Below are positions 1-64,000 of a stretch of DNA of 64,000 bases, piece after piece. The stretch spans positions 23,649 to 87,648 of the forward strand of contig CAWJIA010000011.1 of the NCBI GenBank assembly GCA_963842805.1. Direction: 5' to 3'. The translations under genes were made by a program, and so were the position numbers. The stretch's first letter is position 1; each line of letters starts with the position of its first letter. Source of the DNA: an uncultured Chloroflexia bacterium (GTDB lineage Bacteria > Chloroflexota > Dehalococcoidia > GIF9 > UBA5629). Below the pieces are notes generated by a model. That model did not search any database and was not told where the DNA came from. It saw nothing but the letters and a program-made list of their open reading frames with translations.

Positions 1-212
1 GGCTTGATGGCCAGTATAATCACATCTGCGCTTTCGATAGCGGCCAGGTTGTCCCCGGTTACCTTCACTTTATACCTGTTATTGAGAAAATCGCGCCGGG
101 ACTTCATTACATCGCTGATAATGATATCTCCCCGATCTGCCAGTTTTTTGTGCAATGTGCTTCTAATGATGGCTTCCCCCATGGTGCCACCACCCAGTAT
201 AGCTATCTTCAT
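1..212 (-). CDS. proC: Pyrroline-5-carboxylate reductase, N-terminal fragment (gene continues beyond window start)
   Basis: Reverse-strand translation from ATG at 212 gives MKIAILGGGTMGEAIIRSTL...ADVIILAIK, a Rossmann GxGxxG N-terminus typical of P5C reductase; no stop before position 1. Confidence 0.6.
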   Translation of the reverse strand, partial: MKIAILGGGTMGEAIIRSTLHKKLADRGDIIISDVMKSRRDFLNNRYKVKVTGDNLAAIESADVIILAIK

Positions 213-215
213 GAT

Positions 216-908
216 TTAACTCCTTTCACCGAATATCGCCCGTCCGATACGTATCATGGTAGCTCCCTCTTCGACAGCCACCTCGAAATCATCGGTCATG
301 CCCATGGAAAGCTCTTTAAACCCGAAATGTTCATTTAACTCTCTCAGCTTGCGAAATACCGGCCGCACCTTTTCAGGATCATCCACTGCCGGTCCAATGG
401 TCATCAAGCCCAGAACCTCGAGGTTAGGCAATGCTGTGACCACCTTAATATTGGCGTCCAGGTTTTCAATCGGGAAGCCGTATTTAGTTTCCTCCTCCGC
501 AATGTTGACCTGGACCAGGACGGTCGATTTCTTGCCCGCACTCTCATTTAGCATGTTGGCCAGGCGCAGCGAGTCCACACTCTGGATTATGTCAACCGTT
601 TTTACGGCATCCCTAACCTTATTGGTCTGCAAATGCCCTATAAAATGCAACGTCAGTTTCGACCGGATGTCGCTTAATTCACTGTACTTGGCCTGTGCTT
701 CCTGTACCCTGTTTTCTCCGAAATGCCTGAGGCCAACCTGGAATGCCATATGCACAGCCTCCGCTGGAAAGTTCTTGGTGACCGCTACAACCTTGACCGT
801 GGATATATCCCTGCGACCCCTCTCACAGGCATCAGCCAGGCGCCGCTGTATATTTTGGATATTGGCAGCTACACTCTGGCGCAGACCACCAGCTTCAGAC
901 TTGTCCAC
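216..908 (-). CDS. YggS-family pyridoxal-phosphate homeostasis protein (alanine-racemase-fold)
   Basis: 230-aa ORF; sequence ...VKVVAVTKNFP...LHFIGHLQTNKV...MGMTDDFEVAVEEGATMIRIGRAIFG matches YggS/PROSC family; stop abuts proC start. Confidence 0.8.
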   Translation of the reverse strand: MDKSEAGGLRQSVAANIQNIQRRLADACERGRRDISTVKVVAVTKNFPAEAVHMAFQVGLRHFGENRVQEAQAKYSELSDIRSKLTLHFIGHLQTNKVRDAVKTVDIIQSVDSLRLANMLNESAGKKSTVLVQVNIAEEETKYGFPIENLDANIKVVTALPNLEVLGLMTIGPAVDDPEKVRPVFRKLRELNEHFGFKELSMGMTDDFEVAVEEGATMIRIGRAIFGERS

Positions 909-923
909 TTCTTACGCACGGTT

Positions 924-2153
924 TCATTCGTATATTTTTTCCTCCTCTGCTCCCGCCTCCTGCGCATCCTCCTCAACATTGCGCACCTTTTCAACCGGTT
1001 TCAGGGTCTCACGATAATACTCATGCTGGATAATTAAGTCCATTATCTCACTGGTGCCTGTCCATATAATGGAAAGCCTGGCGTCGCGCAACATTTTCTC
1101 AATAGGATATACGTTGGTGTAGCCGATACCTCCCACTACCTGCATAGCATTGTTGATTACCTCCCAGGCAGCTTCCGTGCCGAATTTCTTGGCCTCCGAT
1201 ACCAGCCTTCTGGTATAGCCAGTGCTTCCCAGTGAGTCGACGGCTGAAGATGCGCCGTAAACCAGCATCCTGGCTGCATCGAGCTTGGTCACGCTGTCAG
1301 CTATCCTGAAACTTACTCCTTCGAACTCACGGATCTTGCGGCCGAAGGCTTTTCTCTTGTCGGTATACCTGGCTGCAACCTCGAGCGCCGCCCTGGCCAT
1401 GCCGATAGCGCCGGCCGCAGAGGTCATCCTCTCCGGGATCATCATCTGGTTGAATACCTCGGCACCCCGGTTCAGTCCCAATACCAGGTTTTCCTTAGGC
1501 ACCTTGGTATCCTTAAAAACCAGTCTGCCGGCGCCACCACCCCTGGTGCCGAGCAAGCCGTATATATATTTGGCTTCGACGCCCATGTCCCTTTCGACTA
1601 TAAATGCGCTTATGTTTTTGCCTGCCGAGCCCTCGGTCCTGGCATAGACCAGGAATATATCAGCACCCTCAGCTCCAACCACAAACCTTTTCTGGCCATT
1701 TAAAATGAAATAATCGCCTCTCTGCACAGCCGTCGTGGTGGCACCAAAGAAATCGGAACCGCCCCTGGGCTCCGTCAGCGCTTCAGCACAGAATATCTTG
1801 CCCTTGAGCAAAGGCTCCAGATACTGGCGTTTTTGCTTGTCCGTGCCGAACACGTCGAGCGACTCACCGACAATGCTGACCAGGGAGAACAGGCAGCCCA
1901 GGGACATGCCGAGTACACCGATTTCCTCCAGAGCTATGGCCTCGTCCACCCATTTCAATCCCCGTCCACCGTACTCGGTGGAAAAGCGCAGGCCCAATAG
2001 GTTTTTCTTGGCAAGGCCGATAACATATTCACGGGGATACCTGATCTTATCGGCGTCCATATCCAGCAATAGCTGTTTGGGGACCGATTTCACATATTGC
2101 CTGACTTCGTCACGTAGTAATTTTTGCTTCTCCGTCATCAATGGTTCAAGCAT
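924..2153 (-). CDS. Acyl-CoA dehydrogenase family protein
   Basis: 409-aa ORF with ACAD hallmarks ([33 protein letters not shown]-terminal IWTGTSEIM-like motif). Confidence 0.85.
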
Positions 2154-2205
2154 GTTTTCACCTCGCGCTGTAATACAGCTTAATACCGCTTATTATAATG
2201 CGGCG

Positions 2206-4698
2206 CTATTTCAATACGATGTTGAGCAGCTTGCCAGCAACGTAAATGATTTTGAGGATGTCCCTGCCCGAGGTATAGGATTTAATACGTTCCTGATCAA
2301 AGGCTATTTTTTTAGCTTCGTCTTCGGTAATGGATGCCGGCACCGTCAGCTTATCCCGAACCTTGCCGTTTATCTGTACGACCAGGGTTACTTCCTCATC
2401 TATAGCCAGCTCCGGGTCCCATGCCGGCCATCTCTGTTTATGTATGCTGTAGGGTAGCCCGAGGCCCAGCCACAACTCTTCGGCCATGTGCGGCGCTGAA
2501 GGCGCAATTAAAATAAGTAGATTCTTGATGGCTTCATCCCACGTCGCCTTAGAAACGGAGCCCGCCTCTAAAACCTTGTTCAATAAGTTGGAGTATTCCA
2601 TGAGCGCGGCCAGCATAGTGTTGAAGCGGAAGCGCTCCATATCCTCGGAAGCTTTTTTTATTGTCTTGTGCATAACCCGCTTGCAATCCTTTTCACTCTC
2701 GGAGTCCACATCCTTTACAGCATAATCCGAGGATGCCAGGTTCCAGATCCTGCTCAGCCAGCGGCTCATACCTACGATGCCGTTGTCATTCCATTCACCT
2801 CCCTGCTCCCAGGGACCCACGAACATGAGGTAGACGCGCACGGCATCGGCGCCCATATCGGACACATAGTCATCCGGTGTGACTACGTTGCCCTTAGATT
2901 TACTCATTTTCTCGCCCTGGAAGACTATGATGCCCTGGTTAAAAAGCCTGGTAAAGGGCTCGTCGAAATCCACCAGACCCATATCACGTATGGCCTTGAT
3001 AAAGAAACGCGAATACAGCAGGTGCATGGTTGCATGTTCAGCTCCACCGGTATATAAATCGACCGGCATCCAATATTTCAGCTTGCTTTTTTCAAAGGGG
3101 AATTTATCGTAGCCGGGGCTTGTGTACCGAAGGAAATACCATGAAGAGCACATAAAGGTATCCATGGTATCCGTCTCCCTTTTGGCAGGGCCGCCGCATT
3201 CGGGGCAGGTAGTATTTACGAACGATTCGCAGTACTTGAGCGGCGACTCGCCGGTAGGCCGGAACTCCACGTCGGGTGGTAATAATACTGGAAGATCCTT
3301 TTCGGGCACCGGTACGATGCCGCATTTGGGGCAATATATCATGGGGATGGGTGCTCCCCAGTATCTCTGACGTGATATCAGCCAGTCACGCAGCCGGTAC
3401 GTGATAGTCTTTCCACCCCAGCCTTTACTTGCCAGGTAATCGCAGATCGCCGATTTCATCGCTTCGTTATCCAGACCGTCGAACTGCTTGGAGGAGTTGA
3501 CCATCTTGCCGCCTTCAATATGGGCGGCTTCAAGGTCCTTGCCATCCCAATCATATGGCGCGACAACTATCCTGATGGGGATGCCGTATTTCTTGGCAAA
3601 GTCAAAGTCCCTCTGATCGTGTGCAGGCACGCCCATGACTGCTCCGGTGCCGTATTGCGGCAGCACGTAATCTGCGATCCAGATGGGGACCTTTTCACCG
3701 TTAACAAGGTTGATCACGTAACTGCCCAAAAATACGCCGGTTTTCTCGGTCTCGGCGGCGGTCCTTTCGAACTCGGTCTGCCTTTGGGCCTTGCGTATAT
3801 AATCCTCGACTTCGGCTTTTCTGTTTGGGGTAGTCAGGGCATGAACCAGCGGATGCTCAGGCGCCAGCACAAAGAAGGTGACGCCGAAAAGCGTGTCAGG
3901 GCGGGTTGTAAATACCCGGATCTCCTTTTCGTCAATGCCCGGATGGTCCAGCCCGAATGAAATATCGGCCCCGTAGCTTTTACTTATCCAGTTGGTCTGC
4001 ATGATACGGATGCGCTCGGGCCAGTCTATGTTTTTATATTCGAGCAGCTCATCGGCATAACGTGTGATACGAAAGAACCATTGCTCGAGCTGCTTTTTCT
4101 CCACAGTACTGTCGCAGCGCCAGCAAACACCATCGCCCACCACCTGTTCATTGGCCAGCACCGTCTGGCATTTGGGGCACCAATTGACGGCTGCCTTGCC
4201 GCGATAGGCGAGACCGGCCTCATAAAGCTTCAAGAAAAACCATTCGGTCCATTTATAGTATTCGGGCAGACAGGTGACGACTTCCCGGGTCCAATCATAA
4301 ATAGCGCCGATGGTCCGAAGCTGGCGGCGCATATTCTCAACATTTTTAATCGTCCAGTCGGCCGGATGCACGCCCGTAGCTATAGCCTTGTTCTCCGCCG
4401 GCAGTCCAAAAGCATCGAAACCCACAGGATGCAAAACGTTATATCCCTGCATACTCTTATATCTGGCATAGACATCAGAGGGAGCCATGGCATACCAGTG
4501 CCCAATGTGCAGGTCTCCCGATGTATAGGGAAACATGGTTAACGCATAAAATTTCGGCCTCGGGTCATTCTCTTTGACTTCATATAAGTGGTCTGCCGCC
4601 CATCTATCCTGCCATTTCTTCTCTATTTCTTGCGGGTTGTATTTACTCGAAGCTTTCATAATAGTGGAAATTTTAACTTCAGAACCCTCTATCGTCAA
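2206..4698 (-). CDS. leuS: Leucine--tRNA ligase
   Basis: 830-aa ORF with class I HIGH (HIGHWYA) and KMSKS (KMSKSKGNVV) motifs and CP1 editing-domain region; length typical of bacterial LeuS. Confidence 0.95.
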   Translation of the reverse strand: MTIEGSEVKISTIMKASSKYNPQEIEKKWQDRWAADHLYEVKENDPRPKFYALTMFPYTSGDLHIGHWYAMAPSDVYARYKSMQGYNVLHPVGFDAFGLPAENKAIATGVHPADWTIKNVENMRRQLRTIGAIYDWTREVVTCLPEYYKWTEWFFLKLYEAGLAYRGKAAVNWCPKCQTVLANEQVVGDGVCWRCDSTVEKKQLEQWFFRITRYADELLEYKNIDWPERIRIMQTNWISKSYGADISFGLDHPGIDEKEIRVFTTRPDTLFGVTFFVLAPEHPLVHALTTPNRKAEVEDYIRKAQRQTEFERTAAETEKTGVFLGSYVINLVNGEKVPIWIADYVLPQYGTGAVMGVPAHDQRDFDFAKKYGIPIRIVVAPYDWDGKDLEAAHIEGGKMVNSSKQFDGLDNEAMKSAICDYLASKGWGGKTITYRLRDWLISRQRYWGAPIPMIYCPKCGIVPVPEKDLPVLLPPDVEFRPTGESPLKYCESFVNTTCPECGGPAKRETDTMDTFMCSSWYFLRYTSPGYDKFPFEKSKLKYWMPVDLYTGGAEHATMHLLYSRFFIKAIRDMGLVDFDEPFTRLFNQGIIVFQGEKMSKSKGNVVTPDDYVSDMGADAVRVYLMFVGPWEQGGEWNDNGIVGMSRWLSRIWNLASSDYAVKDVDSESEKDCKRVMHKTIKKASEDMERFRFNTMLAALMEYSNLLNKVLEAGSVSKATWDEAIKNLLILIAPSAPHMAEELWLGLGLPYSIHKQRWPAWDPELAIDEEVTLVVQINGKVRDKLTVPASITEDEAKKIAFDQERIKSYTSGRDILKIIYVAGKLLNIVLK

Positions 4699-4781
4699 TA
4701 TTCAGGGTGGTATAGAAGTGGAAATGTTGTCGAGGCGAAAAATTGTTATCATGGTCTTAGAGATTGCTTGCGAAATAAGTT

Positions 4782-5159
4782 ATGCGCCGAGAGAAATTTG
4801 AGGACCTGGTTTTGGATGCCATTTCCAACATTCCGGAGGAATTCAAAGAACTCCTGGAAAATATCGATATAATCGTGGAAGACTGGCCCAGCAATAGCCA
4901 GATTAAAAGGTTGGGACTGAAAAACAAATACGAGCTTCTGGGTTTATACGAAGGAATTCCCCGAACCAGAAGGGACCATAGCTACAACCTGGCACTGCCA
5001 GATAAAATAACGATATTCCAAAAACCCCTGGAGGCAGACTGCTCCTCAGAAGAGGACTTAAAGCAGGAAATCATCAGGACAGTGAAGCACGAAATCGCCC
5101 ATTACTTTGGGCTTGACGATGACCGTCTTGAAGAAATAGAAAACGACGGTGATACTTAA
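4782..5159 (+). CDS. Small putative zinc metallopeptidase (HExxH, DUF1025-like)
   Basis: 125-aa ORF with HEIAHYFGLDDD motif near C-terminus. Confidence 0.55.
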   Translation: MRREKFEDLVLDAISNIPEEFKELLENIDIIVEDWPSNSQIKRLGLKNKYELLGLYEGIPRTRRDHSYNLALPDKITIFQKPLEADCSSEEDLKQEIIRTVKHEIAHYFGLDDDRLEEIENDGDT

Positions 5160-5241
5160 TTACTATTGATTTACATTTAATTTTAGAGTAGAGTATTACA
5201 AAGGTGACATGTGTGGTAAATATTTTGGAGGCTAATATTAC

Positions 5242-7005
5242 ATGAGAAGGTTGCTGATATCGTTACCGATCGCACTGTTGATATTGATGGCGATTATTAC
5301 CCCTCGTGCAGCTTTTGCTGAGAGTGTATTATCCAACGACCCTGGCTCATGCGGTTTTGAACGGTCAGTTTCAACTTCTGGATCATCGTATCCTTCATAT
5401 TTCGCAGCAGATAACACCACTTTGCCTGACGGCCTGGTCCTCAAGAAAGGTTCACCCTTTATAACACCCTCCGAAGTCAACAAAGGTGATGTAGTCACGA
5501 TAAAAGTTAGCGCCACTAATTCGGGTCAGCAACAGATCATTTACCCTCTCGCAGTCCAAGTCAACGGCAAAACAGGCACTTCACAGACGATCACACTGGA
5601 CCCGGGTCAGACCAATGATAATATTATATTTCAGATAAATGCCGATGATTCCGGCAATAATGCAGTCATAGTCGGCAATTTACAGGGGTTTTTTACGGTT
5701 AAAGATAGCGGGTCATTTCTGGATATGTTTCCTCCTTACCTCTGGGGATTCTTCGGAATCGTGCTCGGGGTGATTATTATGTTGATTGTTCTGATGGCAA
5801 CCAAACCTTCTAAGCGAAAACCGGGAGCGCCGGGTGAGCAGCTTAAAAAGGGCGCCAAGCAAAAAGGCAAACCGGGTAGACCAGGTATGGGAGATGCCCA
5901 GATGCCAGGGGTCCCGCAACGTCCGGGCATGGCTGGCATGCCGGAAGGGATGTTCATGAGCATGCAAACACCAGGCCAGCCGGGGATGCCTCAGGATATG
6001 TCTACACCGGGCATGCCTGGAATGCAGCAGCCGTTCCAGCAGCAACCGCAACCGGGTATGCAGCCACCATTCCAACAGCCAAACCAACCGGGTATGCAAC
6101 CTCCCTTTCAACCCGGTATGCAGCCATCCGGTATGAGGGGCTCTCCTCCTGGCGGACAACCTCCCATGCAGGGAATGCCTCCAGGGGTACAGCCGATGGG
6201 CCCGGGAATGCCCCCTCAAATGGGTGGCCAACCGGGAATGCCATTCGGGATGCAGCGGCCTCAGCCTGGAATGTCTCCTGGAGCGCCGCAGATGCCTCCT
6301 CCCGGCCCGCAATATATGCAATCGGGCCCGCCGACTATGACATCACCTATTCCGTCGCAGGGTATGCCTCCCGGTATGGGCCCATCAGCTCAATCAGGTA
6401 TGCAACCTCCTGCAGCCTCCGGAGCAGGACCGATGATTGTGCCCAAGTTTTCGGTTAGCAACCTCACTATTACACCAAACAAGGTCAAAGCGGGCGAGCC
6501 TGTTAATATAAGCATCATCGTCTCCAATAATGGGATGCAGACCGGCAAATACAGCGTTGTGCTGAGAATCGGTGGGGTCGTTGAAAACATCAGCGACCTT
6601 TCCCTGCCACCCGGCGCCAGTCAAACTGCCGGTTTCACGGTCGTTAAAGATGTTCCCGGCGATTACTATGCCGATATTGACGGCCTCGGCGGTTTTTTCA
6701 CAGCCATTCCCCTGGTACCGCCTTCATTCATTATCAGCAATTTCTCCATCGGCCCTGAACGTGTCAGGCAGGGACAACCGGTGATCGTCACAGCTTCAGT
6801 AACAAACGTGGGTGAGATCACAGGGAATCACACCCTAATTCTGCGTGTAAAGGGATTATCCGAGAGCCAGCAGGAAATTAACCTGGGTCCCGGCAAGATG
6901 CAGAATATCGAATTCCAGATCATAAAGGATACGCCGGGCTTTTATCCGGTAGCGCTGGAAAATTGGACCGGCAAATTTGTGGTAGAGATGGACTGGAACG
7001 GCTGA
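5242..7005 (+). CDS. Signal-peptide membrane protein: CARDB-like domain, one TM helix, ~230-aa Pro/Gly/Met/Gln low-complexity region, two C-terminal CARDB-like domains
   Basis: N-terminal signal peptide MRRLLISLPIALLILMAIITPRAAFA; TM LWGFFGIVLGVIIMLIVLMAT; degenerate PGMQPPFQQ repeats; C-terminal KAGEPVNISIIVSNNG... and RQGQPVIVTASVTNVG... CARDB-like modules. Confidence 0.6.
   Translation: MRRLLISLPIALLILMAIITPRAAFAESVLSNDPGSCGFERSVSTSGSSYPSYFAADNTTLPDGLVLKKGSPFITPSEVNKGDVVTIKVSATNSGQQQIIYPLAVQVNGKTGTSQTITLDPGQTNDNIIFQINADDSGNNAVIVGNLQGFFTVKDSGSFLDMFPPYLWGFFGIVLGVIIMLIVLMATKPSKRKPGAPGEQLKKGAKQKGKPGRPGMGDAQMPGVPQRPGMAGMPEGMFMSMQTPGQPGMPQDMSTPGMPGMQQPFQQQPQPGMQPPFQQPNQPGMQPPFQPGMQPSGMRGSPPGGQPPMQGMPPGVQPMGPGMPPQMGGQPGMPFGMQRPQPGMSPGAPQMPPPGPQYMQSGPPTMTSPIPSQGMPPGMGPSAQSGMQPPAASGAGPMIVPKFSVSNLTITPNKVKAGEPVNISIIVSNNGMQTGKYSVVLRIGGVVENISDLSLPPGASQTAGFTVVKDVPGDYYADIDGLGGFFTAIPLVPPSFIISNFSIGPERVRQGQPVIVTASVTNVGEITGNHTLILRVKGLSESQQEINLGPGKMQNIEFQIIKDTPGFYPVALENWTGKFVVEMDWNG
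6040..6130 (+). repeat. Imperfect ~30-33 bp tandem nucleotide repeats encoding QPGMQPPFQQ units
   Basis: caaccgggtatgcagccaccattccaacagcc / caaccgggtatgcaacctccctttcaacc / cggtatgcagccatcc seen directly in sequence. Confidence 0.6.
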
Positions 7006-7024
7006 CGACCCGATTACAAAAAGC

Positions 7025-7504
7025 CTATTCCGTTTCTTCGTCGGTTTTAAGTAACTGGTCCTGATCTTGAAGATAGTCTATGTACAGGATCCCGTTGAGG
7101 TGATCTATTTCGTGCTCAAGTGCCTGGGCCAGCAGTTCTGTAGCCTTCTTGCGGACCAGTTTGCCATGCCTATCCCTGGCCCTAACCTTGACCGACTCCG
7201 ATCTTATTATCTCGGCCTGGTAACCTGGTATGCTCAGACAACCCTCTATTACACACCTTTCACCCTTCTTTTCAACTATTTCCGGGTTAATCAACGCTAT
7301 GACATCCTCCTCCTCAGGAGCTTTTATAACTATGATGCGCAGGGGTATCCCCACCTGGTTGGCCGCCAGACCCACACCGGGCGCAGCAGTCAGCGTTTCG
7401 ATCATGTTGTCAATAAAGCGCTGTACGGAATCGATGTCAGTGACCCGTTTGGCTTTTTTCCTGAGAACAGGATCGGGGTTGGTACGAATTCTCAATACGG
7501 CCAT
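7025..7504 (-). CDS. def: Peptide deformylase
   Basis: 159 aa; motifs GVGLAANQVG, EGCLSIPG, HEIDHLNG. Confidence 0.9.
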   Translation of the reverse strand: MAVLRIRTNPDPVLRKKAKRVTDIDSVQRFIDNMIETLTAAPGVGLAANQVGIPLRIIVIKAPEEEDVIALINPEIVEKKGERCVIEGCLSIPGYQAEIIRSESVKVRARDRHGKLVRKKATELLAQALEHEIDHLNGILYIDYLQDQDQLLKTDEETE

Positions 7505-7513
7505 GCTAAGTAA

Positions 7514-9736
7514 TTAAAGCATACCAACAGGGTCAATGTCCAAAATCCATCCCAGTGGGAAATTCACTTTTTCCAGTATATTCTGAACGTTGTCACCCAG
7601 TATGATTAGCTGTACCTGATGTTTACCTCGCAATCTTGAAACAAAGGCTGGCGCAGGACCTATTAATTTAAACCTTTCCACACCTTGTTCTTCGATAATT
7701 AACTTGATATTTGTGGCCAGCCTTCCGGCTTCCGCTCGGCACTTCTCTTCACTACTATGGCTGTAAACCAAGCGAACCATCCTGGAAAACGGGGGGTAAC
7801 CAAACTCCCGTCTATAGTTCAATTCACTCTTATAAAATCCGAGATAATCATGCAGCGCGGCATATCTGATAGCGTAATACCCTGGATTATAGGTCTGAAT
7901 AACCGCTTTTCCTGCTATTTTTCCACGACCGGCCCTGCCTGCAACCTGGCACAAAAGCTGAAATGTTCTTTCTCCCGAGCGGAAGTCCGGCAGATTCAAA
8001 CCGGTATCCGAGTTAACGATGCCTACCACAGAGACGCTGGGAAAATCCAGGCCCTTAGCCAGTATCTGGGTGCCGACTAAGATATCGATCTCACGTTTGC
8101 GAAAGCTGTTCATAGTTTTTTCATATTCCCGGGTTTTGGTCATAGTATCACTGTCAAAGCGCAGCACCCTGGCATAGGGGAATAATTTCCAGCATTCTGC
8201 TTCAACCGTTTCGGTGCCGATGCCAAAATATTTAATCTCCTTGCTGGAACAATTAGGACAGGTGTTGAGAATGGGGTAAGTGCGCCGGCAGTGATGGCAT
8301 ATCAGTCGCTTCTCCGCAGAATGGTAAGTGAGGGAGCCCGAGCACCTTTTGCAGTTTGGCACAAATCCGCAATTCATGCATTCCACGAAGGTCGACTGGC
8401 CGCGCCGGTTGATAAAAAGTATAACCTGCTCCTGCTGCTCGAGGGCCAGCCTTATCTGGGCTTTGAGCAAGCGGCTGAAGATGCCGCGGTTCCCTGCCTT
8501 GAATTCATCCCTCATATTGACAACACTAACTTCCGGCAAAGGTGTACTGCCCAATGGTGTGATACGTTCTTTTAGCTCGATAATCTCGTATTCACCATTA
8601 ACAGCCTTATAGTACGTCTCGATATCCGGCGTAGCGCTGCCCATGATCAGCGTGGAACCCGTCAGCTTGGCCAGATGTACTGCCACATCGCGGGCATGGT
8701 ATCTGGGTGTTTGGTCGGACTGCTTATAGGCCCATTCATGTTCCTCGTCCATTATGATCAATCCGAGGTCGGGCTGTGGAGAGAAGATGGCGCTACGCGG
8801 GCCGATTACTATGTCAAAATCCCCCTCTTGGATACGCCTCCATTCATCGTACTGTTCTCCCTGTGAAAGCTTGCTGTGGAATACGGCAACCCTGCCCGGA
8901 AACCTGGAAAAGAAACGATTGACGATTTGCGTGGTCAGAGAAATTTCAGGCACCAAACATATGCCTTTTTTACCGCGCTTTATCGTCTCTGCCAGCGCCC
9001 TCAAATATATCTCCGTTTTGCCACTACCAGTAACGCCGTGCAATAGAAACAGCTTCGGTTTACCGGCACCACCCTTACCATCCATGGCATTTTCTATTGG
9101 ACGCCAGGCCAGGTTCTGGTTATCGGTGAATGTGAAAGGCAGTTCCAGAGCAAGCTCGCGGCGGGCCAGCGGGTCACGGCTTACCTCTATTTCCTCCTCG
9201 ATCGCCAACCCTTTCGCCAGCAGCGTCTTTATAACGCTCCGGTCCAGATGCAATTGTCCCAGAATTTGGGGCACCGGTAATCTGCCTCCGGATTCGGAAA
9301 GCAATTCCAGTACAGCACGCTGTTTAGCTGATGCGCTTTTCCCGGCCGAACCGCTTTTTGCCCGTTCACCTTCAGGAACAAGCGCTAAATATTTTAATGA
9401 TTTCGGTTTGATAACAGTGTTTCTTTCAAAACCGGGGGGCAGAAACAGGGCAATTGAGCTCCAAAGCGGCGAGATGTAGTAGTCGGCAATCCACAGAGCG
9501 ACCCTTATACGTTCGGACGATATGATCGGGGATGAAGAGATAACCTGCTCTATATCTCTGGTATCGGGGAAAGAAGGTTTACCCGTAACCTCAATGATAA
9601 TCCCCTGCAGGAGTCTGGGACCAAAAGGCACCCGGACCCCGTAGCCAACCTCCACCTTTAGTGTATCCGGGATTGAGTAGGAGAAAGTATGTCGATGGCC
9701 GCCAGGCGCATTGACGGCCACCTCAGCATATTTCAT
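7514..9736 (-). CDS. priA: Primosomal protein N' (replication restart helicase)
   Basis: 740 aa; Walker A GVTGSGKTEIY, DEEH box, Cys-rich zinc-binding insert (CxxC...CxxC), C-terminal helicase motifs. Confidence 0.9.
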   Translation of the reverse strand: MKYAEVAVNAPGGHRHTFSYSIPDTLKVEVGYGVRVPFGPRLLQGIIIEVTGKPSFPDTRDIEQVISSSPIISSERIRVALWIADYYISPLWSSIALFLPPGFERNTVIKPKSLKYLALVPEGERAKSGSAGKSASAKQRAVLELLSESGGRLPVPQILGQLHLDRSVIKTLLAKGLAIEEEIEVSRDPLARRELALELPFTFTDNQNLAWRPIENAMDGKGGAGKPKLFLLHGVTGSGKTEIYLRALAETIKRGKKGICLVPEISLTTQIVNRFFSRFPGRVAVFHSKLSQGEQYDEWRRIQEGDFDIVIGPRSAIFSPQPDLGLIIMDEEHEWAYKQSDQTPRYHARDVAVHLAKLTGSTLIMGSATPDIETYYKAVNGEYEIIELKERITPLGSTPLPEVSVVNMRDEFKAGNRGIFSRLLKAQIRLALEQQEQVILFINRRGQSTFVECMNCGFVPNCKRCSGSLTYHSAEKRLICHHCRRTYPILNTCPNCSSKEIKYFGIGTETVEAECWKLFPYARVLRFDSDTMTKTREYEKTMNSFRKREIDILVGTQILAKGLDFPSVSVVGIVNSDTGLNLPDFRSGERTFQLLCQVAGRAGRGKIAGKAVIQTYNPGYYAIRYAALHDYLGFYKSELNYRREFGYPPFSRMVRLVYSHSSEEKCRAEAGRLATNIKLIIEEQGVERFKLIGPAPAFVSRLRGKHQVQLIILGDNVQNILEKVNFPLGWILDIDPVGML

Positions 9737-9741
9737 CCAAA

Positions 9742-10170
9742 TTATTTAGATTCAGAAGACGGATCGGCGGGTGCAGCTTCGGCAGCAGGCGCATCTTCAG
9801 CCGTAGCTATAACAGCATTCTCGGCTATACGCTCACGCCTCTCCTTTAGCCTGGCTTCCTTGGTGCTAAGTCTCCTGATATAGTATAATTTGCTACGACG
9901 CACCTTACCGTGCCTTACAACTTCAATTTTTTCCAGCAGCGGTGATGCCAAAGGAAATGTATGTTCAACACCTACCCCGGAAGTAACCCTGCGAACCGTG
10001 AAATTCCCGCCAGCCCCGTTCTTGGCAATTTTGATCACCAGGCCGGGGAACGTCTGCAACCTTTCCCTGCTGGCTTCCTTAATCTTGAAACTAACACGTA
10101 CATTATCACCGGCCGACAGCTTGGGCAAATTCGGGTTTATTTTAGTTTTTCCTAGAATCTTGATGTCCAT
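9742..10170 (-). CDS. rplS: 50S ribosomal protein L19 with Ala/Glu-rich C-terminal tail
   Basis: 142 aa; conserved L19 core (GDNVRVSFKIKE...RLQTFPGLVI...RRLS); 5 bp gap to priA. Confidence 0.9.
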   Translation of the reverse strand: MDIKILGKTKINPNLPKLSAGDNVRVSFKIKEASRERLQTFPGLVIKIAKNGAGGNFTVRRVTSGVGVEHTFPLASPLLEKIEVVRHGKVRRSKLYYIRRLSTKEARLKERRERIAENAVIATAEDAPAAEAAPADPSSESK

Positions 10171-10193
10171 TTTATGATCCTTTTCCTTAGAAT

Positions 10194-10976
10194 TTAATTA
10201 TTGTTCAAATCTACAGATTTTAGCATCTTGTGCTCTTTATCTGTTAGTAAAGCCTTATTCAACAGGTCCGGCCGTCTGCTGGCGGTCCGCCTCAGGCTCT
10301 CCGCTCGACGCCAATCTGCAATCTCTTTATGATTACCCGATAGCAATACGTCGGGCACTTTCCAACCTCTGTATTCCGGCGGCCTGGTGTATTGAGGATA
10401 TTCCAGCAGGCTCTCTATATGGGACTCTTCTGCCAGTGAAGTACTTGAACCGATAGCACCGGGCAACAGCCTCACCAGGCAATCTATGATCACCATAGCC
10501 GCGACCTCGCCGCCGCTCAATAAATAATCCCCGATACTGATCTCGTCTGTAGCCAGGTGCTGGGCAACCCTCTCATCTATGCCCTCATAGTGGCCGCATA
10601 TCAATATTATATTGCTTTCCTCAATGAGCTTACCTGCCAGTTCCTGCGTAAACAACCTTCCCTGGGGAGTCAGCAGAATAATACGACAATCAGCTGCCTG
10701 ATTTTCAGTTTTTACGAATTCGACTGCTTCAAATATGGGGCCTGGTTTCATGACCATCCCCGCTCCCCCACCATAGGGATAGTCATCCACCGTATTATGC
10801 TTATCATGCGTAAAATCCCTAATATTATGTAATCTTATATCTACGACCTGCTTTTCGGCAGCTCTGCCGATAATGCTGTGCGCCAGATATCCCGAAAAAG
10901 CCTCAGGGAAGAGTGTCAATACATAAATACGTAACACGGGTGCAATCGTCCGTATATACCTAAAATAGCAAACCAT
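10194..10976 (-). CDS. trmD: tRNA (guanine37-N1)-methyltransferase
   Basis: [44 protein letters not shown] motifs; true start may be internal GTG near 10937 ([12 protein letters not shown]). Confidence 0.9.
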
Positions 10977-11177
10977 TCTACCATACCTGTATTAAACCAC
11001 AAAATTTAACTTCAGGCTTTTACCTTTTATATATATATGTGAATATCCGGACCATCTGGCACAATATATTGTGTTTTTACTCCCATACAACCATTTATCT
11101 GGTGTTTTTCAAAATAAGTCGCTATTTTTTACACCAAAATCGCTAAAAATTACCGAAGTTTTTTGGCTGATTAGCTA

Positions 11178-11207
11178 TTGACAAGTGGGGTAAAAAGTGT
11201 CCATAAT
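11178..11207 (+). promoter_or_regulatory. Sigma-70-like promoter for the division cluster (TTGACA-18-CATAAT)
   Basis: TTGACA at 11178-11183, 18-nt spacer, CATAAT at 11202-11207, upstream of first ORF of the mraZ cluster. Confidence 0.45.
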
Positions 11208-11230
11208 GGTGAATAGTGGTAAAAAGTGGT
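11185..11230 (+). promoter_or_regulatory. GTGG(G/T) direct-repeat array (candidate MraZ-binding repeats)
   Basis: GTGGGG 11185, GTGT 11197, GTG 11209, GTGGT 11216, GTGGT 11226; the last two exactly 10 bp apart; overlaps the -10 region. Confidence 0.35.
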
Positions 11231-11248
11231 AAATAAGGGGAAAAGGAT

Positions 11249-11614
11249 ATGGCATTTAATTATTGTTGCGAGAACATGGTGGGGCCAGATCTTTTCTCGT
11301 TTATAAAAGAAAATGGTTTTACGGGATTGAAATTGAGACTTTTATTTTTCTGGGGGAAGCACCCTCATACTAAATTCGATCTGGATTGCATTGCACACTT
11401 TCTGGATATCACGCGTTATCACCTGCGTGACATCATCAAGGATTTAATCGATAAAGGAGTGATTAATGAACAATATTGCTCTAATGGAACGGCTCATTAC
11501 TCACTAAACCAGGAGAACGAAACAACCAAGTACATTGGTGAATTGGCCAGCCTCGATTGGAGCATCTTGAATAATATGCTTGGAACGATTGAAAGAGAAG
11601 CCCTTCCGGTATAA
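11249..11614 (+). CDS. Hypothetical small protein, possible winged-helix DNA-binding fold, first gene of mraZ cluster
   Basis: 121 aa with good RBS (aaggggaaaagga); segment FDLDCIAHFLDITRYHLRDIIKDLIDKGVINEQ...HYSL resembles wHTH; no assignable family. Confidence 0.45.
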   Translation: MAFNYCCENMVGPDLFSFIKENGFTGLKLRLLFFWGKHPHTKFDLDCIAHFLDITRYHLRDIIKDLIDKGVINEQYCSNGTAHYSLNQENETTKYIGELASLDWSILNNMLGTIEREALPV

Positions 11615-11637
11615 CAACTCCGTCAGGTTAGTTAATT

Positions 11638-12066
11638 ATGTTTGTTGGCGAATACGAATACAAGGTCGATAACAAGGGTCGTCTGCCTTTGCCACCCAAA
11701 TTCCGCAAAGACATTGATGATGGGCTTGTGCTTACCATGGTGGCGGATAACTGTATCACGGCCTACACCAGGGATGACTGGGCCAAGATGACCACCAACC
11801 AGGCCCCGACCGGGTTCCTCATGTCTGATAAGGCAAGGAAGATAAACCGTTTTATCTTCAGCAATGCCAACGAAGTCACGATAGATAATCAGGGCAGGAT
11901 ATCCCTGCCTTCAATGCTGAGGGAAAGATGTGGTATCTCCGACAGTGCCTCTATCGCCGGCGTAAACAACTATTTTGAAATTTGGAATCCGGAACACTGG
12001 AAGAAAGAAAGGATTTCCTCGGACGACGCAAGTCAAATAATGGACATTCTTGAGGAGAAGAAATGA
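11638..12066 (+). CDS. mraZ: Division/cell-wall cluster transcriptional regulator MraZ
   Basis: 142 aa; duplicated DxxGR motifs (VDNKGRLPLP and DNQGRISLP). Confidence 0.9.
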   Translation: MFVGEYEYKVDNKGRLPLPPKFRKDIDDGLVLTMVADNCITAYTRDDWAKMTTNQAPTGFLMSDKARKINRFIFSNANEVTIDNQGRISLPSMLRERCGISDSASIAGVNNYFEIWNPEHWKKERISSDDASQIMDILEEKK

Positions 12067-12998
12067 GCTTAACGTTAGAGAGAATGGTCCACACGCCGGT
12101 GCTGATCACAGAGGTCATTCAGGGGCTGGACGTGATGCCGGGGAAGCGATATGTCGACTGTACTTTAGGCGGTGGCGGCCATTCAACAGCCATACTGTCC
12201 AAATGCCAGCCCGGTGGTGAGTTGCTGGGTATAGACTCGGACCCTGAGGCCATTCGGATCGCACAACACAACCTCTATAACTATTTCGAAAGCACTATGA
12301 TCGTTAATGACAACTTCTATAACCTGGAGCAAATTTGCACGGAGACCCGTTTTATGCCGGTAGATGGTATTTTATTCGACCTGGGCCTTTCTTCCCTTCA
12401 GCTTTCCAGCGATGAACGTGGATTCAGTTTCCAGCGCAGCGGCCCGCTCGATATGAGGTTCAACCCCGATGAGCAGCTCACGGCTGCCGACATCGTCAAC
12501 AAAATGCCCGAGTCCAAGCTGGCCCAGCTCATACTTATCTACGGTGAGGAGTCTTACGCCAATCGGATAGCCAGCAATATCGTCAGGCACAGGCCGATAT
12601 CGGGTACGGCCGAACTGGCCGCCATCGTTTCCAGTTCAGTTGGCGACCGCTATACCAAGATTCATCCGGCTACCAGGACCTTTCAGGCCCTGCGCATAGC
12701 CGTCAACCGGGAACTGGATCACCTTACCTCCGCCCTCGACCAGAGCCTTAAATGCCTGGCCCCGGGGGGCAGGCTAGCGGTCATCAGCTACCATTCATTG
12801 GAAGACCGTATAGTCAAGAATTTCATGTTACGAGAAACCAGGTCCTGCATATGTCCCAGCAATATACCCGAATGCCGCTGCCATCACCAGCAGCAAATCA
12901 CCCTGATAAACAGGCATCCCATTACCCCGGCTGAAACCGAAATCGAAATAAACCCGCGCAGCAGGAGCGCCAAGCTCCGCATAGCGCAAAGATTATAA
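12063..12998 (+). CDS. rsmH: 16S rRNA (cytosine1402-N4)-methyltransferase
   Basis: HTPVLITEV...YVDCTLGGGGHS...FDLGLSS...GGRLAVISYHSLEDRIVK motifs; overlaps mraZ stop by 4 bp. Confidence 0.9.
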   Translation: MSLTLERMVHTPVLITEVIQGLDVMPGKRYVDCTLGGGGHSTAILSKCQPGGELLGIDSDPEAIRIAQHNLYNYFESTMIVNDNFYNLEQICTETRFMPVDGILFDLGLSSLQLSSDERGFSFQRSGPLDMRFNPDEQLTAADIVNKMPESKLAQLILIYGEESYANRIASNIVRHRPISGTAELAAIVSSSVGDRYTKIHPATRTFQALRIAVNRELDHLTSALDQSLKCLAPGGRLAVISYHSLEDRIVKNFMLRETRSCICPSNIPECRCHHQQQITLINRHPITPAETEIEINPRSRSAKLRIAQRL

Positions 12999-13222
12999 AA
13001 ATAGCAGGAGGCACGGAAAATGATACAAGCAAGCAGATTCGGCACCATTCTTAATAGGGATGGGAAACTCCTGGCAATATTCAGCGGCATGGTTTTTGAC
13101 GGCATCGTTTTCATCAGCCTGATAATCGCTATTGCCATACTTTACTTCTTATAGCGTGTATTAATTTACTCACCAGGAAATTTAGCAGTTAAGTATCACT
13201 AAATCGAAGGAGGCATGGATAA

Positions 13223-14449
13223 ATGACAAAAAGGTTAATCACCGGCATCGATGTAGGTACAACTAAGATTTGTACAATAGTTGCCACCCTTGATTCCGGC
13301 GGTGCCCTGCAGGTACTTGGGGTCGGCCAGGTACCTTCCCATGGTTTACACAAAGGCATGGTTGTCAACGTTGATGAAGCCAGAGATTCGGTTGCCGAAT
13401 CGGTCAAACGTGCTGAACAGGCCAGCGGTGTCAAGATCGAGTCAGCCTACATCGGCGTAACCGGCAGGCACATCAGTTCGGTCAATAGTCATGGCGTCGT
13501 GGCTATACCCCGAACCGACCGCCTTGTCAGGCAGGACGACCTGTCACGTGTTCTGTCATCTGCCAAGAACATCAACATCCCCGATGACAGAAAAATCCTT
13601 CACCAGATCCCCAGGGGTTACAGTCTGGACACCCAGGAAAAAATCAAGAACCCGGTCGGCATGCATGGGTTCAGGCTGGATGTCGAAACCCATATCATCA
13701 CCGCTTCCACTGCTTCTGTGCAGAACCTGGTTAAATGTGTTCGTAGCGTTGGTGTGGAAATCGACGACCTGGTGCTCGAACCACTGGCCAGCGGCGAGTC
13801 GGTACTTACGCCGGAAGAAAAAGAGATCGGCGTAATCATGGCAGATATCGGCGGAGGTACCACTGACATCGCCGTATTTAAGGACGGCAGTATTTATCAC
13901 ACCTCCATCATACCCGTGGCCGGCTACCAGTTCACAAGCGACCTGTCGATCGGTCTAGGTCTGCCCTTTGAAATCGCAGAAGCGATGAAGAAGAAGTACG
14001 GCAATGTTTACCCTGAGACGGGTCAGAAAGACGAGGGTTCCACCCTGACGGTGGAAGATGGACACAGCGTTTCCTACAAAGACCTTTGCAACATACTTCG
14101 GGACCGCATGGAAGAGCTGCTCAGGCTTATCTTACTGGAAATGCCGGATACCAGCTATGCATCGCTGGCCCCTGCCGGACTGGTAATGACCGGAGGTGGA
14201 TCCAAGATGAACGGCCTGGAAGCTCTCGCCCGCGGCACCATCCGCATCCCCACCAGGATAGGAGAACCAATGGGAGTCTATGGTATTACTGATGTGCTGC
14301 ATGACCCGGCCAACGCTACCGGCGTGGGTCTTCTCCTCTGGGCCATCAAGACCGGAGGAAAGCCCACATGGGAATCGAAGGGCGGCGACGCCAGAACCAG
14401 CCAGGTAAGCAACGTCATGGGCATGCTCAAGAAATTCTTTAGTGCCTGA
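13223..14449 (+). CDS. ftsA: Cell division protein FtsA
   Basis: 408 aa actin-fold protein: GIDVGTTKICTIVA, DIGGGTTDIAVF, MTGGGSKMNGL; immediately precedes ftsZ. Confidence 0.9.
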   Translation: MTKRLITGIDVGTTKICTIVATLDSGGALQVLGVGQVPSHGLHKGMVVNVDEARDSVAESVKRAEQASGVKIESAYIGVTGRHISSVNSHGVVAIPRTDRLVRQDDLSRVLSSAKNINIPDDRKILHQIPRGYSLDTQEKIKNPVGMHGFRLDVETHIITASTASVQNLVKCVRSVGVEIDDLVLEPLASGESVLTPEEKEIGVIMADIGGGTTDIAVFKDGSIYHTSIIPVAGYQFTSDLSIGLGLPFEIAEAMKKKYGNVYPETGQKDEGSTLTVEDGHSVSYKDLCNILRDRMEELLRLILLEMPDTSYASLAPAGLVMTGGGSKMNGLEALARGTIRIPTRIGEPMGVYGITDVLHDPANATGVGLLLWAIKTGGKPTWESKGGDARTSQVSNVMGMLKKFFSA

Positions 14450-14488
14450 TAATAAACATTTTTGAAATAGCAGGAGGTTTTAGAAAGT

Positions 14489-15601
14489 ATGTCGAAATCA
14501 ATGTTCTCAACAGCACCAGCTAAGATCAAAGCCATAGGCTGCGGCGGTGGCGGCTCAAATGCTATCACCCGCATGGTCCGCGAGGGGATCAAGGGCGTCG
14601 AATTCATCTGTATGAATACTGATGCGCAGGCATTAGCCCTGGCAGAGGTCCCGGTTCGCGTCCAACTCGGTGAAAAACTCACACGCGGGCTTGGCGCAGG
14701 CGGCGACCATAATGTCGGCAGGAAATCGGCCGAAGAAAGCCGTCAGGCGATCCAGGAAGTGGTATCCGGCGCTGACATGGTATTCATCACAGCAGGCATG
14801 GGTGGCGGCACCGGCACAGGCAGCATCCCTGTAGTGGCTGAAGTTGCCAGGTCATCCGGCGCTCTGACCATTGCCATCGTGACCAAACCGTTTGCCTTCG
14901 AAGGCGCAAGGCGCATGAAGGTAGCCGAAGAGGGTATCCTGCAGCTTTGCGACAAGGTAGACACCCTAGTCATCATCCCCAACGACCGCATAATCGAGCT
15001 CTGCGACAACAAAACCACAGTCGACAACGCTTTCCGGTTGGCTGATGATGTGTTGAAGCTGGGCGTGCAGGCTATTGCTGAAGTGGTAACCGTCCCTGGC
15101 CTTATCAACCTGGATTTCGCTGACATCAGGGCCATCATGAAGAACTCCGGACCGGCATGGATGTCTGTTGGCCACGGCAAGGGTTCCAACAGGGCGGTAG
15201 AGGCAGCCAAGGCGGCCCTGGCCAGCCCGATGCTCGACGTTTCTATCAGCGGCGCCAAAGGCGTACTATTCAACGTGACCGGCGGCAGCAGCCTGACGCT
15301 TTTCGAATGCAACGAGGCGGCTGACGTAATTGCCCAATCAGTCGATCCCGACGCCAACATCATATTCGGCGTGGTCTTCAATTCTCAGCTTGAGGATGAA
15401 GTCCAGATCACTATCATAGCTACCGGGTTCACCGCACAGTATGGTTCCGGGGTTCCAACCGAGGTGGAACTGCGCAGACTGTTGCGTGGAGCAACCGAAG
15501 ACAGCCTTGATGTTCCTTCATTCCTGAGAAGAGGATCGCGTTATCCCAATGCCCAATCGGGGGCACCCCGCCAGTCAGATTTTAGCAGAATGCCTCGCTA
15601 A
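14489..15601 (+). CDS. ftsZ: Cell division GTPase FtsZ
   Basis: [19 protein letters not shown] tubulin signature, ATGFT; 370 aa. Confidence 0.95.
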
Positions 15602-15633
15602 CAAAGTGTAGATCGATTAATGCATCGGACCCA

Positions 15634-15670
15634 AAGAGGTCGGAGAAATTTCTCCGACCTCTTTTATTAT
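15634..15670 (+). terminator. Rho-independent terminator after ftsZ
   Basis: aaagaggtcggagaaatttctccgacctcttt perfect hairpin followed by tattat T-rich tract. Confidence 0.7.
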
Positions 15671-15683
15671 GTATTGTTAGCCA

Positions 15684-15737
15684 TTGACTCCTACTATATC
15701 TTGTGCTAGTATCCTTCTACACCACACAGTGTAGTGT
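15684..15737 (+). promoter_or_regulatory. Promoter (TTGACT-17-TAGTAT) plus NrdR-box-like palindrome abutting nrdR start
   Basis: TTGACT 15684-15689, TAGTAT 15707-15712; palindrome ACACcACACaGTGTaGTGT at 15719-15737 (16/19 symmetric), resembles NrdR operator (ACAC..GTGT type). Confidence 0.45.
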
Positions 15738-16283
15738 TTGATGATGAAGTGCCCTTCTTGCGGAGAGATGGAATCTAAGGTGATAGATTCGCGAAGCCTT
15801 GGTGATGAAATACGGAGGCGTCGTGAATGTATTAAATGCAGGGAGCGCTTCACGACTTATGAGAGGATCCAGAACAGGGGCCTCTACGTAATCAAGAAAG
15901 ACGGCAGAAGGGAAGATTTCAATCGTGAGAAATTGTTTTCAGGCATACGCAAAGCCTGTGAGAAGCGTCCCATGCCGACTGGGACAATTGAAAAACTGGT
16001 CGAGACAATCGAAACCGACCTGTATCGCCTCGGCAAGACTGAGGTCCCCAGCTCGCTGATAGGGAAGATAATCGTCAGCAAACTGGCCGACATAGACCAC
16101 ATCGCATATATCAGATTCGCCAGTGTTTACTATGAGTTCTCGGATATAACCACTTTAAAGCAAGCGGTGGATACTCTGATCGAGAGCAAACACGGGGCAC
16201 CTCTGGACGGCCAGTTGCCCCTGATAAATCCCAGGGAAGCCGCAGGGCAAAAACGCAGAAGCAAGAAACAGCAACGTGGTTAA
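15738..16283 (+). CDS. nrdR: Transcriptional repressor NrdR (zinc ribbon + ATP cone)
   Basis: MKCPSCG...CIKC zinc ribbon followed by ATP-cone (VIKKDGRREDFNREKL...); real start likely ATG at 15741 or 15744. Confidence 0.9.
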   Translation: MMMKCPSCGEMESKVIDSRSLGDEIRRRRECIKCRERFTTYERIQNRGLYVIKKDGRREDFNREKLFSGIRKACEKRPMPTGTIEKLVETIETDLYRLGKTEVPSSLIGKIIVSKLADIDHIAYIRFASVYYEFSDITTLKQAVDTLIESKHGAPLDGQLPLINPREAAGQKRRSKKQQRG

Positions 16284-18888
16284 TAAGCAATCGAAGAATT
16301 ATCTATCGGACCCAATGCGCAATTACGTTGCGAAGACCGTCTTTACATACATGCAGACACTGGGGTTGGCCGACAGGCATCAGCAGGAAGACCTGACAGA
16401 GCAAGTAATTTTGAGGTTGGAGAAGAGTATGTCTCTTGAAGAACACACAAAAACTAAAAAAGTGGAACGCACTTTCCCCGGTATGGAAAACCTCGTAGCT
16501 TCATTGGCTCCCCAACCGCCCGGCAAGGAACAGATAGAGTCCGTGGTCAATGAACTTCTGGCAGAGAAAGCCGGCTCAAAGGCCTCGGTAGAAAGCCCCC
16601 CTGTCACGCCTTCGGCCGCTCCTGTTATCGCGCCCGCCGCCAGTGAACTAAAGCTAACTGAGAATGCTCTGATAGTCCTGGAGAAAAGATACCTGCAAAA
16701 AGATGGCCAGGGAAATGTTATAGAGACTCCCGAAGAGTTGTTCCACCGGGTCAGCAGTTACATTGCTTCCGCTGAGCTTGTGTTTGATAAATCTGCCAGG
16801 ATTGCCGAGTGGGAAGCCAAATTCTACAGTCTCATGACGTCGCTGGAATTCCTGCCCAATTCACCCACTCTCATGAATGCTGGCCGCGAGCTGGGACAAC
16901 TATCGGCCTGCTTTGTGCTGCCAATCGATGACACCATGGAGTCAATCTTCGATGCCGTTAAATATACGGCTCTGATTCATAAAAGCGGTGGAGGAACAGG
17001 CTTTTCCTTCTCACGCATCAGACCCAAGAAGGACAGGGTAGGATCTACGGGAGGCGTCGCCAGCGGACCTGTCTCTTTCATGCGCGCCTTCGATACAGCA
17101 ACAGACGTCATTAAACAGGGTGGCATGCGCCGCGGCGCCAACATGGGCATATTGAATGTAGACCACCCGGATATCCTGGAATTCATCTCATCCAAGGAAG
17201 ACCTGAAAGCATTTACGAATTTCAACATCTCGGTAGCTATTACCGACCATTTTATGAAGGCTGTGGAGCAGAATACAGACTACGATCTGATCAATCCGCA
17301 TAACAAGGAGGTTGTGGGCAAGCTTAACGCCAGGGAGGTCTTCAGCAAGATAGTAGACATGGCATGGAGAACAGGCGACCCCGGCGTAATCTTCCTGGAC
17401 AGGATAAATGAATCTAACTCAACTCCCAATCTGGGCAAAATAGAAAGCACCAACCCCTGCGGTGAACAACCTCTGTTGCCATATGAATCATGCAATCTGG
17501 GATCGATCAATTTATCAAGGATGGTCAAACGGGTCAACAGCCATAGCGAAATAGACTATGATAAGCTCAGGGAGGTTATCAAGCTGGCCGTGAGATTTCT
17601 GGATGATGTGATCGAGGTCAATAAGTTCCCTCTGCCCCAGATCGGGGAGATGACCCGTAAAACCCGCAAGATCGGGCTGGGGGTGATGGGTTTCGCCGAC
17701 ATGCTTATGCAGTTGCAGATACCATACAACTCGGATAGGGCGCTTGAAACTGCCGAGAGGGTAATGCGTTTCGTTTCGGAAGAAGCCAGTAAGGAATCCG
17801 AATCGCTAGGAAGGTCCAGGGGAACCTTCCCTGCTTTCAACGGCAGCATATATGACACCAGGAACGGACCCAGGGTGAGAAATGCCAACAGGACCACCAT
17901 CGCTCCTACCGGCACCTTAAGCATTATAGCCGGTTGCTCCAGCGGTATCGAGCCGATATTCGCCTTAAGTTACTTCCGCCATATACTCGACGGGCAGACA
18001 TTAATAGAGATCAACCCCTATTTTGAAGAAGCGGCAAAGAAGGATTGTTTCTATTCAGCCGATCTCATGAAAAAGCTGGCGGAGGGAGGGAAATTAAATG
18101 ACATTCCGTCAGTGCCCGCGCAGGTCAAGGATGTTTTTGTAACCTCGCATGACATCTCGCCCGAATGGCATGTGAAAATCCAGGCTGCCTTCCAGAAATA
18201 TACAGATAGCGCCGTTTCCAAAACGGTGAACCTGCCTCACGAAGCTACCGTAGAAGACGTGCAAAACGTTTATCTGATGGCTTACAAGCTGGGATTGAAA
18301 GGTATCACAATTTACAGAGACAGGAGCCGCGACAGCCAGGTATTGAATACGGGCCAGAAAGAACCCGTTACAGAAAAGGAAAAGAGGACGGACAATGAAG
18401 CCGAGGCCGAAGCCAGGCTTTCTCCTCGCCAGAGGCCCAAGATCACCAGGGGCATTACTGAGCGTGTAACCACTGGGTGCGGTTATATTTATGTGACCGT
18501 CAATTTTGATGATAAGGGAATATGTGAAGTTTTTTGCAGCCTGGGTAAAGCCGGAGGCTGTGCTTCCGCACAGCTTGAAGCTACCAGTCGGCTCATTTCG
18601 CTTATTTTCAGATCGGGCATCGATGTCAGCTCAGTCATAAAACAGCTGCGAGCCATCAGATGCCCTTCCGTTTCCTGGGAGCACGGACGTGCCATATTAT
18701 CCTGCGCAGATGCTATCGGCAGCGTATTGGAAAAATACGTAAAAAAAGATGATGACATCGTGCCCATAAAAAGTATCAGCCAGTCTACCGGAAGCTCTAC
18801 CGGGCAATGCCCCGACTGCGGAAATCTGCTTGTTTATCAAGAGGGCTGTCACATTTGCCCGAGTTGCGGCTATACTAAATGCGGATGA
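16276..18888 (+). CDS. nrdJ: Adenosylcobalamin-dependent (class II) ribonucleoside-triphosphate/diphosphate reductase with ~110-aa N-terminal extension and C-terminal zinc ribbon
   Basis: Conserved class II core (FLPNSPTLMNAG, SACFVLP, GGGTGFSFSRIRP, NPCGEQPL, ...TIAPTGT); C-terminal CPDCG...CPSCG; start may be a downstream Met (e.g. MSLEEH) because the annotated start overlaps nrdR. Confidence 0.85.
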   Translation: MVNKQSKNYLSDPMRNYVAKTVFTYMQTLGLADRHQQEDLTEQVILRLEKSMSLEEHTKTKKVERTFPGMENLVASLAPQPPGKEQIESVVNELLAEKAGSKASVESPPVTPSAAPVIAPAASELKLTENALIVLEKRYLQKDGQGNVIETPEELFHRVSSYIASAELVFDKSARIAEWEAKFYSLMTSLEFLPNSPTLMNAGRELGQLSACFVLPIDDTMESIFDAVKYTALIHKSGGGTGFSFSRIRPKKDRVGSTGGVASGPVSFMRAFDTATDVIKQGGMRRGANMGILNVDHPDILEFISSKEDLKAFTNFNISVAITDHFMKAVEQNTDYDLINPHNKEVVGKLNAREVFSKIVDMAWRTGDPGVIFLDRINESNSTPNLGKIESTNPCGEQPLLPYESCNLGSINLSRMVKRVNSHSEIDYDKLREVIKLAVRFLDDVIEVNKFPLPQIGEMTRKTRKIGLGVMGFADMLMQLQIPYNSDRALETAERVMRFVSEEASKESESLGRSRGTFPAFNGSIYDTRNGPRVRNANRTTIAPTGTLSIIAGCSSGIEPIFALSYFRHILDGQTLIEINPYFEEAAKKDCFYSADLMKKLAEGGKLNDIPSVPAQVKDVFVTSHDISPEWHVKIQAAFQKYTDSAVSKTVNLPHEATVEDVQNVYLMAYKLGLKGITIYRDRSRDSQVLNTGQKEPVTEKEKRTDNEAEAEARLSPRQRPKITRGITERVTTGCGYIYVTVNFDDKGICEVFCSLGKAGGCASAQLEATSRLISLIFRSGIDVSSVIKQLRAIRCPSVSWEHGRAILSCADAIGSVLEKYVKKDDDIVPIKSISQSTGSSTGQCPDCGNLLVYQEGCHICPSCGYTKCG

Positions 18889-18921
18889 TATGTTACATTA
18901 GGACGAAGGGGTGGAAGAGGC

Positions 18922-20343
18922 ATGGATGCCACTGAAAATCGCTGTTCTCTTGCATTCAAGCAGATAGCTAAAGTAGTCAACAGTGATTTACCTTTAAAGA
19001 AAATAATGGGACTGATTGCCGCCAGCGCAGCGCGAGCTTTGCAAGCTTCAGGCTGTGCTATTATGCTGCTCAACCCCCAGCGTGAATATCTGGATATCAT
19101 CGGCGCTTTCGGATTGAGTGACATCTACTTACGCAAAGGAGCCTTGAACGCTCGTAAAAGCTACCCTGAGATCCTGGACGGCAAGACTGTCGCTGTTGAA
19201 GATATTATCGTCGATAAAAGGACTCAGTTCCCCGAACAAGCAGCTAAGGAAAATCTGAAGTCGCTGCTGGGTGCGCCTATTTTGCAGAAAGAGGAGGTAA
19301 TAGGGGAGATCAGGATTTACACCCATGAAAAAAAGCATTTCAAACCTCATGAGAAAGACTTCATTGCCACCGTGGCTAATATCATTGCGGTGACAGTGGG
19401 AAAAAACGAATTGTACCAGTACTTAAATACACATCATGAGACCAATGTCACACAGCAGAAGAAACTCACCAGTTTCTCCCACCTTCCTTTGAAGCCGGTG
19501 CGTCCGACCAGTTTCAGCCACCCCAGTGAAGAAGAGTTTGCCAGGTTGCTGGATTTTTACCAGGTGGAATGGCTTTACGAGCCACGTTCATTTCCATTGT
19601 CCTGGGAAGCTAACAGAATCACCGAGATGTTCACGCCGGATTTCTATCTGCCTGAGATAGATTTATATATCGAATTGACAACTTCCAGACAAAGCCTTAT
19701 CACAGAGAAGAACCATAAGCTGCGCCAGCTCAAAGAACTGTATCCGGATGTCAACGTAAAACTGCTCAATAAAGCCGATTACCTAAAGCTTTTTGTAAAA
19801 TACGATTTTATACCCCTGGGCGAAAACAAGATGAACGGCGTGCAAAAATACCTGTTCAATAAAACGCAGCTCGACAGGCGCGTAAAGTCGCTGGCCAAGC
19901 AGATATCGAAAGATTATCATGGGAAGGACCTTATTCTTATTGGCATTCTTAAAGGGGTCATATGTTTTATGTCGGACCTGATGCAGAATATATCCATACC
20001 CCTTGAATGCGATTTTATGGCGATATCCACTCCCCAGGGCAAATCCGATTCGCTAATTAAAATAACTAAAGACCTGGATATTGATATCAGAGGCAAGCAC
20101 GTATTGATGGTGGAAGATATAATCGATACGGGAATGACCTTGAACTACGTATTAAACTACCTTGCGACACGCAAGCCGGCGAGTTTAAAAGTGTGCACAC
20201 TTTTAGATAAGAGGGTTAGGCGCTTAATCGATGTACATCTCGACTATATCGGATTCGAGATACCGGACGAGTTTGTCGTGGGCTACGGCCTGGATGTCAG
20301 GGGGAAATACCGCAACTTACCCTTCATAGCGATTTTGGAATAA
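18922..20343 (+). CDS. hpt: Three-module fusion: N-terminal GAF domain, central PD-(D/E)xK-like (DUF559/Vsr-like) module, C-terminal hypoxanthine phosphoribosyltransferase
   Basis: C-terminal 175 aa match HPRT (LILIGILKGVICFMSDL..., VLMVEDIIDTGMTL PRPP motif, VVGYGLDVRGKYRNLPFI); N-terminus GAF-like (KIMGLIAASAARALQASGCAIMLL...IGEIRIYTHE); middle region EEEFARLLDFYQVEWLYEP...PDFYLPEIDLYIELT. Confidence 0.7.
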   Translation: MDATENRCSLAFKQIAKVVNSDLPLKKIMGLIAASAARALQASGCAIMLLNPQREYLDIIGAFGLSDIYLRKGALNARKSYPEILDGKTVAVEDIIVDKRTQFPEQAAKENLKSLLGAPILQKEEVIGEIRIYTHEKKHFKPHEKDFIATVANIIAVTVGKNELYQYLNTHHETNVTQQKKLTSFSHLPLKPVRPTSFSHPSEEEFARLLDFYQVEWLYEPRSFPLSWEANRITEMFTPDFYLPEIDLYIELTTSRQSLITEKNHKLRQLKELYPDVNVKLLNKADYLKLFVKYDFIPLGENKMNGVQKYLFNKTQLDRRVKSLAKQISKDYHGKDLILIGILKGVICFMSDLMQNISIPLECDFMAISTPQGKSDSLIKITKDLDIDIRGKHVLMVEDIIDTGMTLNYVLNYLATRKPASLKVCTLLDKRVRRLIDVHLDYIGFEIPDEFVVGYGLDVRGKYRNLPFIAILE

Positions 20344-20349
20344 AAAAGC

Positions 20350-20461
20350 CCCAAGTAACCTCAGTATCCCGGTTCCTCATCTTCCCCCCTTACACTATTC
20401 GGCCTTCGCCTACCTTGTGCTAGGGACCTCTGCCTCCCCGTTCCAACTTCGATTACTTGGG
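20350..20461. other. 9-bp inverted repeat (CCCAAGTAA / TTACTTGGG) enclosing a 94-nt pyrimidine-rich segment in the hpt / pilD convergent intergenic region
   Basis: seen directly; could be a long-range stem of a small RNA or terminator structure. Confidence 0.25.
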
Positions 20462-20551
20462 ACGTTTTCAAAAGTAGCACATAAACGCATACATGTCAAT
20501 ACCCTATTTACGATCAACAGAATTTTTTTATAAAATTTTTGTTTATTTTTA

Positions 20552-21337
20552 TCAGGCTCCGGGCACCAGTAAAGCTATAAACAAATATATTTCCCTGCCC
20601 CACACCAAAGTCACCAGCGTACCCAAAGCCAGGAATAATCCGAAGGAAACAGGCTCGGTAAGTTTCCTGAGTCTGAGTATTACCAGGACTATTGCGGTCA
20701 GGCCACCCGTCAAAACCGCCAGGTATATTGCTGCCATGACCAGGGGAAAACCCACCATAACGCCGATCAACCCTCCCATTACAACATCGCCCAATCCTAT
20801 GACTTCTTTTTTGAATAGCCTGGCTATGCACCAGATTAGAAAGAAAAATCCGAAGCCTGAGGCAAATCCGATAGCTGCATTGACTATATCGGGAGATAAG
20901 CCTGCGAGAGTTTTGACCAATGTAATTATCAGGGCAATCCCGATGGCTGGATAGATAATTATTCCCGGTAATAAACCGCTCTCCAGGTCGGTGATGGATA
21001 GTACTACCAGGATGGAGATGTAGAGTAGGACAACCGGCAACTGCCATTGCAGTCCCAATACGGCCCATGCCAGCACAAAGAGCAGCCCTGTCATCAGCTC
21101 TACCAGCATCGACCTTAATGCTATGCCGGCGCCGCAGTAACGGCACCTGCCCCTTAATACAACATAGCTGACAACAGGTATGAGATCTCTTGTTTCCAGT
21201 GGATGACCGCACTGGAAACAATGGGACGGGGGGGATATAATCGATTTATGCTGGGGCACCCGGTCCGCCACGACATTCAAAAAACTGCCGAAGCTAATGC
21301 CGATCAAGAAAAAAATAAGCGCTAAAACAATTTCCAA
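20552..21337 (-). CDS. pilD: Prepilin peptidase (A24 family)
   Basis: 261 aa polytopic membrane protein; N-terminal CxxC...CxxC zinc motif (CFQCGH...CRYCG) and conserved D-containing GLGDVVMGGLIG segment. Confidence 0.85.
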   Translation of the reverse strand: MEIVLALIFFLIGISFGSFLNVVADRVPQHKSIISPPSHCFQCGHPLETRDLIPVVSYVVLRGRCRYCGAGIALRSMLVELMTGLLFVLAWAVLGLQWQLPVVLLYISILVVLSITDLESGLLPGIIIYPAIGIALIITLVKTLAGLSPDIVNAAIGFASGFGFFFLIWCIARLFKKEVIGLGDVVMGGLIGVMVGFPLVMAAIYLAVLTGGLTAIVLVILRLRKLTEPVSFGLFLALGTLVTLVWGREIYLFIALLVPGA

Positions 21338-21342
21338 GTGAT

Positions 21343-23814
21343 TTAATTACTTCTGTGTATTTTTGATTCTTTATCCATCAAGCCGCTGACGATTTCTTGT
21401 CCTTCGGTTTGAAATCCGCTTCCATTGTTCAACATAGCATCAACGACGCCTGCCAACAAGGTAATATCCTCGTCCGGTACAATTGCGGCCGATTTCTTAA
21501 AGGCCTGAACGGAGCCCTGGTAGTCCCCACCGTAGATATCGGAAATACCCAACAACATATATCCCTTCCAGTTGACTCCGTCACTATCAATGCGGGATTT
21601 TAAAGCACCGATTACCGAATCTATTTCACCAGCCCTGTAAGTGTTCAATACACTGCAAAAGTTCATATAGTAGGTTACATCTTTCACATCATCCTTAATA
21701 GGCGTGATAAGAAAATCAGCCGCCGCCCGGTTATCGCCTCTATATATTTGCAGCAGTCCCTGAAAAAATGAGGTCTGTATCCACAGCGGGTCGCTCTTTG
21801 TAGAGTCAGCTAATTTCTGTTCCGCAGCTTGATGATCTCCTTTGAAAATCAGCGCCAGCGCCCATTTGTTTAAAATCACCGGATTGGCCGGGAATATCCG
21901 GTCGGCTTTCTCATATAGGCCAAGGGCATCATTAAATTTGTCTTTATTACCGTTCAGAGCCCAGTAGACGTCCACATCAGCCAGCCTGTAATACCAGATA
22001 GCCATGGCCGGGTCCACGCGGATAGCCTCCTTGTAAGCTGACTCACTGAGGGAGAGCAGTTTTAACTGCTCTTGGGGGTCCTTGCTCTCTTGAGCCATCA
22101 TATAAGCCAGGTTGCCCAGGAAGTTCTGATAGTAAGATTGCTGGGGTTCAATCCTTACCGCCTCGCTATACATGGCCATAGCAGCATTCTTATCTTTGTT
22201 ATATAGGCTGAGGCCGCTCTCAACATAGGTATTAGCCAGTAACGGAGTGACGGTAAGGCCGGCTCCGATAATAATAAATATTGCAAATACTATCACTGCC
22301 ATGAATTTCCTTATCAGGCCGGGTCCTGTTCCCTCGGGTTTACACACTTCATTCAACATGCCGGCAGGCTGTTTGGGCAGGTTAATCTCTGCCGCGGAGT
22401 CGATTTTGATATTGGCCACGGTCAGCGCTAAAACCAGCCAGAACACCAGCTCCGGCGTGATAACCGACGGGTCGAAAAATACATGGGCACAGTATTGCAC
22501 AATGGCAGCAATGAAAGCCGACATAAGCAGAATTGAATCCCTTTCACCGCTTCGCAGCAGATATTTGAAGCCCATGTAGAAGAATATGCCTAGGATGACC
22601 AGGAAGGCCAGCAATCCCAGGATGCCCAGGGTCAGTGCCAGGTACAGATAATGGTTTTCGGGCTGCGAGATAACCAGCGACCCAAAGGTATATGTGCCTT
22701 TCCAGGCGGGAGGAAACCTGGTCTGTGACACGGCTATGAACGTTTCGGGCCCATATCCGATGAGGCGCCGTAAGCCGTGCAGATTATCCTGCAGATAGGG
22801 TATTTCAGGTGACTGAGTAATTACTTCGAGGGCGCACTGCCAGGTCTGTAAACGGATAGGCAACGTTCCCAGCCCAACCTGTTCGGCAACTGTGGCGCCG
22901 GGATTGCGGCTCTCGCCGGGTGCAACGCCGTTTTGTGGAACCAGCATCTGCCCCAGCAGTACGGCAGCAATAATGCCAACCAGTACGAGGGAAAAAATGC
23001 TGAGGGCCAGAGTTGCCCTCCTCTGCAGGAAAATCCCCGCTAACACAAAGAAAGCGAAAATCCCTATTATGAATAGCAGCAGGGTGATGGAATATTGCGC
23101 CAGTGCCAGGCAACACATCTGCAGGACAAATACCACCAGCAGGCCGATGAACCTGACCCACTTCCGGGTTCTGGACAACGGCGCATACCAGGTCAGTACG
23201 ATTAAAGCCAGCGTGACCGGCAAAATCATGGCTATGAAACCGCTTAACGATAGTGGGTTGCCGTCTATAGATACTACCCTGCCGCCCAATAAACCCCACG
23301 GCGCAAGGAAAAATTGCACTATGCCGATCAAACAAACTATGGCTGAAGATATCACCAGCGCATACAGGGCACGGTAAACCTGTTGGCGTGATCTTACTTT
23401 CTGTGACAGGATCAGGAAAAAGATGATCCAGGATATATTGGGGAGCAAGCCTACACTGCCCGCCAAATTCCCCCAGAGGCTCTTATAGGGCATGATGGAA
23501 CAGGCGGTCGATATCATCCATATCAAACCGAAGACCAGTACCGCAACCTGCAGCGGCGATGATTTTACTCTATCAGTTAAGTCCCTCCAACTAATTTCAT
23601 GCTTCCGGAGCAGCCACTGAGCCAGCGCCAGGCCCAGTAATGCGCACACCAGGAAAACCAGTGTAAGCGATTTAACAAAATAATAGGGGTCGAGGCAAAA
23701 AGGATCGTAAGCAAGGGGAACCAGGAAGATCGTCAGCAGCCAGATACATTCGATGGCTGTCTCCAGCCTGCCAAACAATTTGCTGCTTCGATTGCTGATC
23801 AATTCCATTAGCAT
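21343..23814 (-). CDS. Polytopic membrane protein with Wzy_C/O-antigen-ligase-like core and C-terminal TPR-repeat domain
   Basis: 823 aa; ~12 predicted TM helices in first ~470 aa, then soluble repeat domain with TPR-like helical periodicity (AYKEAIRVDPAMAIWYYRLA..., ALGLYEKADRIFPANP...); sits between prepilin peptidase and pilin. Confidence 0.5.
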   Translation of the reverse strand: MLMELISNRSSKLFGRLETAIECIWLLTIFLVPLAYDPFCLDPYYFVKSLTLVFLVCALLGLALAQWLLRKHEISWRDLTDRVKSSPLQVAVLVFGLIWMISTACSIMPYKSLWGNLAGSVGLLPNISWIIFFLILSQKVRSRQQVYRALYALVISSAIVCLIGIVQFFLAPWGLLGGRVVSIDGNPLSLSGFIAMILPVTLALIVLTWYAPLSRTRKWVRFIGLLVVFVLQMCCLALAQYSITLLLFIIGIFAFFVLAGIFLQRRATLALSIFSLVLVGIIAAVLLGQMLVPQNGVAPGESRNPGATVAEQVGLGTLPIRLQTWQCALEVITQSPEIPYLQDNLHGLRRLIGYGPETFIAVSQTRFPPAWKGTYTFGSLVISQPENHYLYLALTLGILGLLAFLVILGIFFYMGFKYLLRSGERDSILLMSAFIAAIVQYCAHVFFDPSVITPELVFWLVLALTVANIKIDSAAEINLPKQPAGMLNEVCKPEGTGPGLIRKFMAVIVFAIFIIIGAGLTVTPLLANTYVESGLSLYNKDKNAAMAMYSEAVRIEPQQSYYQNFLGNLAYMMAQESKDPQEQLKLLSLSESAYKEAIRVDPAMAIWYYRLADVDVYWALNGNKDKFNDALGLYEKADRIFPANPVILNKWALALIFKGDHQAAEQKLADSTKSDPLWIQTSFFQGLLQIYRGDNRAAADFLITPIKDDVKDVTYYMNFCSVLNTYRAGEIDSVIGALKSRIDSDGVNWKGYMLLGISDIYGGDYQGSVQAFKKSAAIVPDEDITLLAGVVDAMLNNGSGFQTEGQEIVSGLMDKESKIHRSN

Positions 23815-23879
23815 CTATAGCGGGACATGCGCTGTTTTTCACTTATTATACTATGCCGCGGGCAACTTTGGATTATACC

Positions 23880-23912
23880 AAAATGTGACCTTAGTACTAT
23901 GAAAATGTGACC
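23880..23912 (+). promoter_or_regulatory. Two direct repeats AAAATGTGACC spaced 22 bp, just upstream of pilin promoter
   Basis: exact 11-bp repeats at 23880-23890 and 23902-23912. Confidence 0.4.
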
Positions 23913-23921
23913 AATTGGCTA

Positions 23922-23949
23922 TTTACATTACGATCGGGGTCGGTATAAT
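23922..23949 (+). promoter_or_regulatory. Putative pilin promoter (TTTACA-16-TATAAT)
   Basis: TTTACA 23922-23927, TATAAT 23944-23949; strong RBS aaggagg before ATG 24039. Confidence 0.45.
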
Positions 23950-24038
23950 TGAATCGTAGGACAAAAATGGGATCAGAAGATTAACGTAGCCGGTCAGGTC
24001 GATCCGGCTTGTTGAGCAGCTAATTAAGGAGGTAACTT

Positions 24039-24344
24039 ATGAAATTATTTAAATCAGCACAAAAGGGTTTTACGCTAATCGAGTTGTTGGTGGTCATTTC
24101 CATCCTGGGTGTGCTCGCCGCTGTGGTAATACTGAACGTTACCAAGTACATGAGCGCTGGTAAGGAGCAGGCTGCGGCAACCGAGCTGGCCAATGTACAG
24201 ACGGCAGTATCAGCCTATATGTATGACAACACCGGCGCCGTCCCGTCCGGTCAGGCGGCACTATCCCCCTATTTCCTGGGCTCGCCGCATGGAACCTATT
24301 CCATTGACACGTACGGCAAGGTAACCCAGACATCCTACCCGTAA
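24039..24344 (+). CDS. pilA: Type IV major pilin (prepilin-type N-terminal cleavage/methylation domain)
   Basis: 101 aa; leader MKLFKSAQKG followed by FTLIELLVVISILGVLAAVV class III signal peptide. Confidence 0.85.
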   Translation: MKLFKSAQKGFTLIELLVVISILGVLAAVVILNVTKYMSAGKEQAAATELANVQTAVSAYMYDNTGAVPSGQAALSPYFLGSPHGTYSIDTYGKVTQTSYP

Positions 24345-24373
24345 AAACAATCAGCTAACGTAATCCGGATATA

Positions 24374-24416
24374 AAAGAGAGCGTGGACTAAAATCCACGC
24401 TCTCTTTATGCTGTTT
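24374..24416. terminator. Bidirectional rho-independent terminator between pilin (+) and pilT (-)
   Basis: aaagagagcgtgga-ctaaaa-tccacgctctcttt 14-bp perfect stem, T-runs on both strands. Confidence 0.75.
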
Positions 24417-24423
24417 TCATGCT

Positions 24424-25494
24424 TCATGGAAACCCATTATCCGACCTCAATATTTTGTTTATATCGTCTGCATCCTGGCAGAAGGCATATACCGATTCCC
24501 GCGATATTACCTTTTTCCTGAACAGGTCTACCAGCGCGTCATCCAGCGTCTTCATCCCCAGATTGGCGCTGGTGCGAATGGTGTTGGGAATCAGGAAAGG
24601 TTTCCCCTCCCTGATAAGGTTTTTAACAGCCGCGGTGGCCAGCATGATTTCCACGGCAGCCACACGTCCTCCGCCTATACGCGGCACCAGCACCTGGCAG
24701 AAAACCGCCAGTAGCGTTGATGCCAGCCTGGCCTGGGCCATCTGCCTCTCATGGGGCGGGAACAGGTCCACAATCCTCTCAACGGATTGGGCTGCGCTGG
24801 GAGCATGCCCGGTGGATAGCACCAGATGGCCTGTTTCGGCTACGGTCAGGACGGCGGAGGCCGTCTCAAGGTCCCTCATTTCACCTACCAGTATCACATC
24901 CGGGTCCTGCCTCAGCACATACTTTAAAGCATTAACGAACGAATGTGTATCCTGATCGAGCTCCCTCTGTGAGAAGGCGCATTTAAGGCCGGGGTGAACG
25001 TATTCGATAGGGTCTTCGATGGTAACGACATACCTCTGCAGCGAGTGGTTAAGGTGATTGAACATAGCAGCAATGGTCGTGCTTTTACCTGAGCCGGTGG
25101 GGCCGGTAACCAGTATCAGGCCCCTGGGACGTATTATCAGCTCCTTGGCAATATCCGGCAGCCCGATCTCTTCTACCGTCGGTATATGGTCCGACAAAAT
25201 ACGTATGGCCAAACTGATCGAGCCCTGCTGCCAGCAGGCATTACACCGGCCGCGCCCACCACCGGGAAGCTCATGCGCAAAATCAACTTCCAGCTCGCTC
25301 TTTAACAAATCCCTCAAATGCGTATTCGCGACCTGGTGAAAGAGGCGCTCTATTTCCTCGCCCGCCATGATCCCGAACTCGGGGAACGGCTTTAACTCGC
25401 CGTCAATCCTCAATATGGGAGGTACGCCTGCTACCAGATGGAGGTCGGAGCCTTTTTTATCTTGTGCCAGCTTTATCAAATCCTGGATATTCAT
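24424..25494 (-). CDS. pilT: Type IV pilus retraction ATPase PilT
   Basis: 356 aa; Walker A GPTGSGKST, ...GHLVLST, PilT-type AIRNLIRE-like motif (AVKNLIREGK). Confidence 0.9.
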   Translation of the reverse strand: MNIQDLIKLAQDKKGSDLHLVAGVPPILRIDGELKPFPEFGIMAGEEIERLFHQVANTHLRDLLKSELEVDFAHELPGGGRGRCNACWQQGSISLAIRILSDHIPTVEEIGLPDIAKELIIRPRGLILVTGPTGSGKSTTIAAMFNHLNHSLQRYVVTIEDPIEYVHPGLKCAFSQRELDQDTHSFVNALKYVLRQDPDVILVGEMRDLETASAVLTVAETGHLVLSTGHAPSAAQSVERIVDLFPPHERQMAQARLASTLLAVFCQVLVPRIGGGRVAAVEIMLATAAVKNLIREGKPFLIPNTIRTSANLGMKTLDDALVDLFRKKVISRESVYAFCQDADDINKILRSDNGFP

Positions 25495-25528
25495 CTATGG
25501 CCTTTGGATCTCCTTGAGGTTCTGCTTT

Positions 25529-26938
25529 TTACCTGTCCGCTGTCAGGGTAATCTCAAATTGCGTTTGATTGTATGATGTGCTGGTTATGGAAGTCACATC
25601 TACCTTCTTATAATTTCCATTCTGCTTGAGGTTGCGGGCATAATCGAGCACCATATCCCCGTTGGGAGCTGTGCCCTGGACCACTATGCTTTGGCCATCA
25701 TCGTGGATGGACGTCAAATACATAAATCCAGGCAGGGGAGCCATTAAATCGCCCCAGTCCCTGTTGATAGAAGCTCTCTCCTGCGCCAGATAATCCAGCG
25801 GAGCTTTTAAGGCATTAAGTGTTTGCTGGTACTGGTCGCGTTGTTGGGCGGCTTTATCTCCCTGCTCTTTGACATTTTTCTGCGTATCCACAACCTGCTT
25901 TGTTTTCTCATTGACCAGCATTTGCAGGCTATTATTCTGTGCGGCTGTCGAGCTATAAAGGACATAGGTGGCAATAAATATTACTGAAGCAAGGGCCAGG
26001 GCGAAAAGTGGAAGCGTGCTGGTTCTGGCCGCAGGTTTAGCAGCGGCCAGCCGGGGCATGACATCGATATTGACCCTCATCAGCCTGGCCGCGGCGCCGG
26101 TACCCCTCAGGGCCATACCGGTATTGGCGGCAAACCTGCCCTCATCGGCCCCGGCGGGATAAACCAGCTTAGAAGGCAGAGGTCTTATACTGTACGGAAT
26201 AACCTGCGCCAGGCCCTCGCTCAGATCGCCGCTCAGGAAGCACCTTGCATTCTTGTCCAATTGCCTGTCGGCATGGCTGGAATTATAAAAATTGACCGTC
26301 CTGATAATTTCATCGTTGATGATGGATATTTTATCGGGCTGGCTCATGTCTGTTTGAGCAAAAGTCAGGCTGCGCATCAGCTCGGGTATCCCCGAGTCCA
26401 GCACGCTGATATCAAAGCCGTTTACCTGGACATTGACCACCACGGCGGTCTGTTCATCCACCACCCGGTCTACGGCCAGCGGCTTAAGCTCCAGCGATTT
26501 TAGCCTCAGGCCGCACAGCTTCAGGGTATCTATCACCGAGTCGACATTATCACGGGGCAAACCCAGCAAGCACAGTGCCGATTCAACACCCGATATTTTG
26601 ATGTCCTGCCAGGATGTATAAAGGGTTTCCAGCGGGACGGGACTGACGCGTTCCATCTCTTTCCGGGCGGCCTCCGCCAGCAAACCCCTTTCGAGCCTGG
26701 GCACATATACCACCCGGTAAATTGAGTGCACGCCGCTCACGCAGGCTATGGCTTCCCTCTCGCGGATATTGTTGGTGGTAAGCAGGTTAATGATTTGCTG
26801 ACTTACGGAATCTTTATCAATAACCACTCCATTCTGCACCCAACCGGCCGTCAAATTCCCTTCAACGGCGGAAATCACCCGTTTGCCGCTGACCCGGGTT
26901 ATCCTTACCGAATCATCTTCAATATTAAGCGTTAACAT
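25529..26938 (-). CDS. Fused PilM (actin-like) - PilN (TM + coiled coil) pilus alignment protein
   Basis: 469 aa; N-terminal ~300 aa PilM-like; then TM segment LFALALASVIFIATYVLY and Gln-rich coiled coil plus C-terminal domain typical of PilN. Confidence 0.7.
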   Translation of the reverse strand: MLTLNIEDDSVRITRVSGKRVISAVEGNLTAGWVQNGVVIDKDSVSQQIINLLTTNNIREREAIACVSGVHSIYRVVYVPRLERGLLAEAARKEMERVSPVPLETLYTSWQDIKISGVESALCLLGLPRDNVDSVIDTLKLCGLRLKSLELKPLAVDRVVDEQTAVVVNVQVNGFDISVLDSGIPELMRSLTFAQTDMSQPDKISIINDEIIRTVNFYNSSHADRQLDKNARCFLSGDLSEGLAQVIPYSIRPLPSKLVYPAGADEGRFAANTGMALRGTGAAARLMRVNIDVMPRLAAAKPAARTSTLPLFALALASVIFIATYVLYSSTAAQNNSLQMLVNEKTKQVVDTQKNVKEQGDKAAQQRDQYQQTLNALKAPLDYLAQERASINRDWGDLMAPLPGFMYLTSIHDDGQSIVVQGTAPNGDMVLDYARNLKQNGNYKKVDVTSITSTSYNQTQFEITLTADR

Positions 26939-26953
26939 TTTTTCATGACGTTC

Positions 26954-27553
26954 TCATTGATTAGTACAAAACACCGTCAATGTAATAGTGGCCTGGTCCG
27001 GAAGCCCCTGGGCCTGAGCAGGCTGCATGGTTATATCCGTAGCTACGCTGGACGGCAAAGTTTTATCCAGGTCCCTAATGAAATTCAGAAAATTCTGGAT
27101 CCAGCCATTCATGCCCAGTGCATAAATAGTCACTGGATAGTCTGTTCCCTGTATTTGAGACGTGCCAGATGAGATGGACATGGAAGTGATGGTAATATCA
27201 TATTGAAATGCCAGGTTGATCAATTTCTGCGCTGTCTCGACGCTGTCGCAGGCATTCCCGTAAATTGCTCTCTGAGCGGCGATGTCGGAGCTTAATTTGC
27301 TTATTTCACTGTCCACGGAGGTCTGCGCAGTTAATTGCCCTTGGAGATTATTGTACTGCGTGCCCAATTCCGCCAGCCTGTTATTTAAGGCGCTCTGCCT
27401 GTAGATCTCGTCCGAGTAGGACATCGCGATGGGCACGATAGCCATCAGAAACAGGGCGCCTACTATGATCAGCCAGACGGACGTGCTCAGGCGGGGTAGC
27501 CTTTGCAACAGGCTACTCGTGGCACTTTTGGAATAATTAGCGGGTGGACGCAA
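26954..27553 (-). CDS. PilO-like pilus assembly protein (N-terminal TM, coiled coil, C-terminal domain)
   Basis: 199 aa; TM VWLIIVGALFLMAIVPIAM followed by coiled-coil RLAELGTQYNNLQGQL. Confidence 0.6.
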   Translation of the reverse strand: MRPPANYSKSATSSLLQRLPRLSTSVWLIIVGALFLMAIVPIAMSYSDEIYRQSALNNRLAELGTQYNNLQGQLTAQTSVDSEISKLSSDIAAQRAIYGNACDSVETAQKLINLAFQYDITITSMSISSGTSQIQGTDYPVTIYALGMNGWIQNFLNFIRDLDKTLPSSVATDITMQPAQAQGLPDQATITLTVFCTNQ

Positions 27554-27638
27554 TTCTATTTATTCCTACCAGCCTATTGCGCATATTATACATTAAATAA
27601 GTCTGTTTTAACCCGTCTCTCTATTTTAACAGAGTATC

Positions 27639-28889
27639 TCACTGATAATTGTAGCCAATTAAAAGGGGCGTACCACCCAGGCCTGCGCCGGGTATCTGGG
27701 TCTCCGAGTGGATGCCGCTCATGTACTTGATAATTGCGCTTCCTTGCATCGTGATGCTCTTGGCTATAACAGATCCGTACACGTAAGCGGAACCGCTCAG
27801 AGTGGCATCTGCATTGGGCGCATATATAACGGCTGCTACTTGTCCGCTGCCGCCGATAGTAACCGTAGTGCCCTGACAGATTATAAAGGGTATATTCCCT
27901 GCCACAAGGTTTGCGTTAGCGCTTCCGTCTAACGTTAGATTTCCTCCACATACAATTGTATACGCCCCATCCACTACGCCGCTATTTGCAATATGCAGGT
28001 TGCCCGTGCAATACACTGTGCCATTCAAATGGACTGTGACGCTGCCCCCTATGGTCAGGTCGCCGGTTATATAGGCCGGGCCCGGGAATGTATAAGTCCC
28101 ATAGCCCGGCACAGGGCTACTGCCGTAATGGGTGCCGGCGCTGGCCTGGTTGATGAAAGTCTGGACGTTAACAGTATATGAGACGGGGGCAGCGCTGGTC
28201 ACCGTGCTGCCGTCACACGTGCCGGTATTGCAGTTGCTGATCGTTGCCGTCCCGGTTGCCGATGCCACACCCTGCGCAGCAGTGCCTGAACCGCAGGTAT
28301 TGCAGGCAGAACAGCATGTGCCTCCTACCGTTGCACTTGGCGTTAAAGTTATATTCCCGTTGGCATAAATATTGCCATAGTTGCCGGCCTGCCTACCATC
28401 GGATAGTATATGGGCTCCGCCTGTCATCGAAAAATTACCATTGAGGCTGGCTGCTGCCTGGTTGAATATATTGTTGCCGGGCGCCGGAACCCGGATTAGC
28501 GCAATTACCTTTGCCCGGGTTTTACCGGCCGAGGCCGCGCTGGATGTAATCGTATAATTATCGTATGAGTTATCGGGAGCCCGGCTATCCGCCGCCGCTA
28601 CCGTCACCGTCATCCCGTTTATTGGATTAGGAATAGTAGGAAGATAAGTAGAAGTAATATTGTTGGGGTTTGTATTCCAGTACCAGTACAGTGCCTGGAT
28701 GCCCGAATCGGCCGCATAATAAGCCGCCATGTCCTGCTGAGCATTGGAGTTAATGGTCAGGAGTGAATACATGAACCCCAGCCCGGGCACAACTATTAAA
28801 GTTGCCGCAACAAGAAGTATCAAAGCCAGGGGCAATATCATGCCGCGCTCTTTACGGCCGATTTTTCTCAGAAACTTCTTAAATCTCAC
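27639..28889 (-). CDS. PilX_N-domain large minor pilin-like protein, Gly/Thr/Asn/Ser-rich beta-repeat body
   Basis: N-terminal hydrophobic anchor GMILPLALILLVAATLIV and AAYYAADSGIQ motif typical of PilX N-terminal domain; 416 aa. Confidence 0.6.
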   Translation of the reverse strand: MRFKKFLRKIGRKERGMILPLALILLVAATLIVVPGLGFMYSLLTINSNAQQDMAAYYAADSGIQALYWYWNTNPNNITSTYLPTIPNPINGMTVTVAAADSRAPDNSYDNYTITSSAASAGKTRAKVIALIRVPAPGNNIFNQAAASLNGNFSMTGGAHILSDGRQAGNYGNIYANGNITLTPSATVGGTCCSACNTCGSGTAAQGVASATGTATISNCNTGTCDGSTVTSAAPVSYTVNVQTFINQASAGTHYGSSPVPGYGTYTFPGPAYITGDLTIGGSVTVHLNGTVYCTGNLHIANSGVVDGAYTIVCGGNLTLDGSANANLVAGNIPFIICQGTTVTIGGSGQVAAVIYAPNADATLSGSAYVYGSVIAKSITMQGSAIIKYMSGIHSETQIPGAGLGGTPLLIGYNYQ

Positions 28890-29422
28890 AATGCACCCAA
28901 CTGCGGCGGCATCCTCTGGTAAAACTTGAATGTTATATTGTCGCTGGCATATTTATTTGTACCCAAACTTTTAGCCGCCCTTATAGTTAGTAAATATGTG
29001 TTATTCTCTGTAATCGTTGGATTGACCTTAATAAAAGAGGTACTGGCCGGGTCTATATATTGCGCGATGTATTTCCCGTTGCGCAGCAAGTTCCCATTGG
29101 TTATTCTATAGGTGACGGTGCTGCGAGTGAATGCGCTCCCGCTCCATTGATAGCAGGTCATCGAGCACAGGTTGCCTGGAGAGACGGCCGTTATATTGTC
29201 GGCGCTGGCAACGTCTTTAGCTATCGATGCTCCGGCCTGGTGGACCTGAGCCAGCACTATAGCCTGCGCCATACCGGAGCTCGTCACCCTGGTCGCCTCG
29301 CTGAATGTCAGGGCCATAACCGCGCTCGCCCCACCGATGATTGACAGGATAATAATAAGTTCAAGCAGTGTAAAACCCCTGCTCCACTTTGCAGCCGCAT
29401 TGCCCTTTTTAAAAATATTCAT
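28886..29422 (-). CDS. Minor pilin (prepilin-type N-terminal methylation domain)
   Basis: leader ...KWSRG then FTLLELIIILSIIGGASAV; ATGA overlap with upstream gene. Confidence 0.75.
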   Translation of the reverse strand: MNIFKKGNAAAKWSRGFTLLELIIILSIIGGASAVMALTFSEATRVTSSGMAQAIVLAQVHQAGASIAKDVASADNITAVSPGNLCSMTCYQWSGSAFTRSTVTYRITNGNLLRNGKYIAQYIDPASTSFIKVNPTITENNTYLLTIRAAKSLGTNKYASDNITFKFYQRMPPQLGAL

Positions 29423-29432
29423 ATTATGTAAT

Positions 29433-29903
29433 CTAATAGCCGATAATATATTCGGTCATTCCCGCCTCTTGCTTGTTATTATATTTAACGGTAACTGTCA
29501 CCTGCTGGATTTTGGGGTCGCTGTTATACGGCGATGCGCCTAGCGAAGCACCCTGCACGGTAACTGTATAGCCTGTATAACCCGGGGGAAGGCTGTTGTG
29601 AGAAGAATCCCAGGCCGGGTATCCGGGAGATCCACCCGGTATTGTATATGACCAGGGTGGCTTCCCAGCGGGTGTTCCAGCTTTGAGGATATTGGTCCAG
29701 TTGTCGCCGACAGACCTTACGTACTCCAACTCATAACGCGCCAGGCCCTCGGCTGTCATATTGGTGCGCGCAATATTATTGCCCTGGATGGTGGTATATA
29801 TACCGGCCACCAGGGTGACTCCTACAAAGCCCAGAATGGCGACGGCAACCAGGGCTTCCGCCAGGCTGACACCTCGCTCACCCCCAGCGCTTAACCACCG
29901 CAC
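29433..29903 (-). CDS. Minor pilin / pseudopilin (PilV-like)
   Basis: leader MRWLSAGGERG then VSLAEALVAVAILGFVGV. Confidence 0.65.
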   Translation of the reverse strand: MRWLSAGGERGVSLAEALVAVAILGFVGVTLVAGIYTTIQGNNIARTNMTAEGLARYELEYVRSVGDNWTNILKAGTPAGKPPWSYTIPGGSPGYPAWDSSHNSLPPGYTGYTVTVQGASLGASPYNSDPKIQQVTVTVKYNNKQEAGMTEYIIGY

Positions 29904-29907
29904 GCCT

Positions 29908-31122
29908 TTACCCTCCCCCCCCGACGACGCTGACGGCGGAGTAGATAGGCACGAAAATAGATAATGCCAGGAAGCCGACCACCAGGCCGATGGCTACGGT
30001 CATGGCAGGCTCGATCAAGCCCAGCAGCGTCTGCAGCTTGTCCGCCGCCTCAATTTCGAAGCTGTCCGAGACTACCGTCAAGGTGCTGTCGAGGTTACCC
30101 GTCTCCTCTCCCACCCTGGTCATCTCCACCATAAGCGGCAGGAAAACGTGCTTGCCCCTCATGGCCCCGGCCAGCGCCTCGCCCTTGATAATATCCTGCT
30201 CCACATCCCTGAGGGCTTGGGCGATAACCCTGTTGCCTGCCGAATCAGCTGTCAGAGTTAATATATCGGGCAGGGGCAGGCCTGACCTGAATAAGAGGGT
30301 AATGCTGCGACAGATGCGTGAAAGGGTGTTGAGCAGTATAAGCCTCCCCAACACCGGCAATCTCAATAAAAGGGCATCCTTCCGATAGGCGCCCTCAGGC
30401 GTGCGGGTGTATAGATAGCCGGCTACCCCCACTATGGCAATAGCCAACAATATGTATATGCCGTAGCTGGTGGCGAATGTAATCCCCCATATCAGTATCT
30501 GCGTGATGAGCGGCAGGTTGCCGCCCAGGTTTTTAAATACGGCCAGGATCGGCGGCAAAATAAAGGTGACCATAAGTATGGCCACCAGAATGGCCAGGAC
30601 CAGCACCACAGCGGGATAAGTTGTCGCCTGCTTGACCTTCCTCATAGCCGCCGTGGCCTGCTCGGAATAGCCGGCAAGGTTCCTCAATACGCTCTCCAAT
30701 TGGCCGGTCTGTTCGCCGACTGCAATAATCTTACAGAACATCTTGTTAAATGCCCCGGGGTGTTTTTCCAGGGCAATGGATAGCGCCAACCCTGCGCGCA
30801 GGTCGGTCACCACCTTGCCCAGCATGGCAGAAAAATTCTTATTGGCCGACTGTGCGCGCAGCAGGTCCAGGCTTTGTACGATCCCCACCCCTGACTCGAG
30901 AAGCAGGGCCAGCTGCCTGGAAAACATCACTACATCTTCCGGCTTGATTTTCGGCTGCATAAAAGAAGGCATGCCCGTGATGAAAGGGGTTATGGGCTTT
31001 ACATTAAGTATCTGGTACCCGTCGCGTAAAAGCGCGTCACCGGCGCTCTTCTCGCTGTCGGCAGTTATCCTGCCTTTTACCACCCGGCGGTCTACCGTAT
31101 ATCCGACATATTCGTATTCCAT
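29908..31122 (-). CDS. pilC: Type IV pilus inner-membrane platform protein PilC (GspF family)
   Basis: 404 aa with duplicated GspF-type domains and three TM segments. Confidence 0.85.
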   Translation of the reverse strand: MEYEYVGYTVDRRVVKGRITADSEKSAGDALLRDGYQILNVKPITPFITGMPSFMQPKIKPEDVVMFSRQLALLLESGVGIVQSLDLLRAQSANKNFSAMLGKVVTDLRAGLALSIALEKHPGAFNKMFCKIIAVGEQTGQLESVLRNLAGYSEQATAAMRKVKQATTYPAVVLVLAILVAILMVTFILPPILAVFKNLGGNLPLITQILIWGITFATSYGIYILLAIAIVGVAGYLYTRTPEGAYRKDALLLRLPVLGRLILLNTLSRICRSITLLFRSGLPLPDILTLTADSAGNRVIAQALRDVEQDIIKGEALAGAMRGKHVFLPLMVEMTRVGEETGNLDSTLTVVSDSFEIEAADKLQTLLGLIEPAMTVAIGLVVGFLALSIFVPIYSAVSVVGGGG

Positions 31123-31172
31123 ATTCCTTCTATCCGGTACTATCTGAGCAAGATGGTACCTGCATGTGCTTA

Positions 31173-32729
31173 TTAAGTGATGGAAAAGGCGTTCCTGAGG
31201 ACTTCATAGGGGGTGGTGATCCCGGCTTTGGCCTTCATCATGCCGTCTTTGGCAATAGTAACCAGGCCCTGGCTCAAGGCGGTGGCATGGATGTCCTGGT
31301 TGCCGGCGCCCGCCACGATCATGCGGCGCAGCTCATCGGTCATGGTCAATATCTCAAATATGGCGGTGCGACCCAGGTAGCCGGAATATACGCATTCCTT
31401 GCAGCCTGCGCCGTACATAAACTCCGTCCTGCTCTCGCCCATCTCCTTCTCATAAGCTATTTGCTCAACCAGCGGCGCCGTCACCTTGCGGGCGCAGTGA
31501 GGGCAGACGCGCCTTACCATCCTCTGGGCCACTATGCCTACCAATGCGGAGCTTATGAGGAACGGCTCAACGCCCAGGTCGATCAAACGGAAGAGCACCC
31601 CCACCGTCTCATTGGCGTGCACGGATGAAAGGACCAGATGCCCGGTAAGCGCCGACTGCACGGCGATCTGCGCAGTCTCGCTATCACGTATCTCACCCAC
31701 CAGGATCACATCCGGGTCCAGCCTGACGATGGAGCGCAGCCCGCCGGCAAAGGTCAGGCCCGCCTTGATATTTACCTGTATCTGATTAATATTCTCAAAG
31801 CGGTATTCGACGGGATCTTCGATGGTTATGATGTTTTTGCCCACGCTGTCCAGGGAGTTGACGGCTGCATACAGCGTTGTGGTCTTGCCGGCGCCCGTCG
31901 GGCCGCTGATCAGGACCATGCCGTAGGGCATCATCAACATCTTTTCATATTGCTCCTGGCTCTCCCTGAGAAAGCCGATCTGGGGAAGGGCCAGCGCCGC
32001 CATGGACTTATCCAGCAGCCGCAGCACACCCATCTCACCGTTGACGGTGTTGATGGTGGCCACACGCACATCGATCCGCTTGCCGGCCGCCTCGAAAGAG
32101 AACTGGCCGTCCTGCGGCCGGCGGTGGTCGGCAATATTCATGTCCGAAAGGATCTTGATGCGCGAAATCAAAGCGGTATGCACGCTCAGCGGCAGTGAGG
32201 CGACCTCATGTAAAATGCCGTCGATCCTGTAACGCACGCGCACCCTTATCTCATCCGGCTCGATATGTATGTCGGAGGCGCGTGACTTAACACCTTCCTC
32301 CAGCAGCCTGTCCAGCTGGCGCGCTATAGGTGTATCGGAAGCCTCATCCGCCATCGTGACATCGACTGACGCCTGGGCTGCGGAAGTACGATCACTACCC
32401 TTTCCTCCCTCTTTCAGCGTCCTGTAATTGTAATCAATGGCTTCCTTGATATCGGCCTCTGTGGCAGGTATCGGCTCAATCCTTTTTTTGGTATAGATCG
32501 ACAGGTTCTCTATGGTGAGTATGTCACTGGGATTGGCCATGTAGACGCGGCACGTGTTGCCGTCGAGGGATTGAGGCAGCACATTATATTTCCTGGCGAT
32601 ATCCTCGGGCACTAGTTGCAGCGCCTCCGGCATGGGCCCGTCCGACTGGACATTCAACCTAGCAATACCAGGCTTGGCCGACCCGCTGGCATTGGCCCGG
32701 CCCTTTGTTTCTTTAGAATCAGATGCCAT
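31173..32729 (-). CDS. pilB: Type IV pilus assembly ATPase PilB (GspE family)
   Basis: 518 aa; Walker A GPTGAGKTTT, tetracysteine motif CPHC...CKEC, GspE N-terminal domain. Confidence 0.9.
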   Translation of the reverse strand: MASDSKETKGRANASGSAKPGIARLNVQSDGPMPEALQLVPEDIARKYNVLPQSLDGNTCRVYMANPSDILTIENLSIYTKKRIEPIPATEADIKEAIDYNYRTLKEGGKGSDRTSAAQASVDVTMADEASDTPIARQLDRLLEEGVKSRASDIHIEPDEIRVRVRYRIDGILHEVASLPLSVHTALISRIKILSDMNIADHRRPQDGQFSFEAAGKRIDVRVATINTVNGEMGVLRLLDKSMAALALPQIGFLRESQEQYEKMLMMPYGMVLISGPTGAGKTTTLYAAVNSLDSVGKNIITIEDPVEYRFENINQIQVNIKAGLTFAGGLRSIVRLDPDVILVGEIRDSETAQIAVQSALTGHLVLSSVHANETVGVLFRLIDLGVEPFLISSALVGIVAQRMVRRVCPHCARKVTAPLVEQIAYEKEMGESRTEFMYGAGCKECVYSGYLGRTAIFEILTMTDELRRMIVAGAGNQDIHATALSQGLVTIAKDGMMKAKAGITTPYEVLRNAFSIT

Positions 32730-32756
32730 CTTAGCCTCGCTTGCTTAAAATAGGCC

Positions 32757-34118
32757 TTAACCTAAAGCGTCCGCCTTCTCGACATTTATGATTTTAATCT
32801 TCTGCTGGTCGGCGAATTGCTGGGCCTCTTTGGCCAGACCCGGCGAAGCCAGCAGTATCTTATCGTGGATTCCGATATCATAGGCCTTGGTATCATAGGC
32901 GGATACGGCTTCCAGACCGACCCCCTTGGGGTCCGCCAGGATGCCGATGGATATGGTATGCGTGAACAGGCCGTCGTCGTAATACGCGATGATATCCATG
33001 GTATATTCAGCGCCCGAGCGGCCGCGTATCCTGGCTTTTTCCTCCGTCCTGTAGCCCTGTTCGTGCAGGTATTTCAACAACTGTTTGCGGCTTTCAAATT
33101 TGAACGGCTTTTTATTCACGTTGCCCGGCAAGTTATCACCTGCACCCTTTAAGAATGTCTCCAGTTCGTCGGCATTGAACGATTTGATGCGCTGCCTCTG
33201 GGCAAATTGCCTGGCCTCGCTGTTTAGCCCGGGCATGGCCAGCAGGATCTTATCATGTATACCCAGGTCATAGGCCTTGTTATCGAACCTGAATACGTCT
33301 TCGAGGCCGATATTTTCCGAGTTGTGCCCGATGGCTATGCCGATGCCCAGGATAAAGGTCAGGAAGCCGTCGTCACGCTCGGCCAGCATATCCAGCACAT
33401 GCGTGACGCCCGAACCGGACCCGCTGCTCGCCCTGGCCTTTTCAAATACCTTATAGCCCTGCTGTTCCAGGTAGGTGATAAACTTGGACTTGAAGCCCAT
33501 ATCGAATGTAAGCCAGTTCCTGCTCTGCTCGTTTAAAATGTAGGAGTTAATGGTCTGGACTTTAGCTTCTTCATCGGAGAAGAAGATGGAGCACTTAAGG
33601 CACTGCCACTTCATGGTGATCTCGGTGGACAGGCCGCCGCAACTCTGGCACTTATAATTCACTCCCAAGCTGCGGTAATCAGTCCCCAGGAATTTAAGCG
33701 GCTTCTTACAATGCGGGCAAACATATTTCCCGCCGGCGATAAACTCCTGTTCCAACCCGTTCTTTCCGCAGGCGAAGTGCTCCAGTATCCTCCCCTTGGC
33801 AACATTGCCCGACCCGCATTTAGGGCACCTCAAGCTGGGCCTCAAATTCATGGAATTACATACGGGGCAGAAGATCAGGCGCTCATAGAAGCGCCCTTCC
33901 AGCATGCGCTCTTGCACCAGGCTGTCCAGTATTTTTATAACCTCTTCCGAGGTCTTGCCCAGCGTCGCTTCAACCTGGGGATACACCGCGCCGGACTGCC
34001 TGGTGAAGTCGATAACCGGACGTATCTCCTCAATACGGCCTTCGATCATATCGTTGATAAGCTGCAGCACCTTGGGATCATGGGTTGCCGTTTGAGAAGA
34101 TTCTAATATCTCAATCAT
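32757..34118 (-). CDS. Uncharacterised lead gene of pilus operon: three CxxC zinc-ribbon pairs and a tandem-duplicated ~95-aa C-terminal domain
   Basis: 453 aa; CPVCNS...CPKCGS, CPHCKK...CQSCGG, CLKCS; repeats GYKVFEKARASSGSGSGVTHVLDMLAERDDGFLTFILGIGIA...DKILLAMPGLNSEARQFAQRQRIK and GYRTEEKARIRGRSGAEYTMDIIAYYDDGLFTHTISIGIL...DKILLASPGLAKEAQQFADQQKIK. Confidence 0.5.
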   Translation of the reverse strand: MIEILESSQTATHDPKVLQLINDMIEGRIEEIRPVIDFTRQSGAVYPQVEATLGKTSEEVIKILDSLVQERMLEGRFYERLIFCPVCNSMNLRPSLRCPKCGSGNVAKGRILEHFACGKNGLEQEFIAGGKYVCPHCKKPLKFLGTDYRSLGVNYKCQSCGGLSTEITMKWQCLKCSIFFSDEEAKVQTINSYILNEQSRNWLTFDMGFKSKFITYLEQQGYKVFEKARASSGSGSGVTHVLDMLAERDDGFLTFILGIGIAIGHNSENIGLEDVFRFDNKAYDLGIHDKILLAMPGLNSEARQFAQRQRIKSFNADELETFLKGAGDNLPGNVNKKPFKFESRKQLLKYLHEQGYRTEEKARIRGRSGAEYTMDIIAYYDDGLFTHTISIGILADPKGVGLEAVSAYDTKAYDIGIHDKILLASPGLAKEAQQFADQQKIKIINVEKADALG

Positions 34119-34421
34119 TTCTTTCCCCGCATATGCAAGCGCATAAATTGCTCATATATAAAATCGGCCACAGCTTGCTTCAAGAGCAAACAGCCGGCCC
34201 CCATGTTCGAGCTTGTTGATAATAGCTATGGCCTGCCCTGTGTTTTCACTGCATTTCAGATTCATTTAGCTTAATCTAGCATGCGATTTCGTATTTTGCA
34301 AATATCTCATTGTTTATGGTAGATTTCGACTAACTCTAATATAAATGAATTCCTGCCAAAAACTGTGCTGCTCTAGTACCAGGGACTAAAGTCCTATGTA
34401 TGATAAACTTGGCTACCGCAT

Positions 34422-37400
34422 ATGGTTATGCTTCTTTTACTGGTCCTGAGCATTTTAGATATATGTTCGTTCTGCCCGGCCGCCCATGCCGACAATACCA
34501 GTGGCAGGACGCTGACCTGGTCGGTGGTCAAGACACCGATTAACAATGGCCCCGACAACGTAATCTGCAGCCCTGGCGAGATCAACTCCATGGCCCTGGG
34601 CAACGGCGTGATCTATTGCGCCGATACGGCCAACAGCAGGCTGTTCCGCTCCGTGAACGGAGGATACAGCTTCACCGATATAAGCAGCGATCTTGCTGCC
34701 GCCGGGGCGAATTTACCGGTCTGGTCGGTGGCCGTAGCCCCGGATGATCCGAAATTTGTAGTGGTTGTCACCTTCACTACACTACCGTTGCCACCCAATC
34801 CAGGGCCTCAGCAGGTCTATGTATCCATCGATGGGGGAAACAACTGGCAAAATACGGGCCCTACAATTAACGGGGCAGGACCAGCTACAGACAAGATTGG
34901 AACAGACGAATATATAAGCTGCATAGACATATCCAGGTCATATGGCGCGTATCGCGATATCGCCATCGGCACACGCACCACTACAGCGACTACAGGAACC
35001 GGACAGGTATTAAATCTTAAGTACGGCTCTGCCGGTACGGGATGGTCTTCGCAGCCAGTCTTAACTGCAGCCATAACATCCCTTAAATTCTCCCCCAACT
35101 ACGGGTCGGATTCGACGCTGGCAGTTATCACGTGCAATCCTACTTCACCATTCCTCAACCTGGGGCAGCATGATACAACCACCAACTCCACGATCTGGAA
35201 TACACCGTATGGCGCTTACCCTATCCCGCTCGCCCCTGCGGCTTCAGGTGTGGTTCCAGGTGTGGTGATAGGAACCGACCTATCACTGCCGTCCGATTTC
35301 AACGCACAGAACCCCGCCCTGATGGGCTGTTTCGCCAGCATCCAATCCGACACAGCGTTCCAAGATTTTATGGGCAGGACCACTCAGACGGGTGTCTTTT
35401 ATATAAATACCTCTATCGGCGCCACGCCATTCACTATAACCCCCCCGCCGGTGGTCCCCCCGGGACTCCCACCGGGACGCCGCATTTACTCGATTGCCTA
35501 CAACGGCAGTGAGGCCAGTGGCATCCTGCTGGCTGGCGAGGCCACGGCCGACCCGGCTACCGCCATGGTCCCCGTCTATCAAAGCTCCAATGCCCAGTCG
35601 TTCAGCCCGGGTGCCGCCACCTGGACCAGCTCGCAGGACTATAACGATTATAAGTCGCCCACGGGCGGCGGGAATTCGGGCCGCGCCAACGCCATACTGG
35701 GCTGGGGCTATAACGGCGTTCCCTATTGCGCTACCAGCTCTGAAAACGACATTACAGGTGGAACAGCATGGGCAGTGGGTCAATGGCCTTTTTCAAAATC
35801 GCTTGGAGTCCCTCTTGATGAATCCGCCTTTTCATATAGCTCCAACGGCGGGCTGAGCTGGAACCAGATCGGCCTGATAGATACCAGCATCGATCAACTG
35901 TCCGATTCGGCCGCCCTTGAAGCTCCGCCCGATGCCACCCAGAGCAGCGTGCTCTACCTGTCTTCCCTTAATAAAAAGGGCGCGCCCAATAGCTTCGACA
36001 GCGTGTGGCGCTCTACCAGCGATACGCTGGGGGATCAATGGGAACGCATCCTGACCCGCACGACCAGTGACAGCGGAACGATCTTGCGTGTGAACGATAA
36101 GACGCCCGGTTCCACTGCCCTGATCCTGGGGGACCTGACCACGCCCAATATCATGTATACAGCAGATGAGGGCCAGAAATGGGAAACGGTATTTGCCGGA
36201 ATATCGTCCCTGCGCGATATCGCATTTAGGGATGAATCGACCATCTACGTACTTGAGGATTACCGGGTAAGGCAACTATCCATGGGAGACACCAACTGGG
36301 TGCCGGGGCAATTCGTCAACACGGATTTGCTGATACCCGCACATACCATATGTACCCCGCTGGTCAACCCTACCAGCGCAGATCTAGTCTTCGTAGGCTC
36401 AGGCATCTACACACTGGGAAACCCCGAGGCCTATGTAGCCTGGACCGATTTTTCTCAACCTTCGCCTAAATTCACCGCACTTAAAATGCTGCCGCAGAGC
36501 GGCAACGTGCATGTTATCGCGGACAGCAAGTACGACCAGAACAATATGATCTATGCGGCGGTAAACACTGATTTTAAGCCCAGCAGCGAGGGGGTTATTT
36601 ACAGGTGGACTGTAGGCACAAGCACTGACTGGGATGAACTGGAGCCGCTCAACCGCGCCTTTTTTGGGATCGCCATGGCCGGCGATGTGCTTTATGGCTC
36701 CTGGAACTTTGACACCACCACGCTACAGAACAGCGGGGGCGTGGACCGTACGCTCTCTCCCAGGGTCAAAGTGCCCCCGGCGCCCGATTGGGATGAGCTG
36801 AAAGACGGCCTCCCCATACCGCCCGCTATTAATTATCCCGTCGTCTTCACCCGCGAACCCACATCGCTCAAAATCTCCTCCAATACCAATAATACGCTGT
36901 GGTCAATCGATAACAGTGCAAATCCTTACAACTACGATAATAAGATAGGCTGCCTCTGGCAATTCATCGATTCGGTAGCCAGGGTAAGCCCCTGGCCCAC
37001 TGCGCCGCCCTCCGGCAGCTTCATCGGGGTGGATCCGGTGACGGGCAGGTCTCAACAGATTGATATTAAGTGGCGGCAACTGAAAGATGTCTTCGGTTAC
37101 GACCTGCTGATAGCCAAAGATGTGAATTTTACGACGCTTCTATCGGAGAACGCCACGAAGATTTTCAATATGGTCACGGTTGATAGCAAGACGGGTGCGT
37201 GGGTCATAGGGTGGGACAAGATGACGGGTAAGTGGATAGCGACGCTCGACCAATCACAGCAGTTGTCGCCGGGCGTATGGATACCCCCCGGTATATTGGA
37301 AGCCGGCCAGCCATACTACTGGAAAGTGAGGGGCAGCCGCAGCATAACTGGCGCCGCCATTCACAGCCTGTGGTCGCCGGTCATGTTTTTCTCGGTCAAA

Positions 37401-37835
37401 CCGGGTTTCGCTGTGAGGAGCAGCGTAAGCGGTCCCCAGCTCCTGGCACCCATCGACGGCGTCTGCCGGGACTGCCAGCCTACCGTCGGCTTTAGCTGGA
37501 CACCCGTTAAAAATGCCAAAAAATATGAATTCACCCTGGCTTATGATCAGGACCTCAAAAACGTAATTGTTCAGACTGTTACGACCACGACTGCATATAA
37601 ATATGAGGACCGGCTCGAGCCGGGCAGAATTTATTTCTGGCAGGTGAAAGCTGTGGCGCCGTTTGAAAGCGATCCCAGCCCTACAGGCACTTTCGTCATA
37701 GCCGGCAGCCGGCCCGTAATGCCCCTGGAGTCCCTGCCCCCGTCCTACCTGTGGATAGCTGTAATCATAGCCACGACCGTCATACTGGTTTTGATCATCG
37801 TCATATTCTTTTACAATTATATGCGCAGGTATTAA
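34422..37835 (+). CDS. BNR/Asp-box repeat cell-surface protein with signal peptide and C-terminal TM anchor (S-layer-like)
   Basis: 1137 aa; signal peptide MVMLLLLVLSILDICSFCPAAHA; Asp-box motifs SVNGGYSF, SIDGGNNW, SSNGGLSW, TADEGQKW; C-terminal LWIAVIIATTVILVLIIVIFFY + RRY. Confidence 0.7.
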   Translation: MVMLLLLVLSILDICSFCPAAHADNTSGRTLTWSVVKTPINNGPDNVICSPGEINSMALGNGVIYCADTANSRLFRSVNGGYSFTDISSDLAAAGANLPVWSVAVAPDDPKFVVVVTFTTLPLPPNPGPQQVYVSIDGGNNWQNTGPTINGAGPATDKIGTDEYISCIDISRSYGAYRDIAIGTRTTTATTGTGQVLNLKYGSAGTGWSSQPVLTAAITSLKFSPNYGSDSTLAVITCNPTSPFLNLGQHDTTTNSTIWNTPYGAYPIPLAPAASGVVPGVVIGTDLSLPSDFNAQNPALMGCFASIQSDTAFQDFMGRTTQTGVFYINTSIGATPFTITPPPVVPPGLPPGRRIYSIAYNGSEASGILLAGEATADPATAMVPVYQSSNAQSFSPGAATWTSSQDYNDYKSPTGGGNSGRANAILGWGYNGVPYCATSSENDITGGTAWAVGQWPFSKSLGVPLDESAFSYSSNGGLSWNQIGLIDTSIDQLSDSAALEAPPDATQSSVLYLSSLNKKGAPNSFDSVWRSTSDTLGDQWERILTRTTSDSGTILRVNDKTPGSTALILGDLTTPNIMYTADEGQKWETVFAGISSLRDIAFRDESTIYVLEDYRVRQLSMGDTNWVPGQFVNTDLLIPAHTICTPLVNPTSADLVFVGSGIYTLGNPEAYVAWTDFSQPSPKFTALKMLPQSGNVHVIADSKYDQNNMIYAAVNTDFKPSSEGVIYRWTVGTSTDWDELEPLNRAFFGIAMAGDVLYGSWNFDTTTLQNSGGVDRTLSPRVKVPPAPDWDELKDGLPIPPAINYPVVFTREPTSLKISSNTNNTLWSIDNSANPYNYDNKIGCLWQFIDSVARVSPWPTAPPSGSFIGVDPVTGRSQQIDIKWRQLKDVFGYDLLIAKDVNFTTLLSENATKIFNMVTVDSKTGAWVIGWDKMTGKWIATLDQSQQLSPGVWIPPGILEAGQPYYWKVRGSRSITGAAIHSLWSPVMFFSVKPGFAVRSSVSGPQLLAPIDGVCRDCQPTVGFSWTPVKNAKKYEFTLAYDQDLKNVIVQTVTTTTAYKYEDRLEPGRIYFWQVKAVAPFESDPSPTGTFVIAGSRPVMPLESLPPSYLWIAVIIATTVILVLIIVIFFYNYMRRY

Positions 37836-37871
37836 ACCGTATATGTCCGTATTTTCGGGTGGTTTTAAGTT

Positions 37872-38528
37872 ATGGATACAGAGAAATCCGCTTTTGCATT
37901 TGCATCACAGGTGAAAGGATACCTGGCCGAGGACGAGGGGCAATGCCTCTTCAGGCTGGCACTGGAGGCATCCGCCTCAGGCCCCTGTCTGGAGATAGGC
38001 AGTTTCTGTGGCAAGTCCACCGTCTATTTAGGCGCAGCCTGTAAAATCAAGGGCGTTACGCTTTTTACCATAGACCATCACCGCGGTTCGGAGGAGCAGC
38101 AGCCGGGGCAACTCTACTTCGATCCTGAGATCTACGATGAGAAGAAGCAGGAAATAGACAGTTTCCCCATCCTGAGAGCCACTTTAAAAAAAGCGGGGCT
38201 GGAAGATACGGTAGTGCCTATGGTTACATGGTCCAGGGTGGCAGCCAGGAATTGGTCCACACCGCTCAGCCTAGTATTCATCGACGGCGGCCATAGTTAT
38301 GAAACTGCCCTATCGGACTATAACTGCTGGAACCCTCACCTGGCGCCGGGCGGCTACCTGATTTTCCACGATATTTACCTGGATCCTTCGAAGGGCGGTC
38401 AGGCGCCCTACGAAGTGTATAAAAAAGCCGTCAAGAGCGGCAACTATGAGGAGCTGCCCATGGTAAATACGCTGGGGATACTAAAGAAGAGCGGCCCCAT
38501 GGTGATCGAAAAGAAGGTTTGTTGCTGA
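37872..38528 (+). CDS. Class I SAM-dependent O-methyltransferase-like protein
   Basis: 218 aa; SAM motif I LEIGSFCGKSTVYLG, motif FIDGGHSYE typical of Methyltransf_24/TylF-like enzymes. Confidence 0.6.
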   Translation: MDTEKSAFAFASQVKGYLAEDEGQCLFRLALEASASGPCLEIGSFCGKSTVYLGAACKIKGVTLFTIDHHRGSEEQQPGQLYFDPEIYDEKKQEIDSFPILRATLKKAGLEDTVVPMVTWSRVAARNWSTPLSLVFIDGGHSYETALSDYNCWNPHLAPGGYLIFHDIYLDPSKGGQAPYEVYKKAVKSGNYEELPMVNTLGILKKSGPMVIEKKVCC

Positions 38529-39542
38529 TTCCCGGTTGAGCATATCCGCCGCCAGAATAACTGCGGCGGCCGTCCAGGTCGGCTTCTCCAGCGGCCATAT
38601 CTCATTTTCCGGATAAGCCACGCCGTACCAGTAGGCTCCGTCATCATCACGAAGGTGGTGTATCCAGTTGTAGACCATCGCAGCCTGCCGGTATTCCCCG
38701 TGCACCGCCAGGGAAATGGCCAGTTCGCTAGTTTCGGCAGCTGTGACCCACTGCTTTTCAAGGTTGCACACCGATCCTTTGCCATGCACTATGAATTTGT
38801 CCCAGCTATCATAAATGCGGCTGATCGCTTCACGCCCGTTGATGACGCTGCACAATGCGGGATAATACCAGTCCATGGCAAACGCTGATAGGCTGTCGCC
38901 TTCGGACTTTGCAACGTAAGGCAAAGGCATTCTCAAGATTGCTGAGCGCAATACGTTATTTGCTTCCCGCCAGTCGCGGCGGTCTTCGCCCATAAGTTCT
39001 GCCATCTTTAAAGCGCATCTGATGCTTAAATAAGAAGAACTGCAGCTGGTAATCTGCGCTGATGGATACAAAATGTCATCGGCATCCCTGGCCCAGTATA
39101 TTTCCCCATGGGGGCCGCGCATCCCGAGAATATAGTCTACGGCTCTTCGCACGCTTGGCCACATCCTGTCGACAAAACGAACATCGTCATTAATAAGATA
39201 ATGGTGCCAGATGCCCACGGCAATATAAGAGATAGCGTGCGACACCTTGTACATGTCTTTGGGCAATCCGTTCCTGTAATTGGCATACCAGCTCCCATCT
39301 GGAAGCTGGACATTGGCCAGCCACTCGTAGGCTTTTTCCGCTTCGTCGTGGAAACTGCCGGCGTCGATGGCCATGGCGCACTCTATATGGGTCCACGGTT
39401 CTACGATGCCGCCCTCCAGTTCCGGCACGGCGCCCCCCTGTTCCTGCACGCTGACTATGCCCTCCAGCGTGGGGTTCAGGAACTGCCGGGACAATTGATT
39501 TTCCGTGCCGGATGCATCAAGAGTGCTGCTGTTTATGCTCAT
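38481..39542 (-). CDS. Prenyltransferase/squalene-oxidase-repeat (alpha/alpha-toroid) protein
   Basis: QLPDGSWYANY and RDDDGAYWYGVAY match QxxDGGW repeat; start chosen at MSINSS (39542) to avoid overlap with upstream GT; 48-bp convergent overlap with methyltransferase 3' end. Confidence 0.5.
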   Translation of the reverse strand: MSINSSTLDASGTENQLSRQFLNPTLEGIVSVQEQGGAVPELEGGIVEPWTHIECAMAIDAGSFHDEAEKAYEWLANVQLPDGSWYANYRNGLPKDMYKVSHAISYIAVGIWHHYLINDDVRFVDRMWPSVRRAVDYILGMRGPHGEIYWARDADDILYPSAQITSCSSSYLSIRCALKMAELMGEDRRDWREANNVLRSAILRMPLPYVAKSEGDSLSAFAMDWYYPALCSVINGREAISRIYDSWDKFIVHGKGSVCNLEKQWVTAAETSELAISLAVHGEYRQAAMVYNWIHHLRDDDGAYWYGVAYPENEIWPLEKPTWTAAAVILAADMLNRESATNLLFDHHGAALL

Positions 39543-39549
39543 AGTAGTT

Positions 39550-40800
39550 TTAAACCCCGGCGTGAGCGGCCTGTAGCTCCACTGCCTCCCTGTAATAGTC
39601 GGCCGTTTGCCTGGCCGTATTTTCCCAGTTAAATAATCTCCCGACCCTTTCAACCCCCATCCTGCCTAGCTGCCTGCGTTTGTTTGCATCATCCAGCAAC
39701 GAAGTGACGGCGCCGACTATTGCCCCTGTATCGCCGGGTGGTATCAGGATGCCGGCATCACCCACAACCTCGGGCAAAGCTCCCGCAGTAGTCGATATCA
39801 CCGGGGTGCCGCAGGCCATAGCTTCGGCTGCCGGCAATCCGAAACCCTCGTAAATCGAAGGGACAACCAGCATAGCGGCGGTGGAATAATGGCTGACCAG
39901 CTCATCGGTATCAATTTTGCCCGTATATGTGGCACAGTCCTCAAGCTGCAGCGACCTTATCAGCCCCTGCGTATAGCCGTTCTTCATGGGCTGCCCGACT
40001 ATGGTCAACCCGATGTTTCTTGTTTTACGCAGTTCGGCAACAGCCTCCATTAAATACTTTAAACCCTTTAACGGCGTGTCGCCGCTGTTGATTACCAGTA
40101 TTCTATTATCCGATCTAACCGAACCCGGCGCTTCCTTGAAAGTCTCTCGGTCCACACCACAGTAGATTATCTTGAATTTATCAGAAGTAAGACCGAAGCT
40201 CTGCGCTATTTCATCCAGCGAATTCTGCGAATCCGTGATGAAGTGTGACAACTGGCCGGCTACCTTGATCTGAGTGTCGCAGAAGGCATACCAGCGGCGT
40301 ATACCCAGGGTTCGGATGAAAGAGCGTGATGCTTTAAGCGCCAGCTCCCGGTCAATAGTTATGGGATGGTGAATGGTGGTAACCATAGGCATTCCCATCT
40401 GCCTGATCTTTAATATCCCCTCTGTAATGCACTGGTTGTCATGCACGATATCATATTTCTTCGAATGTCCGTTCTGGCGGAACATATCGTGGGCACGCAT
40501 CCCGAAGGTCATCGGCTCGGTAAAGAAGCCGCCGCATTCTCCGATCCACTCCACAAAGTTAGGCCAGGTATTTAACAGTAGTGGATTGATAAAATAACGT
40601 CTGATCTCTGGGTATCTATAAAGGTCCAGGCTGGGAAGCTTGATTAGCCTGATGCCGTCTGCAAGTTCCGGATAGGGCGGTCCGGCCACCACATCCACCT
40701 CATGTCCCAGGTCCCGCAGAGACTGGCTGAGATATTTTACATATACTCCCTGTCCGCCGGAGTATTTATATGCCCGGTAACTGAGTAAACACACGCGCAT
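39550..40800 (-). CDS. Glycosyltransferase family 4 (GT-B, group 1)
   Basis: 416 aa; N-terminal SYRAYKYSGGQGVYVKYLSQSLRDLGHEVDVV; C-terminal EGFGLPAAEAMACGTPVISTTAGALPEVV (E-x7-E GT4 motif). Confidence 0.8.
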   Translation of the reverse strand: MRVCLLSYRAYKYSGGQGVYVKYLSQSLRDLGHEVDVVAGPPYPELADGIRLIKLPSLDLYRYPEIRRYFINPLLLNTWPNFVEWIGECGGFFTEPMTFGMRAHDMFRQNGHSKKYDIVHDNQCITEGILKIRQMGMPMVTTIHHPITIDRELALKASRSFIRTLGIRRWYAFCDTQIKVAGQLSHFITDSQNSLDEIAQSFGLTSDKFKIIYCGVDRETFKEAPGSVRSDNRILVINSGDTPLKGLKYLMEAVAELRKTRNIGLTIVGQPMKNGYTQGLIRSLQLEDCATYTGKIDTDELVSHYSTAAMLVVPSIYEGFGLPAAEAMACGTPVISTTAGALPEVVGDAGILIPPGDTGAIVGAVTSLLDDANKRRQLGRMGVERVGRLFNWENTARQTADYYREAVELQAAHAGV

Positions 40801-40915
40801 CGGATATCCGCCAACCTCGTTTTATTAATAATCATGCCCAAGGCACCCGAACATTTTACATGTAATTAACCAGTTAATCAATACTGGAACAAATTGGAGC
40901 GTATATTACAGACCC

Positions 40916-42148
40916 TTATTCCCTGCCTTTGATAGCTTCGAGGTATATATCGGCTGTACGTTTGGCTGCGTTCTTCCAGTTGAAATTATCCAGGATGCGC
41001 CGACGGCCCAGCGAGCTATATTCCAGCCTTTTGACAGGATCAGCGACCATGCGAGCAATGGCCAAGGCCAGCGCTGCGGAATCGGCGGGTGGCACCAGTA
41101 TCCCGGCGTCACCTACCACCTCTGGCAATGCCCCGGCTGTGGTGGATACCACTGGCGCGCCGCATGACATGGCTTCGGCTGCCGGTATCCCAAACCCTTC
41201 GTAGGTGGAGGGCACAGCCACCAGTGTTGCCGACCTGTAGAGGTCTATCAGCTCATCGGTGTCGATCCGGTCGCGGAAGGTTACATTGGCGGTGACACCC
41301 AACCTCTCCATAAGCTTCTCCGTCAGGCCGTCTCCCATGGTCCTGCCCACTACCACAAGTTTTAAATCGTATTTTTTCCTCAATTCGGCCAGGGCTTCCA
41401 GCAGGAAGCGCAGGCCTTTGACGGCAGTGTCACGGCTCATCACCATCAATATCATGTTTTCCAGCCGTTTTACGCTTTCCGAAGGGCTGAAGAGCCCGGT
41501 ATCGATGCCGTTGTAAATCACTCTGAGATTGTCCTCAGGCACCTTGAAGACCTCGTGAATATGCTGTTTGGCCATCTCCGAGACGGTGATAATATAAGGC
41601 AATTGCTTCGCAACCTTCATCTGCATGCCGGTGAAGGAAAACCAGCGCCGGTAGCCCAGCTTGTCTTTAATCGATTTCGCCGAGCTGATGGCCAGATCGC
41701 GATCCTTGGTGACCGGATGATGAATGGTTTCCACGACGGGATAGCCGGCCTTTTGTATGTCGACTATCCCGTAGGACAGTGTCTGGTTGTCGTGTATCAC
41801 GTCGTAGAGCTTTTTACTGTCGCGGCAGAGGTACTGGTAGGCGCGCATGCCGAAGGTCAGAGGCTCTGAGAAATAGCCGGTCACGGTGCCACCCCACTCT
41901 ACGAAGTTGGCATAGGTATTGAGCTTGCGAGGGTCTATAAAAAGCCTCTGAACGGATGTCATCGAATACAGATCGAGGCTGGGCAGCTTTATCAGCCCTA
42001 CGCCTTCATCCACGATGGGATAAGGAGGCCCCGACATGAGGTCTACTTCGTGCCCCAGGTCCCGCAGGGCATTGCTCAAATAGCGCATGTAAATGCCCTG
42101 GCCGCCTGAATAGGGGTAGCTGCGATAGCTTAAAATGCAAATCCGCAT
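40916..42148 (-). CDS. Glycosyltransferase family 4, tandem paralog of preceding gene
   Basis: 410 aa; ~55-60% identical to 39550-40800 product (MRICILSYRSYPYSGGQGIYMRYLSNALRDLGHEVDLMSGPPYP..., EGFGIPAAEAMSCGAPVVSTTAGALPEVV). Confidence 0.8.
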   Translation of the reverse strand: MRICILSYRSYPYSGGQGIYMRYLSNALRDLGHEVDLMSGPPYPIVDEGVGLIKLPSLDLYSMTSVQRLFIDPRKLNTYANFVEWGGTVTGYFSEPLTFGMRAYQYLCRDSKKLYDVIHDNQTLSYGIVDIQKAGYPVVETIHHPVTKDRDLAISSAKSIKDKLGYRRWFSFTGMQMKVAKQLPYIITVSEMAKQHIHEVFKVPEDNLRVIYNGIDTGLFSPSESVKRLENMILMVMSRDTAVKGLRFLLEALAELRKKYDLKLVVVGRTMGDGLTEKLMERLGVTANVTFRDRIDTDELIDLYRSATLVAVPSTYEGFGIPAAEAMSCGAPVVSTTAGALPEVVGDAGILVPPADSAALALAIARMVADPVKRLEYSSLGRRRILDNFNWKNAAKRTADIYLEAIKGRE

Positions 42149-42244
42149 GTGTAAAGACCGTTACACCTTATTTGACGCCAGATATAATACCAGACCTGCC
42201 AGGCCCAACTAAAACAGAAATGCGCAAGTGAGCGACTGAAACGG

Positions 42245-42991
42245 CTATTTAGCCTTGCCCTGGTTGGCCACGGCGCTGGTAGCTTTCTCCAGCTCCTCGG
42301 CGCTGGCCAGGTAATAGCTTTTCAACTTTTTCAGGTTGGAGTCCACCTCGTAGACCAGCGGGATGCCGGTGGGAATATTAAGGCCGACTATATCCTGATT
42401 GGAGACATTATCAAGATATTTCACCAGCGCCCGCAGACTGTTGCCGTGAGCGGAAATTATGACCCGTTTGCCTGATTTTACCGCCGGCGCAATAGAAGTA
42501 TGCCAGTAGGGAAGGCAGCGTCTGTAGGTATCCTTCAGGCTCTCCGAAAGGGGTATTTGATCCAGTTTCAGGTCAGCGTACCTCGGTTCACGGCCCGGGT
42601 AGCGCTCATCCTTCTTATCAAGTGCCGGGGGCGGGATATCGTAGCTTCGCCGCCAGACCAACACCTGGTCTTCGCCGTACTTACGGGCCGTCTCGGACTT
42701 ATTCAAGCCCTGCAGCGCGCCGTAGTGCCTCTCATTCAGACGCCATGAATTTTTCACCGGTATCCACATCAGGTCCAGCTCATCCAGTGCGATCCAGAGC
42801 GTCCTGATGGCCCGCTTCAGCACAGATGTGAATGCAAGGTCGAATACATATCCCTGCTGGCGTAATACCCTGCCAGCCTTGGCGGCCTCCTTAATACCCT
42901 TATCTGAAAGGTCTACGTCGGTCCAGCCGGTGAACCTGTTCTCACTATTCCACACGCTTTCACCGTGCCGCAGCAAAACCAGCTTGATCAT
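42245..42991 (-). CDS. gpmA: 2,3-bisphosphoglycerate-dependent phosphoglycerate mutase
   Basis: [12 protein letters not shown] phosphohistidine motif, [12 protein letters not shown], 248 aa. Confidence 0.9.
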
Positions 42992-43173
42992 ATGAATTTC
43001 TCCGTAAAACCTATAAAATATTACATGTAGTACTTTGATTTTATTTCATTGACGTTTTATTATAACCAAAGCTAGCCCGGCCTGCATTGTTTGCGAAGAG
43101 ACGTCAGCAAACAATAGATGCATTGCCCCGTTTGAAAAAACTGGGTTGAAACCGATTTTTTAGGGGGATTGAA

Positions 43174-45159
43174 TTGGTACAAACAGTTAATCTAAGCAAG
43201 GACCTCGGGTTCCTGCGAATCGGCGCGGCTGTGCCTGCACTAAAGGTTGCCGATGTCGACTTCAATATAAAAGCCATCTTGGATATAGTCGAAAAAGCGG
43301 GCGCTGCCGGTGTGCAGGTGTTATCCCTGCCTGAAATGTGTATAACCGGTTATACGCTGGGCGACCTGGTGCAGCAGGAATCGCTGCTGTCAAAGGCCGC
43401 TGAGGGGTTGAATTCGCTGGTCGACTCTACAGCCGGTTCGAATATGATGGTGATAGCCGGGCTGCCGATGTGCATCGACCAGAAGGTCTTCAACTGCGCT
43501 GCGGTGATCTGCGGCGGCCAGATACTGGGGATTATACCGAAGACCTATCTGCCCTCTTATAAAGAATTTTATGAGAACAGATGGTTCGTTTCCTCTGAGG
43601 ATGCTCTCTCCGATACCGTGCATATCGCCGGCAGAGCCGTGCCGTTCGGCACAAATATATTGTTCACACTTCACGGGATACCTTCCGCCATCATCGGCAT
43701 TGAGATTTGCGAAGACATGTGGGTGCCTCTGGCGCCGCATGAATACCAGGCCCTTGCCGGCGCTACGGTGCTGATCAACATCTCCGCCAGCAACGAAATA
43801 CTGGCCAAGGCAGACTGGCGGCGTACCATGGTCTCCTCTGAATCGGGCCGCTGCGTGGCTGCTTCCTGCTATGTTTCGGCCGGCATAGGCGAATCGTCCA
43901 ACGACGTGGTCTTCGGCGGCCACTGCCTGATAGCCGAGAACGGCAATATACTCAAAGAATCGCAGAGGCTTATCCCGGACCTAGTTCTACTTACAGCGGA
44001 TGTCGACCTGGACAGGCTGGTCCATGACCGCATTACACTCAACAGCTTCCGGCAGTCTCCCGCGCATATAAAACCCTTTCGCGTCATCGAGACCTATGTA
44101 GAAGATACTGCAGCAACCGGGCTCCTGAGGGATATCGACCCGCAGCCTTTCGTTCCCAAGGACCCGACCAGGCGCGCTGAGAGGTGCCACGACATCTTTT
44201 CCATGCAGGTGGCGGCGCTGGCCAAAAAGCTGACAGGGGCGAAAATCGACCGTGTCGTGCTGGGTGTATCGGGCGGCCTCGATTCCACCCTGGCGCTGCT
44301 GGCCGCCGCCAAGACCGCCGACTTCCTCAAGATGCCACGGAAAAACATTTACGCCTTCACCATGCCGGGCTTCGGTACTACCGAACGCACACGCAATAAT
44401 GCCACCGGCCTGTGCAAAGCCCTGGGGGTAAACATCAAGCGCGTGGATATTTCCACGAGTTGCAAAGCGCACCTTTCAGACCTTGAGCACGGCGAGAACG
44501 AAGACATCGTTTTTGAAAATAACCAGGCCCGCTATCGCACCGAGTTCCTTTTCAACAAGGCCAACGAGCTGCACGGCATGCTGCTCGGCACCGGCGATTT
44601 GACCGAGGTAGCGCTGGGCTGGAGCACTTTCTCCGGCGACCATATGTCGCACTACCATATAAACGTATCGGTGCCCAAGACGCTGGTGCGCTACCTGATA
44701 CGCTGGGTGGCGGATGAGGAGCTGTCAGGCACCCCGGCTCAGAAGGTGCTGTACGATGTGCTGGATACCCCCATCTCCCCCGAGCTGAAAAGGCCCACTA
44801 AGGGCAAGATCAGCCAGATGAGCGAAGATGTTATAGGCCCCGTTGAGCTGGCCGATTTCTTCCTCTATCCGCTGGTCAGGCTGGGCACCCGTCCCGGCAA
44901 GATACTTTTCCTGGCCAATGAAGCCCGCAAGCAGAAGCTGTTCGAAGGCCACTATACCCTGGAAGATATCCACCGCTGGCTGATGAATTTCATCAAACGG
45001 TTTTTCTCCAACCAGTTCAAGAGGACCTGCCTGCCCGAGGGGCCGAAGGTGGGTTCGGTCAGCCTGTCGCCCAGGGGCGACTGGAGGATGCCTTCCGATG
45101 CCGAGCCGGCCCTGTGGCTGGAAGACCTGGAAAATATGTACTCGAAATTGCGCCGCTAG
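43174..45159 (+). CDS. nadE: Glutamine-dependent NAD+ synthetase (nitrilase domain + NAD synthetase domain)
   Basis: 661 aa; N-terminal CN-hydrolase domain (catalytic E/K/C context ...IEICEDMW...), C-terminal ATP-PPase SGGLDS motif (VLGVSGGLDSTLALL); TTG start with strong RBS. Confidence 0.9.
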   Translation: MVQTVNLSKDLGFLRIGAAVPALKVADVDFNIKAILDIVEKAGAAGVQVLSLPEMCITGYTLGDLVQQESLLSKAAEGLNSLVDSTAGSNMMVIAGLPMCIDQKVFNCAAVICGGQILGIIPKTYLPSYKEFYENRWFVSSEDALSDTVHIAGRAVPFGTNILFTLHGIPSAIIGIEICEDMWVPLAPHEYQALAGATVLINISASNEILAKADWRRTMVSSESGRCVAASCYVSAGIGESSNDVVFGGHCLIAENGNILKESQRLIPDLVLLTADVDLDRLVHDRITLNSFRQSPAHIKPFRVIETYVEDTAATGLLRDIDPQPFVPKDPTRRAERCHDIFSMQVAALAKKLTGAKIDRVVLGVSGGLDSTLALLAAAKTADFLKMPRKNIYAFTMPGFGTTERTRNNATGLCKALGVNIKRVDISTSCKAHLSDLEHGENEDIVFENNQARYRTEFLFNKANELHGMLLGTGDLTEVALGWSTFSGDHMSHYHINVSVPKTLVRYLIRWVADEELSGTPAQKVLYDVLDTPISPELKRPTKGKISQMSEDVIGPVELADFFLYPLVRLGTRPGKILFLANEARKQKLFEGHYTLEDIHRWLMNFIKRFFSNQFKRTCLPEGPKVGSVSLSPRGDWRMPSDAEPALWLEDLENMYSKLRR

Positions 45160-45173
45160 TGTAGCCTGCGCAA

Positions 45174-45782
45174 TCAAACAACCAGTTTGAACTGCTCTTT
45201 CTTAGCGCCGCAGATGGGGCATTCATCCGGAGCAGAGCCCACTGCCACATAGCCACAGACGTTGCAGACGTAATACTCCACGCCCTGCGGGTCCATCATG
45301 CGGTCCAGCGCTTTTTCATACAGCTTGGCATGGCCTCTTTCCACATCGCGGTGAAACTCGAACACCTTGGCTACCGCCGCATTCCCCTCCTCATTAGCGT
45401 CTTTGATAAAGTCCGGGTAGGCGTCCTTGGCATAGTTTTCACGTTCAAATGCGGCCTGCAGGTTCTCCTGCGTGTCGGCTATGACTCCCAGCAGTTGGAG
45501 GTGGCGGGAGGCATGAATGGCCTCGGACTGCGCTACCGCCCGGAAAAGTCCGCCGATCGCAGGTAAACCTTCCTGGTCGGCCTTTAAAGCGAAGGCCAGG
45601 TCGCGGATATTGGCCTTTGATTCACCGGCAAAGCCCTGCTGCAAATTCTTAAGGGTCTTGGTGCCTTTTATTTTGGTATTTTGATAAAGCTCCATCTGGT
45701 CGGCGGGGGCGCCGCACACCGGGCAATGCTCGGGTTTGGCCTCGGCCATTTCAAGATGTCGGCAGTTAGTGCACAGCCACAT
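45174..45782 (-). CDS. Rubrerythrin-family protein with N- and C-terminal rubredoxin-like CxxC pairs
   Basis: 202 aa; CTNC...CPVCG at N-terminus, ferritin-like diiron core (E..H motifs), CNVCGY...CPICG at C-terminus. Confidence 0.8.
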   Translation of the reverse strand: MWLCTNCRHLEMAEAKPEHCPVCGAPADQMELYQNTKIKGTKTLKNLQQGFAGESKANIRDLAFALKADQEGLPAIGGLFRAVAQSEAIHASRHLQLLGVIADTQENLQAAFERENYAKDAYPDFIKDANEEGNAAVAKVFEFHRDVERGHAKLYEKALDRMMDPQGVEYYVCNVCGYVAVGSAPDECPICGAKKEQFKLVV

Positions 45783-45813
45783 AATTTAACCTCCGAATGC
45801 TTATTTATAGCTG

Positions 45814-46416
45814 CTATGGCGCCGGGAAGTTAGCGATCCCGCGGTGGATCATGCTGATGGCGATAGCAGCCAGCAGCAGCGCGAATATTTTGGATACTGC
45901 CAGCACCCCGCCGCGCCCCAGTATTTTAACCAGTTTGTTGGCCTGGACGAAGAACAACCAGGATATCAGCAGGTTCACGATGAAAGAGAATGTTACGACT
46001 AAGATATTATACTGGTCATTAAGTATCAGCAAAGTAGTAAGCACGGCCGGGCCGACAACCAGCGGCGTACCGAGGGGCACGACGCCGACCACATTGTCTC
46101 CCATAGAAGCCTGCGCCTCAAACATCTTGCCGACTACCAGTTCCTTGGCGCCCAGCAGAAAGAGGATCAGCCCGCCCGCTATCAGGAAATCGTTCACCGT
46201 TATCCCCATAAAGATAAAGATGCCTTTGCCTATGGCAATGAAGATGAGCCCCAGGGCCAGGGCCGTGATCAGCCCGTTGCGGATCACGCCACCACGCTGC
46301 CTATCGGTCATTTCCTGAGTGAGCGTAAGCAGGATGGGTATAACGCTGATGGAATCCATGGCCACGAACAGCGGGACAAAGGTCAGGCCGAAATCACGCA
46401 GCAAATTCAAAAACAA
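45814..46416 (-). CDS. MarC-family (UPF0056) integral membrane protein
   Basis: 200 aa, six hydrophobic helices, N-terminus LTFVPLFVAMDSISVIPILLTL typical of MarC family. Confidence 0.75.
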   Translation of the reverse strand: MFLNLLRDFGLTFVPLFVAMDSISVIPILLTLTQEMTDRQRGGVIRNGLITALALGLIFIAIGKGIFIFMGITVNDFLIAGGLILFLLGAKELVVGKMFEAQASMGDNVVGVVPLGTPLVVGPAVLTTLLILNDQYNILVVTFSFIVNLLISWLFFVQANKLVKILGRGGVLAVSKIFALLLAAIAISMIHRGIANFPAP

Positions 46417-46502
46417 ACCCGTGCCTCACTCCTTCGATTTTAAATGAATGCGCTTGTATCGCAGGTAGTATAGCAAAGGGCTATTTTGCCTACAAATTAA
46501 AG

Positions 46503-47537
46503 TTAACGTGCCTGAATATAGCGGACATAGAGTTTTTCAGCCAGTTCCTCATCAAGCGTATTATGGATAATCGCACGCCTGTCCGGGAAGACCGTGATAT
46601 GATAATTATCGACATCAAAACTCAGCATATATTCATTGTAGGTCAGGTTCTGGACATCGGTCAGGCGCCCGGCAAGTTGCTCGAACTTTATCTCTCCGGC
46701 GGTTGTATCCACTATCTGTACAGCCCGGCTCTGACCGCAGAGCGACGATTTTATAAGCGTCTTTATTTCTTTAAGAAAGTCATAGCTGCCCTTGCAGGCC
46801 GGGCAGCCTTCCTTCCGTGATATGGGCAGGCGCTGGAAAGATCCATCCCAGATATCGAGGCTGATCAGGTCCTTATTTAATTGGTAATTGCCGACCAGTA
46901 TTTTGATGGCCTCAGTAGCTTCAAACGAGCTGATAGCTGCAGCTGCCGTGCCCAGTACCCCGTCCGTCTCACAGGTAGGCATGGTCCCGCTGGGCAGTAT
47001 ATCCGGGAAAACGCACCTGAAGCAGGGAGTCCGGCCGGGTATTATGGTCATAGTCATGCCGAATGATGAAATCGCTCCTCCGTAGACGTAGGGAATACCC
47101 AGTTTAAGGGCGACGTCGTTAATCAAATAGCGGGTTCCCAGATTGTCCAGGCCGTCCATAATGACATCCATGCCGGAGCAAAGCCTTTCCACATTGCTCA
47201 CATTCACATCGGCAACTACGGATTCGACCTCAACCAGCGAATTAATCGCATTCAGACGCCTTTTGGCGGCTATGGCCTTGGGCAATTGTTCTTTAACGTC
47301 GTTTTCGTCGAAAAGCACCTGCCGCTGCAGGTTATGATATTCTACGAAGTCCCTGTCGATAATTCTTACTTTGCCCACTCCCGCCCTTACCAGTAGATTG
47401 GCCACATTGCTGCCCAATGCCCCACACCCAACTATTACTATGCTGCTCTGTTCCAGTTTTTCCTGGCCCTCTTCACCTATGCCGCGGAACATCACCTGCC
47501 TGGAATAGCGCTGCCTGACCTGTTTTTCCATTTCCAT
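46503..47537 (-). CDS. ThiF/MoeB/HesA-family E1-like adenylyltransferase with C-terminal extension
   Basis: RYSRQ motif, IVGCGALGSNVANLLVRAGVGK Rossmann, CxxC pairs (CFRC, CPAC); extra ~90-aa C-terminal domain. Confidence 0.8.
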   Translation of the reverse strand: MEMEKQVRQRYSRQVMFRGIGEEGQEKLEQSSIVIVGCGALGSNVANLLVRAGVGKVRIIDRDFVEYHNLQRQVLFDENDVKEQLPKAIAAKRRLNAINSLVEVESVVADVNVSNVERLCSGMDVIMDGLDNLGTRYLINDVALKLGIPYVYGGAISSFGMTMTIIPGRTPCFRCVFPDILPSGTMPTCETDGVLGTAAAAISSFEATEAIKILVGNYQLNKDLISLDIWDGSFQRLPISRKEGCPACKGSYDFLKEIKTLIKSSLCGQSRAVQIVDTTAGEIKFEQLAGRLTDVQNLTYNEYMLSFDVDNYHITVFPDRRAIIHNTLDEELAEKLYVRYIQAR

Positions 47538-47670
47538 ATGATCTTTTCCAGCTTGATCGTTATTTCAGATATAGGTAACAGGATTTCCACGTAATAATAT
47601 CATGCCTGACAGGCTGATGAAATTGTCAACAGAGGCCGTGCAGAATTTAGCTATTTTTCGCTGTGATTAT

Positions 47671-49200
47671 TTAATCCAGATAGTCTTTGAGTTTACGGCT
47701 GCGGCTGGGATGACGCAATTTACGCAGAGCTTTGGCTTCGATCTGACGGATGCGTTCCCTGGTCACGTTGAATTCCTGACCCACTTCCTCCAGCGTCCTG
47801 GCCCTGTCGTCTTCCAGGCCGAAGCGCAATAAAATGACCCGCCTTTCCCTGTCAGTCAATTCACCAAGCAATTCATTTATCTGCGTCCGGAGCAATCCAA
47901 TGGTTGCGACCTCGCTGGGAGGCAAGCCTGTCTTGTCTTCTATAAAATCCCCCAAATGGCTGTCTTCTTCTTCTCCGACAGGCGTCTCCAGCGATAAAGG
48001 GGTCCTGGTTAATTTCAGGATTTCCGTTACCTTTTCCACGGAAAGCTCCATGGCCAGGGCAATCTCATCTATATTGGGCTCACCGCCGCCCTCTTGGCTT
48101 AACTGCCTGCGGGTCCTCAACAACCTGTTGATATTTTCCACCATATGAACTGGAATCCTGATAGTGCGTGACTGGTCGGCGAGCGCCCGTGTTACGGCCT
48201 GCCGTATCCACCATGTAGCATAAGTGCTGAATTTAAAACCCCGCCTGTATTCGAATTTATCAACGGCCCGCACAAGACCTATATTCCCTTCCTGTATCAG
48301 ATCCAGAATCGGCATATGTTGCTGGCTGTATTTCTTGGCGATACTGACTACCAGCCTCAGGTTGGCCTCAATAAGGTGCCTTGACGATTTATCCGCATCC
48401 CGTTTTACACTGCTGGAAAATTGTATGAACTGGTCTTTAAGGAGTTGCAACTCCGTCAGCAATTTTTCATCCACCGGGTCTTTAAGGAGCAGCTCAACCT
48501 GGTCCCACGACGTGCGGCTCCCGATGATGTCATAGATTTTCAGGGGCAACAGACGGCTGTATATGGATATATCGGCAATATCACGCCAGACTTCCATGAA
48601 CGTCTTTCCGCAACTTGCGCATATTGCTTCAACAAAGGATATTTCTACTACGCCGTCAATGGCAGTCCTCAATTCCGGTTTGAGAATCGTTTGCTTGAAA
48701 TTGCTTCCACACTTCATTCCCAGACTTTTGTATAAAGCCAGAACTATCGGGTAGGCGGAAACCAGCTTTCGCAAGCTGGCCAGGATTACGCTGATCTCCC
48801 GGTCATATTGTTCCGGATTGGCCATATAGAACTTTTCCAGCCTTTCCAGGTAACGGCCGTCCTCAACCTTGCCTGCTAGAGAGCGCTCCTCCTTTGCAGT
48901 AAGAAGGGCCACTTTCCCGATCTCCCGCAGATACAAATGTATCGGGTCATCATAGAATTCGGGTACCTCAGCCGCTATGGCGGATGGCAACGGCAGTTTG
49001 TTATCCGGCCGTAGCGCCGCCGGCTCCTCCAACCCATTCTCAATCGATACCAGGTCTTCCCAGATAGAGGAGGTGCGGGCGAATTCATCTACTTCCTTTT
49101 CATCGAAAACATCCAGTACGACGTCAAGGCCCACCGATGACTGCTGGCCCGGCGTTGAAATGAATGGGCTCTTAAGCCCAATCTCTTTACTATTTATCAA
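47671..49200 (-). CDS. rpoD: Primary RNA polymerase sigma factor (sigma-70 family) with large non-conserved insert
   Basis: region 1.2 ([21 protein letters not shown]), region 2 ([16 protein letters not shown]...[12 protein letters not shown]), region 3 and 4.2 ([12 protein letters not shown]...[28 protein letters not shown]). Confidence 0.9.
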
Positions 49201-49277
49201 TATGAATATCTCAATAACACCCGGTAAATTTTGTTATTTCCAGGCTGTAACCTGCTTGTGTAGTTGAAGAAGCTTTT

Positions 49278-49583
49278 TTATATCTTCGGTTTTATCGCAC
49301 TATAGCAATCGCTGCAATAGACCGGCCTGTCAGCTCGAGGTTCGAAAGGTATCTCGGCCTGTTTGCCGCACTGAGCGCATACCGTCGAATACATCTGCCG
49401 CACATAGCCCTGACGGCCACCATTGCCGCCGCCGCGGGATGATTTTCTGGCCTGCCTGCAATCAGGACAGCGCTTGGGCTCGTTGGTATAACCTTTGGAC
49501 GCGTAAAATTCCTGATCGTTGGTGCTGAACGTGAACTCTTTGTTGCAGTCGGCGCAGGTTAGATTTTTGTCGGTGAAACCCAT
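49278..49583 (-). CDS. Small zinc-ribbon protein (tandem CxxC-x17-CxxC modules)
   Basis: 101 aa; CADC...CPDC and CAQCG...CSDC, Gly/Arg-rich linker. Confidence 0.6.
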   Translation of the reverse strand: MGFTDKNLTCADCNKEFTFSTNDQEFYASKGYTNEPKRCPDCRQARKSSRGGGNGGRQGYVRQMYSTVCAQCGKQAEIPFEPRADRPVYCSDCYSAIKPKI

Positions 49584-49969
49584 GTGATGACCTCCAATTT
49601 TTTTCTAATGGCTTGAAGTCGGGGTCATCTAAAACGTGAATAAATTAAGGCGGGATAATGCGTTAATGTAATTCAGTTAACAATAACCGAAACTTGACCA
49701 CCTCTTTAACTATACAGGAGAAAGCGGCATCAATCAAATTCACATCGTATTTATCGGCAACTGCCCACGATGTAGAACTGAACGGCCTCTGCGCGGCCGG
49801 GAAAAGCTTTCAACCTATGTCCCAGCTTTACACAAAGCCTTATGTAATATATAATGTGTCTATAGTTCAAGTTAAGGTTATTCACCAGCTTCGTATAGTC
49901 TCTTCAGATTTATCTCAAGTTCTTGGATGGCCCAACCTGGCTAAATTAATAATTTAAGAGGTCATCCAT

Positions 49970-51181
49970 TTGAGTTTCCAAAATTTCAATCTCCATCCTA
50001 GCATCATGGCCGGCGTAGAGGCAGCTGGTTACACAACGCCCACGCCCATCCAGATGCAGGCCATCCCCCCGATTATGCAGGGCCGCGATATCATAGGCCT
50101 GGCGCAAACCGGGACGGGCAAAACGGCGGCTTTCCTGCTGCCCGCAATGCACCGCCTGTTGCAGCTTCCCAGGGGCAAGATAGGAGCCCTTATCATTTCT
50201 CCCACGCGTGAGCTTGCCGAGCAAACCTGCGAGGCAATCGACGACCTGGGCAAGAAAACCGGTTTAAAAAGCATAGCCATTTATGGCGGCGTCGGTATGG
50301 ACCAGCAGGTGCGCAGGCTGCGCAGCGGCGTAGAGATAGCTGTTGCCTGCCCGGGCCGGCTCCTGGACCACATCTGGAAGGGGACGATAGACCTGTCCAA
50401 ACTGGATATACTGATAATCGACGAGGCCGACCGCATGTTCGACATGGGGTTCCTTCCCGATATAAAAAGCATCCTGAAATGCGTGATGGAGCGGCGTCAG
50501 ACGCTGCTCTTTTCAGCCACTATGCCGGCGGATATCCGCAGGTTAGTGAAGGACACATTACGCAACCCGGTCACTATTCAAATCGGGCAATCGGCACCTG
50601 CCGACACCGTTTCGCACGCGGTATATCCGGTCAAGCAGCATTTAAAAACCTCCCTGCTGATCGAGTTCCTGCGGCAGAATGAAACCGACTCCGTGCTGGT
50701 ATTCACACGCACTAAGCGCCGCGCAGACCGCGTTGCCATGCAGTTGGAGAGGGCCGGCTTCCACGTGGCGCAAATACACAGTGATTTAGCCCAGAACAGG
50801 CGCCAGGCCGCGCTGGATTCGTTCCGTTCCGGATCAGTTAAAATCCTGGTAGCGACCGACATTGCCGCCCGCGGCATCGATGTCCTGAGCATTTCACACG
50901 TAATCAACTACGATATGCCGGAGAGCGTTGATGCCTATACACACCGCATAGGCCGTACGGGCCGGGTGGAACAAAAGGGCATTGCGTTGACTCTTGTTAC
51001 GCATGAAGATGCTTCCCTGATACGTGACATTGAGAACGTGCTGAATGCGCCGCTGGAGCGCATGACACTGGACGGTTTCAACTACTTGGTTCCTGCGCCT
51101 GCTATGACAGCCAGGCCGGCTGTTAACCGGTCCAACGGCCGACGCCCTTTCAGGAACCATGTTACGAGCGGGCGCAGATAG
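49970..51181 (+). CDS. DEAD-box ATP-dependent RNA helicase
   Basis: Q-motif (TPTPIQ), Walker A AQTGTGKT, DEAD (IIDEADRM), SAT, HRIGRTGR. Confidence 0.9.
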   Translation: MSFQNFNLHPSIMAGVEAAGYTTPTPIQMQAIPPIMQGRDIIGLAQTGTGKTAAFLLPAMHRLLQLPRGKIGALIISPTRELAEQTCEAIDDLGKKTGLKSIAIYGGVGMDQQVRRLRSGVEIAVACPGRLLDHIWKGTIDLSKLDILIIDEADRMFDMGFLPDIKSILKCVMERRQTLLFSATMPADIRRLVKDTLRNPVTIQIGQSAPADTVSHAVYPVKQHLKTSLLIEFLRQNETDSVLVFTRTKRRADRVAMQLERAGFHVAQIHSDLAQNRRQAALDSFRSGSVKILVATDIAARGIDVLSISHVINYDMPESVDAYTHRIGRTGRVEQKGIALTLVTHEDASLIRDIENVLNAPLERMTLDGFNYLVPAPAMTARPAVNRSNGRRPFRNHVTSGRR

Positions 51182-52810
51182 TTATCGATGTCCGGTTAAT
51201 AAAGTATTATTAGTTGAGCGTAATCGGATTGATGCATTCGCCGGATTGATCTTATATAACACTCGTTGAATATTTGGGACTCGAACAATTACGTATTTCG
51301 ATGCTCTTCCACGCTGCCTTCGCTTGTCTGTGCAAAGGCAAGTCTAAACATTTTGGGGTCAATTACAAATTCTTTTCCCGTACAACGGATCCAATCATTG
51401 ACCGCTTCTATCACGCCAAAGAGCATACCCGCATATCCCTGTATATAGGCCTCATTCACCTTATACATCCGTAGCAAGTTGGGCACTTGATGTGCCGAAA
51501 AATCCCCAAAATCGGCAACAACATATTTATCGCCTGTCAGGCGACTCAAAAGCAGATATCTTTGCAACTGATCTGAAGCTGGAGCGGACTTCCCACCTGG
51601 TAAAGTGACCTTTTGTAAGAGTTGGGGCCGGTCGCTGTTTCATATTACGCCCGCAATAGTTGAGGAGCATATTTTACGTAATGGCCTGGAAGAAGAGGAC
51701 GAAGATGCCCCCAATTTCTAGCGTAGATGTACAACAGATGAGTTGCTAAGATGTCTACTCTCGAATTTGTCATCGCAGCCCGTATTACGATCAAAGGGGG
51801 CAAAGGGTAAAATGCAAGGATACAAGGATATATTCCTGGAAAAGAGGGTAGGGAAAAATTAAAAAACGATCAAAAGGGCTAAAATGATTTTTAATATCTC
51901 CGTACCCCCTTTTATGGCAAGTATATCCTTGTATCCTTGTAAGCCACTCTCAGCCCACGATCGACAAGGATATCCCTTTTCGGCAAAATGATATCCCTGT
52001 CGATCCTTGTATCCTTGCATGTAAACAAATGTTTTGGGCTGGCAAAAAGATAGACTTAACGGATGAGTTACCCGTCAGATACTTCTGATAAAAGTACCGG
52101 TTTGAAGCTAATCTGCAGATGGAACGGTACTTCTTCCCTAGCAAAGTGATCTTGTGGAAGCTGACTTCCCACCTGGCAACGTCCCGAATCCGGAAACTGT
52201 GCGAGGGGTGGTAGGGTCGATGGACTGACCCACAGCCAGCAGACTATCAGGCTGGCAGGTAGCAGCGTGACAGGCACTATCCGGTTATGTTGGAGATGAG
52301 GGAGGCCCCGCCTACATCATACCATTCATTCTTCAGCTACTGATACAAAGAAGAGTGTTGGCTGTTAGGTTCAACGCGGGAGGATGATATGACTGATCTG
52401 AAATGTTCAAACTGCGACTGTAACACACCGCCGGATGCCGCCAGGCGTCCAAATTGCGAACGATACGCAAAGGGAGAGATAGGATGTCTCCGAAGAATAA
52501 TGTGAATAGCCTCGTCTTAACAAAGTGTGGCATGATAACGGCAACATGCAGACTTTAGTAGTATTCAATAATTTGATTATATATTAGATAACTATATTTG
52601 ATTATGTCGTGTAAATAAGAGTATTTTCAACAAATAAAAATGCTGGCGGAGGAAACTTGACAGATAATTCTATGTAGTTATACTATTTGTACTGAATGAT
52701 ACTAATGTTATGGCAATATGGTAGTTTCGACAATTTTAGCGAGTAAGCTTCATAGATAGCTCCATATAACGCCAAGATTCAAACTGAATGAAACTAATGT
52801 TGGGGACATA
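51182..52810. repeat. 1.6-kb repeat-dense non-coding region (direct repeats and CAAGGATA-type inverted-repeat cluster); possible decayed mobile element/MITE or regulatory array
   Basis: ~37-bp direct repeats gcaA(C/A)(T/G)TGATCT..GAAGCTG..GACTTCCCACCTGG at 51564-51600 and 52141-52176; perfect 18-bp inverted repeats CAAGGATACAAGGATATA at 51815-51832 and 51922-51939 with third inverted copy at 52002-52020; no convincing ORF. Confidence 0.5.
52657..52801 (+). promoter_or_regulatory. Putative promoter (TTGACA-16-TATACT) and two 19-bp direct repeats (ACTGAATGAWACTAATGTT) upstream of the TetR-GRE operon
   Basis: TTGACA 52657-52662, TATACT 52679-52684; repeats at 52691-52709 and 52783-52801 (1 mismatch), the second ending 9 bp before the GTG start of the TetR gene. 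Confidence 0.4.
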
Positions 52811-54004
52811 GTGATCGAACGCAAACGGGCTCCGATGCTGACCAGGCAGAATATTCTAAACGCTGCTTCCAGAGGAATGGCCCAGAATGGATACGAGGGT
52901 TCTAAGTTGAACGAAATTGCGCAAGAAGCAGGCGCGACAGAACCAACTATTTATCTGCATTTTAAAGGAAAGGAGAGTCTGTTGTTCTCTGTTGCTGAGG
53001 AACATATGGCTAGATACCTCCTTTTCCTTAACGAACACGAACAGGGGATCATCGGCGCTCATGACAAATTACGTAAACTTGTCTGGGCCCACCTGCGATA
53101 CAGCGATATAGACACAGAATTTATGCGTCTAGTTCTGTTTGACTGTAGAAACAACCGGAATTTTTATGAATCTGATGCCTACAAGCTGGTTCGTAAGTAT
53201 TCTGGAATTCTATCGTCCATTCTCGACGAAGGTATCAGGGAGAAAGTTTTCAGGTCGGACATGAACGTACCGCTGGTTCGGGACATTATTTTTGGCCTCA
53301 TGGATTACGAGGCGATCCAATATTTTGTAAGCAAAGAAAAGCCTAATGCTGTTTTGGACCTGGAAGATATTATGCAACTTCTCGATCAAATGCTTTTGCG
53401 CAAATACCAAATGGAAGATCAGCCTGCGGATAAAAGACAACGTATTCTTCAAGCAGCAGTCCAAGCTTTTGCCGAGAACGGATATGCCAAGGCGACCATT
53501 GCGGAGATCGCCCACGAGGCTGGTGTGGCGGACGGAACAGTTTATGAGTATTTCAAAAATAAGGAAGATGTTCTAGTCTATATTGCGGAAGAACGTTTCG
53601 CAGGACACCTAGAACAACTTAAACAGACTTTCAGCGGTAACACCCCTAGAAAGCTGTGGCTTTTAATGCTGAACCATTTTCAGCAGTATCTGGATGATCC
53701 GAATTTTGCCGTAGTCTTCTTAACCATGATTCAGTTTAACCGCCGTTTTTATCAATCACGCGCGTACATAAGCCAGCACAACTACGTGATCGAACTTGAA
53801 AAACTGATACAGGAAATCATCAATGAGGGAAGTCTGCAGAATATTAATATCAGGGTTTTTGGAAATATGTTTTTAGGAGCATTTAGCCATATGGCACTCC
53901 GGTGGTTTCTGGTAGATCGTGATCGAAATTTTGACAAGATGGCAGAAATCAAGGAGGTTGCTATACTTTTTTCAGATGCATTATCTCCCAAATTTAATTT
54001 ATAG
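52811..54004 (+). CDS. Tandem double TetR-family transcriptional regulator (two complete TetR HTH + ligand-binding modules in one polypeptide)
   Basis: 397 aa; two TetR_N HTH segments: ILNAASRGMAQNGYEGSKLNEIAQEAGATEPTIYLHFKGKESLL and ILQAAVQAFAENGYAKATIAEIAHEAGVADGTVYEYFKNKEDVL; GTG start. Confidence 0.8.
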   Translation: MIERKRAPMLTRQNILNAASRGMAQNGYEGSKLNEIAQEAGATEPTIYLHFKGKESLLFSVAEEHMARYLLFLNEHEQGIIGAHDKLRKLVWAHLRYSDIDTEFMRLVLFDCRNNRNFYESDAYKLVRKYSGILSSILDEGIREKVFRSDMNVPLVRDIIFGLMDYEAIQYFVSKEKPNAVLDLEDIMQLLDQMLLRKYQMEDQPADKRQRILQAAVQAFAENGYAKATIAEIAHEAGVADGTVYEYFKNKEDVLVYIAEERFAGHLEQLKQTFSGNTPRKLWLLMLNHFQQYLDDPNFAVVFLTMIQFNRRFYQSRAYISQHNYVIELEKLIQEIINEGSLQNINIRVFGNMFLGAFSHMALRWFLVDRDRNFDKMAEIKEVAILFSDALSPKFNL

Positions 54005-54041
54005 GACACTATCATAAAATGCTTAAAAGGGAAGAAATAAG

Positions 54042-56459
54042 ATGACAGTAGCGAAATCCAAAAAGGTTGAACACTTGGCTGAAAAGATCAGTATTAAGGC
54101 AGTACGCAACATTCGCAGGGGCCAGGAGATTGAAGAGGGGCAGGGGATTTATCGACCCGGTGTAAAGGTTTGCCCAGAGAGGAATGGTCTGCTGACCGAG
54201 TCCTATAAAACGACCGAAGGTGAACCGGCCGTGATTCGGCAGGCCAAGGCGCTTGAACATATACTCCTTAATATGACCATATATATTCGTGACTGGGATA
54301 AAATAGTAGGAAATTATGCATCATCGCCGGATGCAGTCTTCTGGCCGATTGAGCAGAACTGGAAGTCGGTGCACAGGCTGCTCCATGGTGAGGGAAGGTC
54401 TCTAATTGATGATGCGGGCAGAGAGAAACTCGACAGGCTTGTCGAGTATTGGGACGGAAAGGCGGTAAGTGATATAAGGAAAAGGGCGTTTGGCGGTTCC
54501 CCGGATCTTGAAAAGTACTGGAGATATGAAGGTACCATGTTATGGTCGCAATGGTCAGACCAGGGCGTGCCGAACTATGACAAAGTAATCAGCACCGGAC
54601 TTAATGCGATTATTAGAAAAGCAGAAGAAAGACTTAAGGAGTTAGGAACAAGCCTTCCTTCTGATTATATTCAGCAAAAGGATTTTCTGGAGGCAGTAAT
54701 CATTGCCCTGAGAGCAGCAATAAAATGGGCTGAGAGATACGCTATAAAGGCAGAGGAATTGGCGACAAAAGAGGAGGACAAGAAGAGGAAAAAGGAGCTC
54801 GAGGAAATTGCTCGTATCTGCAGAAAAGTTCCAGCAAACCCGGCATCTACCTTCCAGGAAGCTCTCCAGTCCTTCATTTTTACACACCTTATCGGGCATC
54901 AGATTGAATTTATCACCCTTGGATGCGGCCTCCGATTTGACATGACCCTGGAACCCTTTTTCCAGAAGGATATCGCCGAGGGTAAAATCACCAGAGATGA
55001 AGCGATTGAGCTGATTAAACACACCCGGATCCACCTTGAAGAGCTTGGCCAGATGTACTCCCCGACCACCACACAGGTTTACGGGGGGGTCCAGGTTCTC
55101 CAGTCCATTGTCATTGGCGGTGTTGACTCCGAGGGAAGGGATGTTACTGGAGAGACAAGCTACATGATCCTCAATTCTGTCCTGGAATTGCCAACCCTGC
55201 AACCGAGCATTGTCTTAAGAGTTCATGACGGTACTCCCAAAGAACTTATCCTCAAGGCGATCGATGTTATCAAGACAGGTGTCGGCTATCCGTCCCTTCA
55301 GAATGACAAGGCGCTTATTCCTCTGATGATGAAATGGAACTGCCCTCTCGAAGATGCAAGAAATTACACCATAAGCGGGTGCGTTTACCTTGATGTTCCC
55401 GGCAAGAATATTCTGCGCCGGAACGCAACCTACTTTTCTCTGCCCAAGTGCCTATGGTGGGCACTTCACCAGGGAGTCAATCCCAAAAACGGAGAGCAAT
55501 ATGGAGCCGCTACAAAGGATCCAGCCTACTTTGAATCTATTGATGATGTGATGGATGCCTACATTGAGCAGGTTAGATTCTTCATGGATAAACAGGTCAA
55601 AGTGGAAAATATCACAAGAGCCATATATGCCGAACGGTATCCGCGACCCTTTGAATCTGCATTGACCGATGGCTGTATTGAGCGCGGTCAGGATATGAGA
55701 AAGTGGCGATATCAGGGACGTGTCGAGAGTTTTTCAATATCCGTGGGGTTGACCAATGTGGCTGATTCGCTGGCGGCTATAAAGAATGTAGTGTTTGCTG
55801 AAAGAAGAGTAACCATGAAGCAACTGATCGAAATCATGGACAAAAACTGGGAAGGGCATGAGGAGTTACGTCTGATAATGCTGGCAGCACCCAAATTTGG
55901 GAATGACGATGATTATGTAGACATGATCGCCAACGACTTACATCATCGGACGGAAGAGGTGGTCGAACAGTTCTCAGATATTTATGGCTCCGCTTTTCAC
56001 CTAGATGGGAGTGCGGTTTCCGCCAGCTACGGCCTGTCTCTTGACACCCCAGCCACGCCGGACGGAAGAAAAGACGGAGACGGGTTTGCGGATGGGTCCA
56101 TCTCACCAATGCTTGGGATGGATGTCAACGGGCCGACCGCCGTACTGAAATCCTGCTCGAAGATAGATACACTCAAGACCTATAATCATCTGCTGAACCA
56201 GAAGTTTCTTCCCCAGTTTCTGGAAGGGAAAAACAGGGAAATCTTTTACTACTATATCAAGTCATGGGTCGATTTTGGAATCCCTCATATCCAGTTCAAC
56301 GTGATAGACAGGGAAACACTTCTTGATGCCCAAAAACACCCTGAAAAGCACAGCAACCTAATTGTAAGGGTTGCCGGGTACAGTGCCTATTTTGTAGATC
56401 TTTCCACAGGGCTCCAGGACCATATAATCGAAAGGACCGAGCAGGCGTTTGCAGGGTAA
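54042..56459 (+). CDS. Glycyl radical enzyme (PFL/glycerol-dehydratase superfamily), paralog 1
   Basis: 805 aa; C-terminal glycyl radical signature LIVRVAGYSAYFVDL; single-Cys loop ISGCVYLDVPGKN; ~55-60% identity to downstream paralogs. Confidence 0.85.
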   Translation: MTVAKSKKVEHLAEKISIKAVRNIRRGQEIEEGQGIYRPGVKVCPERNGLLTESYKTTEGEPAVIRQAKALEHILLNMTIYIRDWDKIVGNYASSPDAVFWPIEQNWKSVHRLLHGEGRSLIDDAGREKLDRLVEYWDGKAVSDIRKRAFGGSPDLEKYWRYEGTMLWSQWSDQGVPNYDKVISTGLNAIIRKAEERLKELGTSLPSDYIQQKDFLEAVIIALRAAIKWAERYAIKAEELATKEEDKKRKKELEEIARICRKVPANPASTFQEALQSFIFTHLIGHQIEFITLGCGLRFDMTLEPFFQKDIAEGKITRDEAIELIKHTRIHLEELGQMYSPTTTQVYGGVQVLQSIVIGGVDSEGRDVTGETSYMILNSVLELPTLQPSIVLRVHDGTPKELILKAIDVIKTGVGYPSLQNDKALIPLMMKWNCPLEDARNYTISGCVYLDVPGKNILRRNATYFSLPKCLWWALHQGVNPKNGEQYGAATKDPAYFESIDDVMDAYIEQVRFFMDKQVKVENITRAIYAERYPRPFESALTDGCIERGQDMRKWRYQGRVESFSISVGLTNVADSLAAIKNVVFAERRVTMKQLIEIMDKNWEGHEELRLIMLAAPKFGNDDDYVDMIANDLHHRTEEVVEQFSDIYGSAFHLDGSAVSASYGLSLDTPATPDGRKDGDGFADGSISPMLGMDVNGPTAVLKSCSKIDTLKTYNHLLNQKFLPQFLEGKNREIFYYYIKSWVDFGIPHIQFNVIDRETLLDAQKHPEKHSNLIVRVAGYSAYFVDLSTGLQDHIIERTEQAFAG

Positions 56460-56482
56460 GCAGTCATTAGGGGATTAACGAC

Positions 56483-57406
56483 ATGAGTTTTAACAACTCT
56501 GACAACAATAGCAAAGGGTTGGTATTCAACATCCAGAAGTATTCTCTTGATGACGGCCCTGGAATCAGAACGACGGTCTTTATGAAGGGATGTTCCCTGG
56601 CCTGCAAGTGGTGCAGTAATCCGGAATCAATAAATCGGAATCAAGAGACCATGACCCGTAACCTGAGATGTATCGCATGCGGAAAATGTGCGGCGGCCTG
56701 TCCAATTGTGGCGATCGCCTTTACAGACGGACACAGGGAAATAAACTGGGAGAGGTGCAACAACTGCCTTGAATGTGCCAGGGTATGCCCGGCAAAGGCT
56801 ATTGAATCTATCGGGCATTACATGACCGTGGAAGAAGTAATGAAAAAGGTAGAAGCTGACCGGACATTCTATGAAAATTCAAACGGCGGAATGACAATAT
56901 CGGGCGGTGAACCACTTGTTCAGCCGAAATTTGTCAGAGACCTGTTTAAAAATTGTCGGGAAAAAGGAATCCATACCACCTTAGACACCACCAGCAACGC
57001 ACCGTGGCAGGACATAGAGAACGTCCTCGAGTATGTTGACCTTGTTCTTCAGGATATCAAGCACATGGACACAGGGATGCATAAGAAAGGCACAGGTGTC
57101 GGGAATAAGCTTATACTTGAAAATGCCAAAAAAATCGCTATGCGGAAGAGGATATGGATTAGGATACCGCTTATCCCGGGGTTCAATGATTCGGAAGTAA
57201 ACATAAAAAAGACTGCTGAATTGGGATTAGATATAGGTGTGGAAAAAGTATCGCTGCTGCCATACCACGAGCTGGGGGCATCCAAATATCCGGCGCTAGG
57301 CCGGGTCTATCCGATGCAGGGAACCAAGCCTCCTGAGAAGAAAGTTATAGAAAAGATCAGAAAGACAATGGAATCATATGGGTTGAAGGTTGAAATCGGG
57401 AGGTAA
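56483..57406 (+). CDS. Glycyl-radical-enzyme activating enzyme (radical SAM, with ferredoxin-like insert)
   Basis: 307 aa; GIRTTVFMKGCSLACKWCSNPE radical-SAM CxxxCxxC, additional CIACGKCAAACP and CNNCLECARVCP clusters, GGEPL motif. Confidence 0.9.
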   Translation: MSFNNSDNNSKGLVFNIQKYSLDDGPGIRTTVFMKGCSLACKWCSNPESINRNQETMTRNLRCIACGKCAAACPIVAIAFTDGHREINWERCNNCLECARVCPAKAIESIGHYMTVEEVMKKVEADRTFYENSNGGMTISGGEPLVQPKFVRDLFKNCREKGIHTTLDTTSNAPWQDIENVLEYVDLVLQDIKHMDTGMHKKGTGVGNKLILENAKKIAMRKRIWIRIPLIPGFNDSEVNIKKTAELGLDIGVEKVSLLPYHELGASKYPALGRVYPMQGTKPPEKKVIEKIRKTMESYGLKVEIGR

Positions 57407-57440
57407 AAAATTTTCAAGAATTCTTACGGAGGGACAAAAA

Positions 57441-59888
57441 ATGAGTAGAGTAATGACTGAAAAAAGCACCGGGACACCGTGGCCGGAGCTTAGTGACGAT
57501 CTCCGCATGCTCAGACAGAATGTCTCGATCAAGGTGTCCAGGAATGTTCGGCAGGGGTATGAGAAAGATGAGCACAAACGGGGTATGTACAGAACAAGCA
57601 TCAAGCTGAATGTTGTAAGGAATCGCCTTTTGACCGAATCATACAAGGCTACGGAAGGCGAACCAATGGTCCTGCGGCGGGCAAAGGCCCTGGCCCACAT
57701 CCTGAGAAATCTGCCTGTTTATACTGTGCCCCACGAGCGCATTGTCGGCCATTCAGGAGCAACCCCGGATGAGCTTTATTATCCCATAGAGGTGAACTGG
57801 GAATCTGCCTGGCGGGCCATGAACTCCGATGACGCTCGCGAGATCCTGGATGATGAGGGACGCGCCGAGATGGAGAAGATTGTTGAATACTGGAAAGGCA
57901 AGACCCTGAGTGACCTGCGCAAGAATGCCTTTAAGGGAGACCTGGAAAAATACTTCAAGTTTGAAGGAACATTCCTCTGGTCCCACTGGGACGAAGGGGC
58001 CGTACCGAATTATGAAAGGCTGTTCAAAATTGGCCTGAAAGGTCTCAGAAAAGAGGCAGAGGAAAGGCTTCAGGAAGTGATTGACACCATTCCTGATAAT
58101 TACCTTGAACAGCATGATTTTTTGCAGGGCGTTTTGATCACTCTGGATGCAGCAGTGGATTTTGCCCGAAGATATGCGGAAAGAGCAAGAGAGGACGCTG
58201 CCAAGGAGAATGATCCAAAAAGGAAGAAGGAGCTTGAGCAGATCGCCAGAATTTGTGACCGGGTGCCTGAAAATCCGGCACAAACCCTGCACGAGGCCCT
58301 TCAGTTCTTCTGGTTTATTACCCTGATTAAGGGGCAACTTGAATTTGCAAACCTTACCCTCGGTAGCAGGTTTGATATTCTATTTAACCCTTATTACCAG
58401 AAAGATCTAGCTGAACGGAGGATTACCAGAAAGGAGGCTGTTGAGCTGATACAGCACCTGTTCGTACATTTCGAGGAGTCGGGGGAGTGGTTTTCTCCCA
58501 TGATCACCGGTATCTATGGAGGTGTCCAGCAGCTTGAGGGAATCACCCTGGGCGGTATTGACGAAAACGGACATGATGTCACCAATGATATGACATATAT
58601 ATGCCTTGAAGCAGCTAAGGGCCTCCGTCAGCTTCAGCCGACCATCGCCCTGAGGGTGCACAAAAACACTCCCAAGGAACTTCTTGCAGCAGCCACGGAC
58701 GTCATAAGAACCGGAGTCGGGTATCCCTCCCTGTTTAATGACGAGGCACTGATTCCTCTCATAAATAAATGGGGTACCCCCCTGAAGGACGCCAGAAATT
58801 ATAACGTGTTCGGCTGTGTGTACCTTGATATTCCCGGGAAAAACAATAATGCAAGGCGTGCATCAGGCTATTTTGTACTTCCGAAATGTCTGTGGTGGGC
58901 TCTGCACCGGGGCGTTAATCCAAAGACAGGCGAGCAATACGGTGCACGGACGCCTGACCCTGAAACCTTCACCGGCATCCAGGATGTTATTGAAACGTAT
59001 CTCGATCAGGTCAGATTCTTCTTCGGCAAGATGGTAAAGCTGGAGAACACCTCCCGAGGACTCTACCGGGAATATGCGCCCAGGCCTTTCCTGTCAGCCT
59101 TCCTGGACGGCTGCATAGAGCGTGGGCAGGATGCAAAGGAGTGGGCCGATACTACTTCCTCTATTAACGCCTTTAACATCATCATCGGTCCGACCAATGT
59201 GGCCGATTCCCTGGCTGCGATAAAGAAGCTGGTTTTTGATGACAAGGAATTGACCATGCGGGAGTTCATCGACATCCTGGATAAAAACTGGGAAGGTCAT
59301 GAAGATCTTCGCCAGAGGGTCATAAACCAGGTCCCCAAATTTGGCAATGATGACGACTATGTTGATCTTCTTGCCAAGGAGGTTCACGAACGTTCAGAAG
59401 CTATCTATCAGGAGTTTACCGATGAGCACGGTGCTAAATGGAGAGGTGACGGAAGCGGCGTATCTGCGACATATGGCCTTGGACCCGGAACACCGGCCAC
59501 ACCCGATGGTAGAAAAGACGGCGAGCCTTTTTCCGATGCTACCCTGTCGCCAATGCTTGGCCGGGATATAAACGGCCCCACTGCCGTTCTGGCATCATGC
59601 GCCAAAATCAAACCCCTTAATCAGCTTCTGAATCAGAAGTTCCTTCCCCAGTTTCTGGATGACGAGCATAAGGAACAGTTTATCAGCTACCTCAGGTCCT
59701 GGTGCGATATGGGAGTCCCTCATATCCAGTTTAATGTCGTGGACAATGCAACCTTGAGGGATGCCCAGAAACATCCCCAAAAGTACACCAACCTGATTGT
59801 AAGAGTTGCAGGTTACAGCACCTATTTCGTGGATCTCAGCAAAGGCCTGCAGAACCATATTATTGCAAGGGCAGAACAGCAGTTTTAG
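57441..59888 (+). CDS. Glycyl radical enzyme, paralog 2
   Basis: start at ATG 57441 (MSRVMTEKS, RBS ggaggga) by analogy with paralog 3; Cys loop FGCVYLDIPGKNNN; C-terminal RVAGYSTYFVDL. Confidence 0.85.
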   Translation: MSRVMTEKSTGTPWPELSDDLRMLRQNVSIKVSRNVRQGYEKDEHKRGMYRTSIKLNVVRNRLLTESYKATEGEPMVLRRAKALAHILRNLPVYTVPHERIVGHSGATPDELYYPIEVNWESAWRAMNSDDAREILDDEGRAEMEKIVEYWKGKTLSDLRKNAFKGDLEKYFKFEGTFLWSHWDEGAVPNYERLFKIGLKGLRKEAEERLQEVIDTIPDNYLEQHDFLQGVLITLDAAVDFARRYAERAREDAAKENDPKRKKELEQIARICDRVPENPAQTLHEALQFFWFITLIKGQLEFANLTLGSRFDILFNPYYQKDLAERRITRKEAVELIQHLFVHFEESGEWFSPMITGIYGGVQQLEGITLGGIDENGHDVTNDMTYICLEAAKGLRQLQPTIALRVHKNTPKELLAAATDVIRTGVGYPSLFNDEALIPLINKWGTPLKDARNYNVFGCVYLDIPGKNNNARRASGYFVLPKCLWWALHRGVNPKTGEQYGARTPDPETFTGIQDVIETYLDQVRFFFGKMVKLENTSRGLYREYAPRPFLSAFLDGCIERGQDAKEWADTTSSINAFNIIIGPTNVADSLAAIKKLVFDDKELTMREFIDILDKNWEGHEDLRQRVINQVPKFGNDDDYVDLLAKEVHERSEAIYQEFTDEHGAKWRGDGSGVSATYGLGPGTPATPDGRKDGEPFSDATLSPMLGRDINGPTAVLASCAKIKPLNQLLNQKFLPQFLDDEHKEQFISYLRSWCDMGVPHIQFNVVDNATLRDAQKHPQKYTNLIVRVAGYSTYFVDLSKGLQNHIIARAEQQF

Positions 59889-59919
59889 CGCATAAATAAA
59901 AGATGAAGCGAGGACGAAA

Positions 59920-62361
59920 ATGAGTAGAGTAATGACTGAAAAAAGCACCGGGACACCGTGGCCGGAGCTTAGTGACGATCTCCGCATGCTCAGACAGAAT
60001 GTCTCGATCAAGGTGTCCAGGAATGTTCGGCAGGGATACCAGAAAGATGAGCACAAACGGGGCATGTACCGGTCAAGCATCAAACTGAATGTGGAAAGGA
60101 ATCGCCTTTTGACCGAATCATACAAGGCTACGGAAAGCGAACCAATGGTCCTGCGGCGGGCAAAGGCCCTGGCGCATATCCTAAGGAATATGAGTATATT
60201 CATTGTCCCGAACTCCCGTATTGTTGGCCACTCCGGGTCAACACCAAACGATCTTTATTATCCCATAGAGGTGAACTGGAAATCTGCCTGGCGGGCCATG
60301 AATTCGGATGACGCTCGCGAGATCCTGGATGATGAGGGACGCGCCGAGATGGAGAAAATTGTTGAATACTGGAAAGGCAAGACCCTGAGTGACCTGCGCA
60401 AAAATGCCTTCAAGGGAGACCTGGAAAAATACTTCACATATGAAGGAACATTCCTCTGGTCCCACTGGGACGAACTGGGAATTCCCAACTATGAAAAACT
60501 GTTGACAAAAGGGATCAACGGAATAAAGAAGGAAGCTGAAGAAAAACTAAAGAAGGTAATAGCATCGATTCCCGATGACTACCTTGAGCAGTGTGAATTT
60601 TTAGAAGCTGTTATCATCAGCTTGGAGGCAACAATCGATTTTGCCCGAAGGTATGCTAAAAAGGCAAAGGAGATTGCCAAAAGTGAAAAAAATGGGGCAT
60701 GGAAAAGGCAGCTTGAGCAGATTGCGGAAGTCTGCCGCCGAGTACCTGCTGAGCCAGCAACTACTTACTACGAAGCTCTGCAGTCCTTTTGGTTTATCAA
60801 CCTGATCACCAGACAGATCGAGCTTGTGAGCCTCGGATGCGGCGCCAGGTTTGATGCCCTCTTTGGTCCGTACTATCAGAATGATCTTGCCGAGGGCAGA
60901 ATTACCAGGGAAGAGGCGCTTGAGCTAATGGAGCATCTTTTGTTGAAGTTTGAGGAGTCGGGGATGTGGTATTCACCACTGGTCACCGGTATTTATGGCG
61001 GTGTCCAGCAGCTCCAAGGAATCACCCTGGGCGGTATTGACGAAAACGGACATGATGTCACCAATGACATAACATATATAACCCTTGAGGCTGCCAGAAA
61101 GCTTTACATCCTTCAACCGACCATCGCCCTGAGGGTGCACAAAAACACTCCCAAGGAACTTCTTGCAGCAGCCACGGACGTCATAAGAACCGGAGTCGGG
61201 TATCCCTCCCTGTTTAATGACGAGGCACTGATTCCTCTCCTGCATGAATGGAAGGTTGCTGAAAAGGACATCTATAATTACTCCGTCAGCGGATGCGTTT
61301 ATCTTGACGTCCCCGGTAAAAACCTGGTTCGCAGGGCATCAGGCTATTTTGTACTTCCGAAATGTCTGTGGTGGGCTCTGCACCGGGGCGTTAATCCAAA
61401 GACAGGCGAGCAATACGGTGCACGGACGCCTGACCCTGAAACCTTCACCGGCATCCAGGATGTTATTGAAGCGTATCTCGATCAGGTCAGATTCTTCTTC
61501 GGCAAGATGGTAAAGCTGGAGAACACCTCCAGAGGACTCTACCGGGAATATGCGCCCAGGCCTTTCCTGTCAGCCTTCCTGGACGGCTGCATAGAGCGTG
61601 GGCAGGATACAAGAAGATGGGCCTATCCCTCAAACATGAACTCCTTTAACATCATCATCGGTCCGACCAATGTGGCCGATTCCCTGGCTGCGATAAAGAA
61701 GCTGGTTTTTGATGACAAGGAATTGACCATGCGGGAGTTCATCGACATCCTGGATAAAAACTGGGAAGGTCATGAAGATCTTCGCCAGAGGGTCATAAAC
61801 CAGGTCCCCAAATTTGGCAATGATGACGACTATGTTGATCTTCTTGCCAAGGAGGTTCACGAACGTTCAGAAGCTATCTATCAGGAGTTTACCGATGAGC
61901 ACGGTGCTAAATGGAGAGGTGACGGAAGCGGCGTATCTGCGACATATGGCCTTGGACCCGGAACACCGGCCACACCCGATGGTAGAAAAGACGGCGAGCC
62001 TTTTTCCGATGCTACCCTGTCGCCAATGCTTGGCCGGGATATAAACGGCCCCACTGCCGTTCTGGCATCATGCGCCAAAATCAAACCCCTTAATCAGCTT
62101 CTGAATCAGAAGTTCCTTCCCCAGTTTCTGGATGACGAGCATAAGGAACAGTTTATCAGCTACCTCAGGTCCTGGTGCGATATGGGAGTCCCTCATATCC
62201 AGTTTAATGTCGTGGACAATGCAACCTTGAGGGATGCCCAGAAACATCCCCAAAAGTACACCAACCTGATTGTAAGAGTTGCAGGTTACAGCACCTATTT
62301 CGTGGATCTCAGCAAAGGCCTGCAGAACCATATTATTGCAAGGGCAGAACAGCAGTTTTAG
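59920..62361 (+). CDS. Glycyl radical enzyme, paralog 3 (mosaic; C-terminal ~350 aa almost identical to paralog 2)
   Basis: 813 aa; identical first 40 aa and last ~330 aa to paralog 2, divergent central region and Cys-loop cassette SGCVYLDVPGKNLVR. Confidence 0.85.
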   Translation: MSRVMTEKSTGTPWPELSDDLRMLRQNVSIKVSRNVRQGYQKDEHKRGMYRSSIKLNVERNRLLTESYKATESEPMVLRRAKALAHILRNMSIFIVPNSRIVGHSGSTPNDLYYPIEVNWKSAWRAMNSDDAREILDDEGRAEMEKIVEYWKGKTLSDLRKNAFKGDLEKYFTYEGTFLWSHWDELGIPNYEKLLTKGINGIKKEAEEKLKKVIASIPDDYLEQCEFLEAVIISLEATIDFARRYAKKAKEIAKSEKNGAWKRQLEQIAEVCRRVPAEPATTYYEALQSFWFINLITRQIELVSLGCGARFDALFGPYYQNDLAEGRITREEALELMEHLLLKFEESGMWYSPLVTGIYGGVQQLQGITLGGIDENGHDVTNDITYITLEAARKLYILQPTIALRVHKNTPKELLAAATDVIRTGVGYPSLFNDEALIPLLHEWKVAEKDIYNYSVSGCVYLDVPGKNLVRRASGYFVLPKCLWWALHRGVNPKTGEQYGARTPDPETFTGIQDVIEAYLDQVRFFFGKMVKLENTSRGLYREYAPRPFLSAFLDGCIERGQDTRRWAYPSNMNSFNIIIGPTNVADSLAAIKKLVFDDKELTMREFIDILDKNWEGHEDLRQRVINQVPKFGNDDDYVDLLAKEVHERSEAIYQEFTDEHGAKWRGDGSGVSATYGLGPGTPATPDGRKDGEPFSDATLSPMLGRDINGPTAVLASCAKIKPLNQLLNQKFLPQFLDDEHKEQFISYLRSWCDMGVPHIQFNVVDNATLRDAQKHPQKYTNLIVRVAGYSTYFVDLSKGLQNHIIARAEQQF

Positions 62362-62392
62362 CGCATAAATAAAAGATGAAGCGAGGACGAAA

Positions 62393-64000
62393 ATGAGTAG
62401 AGTAATGACTGAAAAAAGCACCGGGACACCGTGGCCGGAGCTTAGTGACGATCTCCGCATGCTCAGACAGAATGTCTCGATCAAGGTGTCCAGGAATGTT
62501 CGGCAGGGGTATGAGAAAGATGAGCACAAACGGGGTATGTACAGAACAAGCATCAAGCTGAATGTTGTAAGGAATCGCCTTTTGACCGAATCATACAAGG
62601 CTACGGAAGGCGAACCAATGGTCCTGCGGCGGGCAAAGGCCCTGGCCCACATCCTGAGAAATCTGCCTGTTTATATTACGCCCCACGAGCGCATTGTCGG
62701 CCATTCAGGAGCAACCCCGGACGATCTTTTCTACCCCATAGAGGTGAACTGGAAATCTGCCTGGCGGGCCATGAACTCCGATGACGCTCGCGAGATCCTG
62801 GATGATGAGGGACGCGCCGAGATGGAGAAGATTGTTGAATACTGGAAAGGCAAGACCCTGAGTGACCTGCACAAGAATGCCTTTAAGGGAGACCTGGAAA
62901 AATACTTCAAGTTTGAAGGAACATTCCTCTGGTCTCTGTTTGACTCAGGGTCCATCCCTAATTATGAAAGGCTGTTCAAAATTGGCCTGAAAGGTCTCAG
63001 AAAAGAGGCAGAGGAAAGGCTTCAGGAAGTGATTGACACCATTCCTGATAATTACCTTGAACAGCATGATTTTTTGCAGGGCGTTTTGATCACTCTGGAT
63101 GCAGCAGTGGATTTTGCCCGAAGATATGCGGAAAGAGCAAGAGAGGACGCTGCCAAGGAGAATGATCCAAAAAGGAAGAAGGAGCTTGAGCAGATCGCCA
63201 GAATTTGTGACCGGGTGCCTGAAAATCCGGCACAAACCCTGCACGAGGCCCTTCAGTTCTTCTGGTTTATTACCCTGATTAAGGGGCAGATGGAGTTCGC
63301 CAACCTCGGAGGCGGCGGACGGTTTGACCTTCTCTTTTATCCGCTCTATAAGAAGGAGCTTTCCAAAGGAAAGATCACCAGACGGGAAGCCATTGAACTG
63401 TTGCAGCACCTGTTCGTACATTTCGAGGAGTCGGGGGAGTGGTTTTCTCCCATGATCACCGGTATCTATGGAGGTGTCCAGCAGCTTGAGGGAATCACCC
63501 TGGGCGGTATTGACGAAAACGGACATGATGTCACCAATGATATGACATATATATGCCTTGAAGCAGCTAAGGGCCTCCGTCAGCTTCAGCCGACCATCGC
63601 CCTGAGGGTGCACAAAAACACTCCCAAGGAACTTCTTGCAGCAGCCACGGACGTCATAAGAACCGGAGTCGGGTATCCCTCCCTGTTTAATGACGAGGCA
63701 CTGATTCCTCTCATAAATAAATGGGGTACCCCCCTGAAGGACGCCAGAAATTATCATGTACCCGGTTGTGTGTACCTTGATATTCCCGGGAAAAACAATA
63801 ATGCAAGGCGTGCATCAGGCTATTTTGTACTTCCGAAATGTCTGTGGTGGGCTCTGCACCGGGGCGTTAATCCAAAGACAGGCGAGCAATACGGTGCACG
63901 GACGCCTGACCCTGAAACCTTCACCGGCATCCAGGATGTTATTGAAGCGTATCTCGATCAGGTCAGATTCTTCTTCGGCAAGATGGTAAAGCTGGAGAAC
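62393..64000 (+). CDS. Glycyl radical enzyme, paralog 4 (5' partial, runs off window end; mosaic of paralog 2 with a distinct cassette)
   Basis: open frame from ATG 62393 to window end; nearly identical to paralog 2 except LHKNAFK, WSLFDSGSIP, and the segment MEFANLGGGGRFDLLFYPLYKKELSKGKITRREAIELLQ; Cys loop PGCVYLDIPGKNNN. Confidence 0.8.
   Translation, partial: MSRVMTEKSTGTPWPELSDDLRMLRQNVSIKVSRNVRQGYEKDEHKRGMYRTSIKLNVVRNRLLTESYKATEGEPMVLRRAKALAHILRNLPVYITPHERIVGHSGATPDDLFYPIEVNWKSAWRAMNSDDAREILDDEGRAEMEKIVEYWKGKTLSDLHKNAFKGDLEKYFKFEGTFLWSLFDSGSIPNYERLFKIGLKGLRKEAEERLQEVIDTIPDNYLEQHDFLQGVLITLDAAVDFARRYAERAREDAAKENDPKRKKELEQIARICDRVPENPAQTLHEALQFFWFITLIKGQMEFANLGGGGRFDLLFYPLYKKELSKGKITRREAIELLQHLFVHFEESGEWFSPMITGIYGGVQQLEGITLGGIDENGHDVTNDMTYICLEAAKGLRQLQPTIALRVHKNTPKELLAAATDVIRTGVGYPSLFNDEALIPLINKWGTPLKDARNYHVPGCVYLDIPGKNNNARRASGYFVLPKCLWWALHRGVNPKTGEQYGARTPDPETFTGIQDVIEAYLDQVRFFFGKMVKLEN

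Follow-up and report, generated by a model that had tools for sequence, protein, structure and literature searches.

The locus centers on a gene encoding a protein of 823 residues (nt 21343–23814, minus strand), within a 64-kb window that is the whole stretch of DNA analyzed. From the ORF, Pfam matches and the AF2 model, the protein comprises a membrane domain of WaaL fold (Wzy_C), a 13th TM helix and a TPR domain predicted to be extracytoplasmic. A gene for a prepilin peptidase of 261 residues (PilD; nt 20552–21337, minus strand) follows downstream on the same strand after a gap of 5 nt, and the two genes are probably co-transcribed. PilD was identified by its Pfam matches, A24_N_bact (2.7e-32) and Peptidase_A24 (1.3e-10). 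On the other side of the 823-residue protein gene, nt 24039–24344 of the plus strand encode a type IV prepilin of 101 residues (91 in the mature form), recognized by Pfam and alignment, which is the candidate substrate. Its leader region reads MKLFKSAQKG/FTLIELLVV (N_methyl, 4.7e-10).

The first-pass annotation placed the 823-residue protein gene between the prepilin peptidase and the pilin, and the ORFs bear this out. It also placed the gene directly upstream of the pilin gene, of which the adjacency stands and the upstream position does not: the two are transcribed away from each other, and the 823-residue protein gene is co-oriented with pilD and almost abuts it. The annotated range, nt 21343–24344, therefore holds not one gene but two on opposite strands with an intergenic region of 224 bp. 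The head-to-head orientation means that the 823-residue protein gene and the pilin gene are not in one operon. The pilin gene is preceded by a sigma-70-like promoter, TTTACA-16-TATAAT, with 11 of 12 matches (nt 23922–23949, plus strand), and followed by an intrinsic terminator with a 14-bp stem and a T run (nt 24374–24407, plus strand). The remaining type IV pilus cluster occupies nt 24424–32729 on the minus strand. In window order, which is the reverse of transcription, it encodes PilT, a PilM-N fusion, a 199-residue ORF, a DUF7305 protein, two prepilin-like minor pilins, PilC and PilB. No secretin was found in the pilus cluster by the Pfam scan of the window.

Residues 1–477 (nt 22384–23814, minus strand) form a WaaL-like domain of 12 TM helices with a large outer loop at residues 288–391. 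The Wzy_C profile (PF04932) scores 21.3 bits against the full protein (E 2.5e-4) and 22.6 bits against the N-terminal domain (E 9.9e-5). For the 823-residue protein alone this is below the Pfam gathering score of 31.7 bits, though the match spans positions 3–149 of the 149 in the profile. PF04932 is matched by 10 of 11 aligned relatives, with a best E of 2.9e-21, and a precomputed PF04932 match exists for most of 105 database homologs. The profile search proposed in the first-pass annotation fell short for the single protein and succeeded for its relatives. The AF2 model of the full-length protein has a pLDDT of 83 and a pTM of 0.83. Since TPR matches swamped the fold search with this model, residues 1–481 were remodeled alone, which revealed the match to WaaL. 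The top structural matches of residues 1–481 are WaaL and SEDS proteins, with WaaL of C. metallidurans (7TPG/7TPJ) the best, and the predicted structure has a WaaL-like fold. The core of the 823-residue protein is a true Wzy_C/WaaL-fold domain, and the polytopic O-antigen-ligase-like core claimed earlier is supported by Wzy_C through the relatives and by the structural match.

Other searches returned less. A PDB sequence search retrieved only TPR proteins with the full protein and with the full-length profile, and nothing with the N-terminal profile. The NCBIfam scan of the protein gave matches at the TPR level only, and with Pfam neither PglL_A (PF15864) nor Wzy_C_2 was matched at E<=0.01. 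A comparison with E. coli K-12 WaaL by hhalign was marginal (E 0.031); it was used for the residue register only and was cross-checked against a 140-sequence alignment. A core of the GT-C_A type (ArnT/PMT/TMTC-like) was rejected, as no ArnT, Emb or PMT structure is among the structural matches. AglB is the sole classical GT-C enzyme among them, at Foldseek rank 11 with a non-significant E of 0.53.

The 13th TM helix, residues 500–537 (nt 22204–22317, minus strand), is seen in both the AF2 model and the hydropathy plot and is predicted to carry the C-terminal domain outside. In the model it is preceded by a linker of low confidence, residues 478–496. Hydropathy peaks at residues 504–522, and the preceding loop has four Lys and Arg residues. 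Such a K/R-rich loop argues that the loop is inside, with the TPR domain following the helix. The TPR domain, residues 538–823 (nt 21346–22203, minus strand), contains about seven helical hairpins, with 14 helices from residue 542 to 822 in the AF2 model. Pfam TPR matches span about residues 590–816, and the PDB profile search and Foldseek match the domain to consensus TPR and to the TPR domains of OGT and SPINDLY. The AF2 model together with hydropathy and charge supports the periplasm-facing TPR of the first-pass annotation as an extracytoplasmic domain.

The E. coli WaaL residues R215, R288 and H338 correspond to PglL R224, R298 and H349 and are functionally important (PMC3643930). Only the R288 equivalent is kept in the 823-residue protein, as the invariant R321 (nt 22852–22854, minus strand); of 133 wider relatives, 130 have Arg at this position. 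In place of R215 the protein has S242 (nt 23089–23091, minus strand; hhalign and residue census), within an AQYS[ILV]T motif. Ser replaces this canonical Arg throughout the pilin-linked family, whereas 124 of the 133 wider relatives have Arg. The H338 equivalent is E386 of the motif Q384-P-E386-N387-H388 (nt 22651–22665, minus strand), at the catalytic His position of WaaL, PglL and PglS; H338-N339 of E. coli K-12 WaaL pairs with E386-N387 by hhalign, and the codons were checked. Of the 133 wider relatives, 129 have His at position 386, and among close relatives Glu occurs 56 times and His 24 times. Position 391, at which Asp is common, is Tyr.

Catalytic residues have been named for PglS/PglL as the equivalent His and a Glu about 55 residues later (PMC12800693). 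The candidate partner of E386 is H444 at the outer end of TM11 (nt 22483–22485, minus strand). Positions 386 and 444 are Glu/His in the clade of the window protein, His/Asp in the sister clade, and His/Glu in 93 of the 133 wider relatives. By sequence, E386/H444 looks like a swapped His/carboxylate pair, and we infer from the topology that the two residues are close. That the pair is swapped but retained argues for a live active site. The conserved motifs are all on the outer face of the membrane. R148, R179, R321/W325, R349, GYGPET and N387 are nearly invariant and are shared with hundreds of Wzy_C relatives.

Thirty-five species-level GTDB Dehalococcoidia loci had enough upstream DNA to examine the pilin linkage. 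A divergent pilin gene, encoding 100–130 residues and 170–540 bp away, is present in 28 of them; one more has a pilin remnant and another has the pilin downstream. No pilin is present at five related loci (L035, L037, L045, L049 and L050) or at the close P0009 locus (L003/L004, metagenome look-up). The first-pass annotation regarded the association as unusual for a Dehalococcoidia-like organism. On the contrary, with 28 of 35 loci it is the rule in this clade. The adjacency is kept across 35–81% protein identity and through rearranged surroundings, one example being CP070642.1 (36% identity), in which pilD and pilT are non-adjacent. In nearly all loci of the Glu clade, pilD lies directly downstream (about +6 to +110 nt); one such locus has a tandem paralog between the two genes. 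Tandem duplication was seen for both the enzyme gene and the pilin gene. Pilin-specific O-oligosaccharyltransferases (O-OTases) are typically encoded beside their substrate (PMC3643930, PMC12645811), and strongly conserved linkage to a pilin gene, which the co-occurrence check suggested at the outset brings out here, is the argument by which pilin O-OTases were predicted in PMC3643930.

The pilin ends in ...GKVTQTSYP, and in its relatives the last residue is P, W, N, Q or K. Conserved Ser/Thr residues lie 2–5 positions before the C-terminus, none of them terminal. A variable loop rich in Ala, Ser, Thr and Pro follows the N-terminal helix of the pilin.

Neither an initiating transferase nor a flippase was found within the 64-kb window. 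The sole glycan candidates in it are two GT4 genes at nt 39550–42148, 15 kb away, and no glycan genes lie beside the pilin-linked copies. In related Dehalococcoidia and Chloroflexota loci, pilin-less paralogs and outgroups adjoin Wzx flippases, GT4/GT2 enzymes and Glycos_transf_4 initiating transferases. We found no literature on pilin glycosylation or O-OTases in Dehalococcoidia or Chloroflexi.

Several known systems resemble the present protein in part. TfpO/PilO (P. aeruginosa 1244, Acinetobacter) and TfpM have a WaaL-like/Wzy_C core, lack PglL_A and Wzy_C_2, have an extracytoplasmic active site as predicted here, and are encoded beside their pilin substrate (PMC12645811, PMC3643930). However, tfpO genes are downstream of pilA in the same orientation, whereas the present gene points away from the pilin gene and probably forms an operon with pilD. 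TfpO/TfpM modify a C-terminal Ser/Thr (PMC12645811), but the pilin here ends in Pro. The descriptions of these enzymes in those papers mention no TPR domain, and the enzymes are proteobacterial and carry the canonical His, in contrast to the TPR domain, Glu386 and His444 found here.

PglL (Neisseria) and PglS (Acinetobacter baylyi) belong to the same superfamily, and the pglL gene adjoins the pilin gene in 21 of 31 cases (PMC3643930). PglS has 13 TM helices and an outward C-terminal domain (PMC12800693), as predicted for the 823-residue protein. The proposed catalytic His and carboxylate of PglL/PglS are about 55–58 residues apart; the spacing here is similar, with the pair swapped. PglL/PglS have PglL_A (PF15864) and Wzy_C_2, both absent here, and the Arg of PglL R224 and WaaL R215 is Ser. 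As PglL and PglS are described, their C-terminal domain differs from the TPR solenoid of 285 residues found here. The PglL/PilO/TfpO-type core claimed in the first-pass annotation is therefore shared as to Wzy_C, but not as to PglL_A, Wzy_C_2, two of the three canonical residues or a pilin C-terminal Ser/Thr.

TfpW, the pilin arabinosyltransferase of P. aeruginosa Pa5196/PA7, is also polytopic with a large periplasmic C-terminal TPR domain, is encoded beside pilA, and uses a lipid-linked donor to act on pilin (bioRxiv 10.1101/2020.04.19.049825). Its core is of the GT-C_A type, ArnT/Emb-like with a DDX motif, whereas the structural matches here are WaaL and SEDS. WsfB/WsaB (Paenibacillus alvei, Geobacillus stearothermophilus) are, as described, Wzy_C proteins of monoderm hosts, WsfB with a C-terminal TPR, but their acceptor is the S-layer protein and their genes are in an S-layer glycan cluster (PMC2943079) rather than a pilus cluster.

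WaaL (Cupriavidus metallidurans 7TPG/7TPJ; E. coli K-12) has 12 TM helices in the same arrangement as the 823-residue protein, and likewise a large outer loop. Of its residues, R288 and the Asn of the HN motif are kept in the 823-residue protein, while R215 and H338 are replaced. WaaL lacks the 13th helix and the TPR domain. A true WaaL, whose acceptor is lipid A-core, was rejected for the wrong gene context, as the gene belongs to a pilus cluster and the 64-kb window contains no LPS genes. A Wzy polymerase is disfavored by the conserved ligase-type Arg, the HN-type motif and the pilus context.

The best reading of the architecture is a TfpO/PglL-type core joined to a TfpW-like TPR domain. On balance we lean toward the view that the 823-residue protein, of WaaL/Wzy_C (GT-C_B) fold, is an O-oligosaccharyltransferase-like enzyme dedicated to the pilin. 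This reading draws on fold, homology, topology logic, gene linkage and the residue pattern, from which donor, acceptor site and catalysis are predicted. Lipid-linked glycan genes beside pilin-less paralogs and outgroups, the TfpW and WsfB precedents, and the Ser/Thr of the pilin loop and C-terminal region also favor it. Weighing against it are the absence of an initiating transferase and a flippase from the 64-kb window, the two replaced canonical residues and Tyr391, the lack of PglL_A and Wzy_C_2, the terminal Pro of the pilin and the loci that have no pilin. A polyprenyl-phosphate-linked glycan would be built in the cytoplasm and then flipped to the membrane's outer face. The 12-TM domain would bind the glycan, with R148, R179, R321, R349, GYGPET and N387 holding the phosphate or phosphates. 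The His/carboxylate pair, E386 and H444, would activate a Ser/Thr hydroxyl of the membrane-anchored pilin for transfer of the glycan. The 13th helix would put the TPR domain outside, where it may recognize the pilin head or dock on the pilus machine; the same role was proposed for the TPR domain of TfpW (bioRxiv 10.1101/2020.04.19.049825). Co-transcription with PilD would couple two steps of pilin maturation.

The protein could instead be a non-catalytic or mainly structural part of a monoderm pilus machine, its degenerate WaaL-like domain a membrane anchor only, and the external TPR could, by analogy with PilF/PilW/TadD, be a platform for docking or assembly that lets the pilus traverse the envelope or S-layer. 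The loss of the canonical Arg and His, the large TPR domain, the fixed place in the pilus cluster in an operon with pilD, and the lack in that cluster of a secretin or other outer component, with no glycan genes nearby, all fit such a role. We think it quite unlikely, as the outer-face motifs common to this protein and its Wzy_C relatives hardly vary, the swap has preserved a His/acid pair, and the sister clade keeps the canonical His with the same gene linkage. A catalytic protein with another acceptor is the alternative suggested by the outgroups and pilin-less paralogs in Wzx/GT clusters. It would ligate or polymerize envelope glycans in general (as a WaaL/Wzy-like enzyme or a WsfB-like S-layer O-OTase), and the pilin adjacency would be inherited synteny. 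PglL-type enzymes are general O-OTases (PMC12645811), and proteins that combine Wzy_C with a long C-terminal extension are widespread; at E<=1e-10 the search gave 747 cluster representatives, and many of these have 700–1200 residues. Nevertheless, the pilin adjacency has survived sequence divergence and rearrangement, and the pilin-linked copies are not accompanied by glycan genes. One metagenome-assembled genome holds both a pilin-less paralog (L037) and a pilin-linked copy (L043), which may fit a division of labor. We therefore regard a general ligase or polymerase as unlikely.

The pilus-like apparatus might instead be a polysaccharide secretion device, like the hormogonium polysaccharide Hps/pseudopilin system, in which the Wzy_C-TPR protein polymerizes or hands over the exported polymer. 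Scaffolds for polysaccharide export characteristically contain TPR domains (cited in PMC2943079), the pilin has weak NCBIfam matches to pseudopilins including HpsC and GspG, and the Wzy_C family includes polymerases. Yet the PilT retraction ATPase and a short major pilin with a strong predicted promoter point to a real retractile pilus, conserved R321 and the HN-type motif are ligase/O-OTase features (PMC3643930), and the cluster has no polysaccharide genes. A secretion device is thus very improbable.

If the protein is indeed a pilin-dedicated O-OTase, WaaL-type pilin O-glycosylation extends to Chloroflexota (Dehalococcoidia), in an uncultivated clade. The four O-OTase classes of a 2025 review are all exemplified by proteobacterial enzymes (PMC12645811). 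We raise, as a tentative suggestion, that the pilin-linked Dehalococcoidia proteins form a fifth, TPR-fused O-oligosaccharyltransferase class for the monoderm type IV pilus. Its active site would have been rebuilt, again speculatively, by loss of the Arg at 242, Asp391 to Tyr, the Glu386/His444 swap and Arg384 to Gln. With two or three positive charges fewer around the predicted phosphate site, the enzyme might use another donor, such as a polyprenyl-monophosphate-sugar or one with a non-glycan head group, or might act with the help of a metal, as opposed to the pyrophosphate chemistry of WaaL/PglL.

Demonstration of a glycan would be needed before the practical impact became more than modest. 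The swap of the dyad may have happened only once in evolution, and so its correlation with the clades does not amount to many independent tests. If the O-OTase reading holds, sister clades that differ at these two positions, with His/Asp in one and Glu/His in the other, are a natural experiment on the catalytic pair, and comparing them could shed light on the mechanism and help to engineer enzymes used for bioconjugate vaccines. The architecture also suggests that a TPR domain may supply substrate specificity to a ligase-type core.

The 823-codon ORF lies on the minus strand at 21343..23814. The gene for a 261-aa prepilin peptidase, pilD (20552..21337; A24_N_bact 2.7e-32, Peptidase_A24 1.3e-10), begins 5 nt past its stop on the same strand. 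On the plus strand, 224 bp from the enzyme-gene start codon, starts the gene for a 101-aa prepilin (24039..24344; N_methyl 4.7e-10) with a textbook leader (MKLFKSAQKG) and N-terminus (FTLIELLVV). The sandwich between prepilin peptidase and pilin described in the first-pass annotation is real, but the pilin gene is divergent and the operon partner of the enzyme gene is pilD instead. A promoter scan gave the pilin gene its own near-consensus promoter (TTTACA-16-TATAAT, 23922-23949, plus), and the sequence holds its own terminator with a 14-bp stem (24374-24407, plus), which fits a predicted major pilin gene that is strongly expressed and monocistronic.

The remaining type IV pilus cluster, located by domain scans, occupies 24424-32729 on the minus strand, in the window order PilT, PilM-N fusion, a 199-aa ORF, a DUF7305 protein, two prepilin-like minor pilins, PilC and PilB; the scans found no secretin in the cluster. 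The DUF7305 protein (416 aa, 27639-28889, minus), encoded after the minor pilins, has a putative ice-binding-like adhesive domain and weak bactofilin-like repeats, and could serve at the pilus tip or as an adhesin component. Immediately upstream of pilB, and co-oriented with it, is the gene for a single protein (32757-34118, minus) that joins a TackOD1 output domain (3.5e-38) to an Mrr-type restriction endonuclease domain. A 1137-aa ORF (34422-37835, plus), whose sole match is a faint Sortilin/Vps10-type repeat, adjoins the cluster and precedes a class I methyltransferase gene. Convergent with pilD is a GAF-phosphoribosyltransferase fusion gene (18922-20343, plus); most related loci keep both this fusion gene and the ribonucleotide reductase gene on its far side.

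Scanned alone, the 823-aa protein reaches 21.3-22.6 bits against Pfam Wzy_C, below the threshold of 31.7, with a match extending over the entire profile. The N-terminal domains of 10 of 11 relatives match Wzy_C (best E 2.9e-21), most database homologs carry the domain, and many near-invariant residues are common to the protein and its wider relatives in a 140-sequence alignment. PDB sequence searches with the Wzy_C-like domain returned no match. The Wzy_C core first proposed for this protein is thus upheld by sequence comparisons beyond its own Pfam score, which settle the question.

The model shows 12 membrane helices, of which 9 and 10 are joined by a loop of 100 residues; a low-confidence linker, a long hydrophobic helix 13 (aa 500-537) and 14 helices that build a TPR solenoid come next, in that order. 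The K+R-rich loops alternate as an N-in protein predicts. The predicted topology has the linker preceding helix 13 inside, which places the TPR domain outside, in the periplasm-facing orientation originally suggested. The outer face holds every conserved polar motif: DGNPLSLS 184-191, AQYS 239-242, R321/W325, GYGPET 353-358, PENHY 385-389 and H444.

R215, R288 and H338 of E. coli WaaL are important and are conserved in PglL (PMC3643930). Alignment of the family profile with E. coli K-12 WaaL by hhalign (weak score, E 0.031) pairs R215 with S242, R288 with R321, and H338-N339 with E386-N387 of the window protein. Despite the weak score, this register is confirmed by 133 wider relatives, which have Arg (124), Arg (130) and His (129) at the three positions. 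Ser occupies 242 throughout the pilin-linked family, and position 391 is Tyr there versus Asp in 96 of the 133. The 823-aa protein thus departs from the canonical WaaL/PglL residue pattern in its strict form.

At position 386, the window's subclade has Glu (56 sequences), and the sister subclade and outgroups have His (24 sequences). Exactly two other positions switch together with 386, namely 384 (Gln versus Arg) and 444 (His versus Asp). Among 82 sequences the 386/444 pair is E/H in 55, H/D in 18 and E/Y in 5, and E/D and H/H are never seen; it is H/E in 93 of the 133 wider relatives. Helix 10 has residue 386 at its outer start and helix 11 has residue 444 at its outer end, so the two residues are probably neighbours, as judged from topology. 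In PglS, His324 is the proposed catalytic base (H324A is inactive) and Glu379, 55 residues later, is the equivalent of PglL E404 and a possible acid/base partner (PMC12800693). The spacing in the window protein is 58 residues. We read 386/444 as a putative His/carboxylate pair, kept but swapped. Retention with a swap argues that selection for chemistry still acts on the site and that it is not decaying, though the swap may have arisen only once, on one branch.

Members of the close family (34-80% identity, about 820 aa) occur solely in metagenome-assembled genomes of Dehalococcoidia/Chloroflexota and make up only about 30 clusters (50% identity clustering, E<=1e-30). Of 43 GTDB species-representative loci, 35 extend 600 bp or more upstream of the enzyme gene, and in 28 of these 35 a divergent pilin gene (100-130 aa) lies at a distance of 170-540 bp. 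Two tandem pilin copies stand upstream of the enzyme gene in eight loci (L011, L019, L022, L024, L025, L027, L029, L038), and one further locus has the pilin downstream. The complete genome CP070642.1 keeps the enzyme-pilin pairing at 36% identity, with pilD and pilT no longer adjacent. The association, called unusual for the lineage in the first-pass annotation, is therefore typical of the clade. Proteobacterial pilin O-oligosaccharyltransferases (O-OTases) were predicted, and then confirmed, from such linkage (PMC3643930; PMC12645811).

In a further locus, that of an 81%-identical relative (L008), the pilin gene is reduced to its last 28 codons (5688-5771), between pilT and the enzyme gene, reflecting either a deletion or an assembly artefact. 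Another locus (L006, 8001-13033) has two tandem enzyme-gene copies between the pilin gene and pilD. In the window's subclade, almost every member has pilD at most about 110 nt downstream of the enzyme gene. The His-type sister clade has an insert between these two genes, an ORF of about 290-300 aa (L031 8763-9662; L032, L033, L042, L044); the L031 copy, the one scanned, is ThiF-family, E1-like (3.1e-56). A ThiF gene is also present in the window, away from this locus, at 46503-47537.

Among pilin-less paralogs, one (L035) adjoins a GT4 glycosyltransferase and a DUF2206 membrane protein, and another (L045) is divergent from a Wzx-type flippase. The outgroups (23-25% identity) belong to classic clusters that also encode GT4/GT2 enzymes, a Wzx flippase and an initiating transferase (Glycos_transf_4). 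The wider family would thus use lipid-linked glycans that have been flipped, and within it the pilin-linked clade appears to be a specialised branch. Domain scans found no initiating transferase or flippase in the 64-kb window, which has two GT4 genes only, at 39.5-42.1 kb.

The best explanation, somewhat favoured overall, is that the 823-aa protein is a candidate pilin O-OTase-like enzyme. The earlier proposal of pilin modification holds in part: the Wzy_C core, outward TPR domain and pilin linkage speak for it, whereas the missing PglL/PglS domains and the replaced canonical residues speak against it. A Pfam scan found neither PglL_A nor Wzy_C_2 in the protein, which places it outside the PglL/PglS class. 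By description it resembles TfpO/TfpM, with a WaaL-like core that lacks these domains and a gene adjoining its own pilin. TfpW has a similar external TPR domain and pilA adjacency, but its core is ArnT-like, a different fold (bioRxiv 10.1101/2020.04.19.049825). WsfB, a monoderm S-layer O-OTase, also combines Wzy_C with TPR (PMC2943079), and PglS likewise has 13 helices and an outward C-terminal domain (PMC12800693). Enzymes of this class are already known; the new details are the lineage, a TPR domain fused to a WaaL core, an operon shared with pilD, and the swap within the catalytic pair.

The glycan-cluster contexts of the outgroups would suit a ligase or polymerase that serves the envelope in general and sits by the pilin gene through inherited synteny. 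This reading is unlikely, however, as the pilin linkage is persistent and a pilin-less copy (L037) coexists with a pilin-linked one (L043) in one metagenome-assembled genome. Alternatively, the 823-aa protein could be a structural part of the pilus machine, since it has lost canonical residues, carries a TPR domain and has no glycan genes nearby; we consider this quite unlikely, given that the outer-face motifs are conserved and the 386/444 pair is swapped. A pilus-like polysaccharide secretion device is highly improbable in view of PilT and of the short pilin, predicted to be strongly expressed.

For an O-OTase-like enzyme, the adjacent pilin is the candidate substrate. The mature pilin has 91 aa. 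In the alignment, the loop after its N-terminal helix varies in length among species and is rich in Ala, Ser, Thr and Pro (AVPSGQAA in the window, FPATTATPSDAGI elsewhere), and a C-terminal stretch, GTYxxDxxGKVTQ[TS]xYP, is conserved. Either may bear a glycan. The substrates of TfpO/TfpM end in Ser/Thr (PMC12645811), whereas the window pilin does not.

Elsewhere in the window, ftsA and ftsZ come straight after mraW (12063-15601, plus), mur, ftsW and ftsI genes being absent in between. Related loci show this order too, and it would fit a wall-less Dehalococcoidia-type cell. In the region 52811-64000 (plus), a protein of two fused TetR units (52811-54004) precedes four tandem PFL-like glycyl-radical enzyme paralogs (54042-56459, 57390-59888, 59920-62361, and 62393 to the window end), among which lies a single radical-SAM activase (56483-57406).

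Follow-up and report, generated by a model that had tools for sequence, protein, structure and literature searches.

A TackOD1 protein with two inactive nuclease domains heads a bacterial type IV pilus operon and is a likely regulatory partner of export machines

The first gene of a type IV pilus operon in the window (the whole 64,000-nt stretch of DNA analysed here) encodes a 453-aa protein that, by its sequence matches, is a member of the TackOD1 family carrying two Mrr_cat domains. The protein is most likely a regulatory partner of export machines, namely pilus motors and synthases of sugar polymers. Our leading, if tentative, interpretation is that it resides in the cytoplasm, is stabilised by zinc and belongs to the type IV pilus motor as a regulatory or adaptor subunit, which would act at the protein level on PilB.

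According to the passages on the family in the earlier papers, TackOD1 dates from 2018, when it was described as an output domain of response regulators in TACK archaea, present also "in some bacteria" and obscure in function, with a pattern of 11 Cys, five CxxC and one HxxC (PMC5847659), and TackOD1/arCOG06883 proteins had been seen within type IV pilus loci of Thaumarchaeota (Galperin et al. 2018, PMC5847659; Makarova et al. 2016, PMC4858521). A literature search under the name TackOD1 or arCOG06883, or for Dehalococcoidia pili, returned nothing beyond these two papers. The family and its pilus link were thus already known from these passages; the inactive Mrr domains, the linkage to bacterial pilB, the fusion of the inactive domains to PilB and the link to family 2 glycosyltransferase (GT2) synthases are absent from them, the last three being new here.

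Results

A TackOD1 gene is the first gene of a complete pilus operon

The genes considered here are:
32757..34118, minus strand: whole gene for TackOD1 plus two inactive Mrr-type nuclease-fold (iREase) domains (ORF list, Pfam, homologs)
31173..32729, minus strand: pilB, extension ATPase with MshEN and T2SSE domains, the proposed partner (Pfam T2SSE E 8e-125, MshEN E 1e-16)
24424..31122, minus strand: the remaining operon, that is, pilC, three pilin-like genes, a PilO-like gene, a PilM-PilN fusion and pilT (Pfam, ORF list)

In the ORF list, the 453-aa frame starts at an ATG, which is preceded by the ribosome-binding stretch GGGGAAAG, and ends with a stop codon at 32757..32759, 27 nt short of the ATG of pilB at 32729; a scan of the window found no terminator-like site on the minus strand between the two genes. 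The order after the TackOD1 gene, all on the same strand, is pilB, pilC (T2SSF), three pilin-like genes, the PilO-like gene, the PilM-PilN fusion and pilT, and the major pilin gene and pilD (prepilin peptidase) follow a few kb past the operon. These downstream genes are a complete bacterial type IV pilus set, in which the PilO-like gene, having no Pfam match, is named by size and position only, and the PilM-PilN fusion contains a PilN domain above the Pfam cut-off and a PilM_2 match of 18.8 bits, under the cut-off of 27. Because the only sequence upstream of the TackOD1 gene is a 303-nt AT-rich spacer shared with the divergent gene for a 1137-aa secreted protein, it is the first gene of the operon. 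The original prediction had described a 453-aa product encoded directly upstream of pilB in the same orientation, by the first gene of a type IV pilus operon; the ORF and the 27-nt gap confirm the former, and the Pfam-confirmed downstream genes together with the divergent spacer bear out the latter.

More than 950 homologs of the protein were found, nearly all of those listed being 453 aa long, so that the gene is real and under constraint rather than a chance ORF. The close relatives come from metagenome-assembled genomes (MAGs) of Dehalococcoidia/Chloroflexota. As had been predicted, the protein is no standard component of pilus assembly: PilB, PilC, PilM/N, the PilO-like protein, PilT, PilD and the pilins are all encoded separately, and Pfam and NCBIfam gave no match to a known pilus assembly or regulatory family (PilM, PilN, PilO, PilZ, FimX and others) even at E <= 10. 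A replacement of PilM is ruled out by the presence of the PilM-PilN fusion and the PilO-like gene in the same operon.

The N-terminal part combines an acidic winged helix with a three-zinc module

The prediction had also called the protein uncharacterised and considered that it could be specific to this lineage. Its architecture does fit two named families, TackOD1 (PF18551), itself functionally uncharacterised, and, twice, Mrr_cat (PF04471). It is not lineage-specific, for members of the wider family are found in candidate division WOR-3, archaea, an alphaproteobacterial MAG and many metagenomes. The Pfam TackOD1 match scores 131.5 bits against a cut-off of 32 (E 3.5e-38) and aligns aa 15-194 with positions 8-187 of the 188-position profile. 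The N-terminal features are:
33879..34091, minus strand: acidic winged helix, aa ~10-80, within the Pfam TackOD1 model (structure model)
33531..33869, minus strand: beta-rich three-zinc module, aa 84-196, basic with pI 8.9 (sequence, conservation, charge)

The three CxxC...CxxC zinc-ribbon modules of the original prediction survive as three four-ligand sites, though not as three literal pairs, since the cysteine pattern consists of five CxxC (C84/87, C98/101, C134/137, C157/160 and C173/176) and one HxxC (H114xxC117). From ligand order and the strands of the structure model, the predicted zinc sites are C84/87/98/101, H114/C117/C173/C176 and C134/137/157/160. Across an alignment of 37 homologs, every one of the 11 Cys, and the His as well, is invariant or conserved in at least 90%. 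The first full-length structure model was poor in the zinc region (pLDDT 30-50); with a deeper, 90-sequence alignment, the N-terminal 205 residues were modelled at pLDDT 91.8. The helical region noted at the N-terminus is present and, by structure prediction and fold comparison, is modelled as a winged helix with a MarR/ArsR-like fold. Structure comparison found no significant solved structural analogue of the zinc module.

The zinc module is the only basic part of the protein. The winged helix has a pI of ~4.7 in the pilus clade, and both iREase domains are acidic. In the third helix of the winged helix, the net charge is -1 here and has a median of -3 in the pilus clade; among 90 family members, the net charge of this helix is negative in 78% and positive in no more than 6%, and the second and third helices are net-negative in ~80%.

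The cysteine pattern (11 Cys, five CxxC, one HxxC), the type IV pilus locus and the existence of REC-fused relatives are shared with TackOD1 as described in the passages of PMC5847659 and PMC4858521. The receiver is confined to relatives, as Pfam gives no Response_reg match in the 453-aa protein itself. Unlike the thaumarchaeal TackOD1 proteins of those passages, this one is bacterial (Dehalococcoidia), belongs to a PilB/PilC/PilM/PilT-type operon and bears two C-terminal inactive Mrr-type domains. Outside the winged helix, neither TFE-alpha/TFIIE-alpha nor the COG "Zn-ribbon and HTH transcriptional regulator" is matched significantly, and the protein differs from such factors in having three nested zinc sites rather than one and a winged helix that is acidic. 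Assignment as a ribosomal or HVO_2753-type zinc-ribbon protein was rejected, the likeness being limited to CxxC spacing (E 0.03-0.1).

The C-terminal repeats are nuclease-fold domains that lost the catalytic motif

The C-terminal half is made up of two repeats:
33144..33506, minus strand: inactive restriction-endonuclease-fold domain A, aa 205-325
32760..33098, minus strand: inactive restriction-endonuclease-fold domain B, aa 341-453, 43% identical to A, with SIGIL replacing the ExK strand

The tandem repeat anticipated in the original prediction is real, but its copies are ~115-120 aa long rather than ~95 aa and 43% rather than ~50% identical (122 aligned residues, E 7e-33). The repeated domain is a dead Mrr nuclease fold and not a new domain. 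Pfam Mrr_cat matches in two stretches at 38.4 bits against a cut-off of 21 (E 1.5e-9), the best being aa 347-447 in domain B, and the repeats have the PD-(D/E)xK restriction-endonuclease fold. A profile of 40 nuclease-fold domains from across the family aligns to AF1548 with E 1.4e-5; where AF1548 reads EIDVVAE...IECK, the canonical D...ExK, the family profile has v-i-D-i-v at the position of I-E-C-K. The first Asp is retained throughout the family (here D243 and D375), with a hydrophobic residue at the position of the catalytic Lys, and both copies in this protein also lack the Glu, which is replaced by Gly or Ser (ILGIG and ISIGI), so that neither contains the D...(D/E)-x-K triad. Because the Lys is lost family-wide and the Glu in both copies, the repeats are, judging by these residues, almost certainly Mrr-derived domains devoid of nuclease activity. 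Some relatives have weak Pfam matches to NA-iREase1, the "NACHT-associated inactive restriction endonuclease". A polar patch has stayed strongly conserved in the iREase domains, namely GxSG..H..D and F-D-x-K-A-Y-D-x-G-I-H-D-K.

An active nuclease or nucleic-acid factor with a non-canonical site, engaged in DNA uptake through the pilus or else a defence or restriction enzyme that lies beside pilB by chance, would agree with the above-threshold Mrr_cat match and the PD-(D/E)xK fold, and the first Asp with the conserved K281 and D284 on the next helix could in principle form a rearranged site. We nevertheless consider this highly improbable given the loss of the catalytic residues, the acidity of the domains and the strict synteny with pilB or GT2 genes, which is unlike that of a mobile defence gene. 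The naming of WOR-3 relatives as "restriction endonuclease" by NCBI also speaks for such an enzyme. A defence or restriction role was rejected: PADLOC gave no defence hit at E <= 0.01, and the locus contains no methyltransferase or other defence genes, its neighbours being pilus genes. Compared with Mrr-type type IV restriction endonucleases (Mrr_N winged helix plus Mrr_cat) and AF1548 (PDB 1Y88), the family lacks the Lys of (D/E)xK throughout and the two copies here lack the acid too; the domain occurs twice, an additional three-zinc module has been inserted, and the context is a pilus or GT2 operon rather than restriction-modification or defence.

Linkage to pilB is strict in related loci and PilB has captured the inactive domains

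In all 16 of 16 genome loci with 65-93% identity, the TackOD1 gene lies directly ahead of pilB, pilC and the pilin genes, as far as the contigs reach, and the gene for the large divergent secreted protein is kept in these 16 loci wherever upstream sequence exists. In five more loci, at ~46-50% identity, the TackOD1 gene is again ahead of pilB. Altogether, pilB is found downstream in 21/21 related Dehalococcoidia loci, either directly or after one to four small genes, which is why we favour a regulatory or accessory function connected with pilB.

The small intervening genes are characteristic of one lineage (L018-L021), where one to four of them separate the TackOD1 gene from pilB; with sub-threshold scores, they are probably Roadblock/LC7-like. 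PilB of this lineage is a 789-aa protein consisting of iREase x2, MshEN and T2SSE, its iREase pair being collinear with domains A and B, and the separate TackOD1-iREase x2 gene is still present upstream of the fused PilB. As far as can be read from the domain order, the dead-nuclease pair has been captured by PilB itself in this sister lineage. Among the best 150 cluster representatives at 50% identity, seven are iREase-PilB fusions with two or three iREase domains, some of them truncated; a word-index search with the PilB-fused module gave eight matches, too few to gauge the frequency of the fusion.

Relatives are fused to receivers and adjoin GT2 synthases

Domain architectures were counted in the same set, the best 150 representatives of clusters at 50% identity. 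The most common is TackOD1-iREase (76/150), followed by TackOD1 alone (18), an N-terminal REC followed by TackOD1 and zero to three iREase domains (18) and iREase x2 alone, including many fragments (18); TackOD1-iREase x2, the architecture of the protein studied here, accounts for 10, single iREase domains (fragments) for two and TackOD1-iREase with a C-terminal REC for one. A later Pfam scan detected REC in four representatives previously counted as REC-less, so that the true number of REC fusions is somewhat higher. The fusions to receivers mark TackOD1 out as an output domain in signalling.

A metagenome scan seeded with 511-aa and REC-fused relatives yielded 80 loci and sampled the GT2-linked clade only. 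Within it, 71 loci extend far enough downstream to be judged; in 64 of these 71, a processive GT2 synthase gene comes next on the same strand (median distance 136 nt), and in four more the GT2 synthase gene is convergent. The GT2 genes of the metagenomic loci resemble chitin, cellulose and PNAG synthases, and in many GT2 loci a polysaccharide deacetylase comes next or a UDP-glucose dehydrogenase is encoded alongside. The genes for distant TackOD1-only proteins immediately adjoin or run into a GT2 gene, the spacing being -4 to +3 nt (L026; L107, an alphaproteobacterial MAG; and L108). Such overlaps are more typical of subunits than of low-abundance regulators, which suggests the former. Because REC-TackOD1 proteins without iREase still abut GT2 genes, iREase is not a universal docking module.

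Constant linkage to pilB, a question raised along with the original prediction, is thus found in the 21 related loci, but many members of the wider family adjoin GT2 synthases instead. A wide distribution away from pilus loci together with an assigned unrelated function would have spoken against a pilus role; many homologs do lie outside pilus loci, and none has such an assigned function. Neither a pilus nor a GT2 link is seen in two types: one of 314 aa in WOR-3, encoded beside lspA and the gene for a BamD-like protein, and one of 375 aa, possibly archaeal. The lack of a tie to either machine in these two types counts against an adaptor.

The family's position ahead of the genes of two different engines, its REC fusions, the capture of iREase by PilB and the overlaps with GT2 genes mark it as a dedicated signalling partner of export engines. 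A more specific form of the adaptor interpretation casts the protein as a receptor. Its ligand would be a small molecule or a metal ion, with nucleotide second messengers and divalent cations held in the acidic pocket of the remnant nuclease as examples, and the protein would pass the signal on to PilB or to GT2 synthases. The two target classes are those of the c-di-GMP receptors MshEN and PilZ (PMC8669469), and the iREase domains retain the strongly conserved polar patch. Some TackOD1 proteins contain a weak, sub-threshold GGDEF-like region, and one adjoins genes for REC-EAL and Hpt; double-zinc-ribbon fusions to GGDEF are mentioned in the supplement of the original TackOD1 paper. On the other side, there is no match to any known nucleotide-binding family, including no Pfam match in the 453-aa protein to PilZ, MshEN or a degenerate GGDEF I-site domain, no ligand can be read from the sequence, and in the pilus clade of Dehalococcoidia Gly or Ser stands where the pocket would have its second acidic residue. 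We regard a receptor of this kind as quite unlikely.

Conserved elements upstream of the operon

Alignment of the regions upstream of the gene revealed three conserved elements in the spacer:
34273..34301, minus strand: predicted operon promoter, -35 TTGCAA (34301..34296), 17-nt spacer, TGc and -10 TAGATT (34278..34273) (upstream alignment)
34313..34327, minus strand: conserved box GAAATCTACCATAAA just upstream of the -35 (upstream-region alignment)
34374..34390, minus strand: imperfect inverted repeat TTTAGTCCCTGGTACTA that recurs upstream of the gene in several loci

The predicted promoter would give a leader of ~150 nt. It aligns in 11 of 15 upstream regions, where protein identity to the window's product is 65-93%, and the four most distant loci (L017, L018, L020 and L021) have a similar element of the TTGCAA/TTGCAG type that does not align; a consensus promoter scan missed this conserved promoter, which has 8/12 matches. 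The box GAAATCTACCATAAA occurs in a single copy in the window, which is not above chance. The inverted repeat, with the family form TAGTAC-N3/4-GTACTA, precedes the predicted transcription start by ~115 nt and is separated from the start of the divergent gene by 32 nt. It is seen in L004, L015, L017, L018, L020 and L021, down to ~46% protein identity, but is not visible in every locus (e.g. L006, L007 and L010). No second site was found in the window, including ahead of the major pilin gene or other pil genes. Because the repeat and the box each occur once in the window, no regulon can be defined. Taken as predicted from the alignments, the conserved upstream elements show that the operon is regulated.

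Some lineages encode a separate small HTH_17 protein right beside the inverted repeat; no homolog of this gene was found in the window. Rfam gave no match at gathering thresholds in the window and none at E <= 1 in 34050..34450, and a riboswitch or known RNA in the ~150-nt leader was rejected, as the leader also folds no better than shuffled sequence (z 0.09).

Transcription factor or protein-level partner

The conserved non-coding elements (the repeat at 34374..34390 and the box at 34313..34327) speak for the second-ranked interpretation, after the adaptor, under which the protein is a transcription factor. Its winged helix, its zinc module or both would bind an operator at the pil promoter, the iREase pair would serve in dimerisation or ligand sensing, and the protein would autoregulate the pilus operon and, in sister clades, a GT2 operon under the control of REC. 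Most receiver output domains bind DNA, and the REC-TackOD1 layout resembles that of classical response regulators. The combination of a winged helix with Mrr_cat also echoes what we take to be the layout of the DNA-binding enzyme Mrr, and the zinc module is basic (pI 8.9). A first-gene position ahead of two target operons is easily explained by a change of operator, and two unrelated targets of an adaptor, the PilB ATPase and a GT2 synthase, are less economical by comparison. The MarR/ArsR-like winged helix of the model, along with the basic zinc module, may likewise point to DNA binding and in this respect counts against an adaptor.

Against a transcription factor stand the would-be DNA-contact helices, net-negative in ~80% of family members, and the low pI (~4.7) of the winged helix that carries them; it is hard to see why the PilB ATPase should carry a fused DNA-binding or regulator domain, and the stop/start overlaps with GT2 genes suggest stoichiometric partners. 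The inverted repeat is present only once in the window and not ahead of the major pilin or other pil genes, and the HTH_17 protein encoded beside it in some lineages could be its binder. All in all, we consider a transcription factor unlikely. Action at the protein level is favoured because the winged helix and the iREase domains are acidic and a DNA-binding module on PilB is hard to rationalise. The original prediction proposed a regulator or a nucleotide- or nucleic-acid-binding accessory factor; a regulatory or accessory role tied to pilB stands, but nucleic-acid binding finds little support in view of the acidic domains and the lost catalytic motif.

Discussion

Under the adaptor interpretation, the TackOD1 gene would be co-transcribed with pilB, and the tandem of dead iREase domains would be a PilB-proximal docking or oligomerisation module. 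The TackOD1 part, with its acidic winged helix and basic three-zinc module, would be the effector or signal-receiving part and might control how active PilB is or whether PilB is brought to the PilM/PilC platform. The gene order, the domain folds, the lost catalytic motif, the fusions and the counts of neighbouring genes are observed, whereas that the protein physically binds PilB, in which direction it acts and that it does not bind DNA are what we infer. In sister lineages, processive GT2 exopolysaccharide synthases would have come under the control of the same kind of module, which is often itself subordinate to a fused REC.

The family could thus represent a portable switch for envelope polymer-export machines, with a logic like that of MshEN or PilZ. 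One module serving both classes of machine has a precedent, because MshEN regulates both the type IV pilus ATPases MshE/PilB and the GT2 synthase NfrB (PMC8669469). The likeness to MshEN and PilZ modules, which act on PilB/MshE ATPases and on the GT2 synthases NfrB and BcsA (PMC8669469), is one of logic only, namely that of a module fused or adjacent to both machine classes; there is no sequence or fold relationship, and the module considered here is usually a separate protein encoded upstream.

A broader proposal, possible although we hold it to be doubtful, is that TackOD1 proteins, with or without iREase, are widespread post-translational switch subunits that bind PilB-type ATPases in Dehalococcoidia and Thaumarchaeota and GT2 synthases in bacteria, linking them to two-component phosphorelays or to some ligand, with the dead Mrr domain repurposed for docking.

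Dehalococcoidia are abundant, mostly uncultured bacteria of the subsurface and sediments, and to our knowledge the type IV pili of Chloroflexota/Dehalococcoidia are essentially unstudied. The TackOD1 gene is the one conserved member of their pilus operon that has no counterpart in model systems. Its product provides a clear case of a restriction-endonuclease fold without catalysis that is reused outside defence, and the "restriction endonuclease" names attached to relatives in databases, such as the NCBI label on the WOR-3 proteins, are misleading and call for caution. Together, the TackOD1 identity, the iREase-PilB fusion and the GT2-locked sister clades lead to a testable hypothesis, that of a shared regulatory subunit for two surface-polymer machines. 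If the broader proposal is true, TackOD1 would be a previously unrecognised zinc-ribbon counterpart of the PilZ and MshEN systems.

Genes neighboring the pilus operon

The intergenic region upstream of the pilus operon is shared with a gene for a large protein of 1137 aa, and the two are divergently transcribed. Pilus genes in the window encode pilin-like proteins and a PilM-PilN fusion.

Pilus-linked genes and one additional ORF in the window
34422..37835, plus strand: 1137-aa protein, its N-terminus signal-peptide-like, its C-terminus carrying a hydrophobic anchor
27639..28889, minus strand: 416-aa pilin-like protein with a DUF7305/bactofilin-like/ice-binding-adhesin-like beta-helical region
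25529..26938, minus strand: 469-aa protein, PilM and PilN fused in a single chain
24039..24344, plus strand: 101-aa candidate major pilin, N-terminus KGFTLIELLVV
16276..18888, plus strand: 870-aa ORF ending in a CxxC...CxxC zinc-ribbon tail

The only family match of the 1137-aa protein is a faint one, of the Sortilin/BNR type. Its gene keeps the same position in all related loci with sufficient upstream sequence, at 46-73% identity, and the product may be a pilus-associated surface protein that is co-regulated with the pilus operon. The 416-aa protein probably functions as a large minor pilin or tip adhesin. The same PilM-PilN fusion gene (464-469 aa) also occurs in the related loci L017 and L020. 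The 101-aa protein is likely to be the major pilin; its gene lies outside the pilus operon, on the opposite strand and convergent with pilT. The 870-aa ORF, which by eye looks like a ribonucleotide reductase, is unrelated to the TackOD1 gene finding.

Variation among TackOD1 relatives and their loci

In the GT2-linked sister clade, where TackOD1 relatives are mostly encoded upstream of processive GT2 polysaccharide synthase genes, the third zinc site may be degenerate: in the aligned sequences (alignment A6; metagenome loci L027..L099) the final CxxC of this site is apparently replaced, with the consensus R.LKTG.

The lineage with a fused PilB (L018-L021) differs in gene content around the TackOD1 gene.

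Features of the fused-PilB lineage
L018 7553..7756, L020 6890..7093 and L021 3175..3396, all minus strand: small HTH_17 (excisionase/MerR-like) gene
L018 9661..12155, L021 5319..5750 and L020 9097..9525: small tandem paralogous genes (136-143 aa each) between the TackOD1 gene and pilB
L018 12264..14633: 789-aa PilB with two inactive Mrr-type domains N-terminal to MshEN and T2SSE

The HTH_17 gene is inserted beside the TackOD1 gene in divergent orientation, adjoining the conserved inverted repeat (TAGTAC-N3/4-GTACTA); no homolog was found within the window. The small paralogues, 1-4 per locus, occur in this one Dehalococcoidia lineage, and one of them resembles Roadblock/LC7 superfamily models below the threshold (MAPKK1_Int, E 7e-4; Robl_LC7, E 3e-3). 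Roadblock-like domains are included among archaeal response-regulator outputs (NitrOD3, PMC5847659). The 789-aa PilB itself probably arose when part of the neighboring upstream gene was duplicated and the copy then became fused to pilB.

Follow-up and report, generated by a model that had tools for sequence, protein, structure and literature searches.

The locus considered here raises the question whether a gene for a large surface protein and four neighboring genes for putative glycan-modifying enzymes act together. In the original prediction, the interval 34422-42148 of the window (the whole stretch of DNA analyzed, 64,000 nucleotides) was read as a BNR/Asp-box S-layer candidate followed by a module glycosylating or methylating the surface layer, or building a lipid-linked glycan. 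Our analysis indicates that the interval probably comprises two functionally separate units: a surface or S-layer-type protein of the DET1407 family and a gene set resembling the mycobacterial cluster for 3-O-methylmannose polysaccharide (MMP). Features and their coordinates are compiled in Table 1.

Table 1. Features of the surface-protein locus and its flanks (positions counted from the first nucleotide of the window)
Feature	Position	Strand	Basis or remark
Conserved divergent neighbors of the 1137-aa gene	29908..34118	-	Pfam
pilC-type T2SSF	29908-31122	-	Pfam
pilB-type T2SSE ATPase	31173-32729	-	Pfam
TackOD1+Mrr_cat protein	32757-34118	-	Pfam
Intergenic region between divergent TackOD1/Mrr-pilB-pilC cluster and 1137-aa gene	34119..34421	.	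sequence read
Membrane-anchored surface protein, DET1407 (Dehalococcoides putative S-layer) family	34422..37835	+	ORF, homologues, profile homology, structure model
Signal-peptide-like N-terminus, aa 1-23, cleavage-type site A-H-A before D	34422..34490	+	hydropathy; modeled helix 2-16
All-beta region, aa 33-850, interpreted as two seven-bladed beta-propellers	34518..36971	+	structure model
Degenerate Asp-box 1, SVNGGYSF, aa 77-84	34650..34673	+	family consensus there S-T-D-G-G-V-T-W
Canonical Asp-box 2, SIDGGNNW, aa 135-142	34824..34847	+	G139 and W142 invariant in 66 sequences
Degenerate Asp-box 3, SSNGGLSW, aa 473-480	35838..35861	+	W480 invariant
Degenerate Asp-box 4, TADEGQKW, aa 580-587	36159..36182	+	W587 invariant
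Ig/FN3-like domain 1, aa 858-995, carries LEAGQPYYWKVR motif	36993..37406	+	model; aligns to DET1407-type FN3/Ig region
Ig/FN3-like domain 2, aa 1007-1093, carries LEPGRIYFWQVK motif	37440..37700	+	model; alignment to DET1407-type protein
C-terminal TM anchor (aa ~1105-1130) and short basic cytoplasmic tail (…YNYMRRY)	37734..37832	+	hydropathy, model, alignment to DET1407-type TM anchor
MeT1-like SAM-dependent methyltransferase, 218 aa	37872..38528	+	Pfam Methyltransf_24, E 1e-24; PDB 6G7D
MmpH-like (alpha/alpha)6-barrel endo-alpha-mannosidase homologue, 353 aa	38481..39542	-	PDB 7QSJ
ManT-like GT4 glycosyltransferase, copy a, 416 aa	39550..40800	-	Pfam GT4 domains; PDB 7QSG
ManT-like GT4 glycosyltransferase, copy b, 410 aa	40916..42148	-	PDB 7QSG

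The ORFs were recovered exactly where they had been placed, the first as one unbroken reading frame of 1137 aa; a longer N-terminus is ruled out by an in-frame stop at 34404. Hydropathy analysis detected two hydrophobic stretches only, aa 1-23 and aa 1104-1135. The first of these reads MVMLLLLVLSILDICSFCPAAHA, followed by D, and includes an A-x-A site; in the structure model its helix leads into a low-confidence linker (residues 16-27). Hydrophobicity and cleavage-type site agree with the signal peptide originally claimed, but its n-region lacks any basic residue. The second stretch coincides with a modeled helix at 1108-1136 and is followed by the tail ...MRRY, as expected for the proposed C-terminal anchor. 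Sequence and model together point to an exported protein with a single C-terminal TM anchor, i.e. type-I topology.

A relaxed Asp-box pattern matched the protein four times, compared with 0.22 matches expected from shuffles. Thus, the claim of multiple S-x-D-G-G-x-x-W motifs held for the number of positions, but only one box (at aa 135) is canonical and three are degenerate. Since the corresponding columns in 66 homologues follow the conserved consensus S-x-D-x-G-x-T-W, and each of the four positions includes an invariant W or G, we regard the four boxes as genuine but decayed. The family signature WNQ[IL]GLIDT comes after Asp-box 3. The AlphaFold model (pLDDT 85.7, pTM 0.80) suggests two seven-bladed propellers for aa 33-850, followed by the two Ig/FN3-like domains, the first of which contains a disordered insert at approximately aa 910-947. 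Over this first domain, homologues showed weak Pfam matches to Ig_Rha78A_N and fn3. The best Foldseek matches were tandem propeller ectodomains with C-terminal Ig-like domains, namely BT4663 (PDB 4A2L/4A2M), representing periplasmic sensor domains of Bacteroides hybrid two-component systems, and PorZ (5M11). While the fold class is shared (two propellers, then Ig-like domains), no relationship was detectable by sequence, and TM-scores stay at about 0.2-0.3; the 1137-aa protein has a different membrane topology and lacks signaling domains. The likeness does not go beyond the fold. No solved S-layer protein appeared among the listed top structural matches.

The presence of Asp-boxes could also indicate a membrane-anchored BNR-propeller glycoside hydrolase (sialidase GH33 or GH74-like), as could weak matches to Sortilin-Vps10 and to the 'F510_1955 family glycosylhydrolase' model, and a single homologue named 'exo-alpha-sialidase' automatically by NCBI. 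Both matches, however, score far less than the curated cut-offs require (19.9 vs 33 bits and 23.6 vs 175 bits, respectively), no match to BNR_2 (the sialidase propeller) was obtained at E ≤ 0.01, and a PDB profile search returned Asp-box-level similarity only. The R-I-P motif is absent, and the modeled propellers are seven-bladed, not six-bladed. The structures matched were likewise seven-bladed, the best ones non-enzymatic, with neither a sialidase nor a GH74 enzyme among the listed top matches. Such a hydrolase is therefore scarcely credible, and the sialidase/GH33 class, characterized by six blades, the FRIP motif, and an arginine triad, was rejected on the lack of BNR_2 and R-I-P and on the seven-bladed matches. 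Closest homologues of the sialidase type, which would have spoken against an S-layer candidate, were not what the searches returned.

Homologues were numerous: 271 matches were found, and the 120 listed carried Dehalococcoidia or Chloroflexi names only and were full-length or partial proteins of mostly 1000-1250 aa. At E ≤ 1e-3, 1587 cluster representatives were matched. For comparison with the S-layer candidate of Dehalococcoides mccartyi 195, we recovered the latter via published proteomic peptides. This yielded a 1001-aa protein (L080) containing all three published strain-195 DET1407/Q3Z6N3 S-layer peptides (YFGNQWNQTALCK, AGIIPAPTTASDAYK, and VAYGTTTGTETTATTLK). Pairwise BLASTP between the two proteins gave only a weak match confined to the C-terminal part (best E 2e-5), so the link between them rests on profiles. 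Aligning the family against the DET1407-type protein by hhalign gave a probability of 99.5% (E 1.8e-22, 891 columns), with residues 18-1113 collinear end to end with residues 12-999. By hmmsearch, the family matched at E 1.2e-32 (HMM 11-568 and 913-1068), and none of 200 shuffles was significant. The profiles point to a full-length remote homologue and thus bear out, in a search that the original prediction had proposed, the likeness to the Dehalococcoides S-layer protein.

The two proteins share (i) the domain order, with signal peptide, Asp-box propeller region, FN3/Ig-like domains, and C-terminal TM anchor with basic tail; (ii) a Y-Y-W-R-V motif in the FN3/Ig-like domains; and (iii) an origin in Dehalococcoidia. 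They differ in that identity is only about 22%, the protein described here is longer by 136 aa, its Asp-boxes are more decayed (one canonical box vs three), and it has no Pfam fn3 or BNR match at threshold. The 1137-aa family is large and Dehalococcoidia-specific, and it includes DET1407. Several paralogues per genome occur, some in tandem, and the best match of the DET1407-type protein among the fetched loci is a different family member not linked to pilus genes. For these reasons, the protein may be either an orthologue or a paralogue of DET1407, and the layer may be formed by it or by another paralogue. DET1407 itself is among the most abundant proteins in strains 195 and FL2, where it is regarded as the S-layer protein (PMC6646388, PMC5102406), a role that the literature calls putative.

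On its upstream side, the gene is divergent from the TackOD1/Mrr-pilB-pilC genes, the nearest part of a type IV pilus cluster extending back to 20552. We presume that the intergenic region holds divergent promoters; it had no match in Rfam at a threshold as lax as E ≤ 1, and a consensus promoter scan performed no better than on shuffles. The pilus cluster is a conserved neighbor of orthologues in 14 loci, down to 27-40% identity, and in 10 out of 10 closer orthologues whose upstream flank was long enough; downstream, the neighbors vary. Possibly, the protein does not form a lattice but serves as a type IV pilus accessory, for instance as an adhesin on the surface, as a propeller associated with the pilus, or as a conduit or anchor for it in the envelope. 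We consider this unlikely: the D. mccartyi member adjoins rho and unrelated genes instead of pilus genes and is one of the most abundant proteins of its organism (PMC6646388), many paralogues are not pilus-linked, and conserved adjacency may reflect shared envelope regulation, not a physical complex.

Homology, in a family in which paralogues are common and the role of DET1407 is putative, supports the S-layer-type reading, and the protein is most likely a structural envelope or S-layer subunit. With homology, architecture, and topology as computed here, the product of 34422-37835 would be Sec-exported, lose its N-terminal signal by cleavage, and remain at the cell surface as a type-I membrane-anchored protein. 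Its roughly 820 propeller residues (two seven-bladed units bearing the decayed Asp-boxes) may form the outer sheet, which the two Ig/FN3-like domains, acting as a stalk, and the TM helix would tether to the membrane. Lattice formation and abundance are what we infer for this protein. The local dcw cluster (mraZ-rsmH-ftsA-ftsZ) contains no mur genes, which fits the peptidoglycan loss reported for this part of the class (PMC10284905); an S-layer role would then sit in a lineage without peptidoglycan.

The four remaining genes had been described as lying directly downstream. This is accurate for the methyltransferase gene, which starts 36 bp downstream on the same strand, but the gene for the 353/390-aa protein and the two GT4 genes, all of them minus-strand, are transcribed toward the surface-protein gene. 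Because no convincing terminator was found in the 36-bp gap (fold z-score 0.14), co-transcription of the methyltransferase gene with the surface-protein gene is possible. All four proteins are full-length homologues of MMP enzymes of Mycobacterium hassiacum (41-43% identity), far above the next matches, and none contains a hydrophobic segment. In M. hassiacum, the cluster reads manT-pmeT3-mmpH-meT1 (MHAS_04402-04405; PDB 7QSG, 7QSJ, 6G7D), and its enzymes act on free cytoplasmic oligomannosides (PMC9883506).

The SAM methyltransferase, correctly recognized at the outset, aligned with MeT1 (6G7D) at E 4e-55 and 43% identity (residues 6-208 vs 9-211, 203 aligned), consistent with a MeT1-type 1-O-methyltransferase. 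By sequence, it belongs with the MMP-like genes, not demonstrably with the surface protein. Its gene overlaps that of the 353-aa protein by 48 bp at the 3′ ends, tail to tail. The latter protein, 353 aa long from its ATG (390 aa if the upstream TTG at 39653 were used), had been taken for a prenyltransferase-repeat protein, an assignment we abandon. It matched no Pfam family at E ≤ 0.01 and showed a weak GH15-type NCBIfam match; its only strong match was MmpH (7QSJ; E 2.7e-84, 41% identity over residues 12-345). A prenyltransferase/SQHop-cyclase identity was rejected, as terpene cyclases reached only E 0.007-0.4 over about 40 residues. For MmpH and ManT, residue roles were taken from PMC9883506, where Asp47/Asp50 are given as candidates for the catalytic acid of MmpH and Glu262 as its base. 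The base is kept, as are Glu265, Trp49, Thr163, Met215, Tyr219, and Trp315, whereas the acid candidates (Asp47 to Glu, Asp50 to Thr) and two pocket residues (Asn101 to His, Phe102 to Ala) have changed.

The two GT4 glycosyltransferases, also as originally named, are 49% identical to each other, and each matched ManT (7QSG) with 41% identity, copy a over its full length at E 8.8e-96 (the next PDB match scored only 113 bits) and copy b at E 5.6e-91. Residues G15, H142, K240, E313, G314, F315, and E321 of ManT are kept in both, and the position of its putative guanine-contacting Asp293 is Thr, flanked by Asp residues. With these catalytic residues, both copies are predicted ManT-type GT4 alpha-(1->4)-mannosyltransferases.

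The order manT-manT-mmpH-meT1 mirrors that of the mycobacterial cluster, with which the set shares clustered, soluble, full-length homologues of ManT, MmpH, and MeT1, the ManT catalytic residues, and the MmpH base. It differs in (i) the second ManT paralogue occupying the place of pMeT3; (ii) the inversion of meT1, which gives rise to the overlap with mmpH; (iii) the four substitutions in MmpH; and (iv) the host, an anaerobic Chloroflexota (Dehalococcoidia) lineage, not an actinobacterium. No pMeT3-type methyltransferase was found in the 64-kb window, where, among ORFs of 70 aa or more, methyltransferase domains occurred otherwise only in TrmD and RsmH. We therefore file the set as an MMP-like variant and not as a canonical MMP cluster; 37872-42148 would be a variant of the latter. 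We found no report in the literature of an MMP pathway outside Actinobacteria.

Homology to three MMP enzyme types is observed; donor, linkage, and product we infer from it. If the mycobacterial mechanism serves as a model, ManT would elongate alpha-(1->4)-mannooligosaccharides from GDP-mannose, MmpH would cut the polymer into primers, and MeT1 would methyl-cap the reducing-end 1-OH. The second ManT copy, at the pMeT3 position, may carry out priming or a distinct elongation step. Since a pMeT3-type methyltransferase is missing from the window and four MmpH pocket residues differ, 3-O-methylation of the polymer may be slight or absent. By analogy, the product is most likely a soluble cytoplasmic alpha-1,4-mannooligosaccharide or polysaccharide and not an S-layer glycan.

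Alternatively, the same folds with altered specificity might make a soluble glycan other than alpha-1,4-mannan, e.g. a glucan or a compatible-solute-primed oligosaccharide. Sequence is a poor guide to GT4 donor specificity, the proteins are no more than 41-43% identical to their mycobacterial counterparts, the four MmpH pocket/acid positions and the ManT Asp293 position differ, and ManT is duplicated in a window lacking pMeT3. Yet a single conserved cluster unites the three distinct MMP enzyme types, and for each enzyme the MMP counterpart is by far the best solved relative. Moreover, M. hassiacum ManT shares no more than 53% identity with the homologue from Streptomyces griseus, which produces a related MMP, and less than 35% with other mycobacterial mannosyltransferases. 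We give this alternative some weight but less than the mannan reading.

S-layer proteins are often glycosylated, and in eight related loci the four genes keep their order and orientation beside the surface-protein gene. Decoration of the S-layer protein by a glycan, lipid-linked or directly attached, which the four enzymes would build or modify, is nonetheless very unlikely, and the proposed glycosylation module found no support. The adjacency is restricted to close relatives, and in more distant orthologues the downstream genes are unrelated; three of the four genes lie on the opposite strand, and all four proteins are soluble homologues of enzymes of a cytoplasmic pathway (PMC9883506). Furthermore, 34422-42148 contains no initiating polyprenyl-phosphate transferase, flippase, or oligosaccharyltransferase, and N-x-S/T sequons are not enriched in the 1137-aa protein (7 vs 10.5 ± 2.8 in shuffles). 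The histidine-phosphatase gene flanking the MMP-like set is an ordinary GpmA (428 bits vs a cut-off of 305).

Five real open reading frames were found in the segment 34422-42148 (see table). The original prediction had placed a methyltransferase gene, a prenyltransferase-repeat gene and two GT4 glycosyltransferase genes directly downstream of the gene for the 1137-aa S-layer candidate. This holds for the 218-aa gene, which follows on the same strand, but the other three converge on the large gene. The 218-aa and 353-aa genes are convergent, with 3′ ends overlapping by 48 bp (38481-38528). G+C content showed nothing unusual across the region. In the nearest public locus (L001, from a fen-derived 'Dehalococcoidia bacterium' MAG), the flanking proteins are 91-95% identical to those of the window, whereas the large protein is only ~70% identical.

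Features of the surface-protein region and its upstream flank, with regions of the structural model (aa) and best matches among solved structures
Feature	Position	Strand	Description	Best solved structure	E-value	Identity
Type IV pilus cluster	20552-34118	-	prepilin peptidase, PilT-like ATPase, PilM/N fusion, DUF7305/adhesive-domain protein, three small ORFs, PilC, PilB			
Polytopic protein	21343-23814	-	823 aa; many hydrophobic segments, C-terminal TPR repeats, weak Wzy_C			
N_methyl pilin	24039-24344	+	101 aa			
TackOD1+Mrr_cat protein	32757-34118	-	TackOD1 E 3.5e-38			
Large surface protein	34422-37835	+	1137 aa			
All-beta region (model)	aa 33-850					
Ig/FN3-like sandwiches (model)	aa 858-995, aa 1007-1093					
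TM helix (model)	aa 1108-1136					
MeT1-like	37872-38528	+	218 aa	6G7D, MeT1 1-O-methyltransferase	4e-55	43%
MmpH-like	38481-39542	-	353 aa from ATG; 390 aa from upstream TTG at 39653	7QSJ, methylmannose polysaccharide hydrolase MmpH	2.7e-84	41% over residues 12-345
GT4 copy a	39550-40800	-	416 aa	7QSG, ManT alpha-(1->4)-mannosyltransferase	8.8e-96	41%
GT4 copy b	40916-42148	-	410 aa	7QSG, ManT	5.6e-91	41%

Pfam assigned the 218-aa protein to Methyltransf_24 and the 416-aa and 410-aa proteins to GT4, but found no family for the 353-aa protein; NCBIfam held no specific name for any of the four. The decisive search was the one against sequences of solved structures (PDB), in which all four proteins matched Mycobacterium hassiacum enzymes of the mycobacterial 3-O-methylmannose polysaccharide (MMP) system. 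For the GT4 proteins, ManT scored 324 bits and the next best solved GT4 only 113 bits. The MmpH match replaced a reading of the 353-aa protein as a GH15 glucoamylase/trehalase. A neighboring histidine-phosphatase gene (42245-42991), considered as a sugar-phosphate phosphatase, proved to be an ordinary phosphoglycerate mutase GpmA (NCBIfam). Looked up in the contig index, the window's own MeT1-like and MmpH-like proteins gave no match.

Functional residues were mapped via alignments, with their roles taken from published MMP work. Both GT4 copies retain the ManT residues Gly15, His142, Lys240, Glu313, Gly314, Phe315, and Glu321, while the position of Asp293 is occupied by Thr with Asp on either side. 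The MmpH-like protein keeps the catalytic base Glu262 together with Glu265, Trp49, Thr163, Met215, Tyr219, and Trp315, but carries four changes (Asp47 to Glu, Asp50 to Thr, Asn101 to His, and Phe102 to Ala). No hydrophobic segment was detected in any of the four proteins. The claim that these genes form a module glycosylating or methylating the surface layer is thus not supported, given the specific homologies to MeT1, MmpH, and ManT (twice), the lack of hydrophobic segments, and the location of three of the genes on the opposite strand. Order and orientation of the four-gene set are kept in eight related loci; next to the large gene's more distant orthologues, the set is missing.

MMPs are thought to buffer fatty-acyl-CoA and to aid growth in the cold. 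To our knowledge, neither they nor the enzymes ManT, MmpH, and MeT1 have been reported from organisms other than mycobacteria and a few further actinobacteria. In non-tuberculous mycobacteria, these enzymes and the putative 3-O-methyltransferase pMeT3 form a four-gene cluster, ordered manT-pmeT3-mmpH-meT1 in Mycobacterium hassiacum, where mmpH and meT1 are consecutive in the unit MHAS_04402-04405 (PMC9883506). The product is a cytoplasmic 11-14-mer of alpha-1,4-linked 3-O-methylmannose made in a self-recycling scheme: MmpH cuts mature chains, ManT re-elongates the fragments from GDP-mannose, and MeT1 caps the new reducing ends. In contrast, the window has manT-manT-mmpH on the minus strand with meT1 inverted; ManT is duplicated, and neither pMeT3 nor any further sugar-type methyltransferase was found within the 64 kb. 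Homologues were discussed only in Actinobacteria in that study (PMC9883506), and a limited search of open-access full texts, which is not proof of absence, returned no paper joining 'methylmannose' with Dehalococcoid* or 'polymethylated polysaccharide' with Chloroflex*.

The 1137-aa protein, whose start is fixed by an in-frame stop 18 nt upstream, has exactly two hydrophobic stretches, one at the N-terminus (aa 1-23, MVMLLLLVLSILDICSFCPAAHA and then D) and one at the C-terminus (aa 1104-1135, followed by ...MRRY). The multiple S-x-D-G-G-x-x-W motifs first reported for it were overstated in number: one canonical Asp-box is present (aa 135), but the remaining three (aa 77, 473, and 580) are degenerate. 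Relaxed matches nevertheless numbered four, compared with 0.22 expected from shuffles, and in a 66-sequence alignment all four positions show the family consensus S-x-D-x-G-x-T-W with an invariant Trp or Gly. Judged from this alignment, the four motifs are genuine Asp-boxes, decayed in the window protein. The only Pfam match, to Sortilin-Vps10, was sub-threshold. An AlphaFold2 model built from the same alignment reached a mean pLDDT of 85.7 and a pTM of 0.80; both predicted Ig/FN3-like sandwiches carry the motif L-E-x-G-x-x-Y-[YF]-W-x-V-[RK]. A secreted sialidase-type enzyme, the alternative named in the original prediction, is unlikely, as the protein has neither a FRIP motif nor a BNR_2 match and no sialidase or GH74 enzyme was among the top structural matches listed for the model. 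No solved S-layer protein was among those matches either.

The reference for the S-layer assignment is DET1407 (Q3Z6N3), the putative S-layer protein of Dehalococcoides mccartyi strain 195, which serves as an S-layer biomarker and, in strains 195 and FL2, is one of the most abundant proteins (PMC6646388; PMC5102406). None of the published D. mccartyi peptides occurred among 357 fetched proteins and 79 loci. The FL2 peptide FYDVGILEWNADK, back-translated, had no match in the metagenome scan, a MAG labelled 'Dehalococcoides mccartyi' (L010) offered no route to DET1407, and six concatenated published peptides gave no match in a word-index protein search, although the metagenome collection does contain a DET1407-type gene. 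This gene was recovered by back-translating a published peptide to a degenerate DNA pattern, covering AGII[PD][AV]P[TA]TA..DA.K, and scanning the metagenome collection. The single match (L080, Ga0228535_1000170, from a strain-195-like Dehalococcoides) encodes a protein of 1001 aa in which all three strain-195 peptides are found without a mismatch; the gene (2274-5279, minus strand) lies directly downstream of rho and not near pilus genes.

Pairwise BLASTP between the two proteins was weak (E 2e-5, C-terminal Ig-like domain and TM anchor). The family profile, however, aligned with the DET1407-type protein over the full length (hhalign probability 99.5%, E 1.8e-22, 891 columns, residues 18-1113 versus 12-999), and hmmsearch with the profile gave E 1.2e-32, with 200 shuffles negative. 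In the DET1407-type protein, the parts also follow one another as in the window protein: a signal peptide, five Asp-boxes, fn3/Ig-like matches, and a TM anchor. These profile alignments and the shared order of parts establish homology and a common architecture, and to that extent support the original prediction of a Dehalococcoides-like S-layer-type protein. Orthology to DET1407 is not established; the best match of the DET1407-type protein among the fetched loci is a different family member.

The family is large. A word-index search gave 271 homologues; the 120 of them that were listed are mostly 1000-1250 aa long and all bear Dehalococcoidia or Chloroflexi as source name; an exhaustive search yielded 1587 cluster representatives at E<=1e-3. 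What was one Dehalococcoides S-layer protein, itself still putative, thereby becomes a member of a family that spans the class. Relatives are encoded in 156 stretches of species-representative genomes, frequently with several in one genome and in some cases in tandem. Tandem pairs or dispersed paralogues within single Dehalococcoidia genomes were seen in L023, L036, L070, and L077 and in the same-genome pairs L001+L033 and L030+L076, indicating that the family has diversified and that a one-protein model of the S-layer may be too simple.

The conserved partner of the large gene lies on its other, upstream side, where a type IV pilus cluster is transcribed divergently. This adjacency was found in 14 Dehalococcoidia loci, down to 27-40% identity of the large protein, and in 10/10 closer orthologues with enough upstream flank; the genes downstream of more distant orthologues are mutually unrelated. 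Together with the plus-strand pilin gene, the cluster makes up a complete type IV pilus-like set. The gene immediately upstream of pilB encodes a 'thaumarchaeal output domain 1' (TackOD1) fused to an Mrr_cat restriction-endonuclease fold, a position kept in many loci. The 823-aa protein inside the cluster matches Wzy_C (O-antigen ligase/PglL-type) below the cut-off (E 2.5e-4); should glycosylation of pilin or other surface proteins be encoded in the window at all, this gene would be a better candidate than the GT4 genes. The S-layer gene of D. mccartyi is reported to be preceded by a riboswitch (PMC5102406). Rfam models detected none in either locus, with no match in the whole window at the gathering threshold, in 34000-34500 at E<=1, or in the L080 locus at E<=0.1. 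The confident structural model and the conserved pilus link provide concrete envelope targets in a group without peptidoglycan.

The segment is most simply read as two adjacent but unrelated units, one encoding an envelope protein of the DET1407 family, the other a cytoplasmic MMP-like pathway for an oligo- or polysaccharide. The main caveat is possible co-transcription of the MeT1-like gene with the large gene, since only 36 bp separate the stop of the latter from the start of the former and no credible terminator lies between them (hairpin z = 0.14, not significant). Consensus scans for promoters and terminators did not improve over shuffles. As a bolder extension, since the MeT1-like gene follows the surface-protein gene so closely, glycan synthesis may be co-regulated with envelope growth.

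Of the two units, the MMP-like cluster is the more unexpected. The pathway here would operate with a duplicated ManT and without pMeT3. The latter absence and the changed MmpH pocket residues, among them Phe102 from the hydrophobic environment in which a mannose unit at the adjacent subsite is proposed to sit (PMC9883506), suggest a product with little or no 3-O-methylation. We tentatively propose, as a possibility somewhat short of probable, that anaerobic Dehalococcoidia without peptidoglycan produce, inside the cell, an alpha-1,4-mannooligosaccharide or polysaccharide via a pMeT3-less, two-ManT variant of the MMP pathway. If so, theirs would be the first system of the polymethylated-polysaccharide type beyond the Actinobacteria, with the extra ManT performing a de novo priming step unknown in mycobacteria. 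Such a variant might reveal how chains are primed, an open question for MMP, and would test how widely MMP-type polysaccharides are spread and what role they have in cells without mycobacterial lipid metabolism. For annotation, names as unspecific as 'GT4' and 'SAM methyltransferase' can mislead when the genes lie beside one for a surface protein: they suggest glycosylation, and the specific homologies contradict it.

In another part of the window, the division/cell-wall (dcw) cluster (11638-15601, plus strand) comprises only mraZ-rsmH-ftsA-ftsZ, and no mur, ftsW or ftsI gene lies between these. Peptidoglycan loss has been reported in this part of the class, where the S-layer serves as the wall (PMC10284905), and the reduced cluster is consistent with a Dehalococcoidia lineage lacking peptidoglycan. 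Three tandem glycyl-radical enzymes (PFL-like; 805, 832, and 813 aa) with one common radical-SAM activase (56483-57406) are encoded at 52811-62361 on the plus strand; ahead of them lies the gene for a 397-aa protein that has two TetR_N domains. Finally, a 587-aa protein (5242-7005, plus strand) with a weak match to CARDB (cell-adhesion-related) is possibly another surface protein.

Follow-up and report, generated by a model that had tools for sequence, protein, structure and literature searches.

The engineered single-chain TetR (scTetR) consists of two TetR units that are covalently linked. In synthetic tandem TetR fusions, the linked heads can differ and address asymmetric or hybrid operators (PMC3711444). 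Mce3R of M. tuberculosis (Rv1963c, PDB 9B7Y) is a monomeric double TetR, which places two non-identical helix-turn-helix motifs (HTHs) on a non-palindromic site (PMC11667970). Mce3R has two sites 53 bp apart, and its structure is an intramolecular pseudo-dimer (PMC11667970). This protein is the prototype of the actinomycete tandem TetR repressors (PMC11667970, PMC3711444). The Bacillus-type FadR (YsiA; PDB 1VI0, 3WHB/3WHC, 5GP9/5GPC) is a homodimeric acyl-CoA sensor (PMC5397183). The operator of B. halodurans FadR is GATGAATGAATACTCATTCAT, and Gly42 contacts the G of the half-site in that complex (PMC5397183).

The locus analysed here lies in the window, i.e., the whole 64-kb stretch of DNA that was analysed. 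It contains a double TetR gene, which is followed by genes of glycyl radical enzymes (GREs) and a GRE-activating enzyme.

52811 to 54004, plus strand: double TetR ORF, GTG start, 397 aa, stop codon included
52811 to 53410, plus strand: module 1, residues 1-200, HTH at about residues 33-50, recognition helix ATEPTIY, Pro45 where FadR has Gly42
53411 to 54004, plus strand: module 2, residues 201-397, HTH at about residues 230-247, recognition helix VADGTVY, stop codon included
54042 to 56459, plus strand: GRE1, glycyl radical enzyme of the PFL2/glycerol-dehydratase family, below every equivalog cut-off, proposed first regulated gene
56483 to 57406, plus strand: GRE-activating radical SAM enzyme (TIGR02494, 354 bits)
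57390 to 59888, plus strand: GRE2, paralogue, listed with a TTG start; orthologue alignments begin at residues 13-35
59920 to 62361, plus strand: GRE3, paralogue
62393 to 64000, plus strand: fourth GRE paralogue, cut by the window end, open frame from the ATG at 62393

The gap between the double TetR and GRE1 is 37 nt, and the order of double TetR, GRE1, activase, and GRE is kept in every close relative. The earlier note, which was made from the sequence alone, had placed the double TetR at the head of a GRE operon, and the narrow gap and the gene order of the close clade agree with this. In the literature on GREs with Dehalococcoidia and TetR, nothing was found on this operon.

The double TetR is a member of the TetR family of regulators (TFR). 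In the Pfam search, TetR_N and TetR_C_4 (YsiA-like) domains were each found twice in the 397-aa protein, and the two TetR_N (PF00440) stretches together scored 105 bits (cut-off 24). Both HTHs are conserved across 102 homologues, and an all-helical C-terminal ligand-binding/dimerisation domain is present after each of them. The claim that two full TetR modules are joined in one chain was borne out by these domains and by more than 400 genomes with a fusion of about 400 aa. The homology search listed 355 hits, the best of which are about 400 aa long. The relatives start with ATG at the position of the GTG of the window.

Modules 1 and 2 are 33% identical (E 2e-22). The closest solved relative is B. 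subtilis FadR for module 1 (E 1e-19) and FadR for module 2 (E 3e-24). The FadR model of NCBIfam (NF053878) was the top match with 214.4 bits against a cut-off of 200, a score that is summed over two stretches, and the best stretch was module 2 (model positions 3-188 of 190). The double TetR is a fusion, not a FadR equivalog. Structure prediction had been suggested as a check, and the AlphaFold2 model of the 397-aa protein reached pLDDT 87.4 and pTM 0.81, with each half resembling FadR, i.e., TM 0.87-0.88. Gly242 and Tyr245 of module 2 correspond to Gly42 and Tyr45 of FadR, which make base contacts. In module 1, Tyr48 is kept and Pro45 replaces the glycine of FadR.

As in Mce3R, two TetR modules with two non-identical HTH motifs are combined in one polypeptide of about 400 aa, and among solved structures Mce3R alone matches the predicted model over both modules. 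The paired sites lie tens of bp apart in both systems, i.e., 53 bp for Mce3R and 73 bp between the candidate operators O1 and O2 described below. Mce3R is autoregulated and controls lipid-related genes, and autoregulation is proposed here too. However, the sequence similarity is found only at the HTH (E 4e-8 with a single sequence, 1e-14 with a profile), and both modules match the N-terminal HTH of Mce3R (residues about 9-68), so that the matches are not collinear along the two proteins. A fusion independent of Mce3R is the simpler reading. Each module is far closer to the single-module FadR than to Mce3R. The halves of Mce3R resemble Fad35R and KstR2 and are weakly alike, whereas the modules of the present protein are clear paralogues (33%) and FadR-related. 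The hosts are anaerobic Dehalococcoidia and Thermodesulfobacteriota, which belong to different phyla from the host of Mce3R. The target also differs, being a GRE operon, and the site is about 19 bp long in contrast to 25 bp for Mce3R.

FadR has one module per chain and forms a homodimer, and its palindrome is read as a dimer of dimers, whereas the modules are fused here. The scTetR and the synthetic tandem TetRs are laboratory constructs, whereas the present proteins are a natural, widespread family. The double TetR is a new, uncharacterised lineage of the repressor type known from M. tuberculosis Mce3R. To our knowledge, single-chain double TetR repressors were characterised in one case only, Mce3R, and were thought to be an actinomycete family. 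The second lineage is found in anaerobes, is apparently independent, and is widespread, with relatives encoded at at least 408 loci in species-representative genomes.

Upstream of the double TetR gene, the promoter and leader features are as follows.

52551 to 52569, minus strand: possible weak third site, ATTGAATACTACTAAAGTC, inverted, 18.9 bits (20.3 bits in L001)
52657 to 52662, plus strand: -35 hexamer TTGACA, conserved upstream of the operator in the related loci L004-L010 and L108
52679 to 52684, plus strand: -10 hexamer TATACT after a 16-nt spacer; orthologues have -10 elements of the TGC-TAnnAT type at the equivalent place
52691 to 52709, plus strand: candidate operator O1, ACTGAATGATACTAATGTT, about +1 to +19 of the predicted transcript, 30.4 bits
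52749 to 52776, plus strand: decayed promoter copy TTCATA ... CGCCAA, in the second copy of a duplicated cassette of about 92 bp
52783 to 52801, plus strand: candidate operator O2, ACTGAATGAAACTAATGTT, abutting the GGGGA and ending 9 nt before the GTG
52802 to 52806, plus strand: probable ribosome-binding site (RBS) GGGGA, read from the sequence; GGGG(A/C) precedes the ATG at the equivalent place in L001, L004, and L108

The predicted sigma-70 promoter (52657-52684) matches 11/12 consensus positions. The region has no overall excess of promoter-like sites (7 vs 5.9 expected), and the operon promoter was taken as meaningful because it is conserved in the orthologues. A plausible sigma-70 promoter before the double TetR had been predicted earlier, and both the consensus match and the conservation are in line with it. 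O1 begins 7 nt past the -10 hexamer. The pair of 19-bp direct repeats, one past the -10 and one near the start codon, was confirmed as O1 and O2, which are identical at 18 of 19 positions. They are the sole matches in the 64-kb window at up to three mismatches (0.02 expected), and two or more matches were seen in 0/100 shuffles. The 19-mers were not reported by a repeat-finding program under two settings; they are visible in the raw sequence and by pattern search. In the PWM scan of the window, no further sites above 13 bits were detected besides the weak inverted one at 52551. The loci that share this third site are all about 90% identical to the window over the entire intergenic region, so its conservation is uninformative.

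Orthologous loci retain the core AACTGAATGAnACTAAWGTT immediately past the promoter, while the rest of their intergenic DNA has diverged. O1 was found at the equivalent position to the promoter in L004, L005, L006, L007, L008, L009, and L108. An O1-type site precedes the split-off GRE gene in L010, and the site is oriented with GRE1 in the divergent L015. O1 is kept at 69-79% protein identity, and even at 50%, despite little other shared intergenic sequence. O2 is confined to the closest relatives, i.e., L001-L004, L102, L103, L104, L114, L118, and L121. The information profile is a sharp-edged 20-bp block with an uninformative centre.

A search for the repeat elsewhere had been proposed in the earlier note. 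Across 1.05 Mb of related loci and the window, every PWM match of at least 17 bits lay upstream of a double TetR or GRE gene from the close clade. This restriction, together with the conservation beside the promoter, supports the suggested role of the repeats as regulatory sites. The exact pattern was present in 39 contigs of a metagenome collection, and the double TetR-GRE operon lies immediately downstream in 13/39. The 26 other contigs were rejected as regulon members and considered chance matches; they are all low in GC and lack a promoter context, and several duplicate one another. The clade-specific PWM gave no significance in relatives below about 48% identity, and a separate pattern test revealed palindromic sites there. 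In L084, a homologue with 50% identity heads an ABC-transporter/AMP-ligase operon with a matching promoter-operator cassette.

The paired asymmetric site is very probably the operator of the double TetR. The function of O2 is less certain than that of O1, because O2 is limited to the closest relatives and arose by duplication.

The candidate operator is asymmetric, i.e., TGAAT-N3-ACTAA. Similarity to the FadR box GATGAATGAATACTCATTCAT covers its left arm and centre (TGAATGA.TACT), whereas the right arm is not of the FadR type, the arms are 3 bp apart instead of 4, and module 1 has Pro for Gly42. The residue of module 1 at the base-contacting position is Pro in loci with TGAAY-N3-RYTAA and Ser in loci with the palindrome TGAAY-N3-RTTCA, while module 2 stays FadR-like across the family. 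Among the Pro loci, the asymmetric form was found in 10/15 and the palindrome in 0/15. Among the non-Pro loci, the palindrome was found within 350 nt in 15/65 and the asymmetric form in 2/65, and the palindromic sites are limited to Ser-type relatives. Both motifs are about 150-350 times enriched upstream versus the remainder of the loci. The Fisher p of 1e-7 for this covariation is overstated, because the loci are not phylogenetically independent and the Pro clade is probably monophyletic, so that the covariation may represent a single event. The FadR-like left arm, the covariation of module 1 with the right arm, and the precedent of Mce3R favor the earlier idea that an asymmetric operator would be recognised. 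An alternative to the pseudo-palindrome is to view the site as a direct repeat, ACT(G)AATG ... ACTAATG.

In this natural family, one head and one operator arm appear to have diverged in the course of evolution. A tentative order of events, which we rate just short of even, is that symmetry was broken after the single-chain fusion. Asp-Ser of module 1 would have changed to Glu-Pro at the G-contacting position, the palindrome TGAAY-N3-RTTCA would have become the oriented TGAAY-N3-ACTAA, and the site would then have been duplicated with the promoter; under the same proposal, the ligand would be a guide to the substrate or pathway of the GRE operon. The series from palindromic to asymmetric sites, with one co-varying residue, makes the DNA-specificity rules of TetR heads directly testable. 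The compact, oriented, asymmetric operator/repressor pairs are also candidates for synthetic biology.

The conserved site could be bound by another regulator or act as an RNA element of the 5' leader, and not be the target of the double TetR. Both copies do lie downstream of the predicted transcription start and keep one orientation relative to the genes. However, a residue in the recognition helix of the double TetR changes together with the right arm, and FadR, the closest characterised relative, has an operator that agrees with the left arm and centre. In addition, the double TetR is the only gene common to the cassette-bearing GRE loci and the L084 transporter locus. The RNA element was dropped, as Rfam gave no match over 51100-54100 and the leader RNA folded no better than shuffled sequence (z = 0.03). 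This explanation is considered unlikely.

The double TetR is probably a single-chain pseudo-dimeric TetR repressor, which binds O1 and O2, represses the GRE operon including its own gene, and is released by a ligand. Of this, the analysis shows the fused gene and its fold, the synteny, the covariation of protein and site, and a site that is both conserved and exclusive. We infer the actual DNA binding, the assignment of modules to arms, the repression, and the ligand as follows. The protein would descend from a Bacillus-type FadR/YsiA-like module that was duplicated in tandem and fused, and the two modules would pack together like the two subunits of an ordinary TetR dimer. The two HTH units have diverged because they are different genes within a gene. 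Module 2, with the FadR recognition helix (Gly242, Tyr245), would read the FadR-like left arm TGAAT. Module 1, with Pro45 for glycine, would read the changed right arm, i.e., ACTAA on the top strand and TTAGT on the bottom strand. On O1, the protein would cover the transcription start of its own promoter, and on O2, it would touch the ribosome-binding site. This binding would repress its own gene, the four GRE paralogues, and the activase, until a small ligand in one or both FadR-like pockets releases the repressor from DNA.

The packing of the modules within one chain is predicted from the pTM and from superposition on Mce3R, for which the Foldseek TM was only 0.54-0.56. Instead, the chain could hold two independent regulators, each module pairing with the same module of a second chain, with dual input and output of the kind suggested for synthetic tandem TetRs. 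This was raised for natural tandem TetRs before the structure of Mce3R (PMC3711444), and the two ligand-binding domains are about equally conserved. However, the structure of Mce3R is an intramolecular pseudo-dimer, and the present model, with its high pTM, can be superposed on Mce3R over the two modules. Moreover, the operator forms one bipartite block of about 19 bp, a size that suits one HTH pair. Two regulators in one chain are accordingly judged quite improbable, and the pseudo-dimer is kept as the preferred reading.

The two repeats are the conserved cores of a decayed tandem duplication of about 92 bp, as judged from the alignment of the leader with itself, and the duplicated unit reads as a cassette of promoter, operator, and RBS. 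With the leader shifted by 92 nt, 28/61 flanking positions are identical (46%), versus 16.3 +/- 3.3 at other offsets. L004 and L104 show the duplication more clearly, and only one cassette is present in L108. The 19-mers might then be remnants of a recent duplication of the leader that have no function. They are in register within the duplicated cassette, the cassette is single in L108, and O2 occurs in the closest relatives only. Against this, the cores match at 18/19 while the flanks have decayed to about 46%, the conserved block is sharp-edged, and O1 persists where other intergenic sequence is little shared. Functionless remnants are very unlikely, and the reading of the cores as operator sites is preferred.

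A frameshift from sequencing or assembly could have merged two neighbouring single-module TetR genes, and the earlier note had raised a sequencing frameshift as an objection. This is hardly credible, as its sole hint is a sequence-identical database entry (P0005) annotated as 340 aa with a later start. The fusion of about 400 aa recurs in assemblies made independently from many samples and phyla, and AlphaFold2 is confident across the junction (pTM 0.81). In the homologue alignment, this junction is an in-frame linker of variable sequence between two modules that are conserved, as are both DNA-binding domains.

The best guess for the ligand is an acyl-CoA or a hydrophobic acid derivative related to it. 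The Bacillus-type FadR itself leaves its DNA upon binding of long-chain acyl-CoA. This is suggested because the pockets are FadR-like and because distant relatives adjoin genes of beta-oxidation and acyl-CoA ligases. These distant family members, which are 45-50% identical, adjoin thiolase, MaoC, acyl-CoA dehydrogenase, and AMP-ligase genes. In the part of the operon within the window, no CoA-related gene was detected. The alignment of the FadR pocket is ambiguous, i.e., HMMER and the internal alignment differ by two positions in the Arg117 loop. The substrate or product of the GREs had been suggested as the effector, a suggestion that found no support; the pockets and the gene context of the relatives suggest an acyl-CoA-like ligand instead. 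If the proposed regulation is true, the ligand of the regulator would indicate the substrate or pathway of an operon with at least four paralogous GREs and one activase. The repressor and its candidate operator could become a biosensor for the inducer of these GREs.

Among the GRE genes themselves, the true start of GRE2 is probably about 15-35 codons downstream of the listed TTG. At the nucleotide level, the fourth GRE is 77-78% identical to the GRE3-like genes in L004 and L108.

A single chain of 397 aa was found to carry two TetR_N helix-turn-helix (HTH) stretches and two YsiA-like C-terminal TetR_C_4 domains in the Pfam search, which bears out the fused double TetR proposed in an earlier note. 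The top family match was the NCBIfam FadR model. Module 1 (residues 1-200) and module 2 (residues 201-397) share 33% identity (E 2e-22), and the nearest solved structure for either is Bacillus FadR/YsiA, a homodimeric regulator (module 1 E 1e-19, module 2 E 3e-24). The gene heads an operon of glycyl radical enzyme (GRE) genes, as had been described; that description, including the promoter and two repeats, was accurate in every particular.

Features of the double TetR-GRE operon
52657-52684, promoter match TTGACA-16 nt-TATACT, 11 of 12 positions
52691-52709, first repeat (O1), ACTGAATGATACTAATGTT, beginning 7 nt past the -10 hexamer
52783-52801, second repeat (O2), ACTGAATGAAACTAATGTT, immediately 5' of GGGGA, 9 nt ahead of the GTG
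52811-54004, plus strand, double TetR gene, GTG start, 397 aa
54042-56459, GRE1, starting 37 bases past the double TetR stop codon
56483-57406, activase, after GRE1
57390-59888 and 59920-62361, GRE2 and GRE3, two more paralogues 3' of the activase
62393-64000, plus strand, fourth GRE paralogue, ATG at 62393, open to the window end

A frameshift artefact joining two TetR genes, the doubt attached to the original proposal, can be excluded on sequence evidence. Relatives are encoded in at least 408 loci in a scan of one genome per species, mostly in Thermodesulfobacteriota, with Desulfatibacillum alkenivorans, Desulfonema magnum and Desulfosarcina cetonica among the cultured hosts. In public proteins 355 matches were listed, the best about 400 aa long, with identity down to 44%. 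Among 102 aligned homologues, both DNA-binding and both ligand domains are conserved, and variability is highest in the ten-residue linker. The GTG start of the window is ATG in close relatives.

In the AlphaFold2 model from the 102-sequence alignment (pLDDT 87.4, pTM 0.81), each half superposed on FadR with TM 0.87-0.88. The Foldseek search against PDB ranked Mce3R (Rv1963c) of Mycobacterium tuberculosis first (9B7Y), aligned across 402 columns. A predicted intramolecular pseudo-dimer of the two modules is well supported by this model. Mce3R is the sole characterised natural double TetR. It is a single chain whose two HTHs differ from each other and contact a 25-bp site that is not a palindrome; two such sites lie 53 bp apart. 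Mce3R has one ligand domain and regulates its own gene (PMC11667970). A 2013 study noted more than 200 homologues in actinomycetes (PMC3711444). By analogy, the double TetR would work in a like manner. However, it has no homology to Mce3R beyond the TetR fold, is made of FadR-type modules, occurs in other phyla, and has a GRE operon as predicted target. Because sequence similarity is limited to the HTH, with modules 1 and 2 both matching the first HTH of Mce3R, the double TetR looks like an independent fusion that converged on the Mce3R architecture.

The cores of O1 and O2 are identical at 18/19 positions, and they are the sole matches at up to 3 mismatches in the 64-kb window (0.02 expected). 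In self-comparison, the 61 nt upstream of the cores matched at 28/61 positions at the 92-nt offset, against 16.3 +/- 3.3 at other offsets; by sequence, a longer stretch was duplicated, with the 19-mers as its cores. The duplicated cassette is plainer in the related loci L004 and L104 (about 99 bp). There the first copy retains a good promoter and a relic GGGG..ATG, and the second has a decayed promoter with a working ribosome-binding site and start codon. The locus L108 has one cassette, its site lying 3' of the -10 and 5' of the ribosome-binding site; this is probably the ancestral state. O2 is specific to the close clade. It is unlikely that the 19-mers are a functionless remnant of duplication, considering the differential conservation of cores and flanks; that the 19-mer was kept selectively in each copy speaks for function.

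Intergenic DNA is for the most part dissimilar among orthologous loci with 69-85% protein identity. A TTGACA/-10 promoter followed by AAACTGAATGAnACTAAWGTT was found in L004, L005, L006, L007, L008, L009, and L108. In L010 the GRE paralogues are split off, and promoter and site are kept ahead of the split-off GRE gene; in L015 the double TetR and GRE1 are transcribed divergently, and the site follows the orientation of GRE1. The information profile shows a block with sharp limits, about 20 bp long. Invariant positions are 3-6 (TGAA), 11 (A), and 13-15 (TAA); 7 and 12 are nearly invariant, and the central position 10 is uninformative. Across 1.05 Mb of related loci plus the window, the weight matrix reached 17 bits or more solely upstream of double TetR or GRE genes of the close clade. 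The exact pattern occurred in 39 contigs of the metagenome collection, and in 13 of them (14 sites) the double TetR-GRE operon follows directly and runs in the same orientation. The remaining 26, of low GC and without promoter context, look like chance.

A 50%-identical homologue (L084) heads an ABC-transporter/AMP-ligase operon without GREs, and the cassette TTGACT...TACTAT...AACTGAACGCCACTAAAC is present there, so the site accompanies the regulator rather than the GREs. In sequence comparison, the two repeats behave as a probable operator of the double TetR. That the site serves another regulator or is an RNA element is unlikely: besides this co-occurrence, no structure signal was seen in the leader (z = 0.03), which also had no Rfam match.

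In Bacillus halodurans, FadR binds the operator GATGAATGAATACTCATTCAT, in which ATGA(A/G)T is recognised by each monomer, with Gly42 hydrogen-bonding the half-site G and Tyr45 contacting thymines (PMC5397183). Similarity to this box covers the left arm and centre of the window's site (CTGAATGA.TACT); the right arm is unlike it (ACTAA on the top strand, TTAGT on the bottom). The module 2 recognition helix, VADGTVY, keeps Gly242 and Tyr245, and module 1, ATEPTIY, has Pro45 at the Gly42 position. Covariation was counted in 80 loci, with sites sought up to 350 nt upstream. Loci with the module 1 Pro showed TGAAY-N3-RYTAA in 10/15 and the palindrome in 0/15; non-Pro loci, mostly Ser, showed the palindrome TGAAY-N3-RTTCA in 15/65 and the asymmetric form in 2. 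The control, 833 kb of remaining locus sequence on both strands, contained 2 occurrences of the palindrome and 12 of the asymmetric pattern. The palindromic and asymmetric right arms differ at the base that Gly42 contacts in FadR. By our inference, module 2 recognises the left arm and module 1 the right. Because the Pro clade is probably monophyletic, perhaps a single evolutionary event stands behind the nominal Fisher p of 1e-7. The earlier suggestion of an asymmetric operator gains support from the non-FadR right arm and this covariation. A single bipartite site, together with the structure of Mce3R, makes two independent regulators in one chain unlikely. The palindrome-to-asymmetric series inside one family adds interest.

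In the proposed mechanism, one double TetR chain would occupy each site of about 19 bp. O1 would span roughly +1 to +19, and O2 would touch the ribosome-binding site. The bound repressor would block initiation or early elongation of the operon starting with its own gene, giving negative autoregulation and control of the GRE genes, and ligand binding would release it. Our best guess for the ligand is an acyl-CoA or related hydrophobic acid derivative, because the pockets are FadR-like and homologues at 45-50% identity adjoin thiolase, MaoC hydratase, acyl-CoA dehydrogenase, and AMP-ligase genes. The evidence speaks neither for nor against the GRE substrate or product, the ligand suggested earlier.

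Several further motif copies were observed. One of them, inverted and weaker, is ATTGAATACTACTAAAGTC (52551-52569, minus strand, 18.9 bits), 122 nt upstream of O1. On the minus strand it comes shortly after a promoter-like match (TTGAAA 52630 ... CATAAT 52601). This copy might act as a third site or belong to a divergent transcript; its conservation is limited to L001-L003, whose entire intergenic region is about 90% identical. The -35/-10 spacers of L005-L010, L015, and L084 (e.g., L006 at about 355-362) hold a conserved TTTAGT(G/C), the reverse complement of the right-arm core ACTAAA, which may be an extra inverted half-site within the promoter; the window and L004 have TTCTATGTA instead. 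L005-L008, without O2, have a conserved leader element, ATTGCGAGTTCATCAATGTTGATTCCATAC, about 25-60 nt upstream of the double TetR start. Within it is AATGTTG, with which the operator motif ends on the right; the element could be a leftover half-site or something distinct. The Pro-type L014, L016, and L085 (48-50% identity) have two upstream asymmetric sites in opposite orientations, e.g., TGAATGTCATTAA and, on the other strand, TGAACCTGATTAA, which suggests paired operators facing opposite ways.

The 1.5 kb or so from the DEAD-box helicase gene to the promoter (51182-52640) yielded no convincing ORF and no Rfam match. It holds an exact 18-nt inverted repeat, ATGCAAGGATACAAGGAT (51812-51829 and 52003-52020), and short CAAGGATA tandem units. 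The close relative L001 has only its last 350 nt or so, from 52291, in common.

The operon holds at least four paralogous GREs and one activase, and an uncharacterised multi-GRE operon under predicted double TetR control is of added interest. GRE1-type genes share 52-58% amino-acid identity with the GRE2/GRE3 paralogues. All GREs score below every curated equivalog cut-off; among solved structures, glycerol and propanediol dehydratases come closest to them. With its TTG start as listed, GRE2 overlaps the activase gene end by 17 nt (57390-57406). The real start is probably downstream, because orthologue alignments begin at residues 13-35. No Pfam match was obtained for a 270-aa minus-strand ORF (62945-63757), probably a spurious antisense frame.

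Distant double TetR homologues (36-40% identity; L050, L060, L063, L069, L075, L076, L079, L080, and L082), in Desulfonema magnum, Desulfosarcina cetonica, Desulfobacula and others, adjoin, divergently, another GRE about 33% identical to the window GREs, most with two activase-like matches. The double TetR-GRE link thus recurs in a second, remote clade. Several of these loci have a palindromic TGAAT-N3-ATTCA site between the homologue and the GRE genes.
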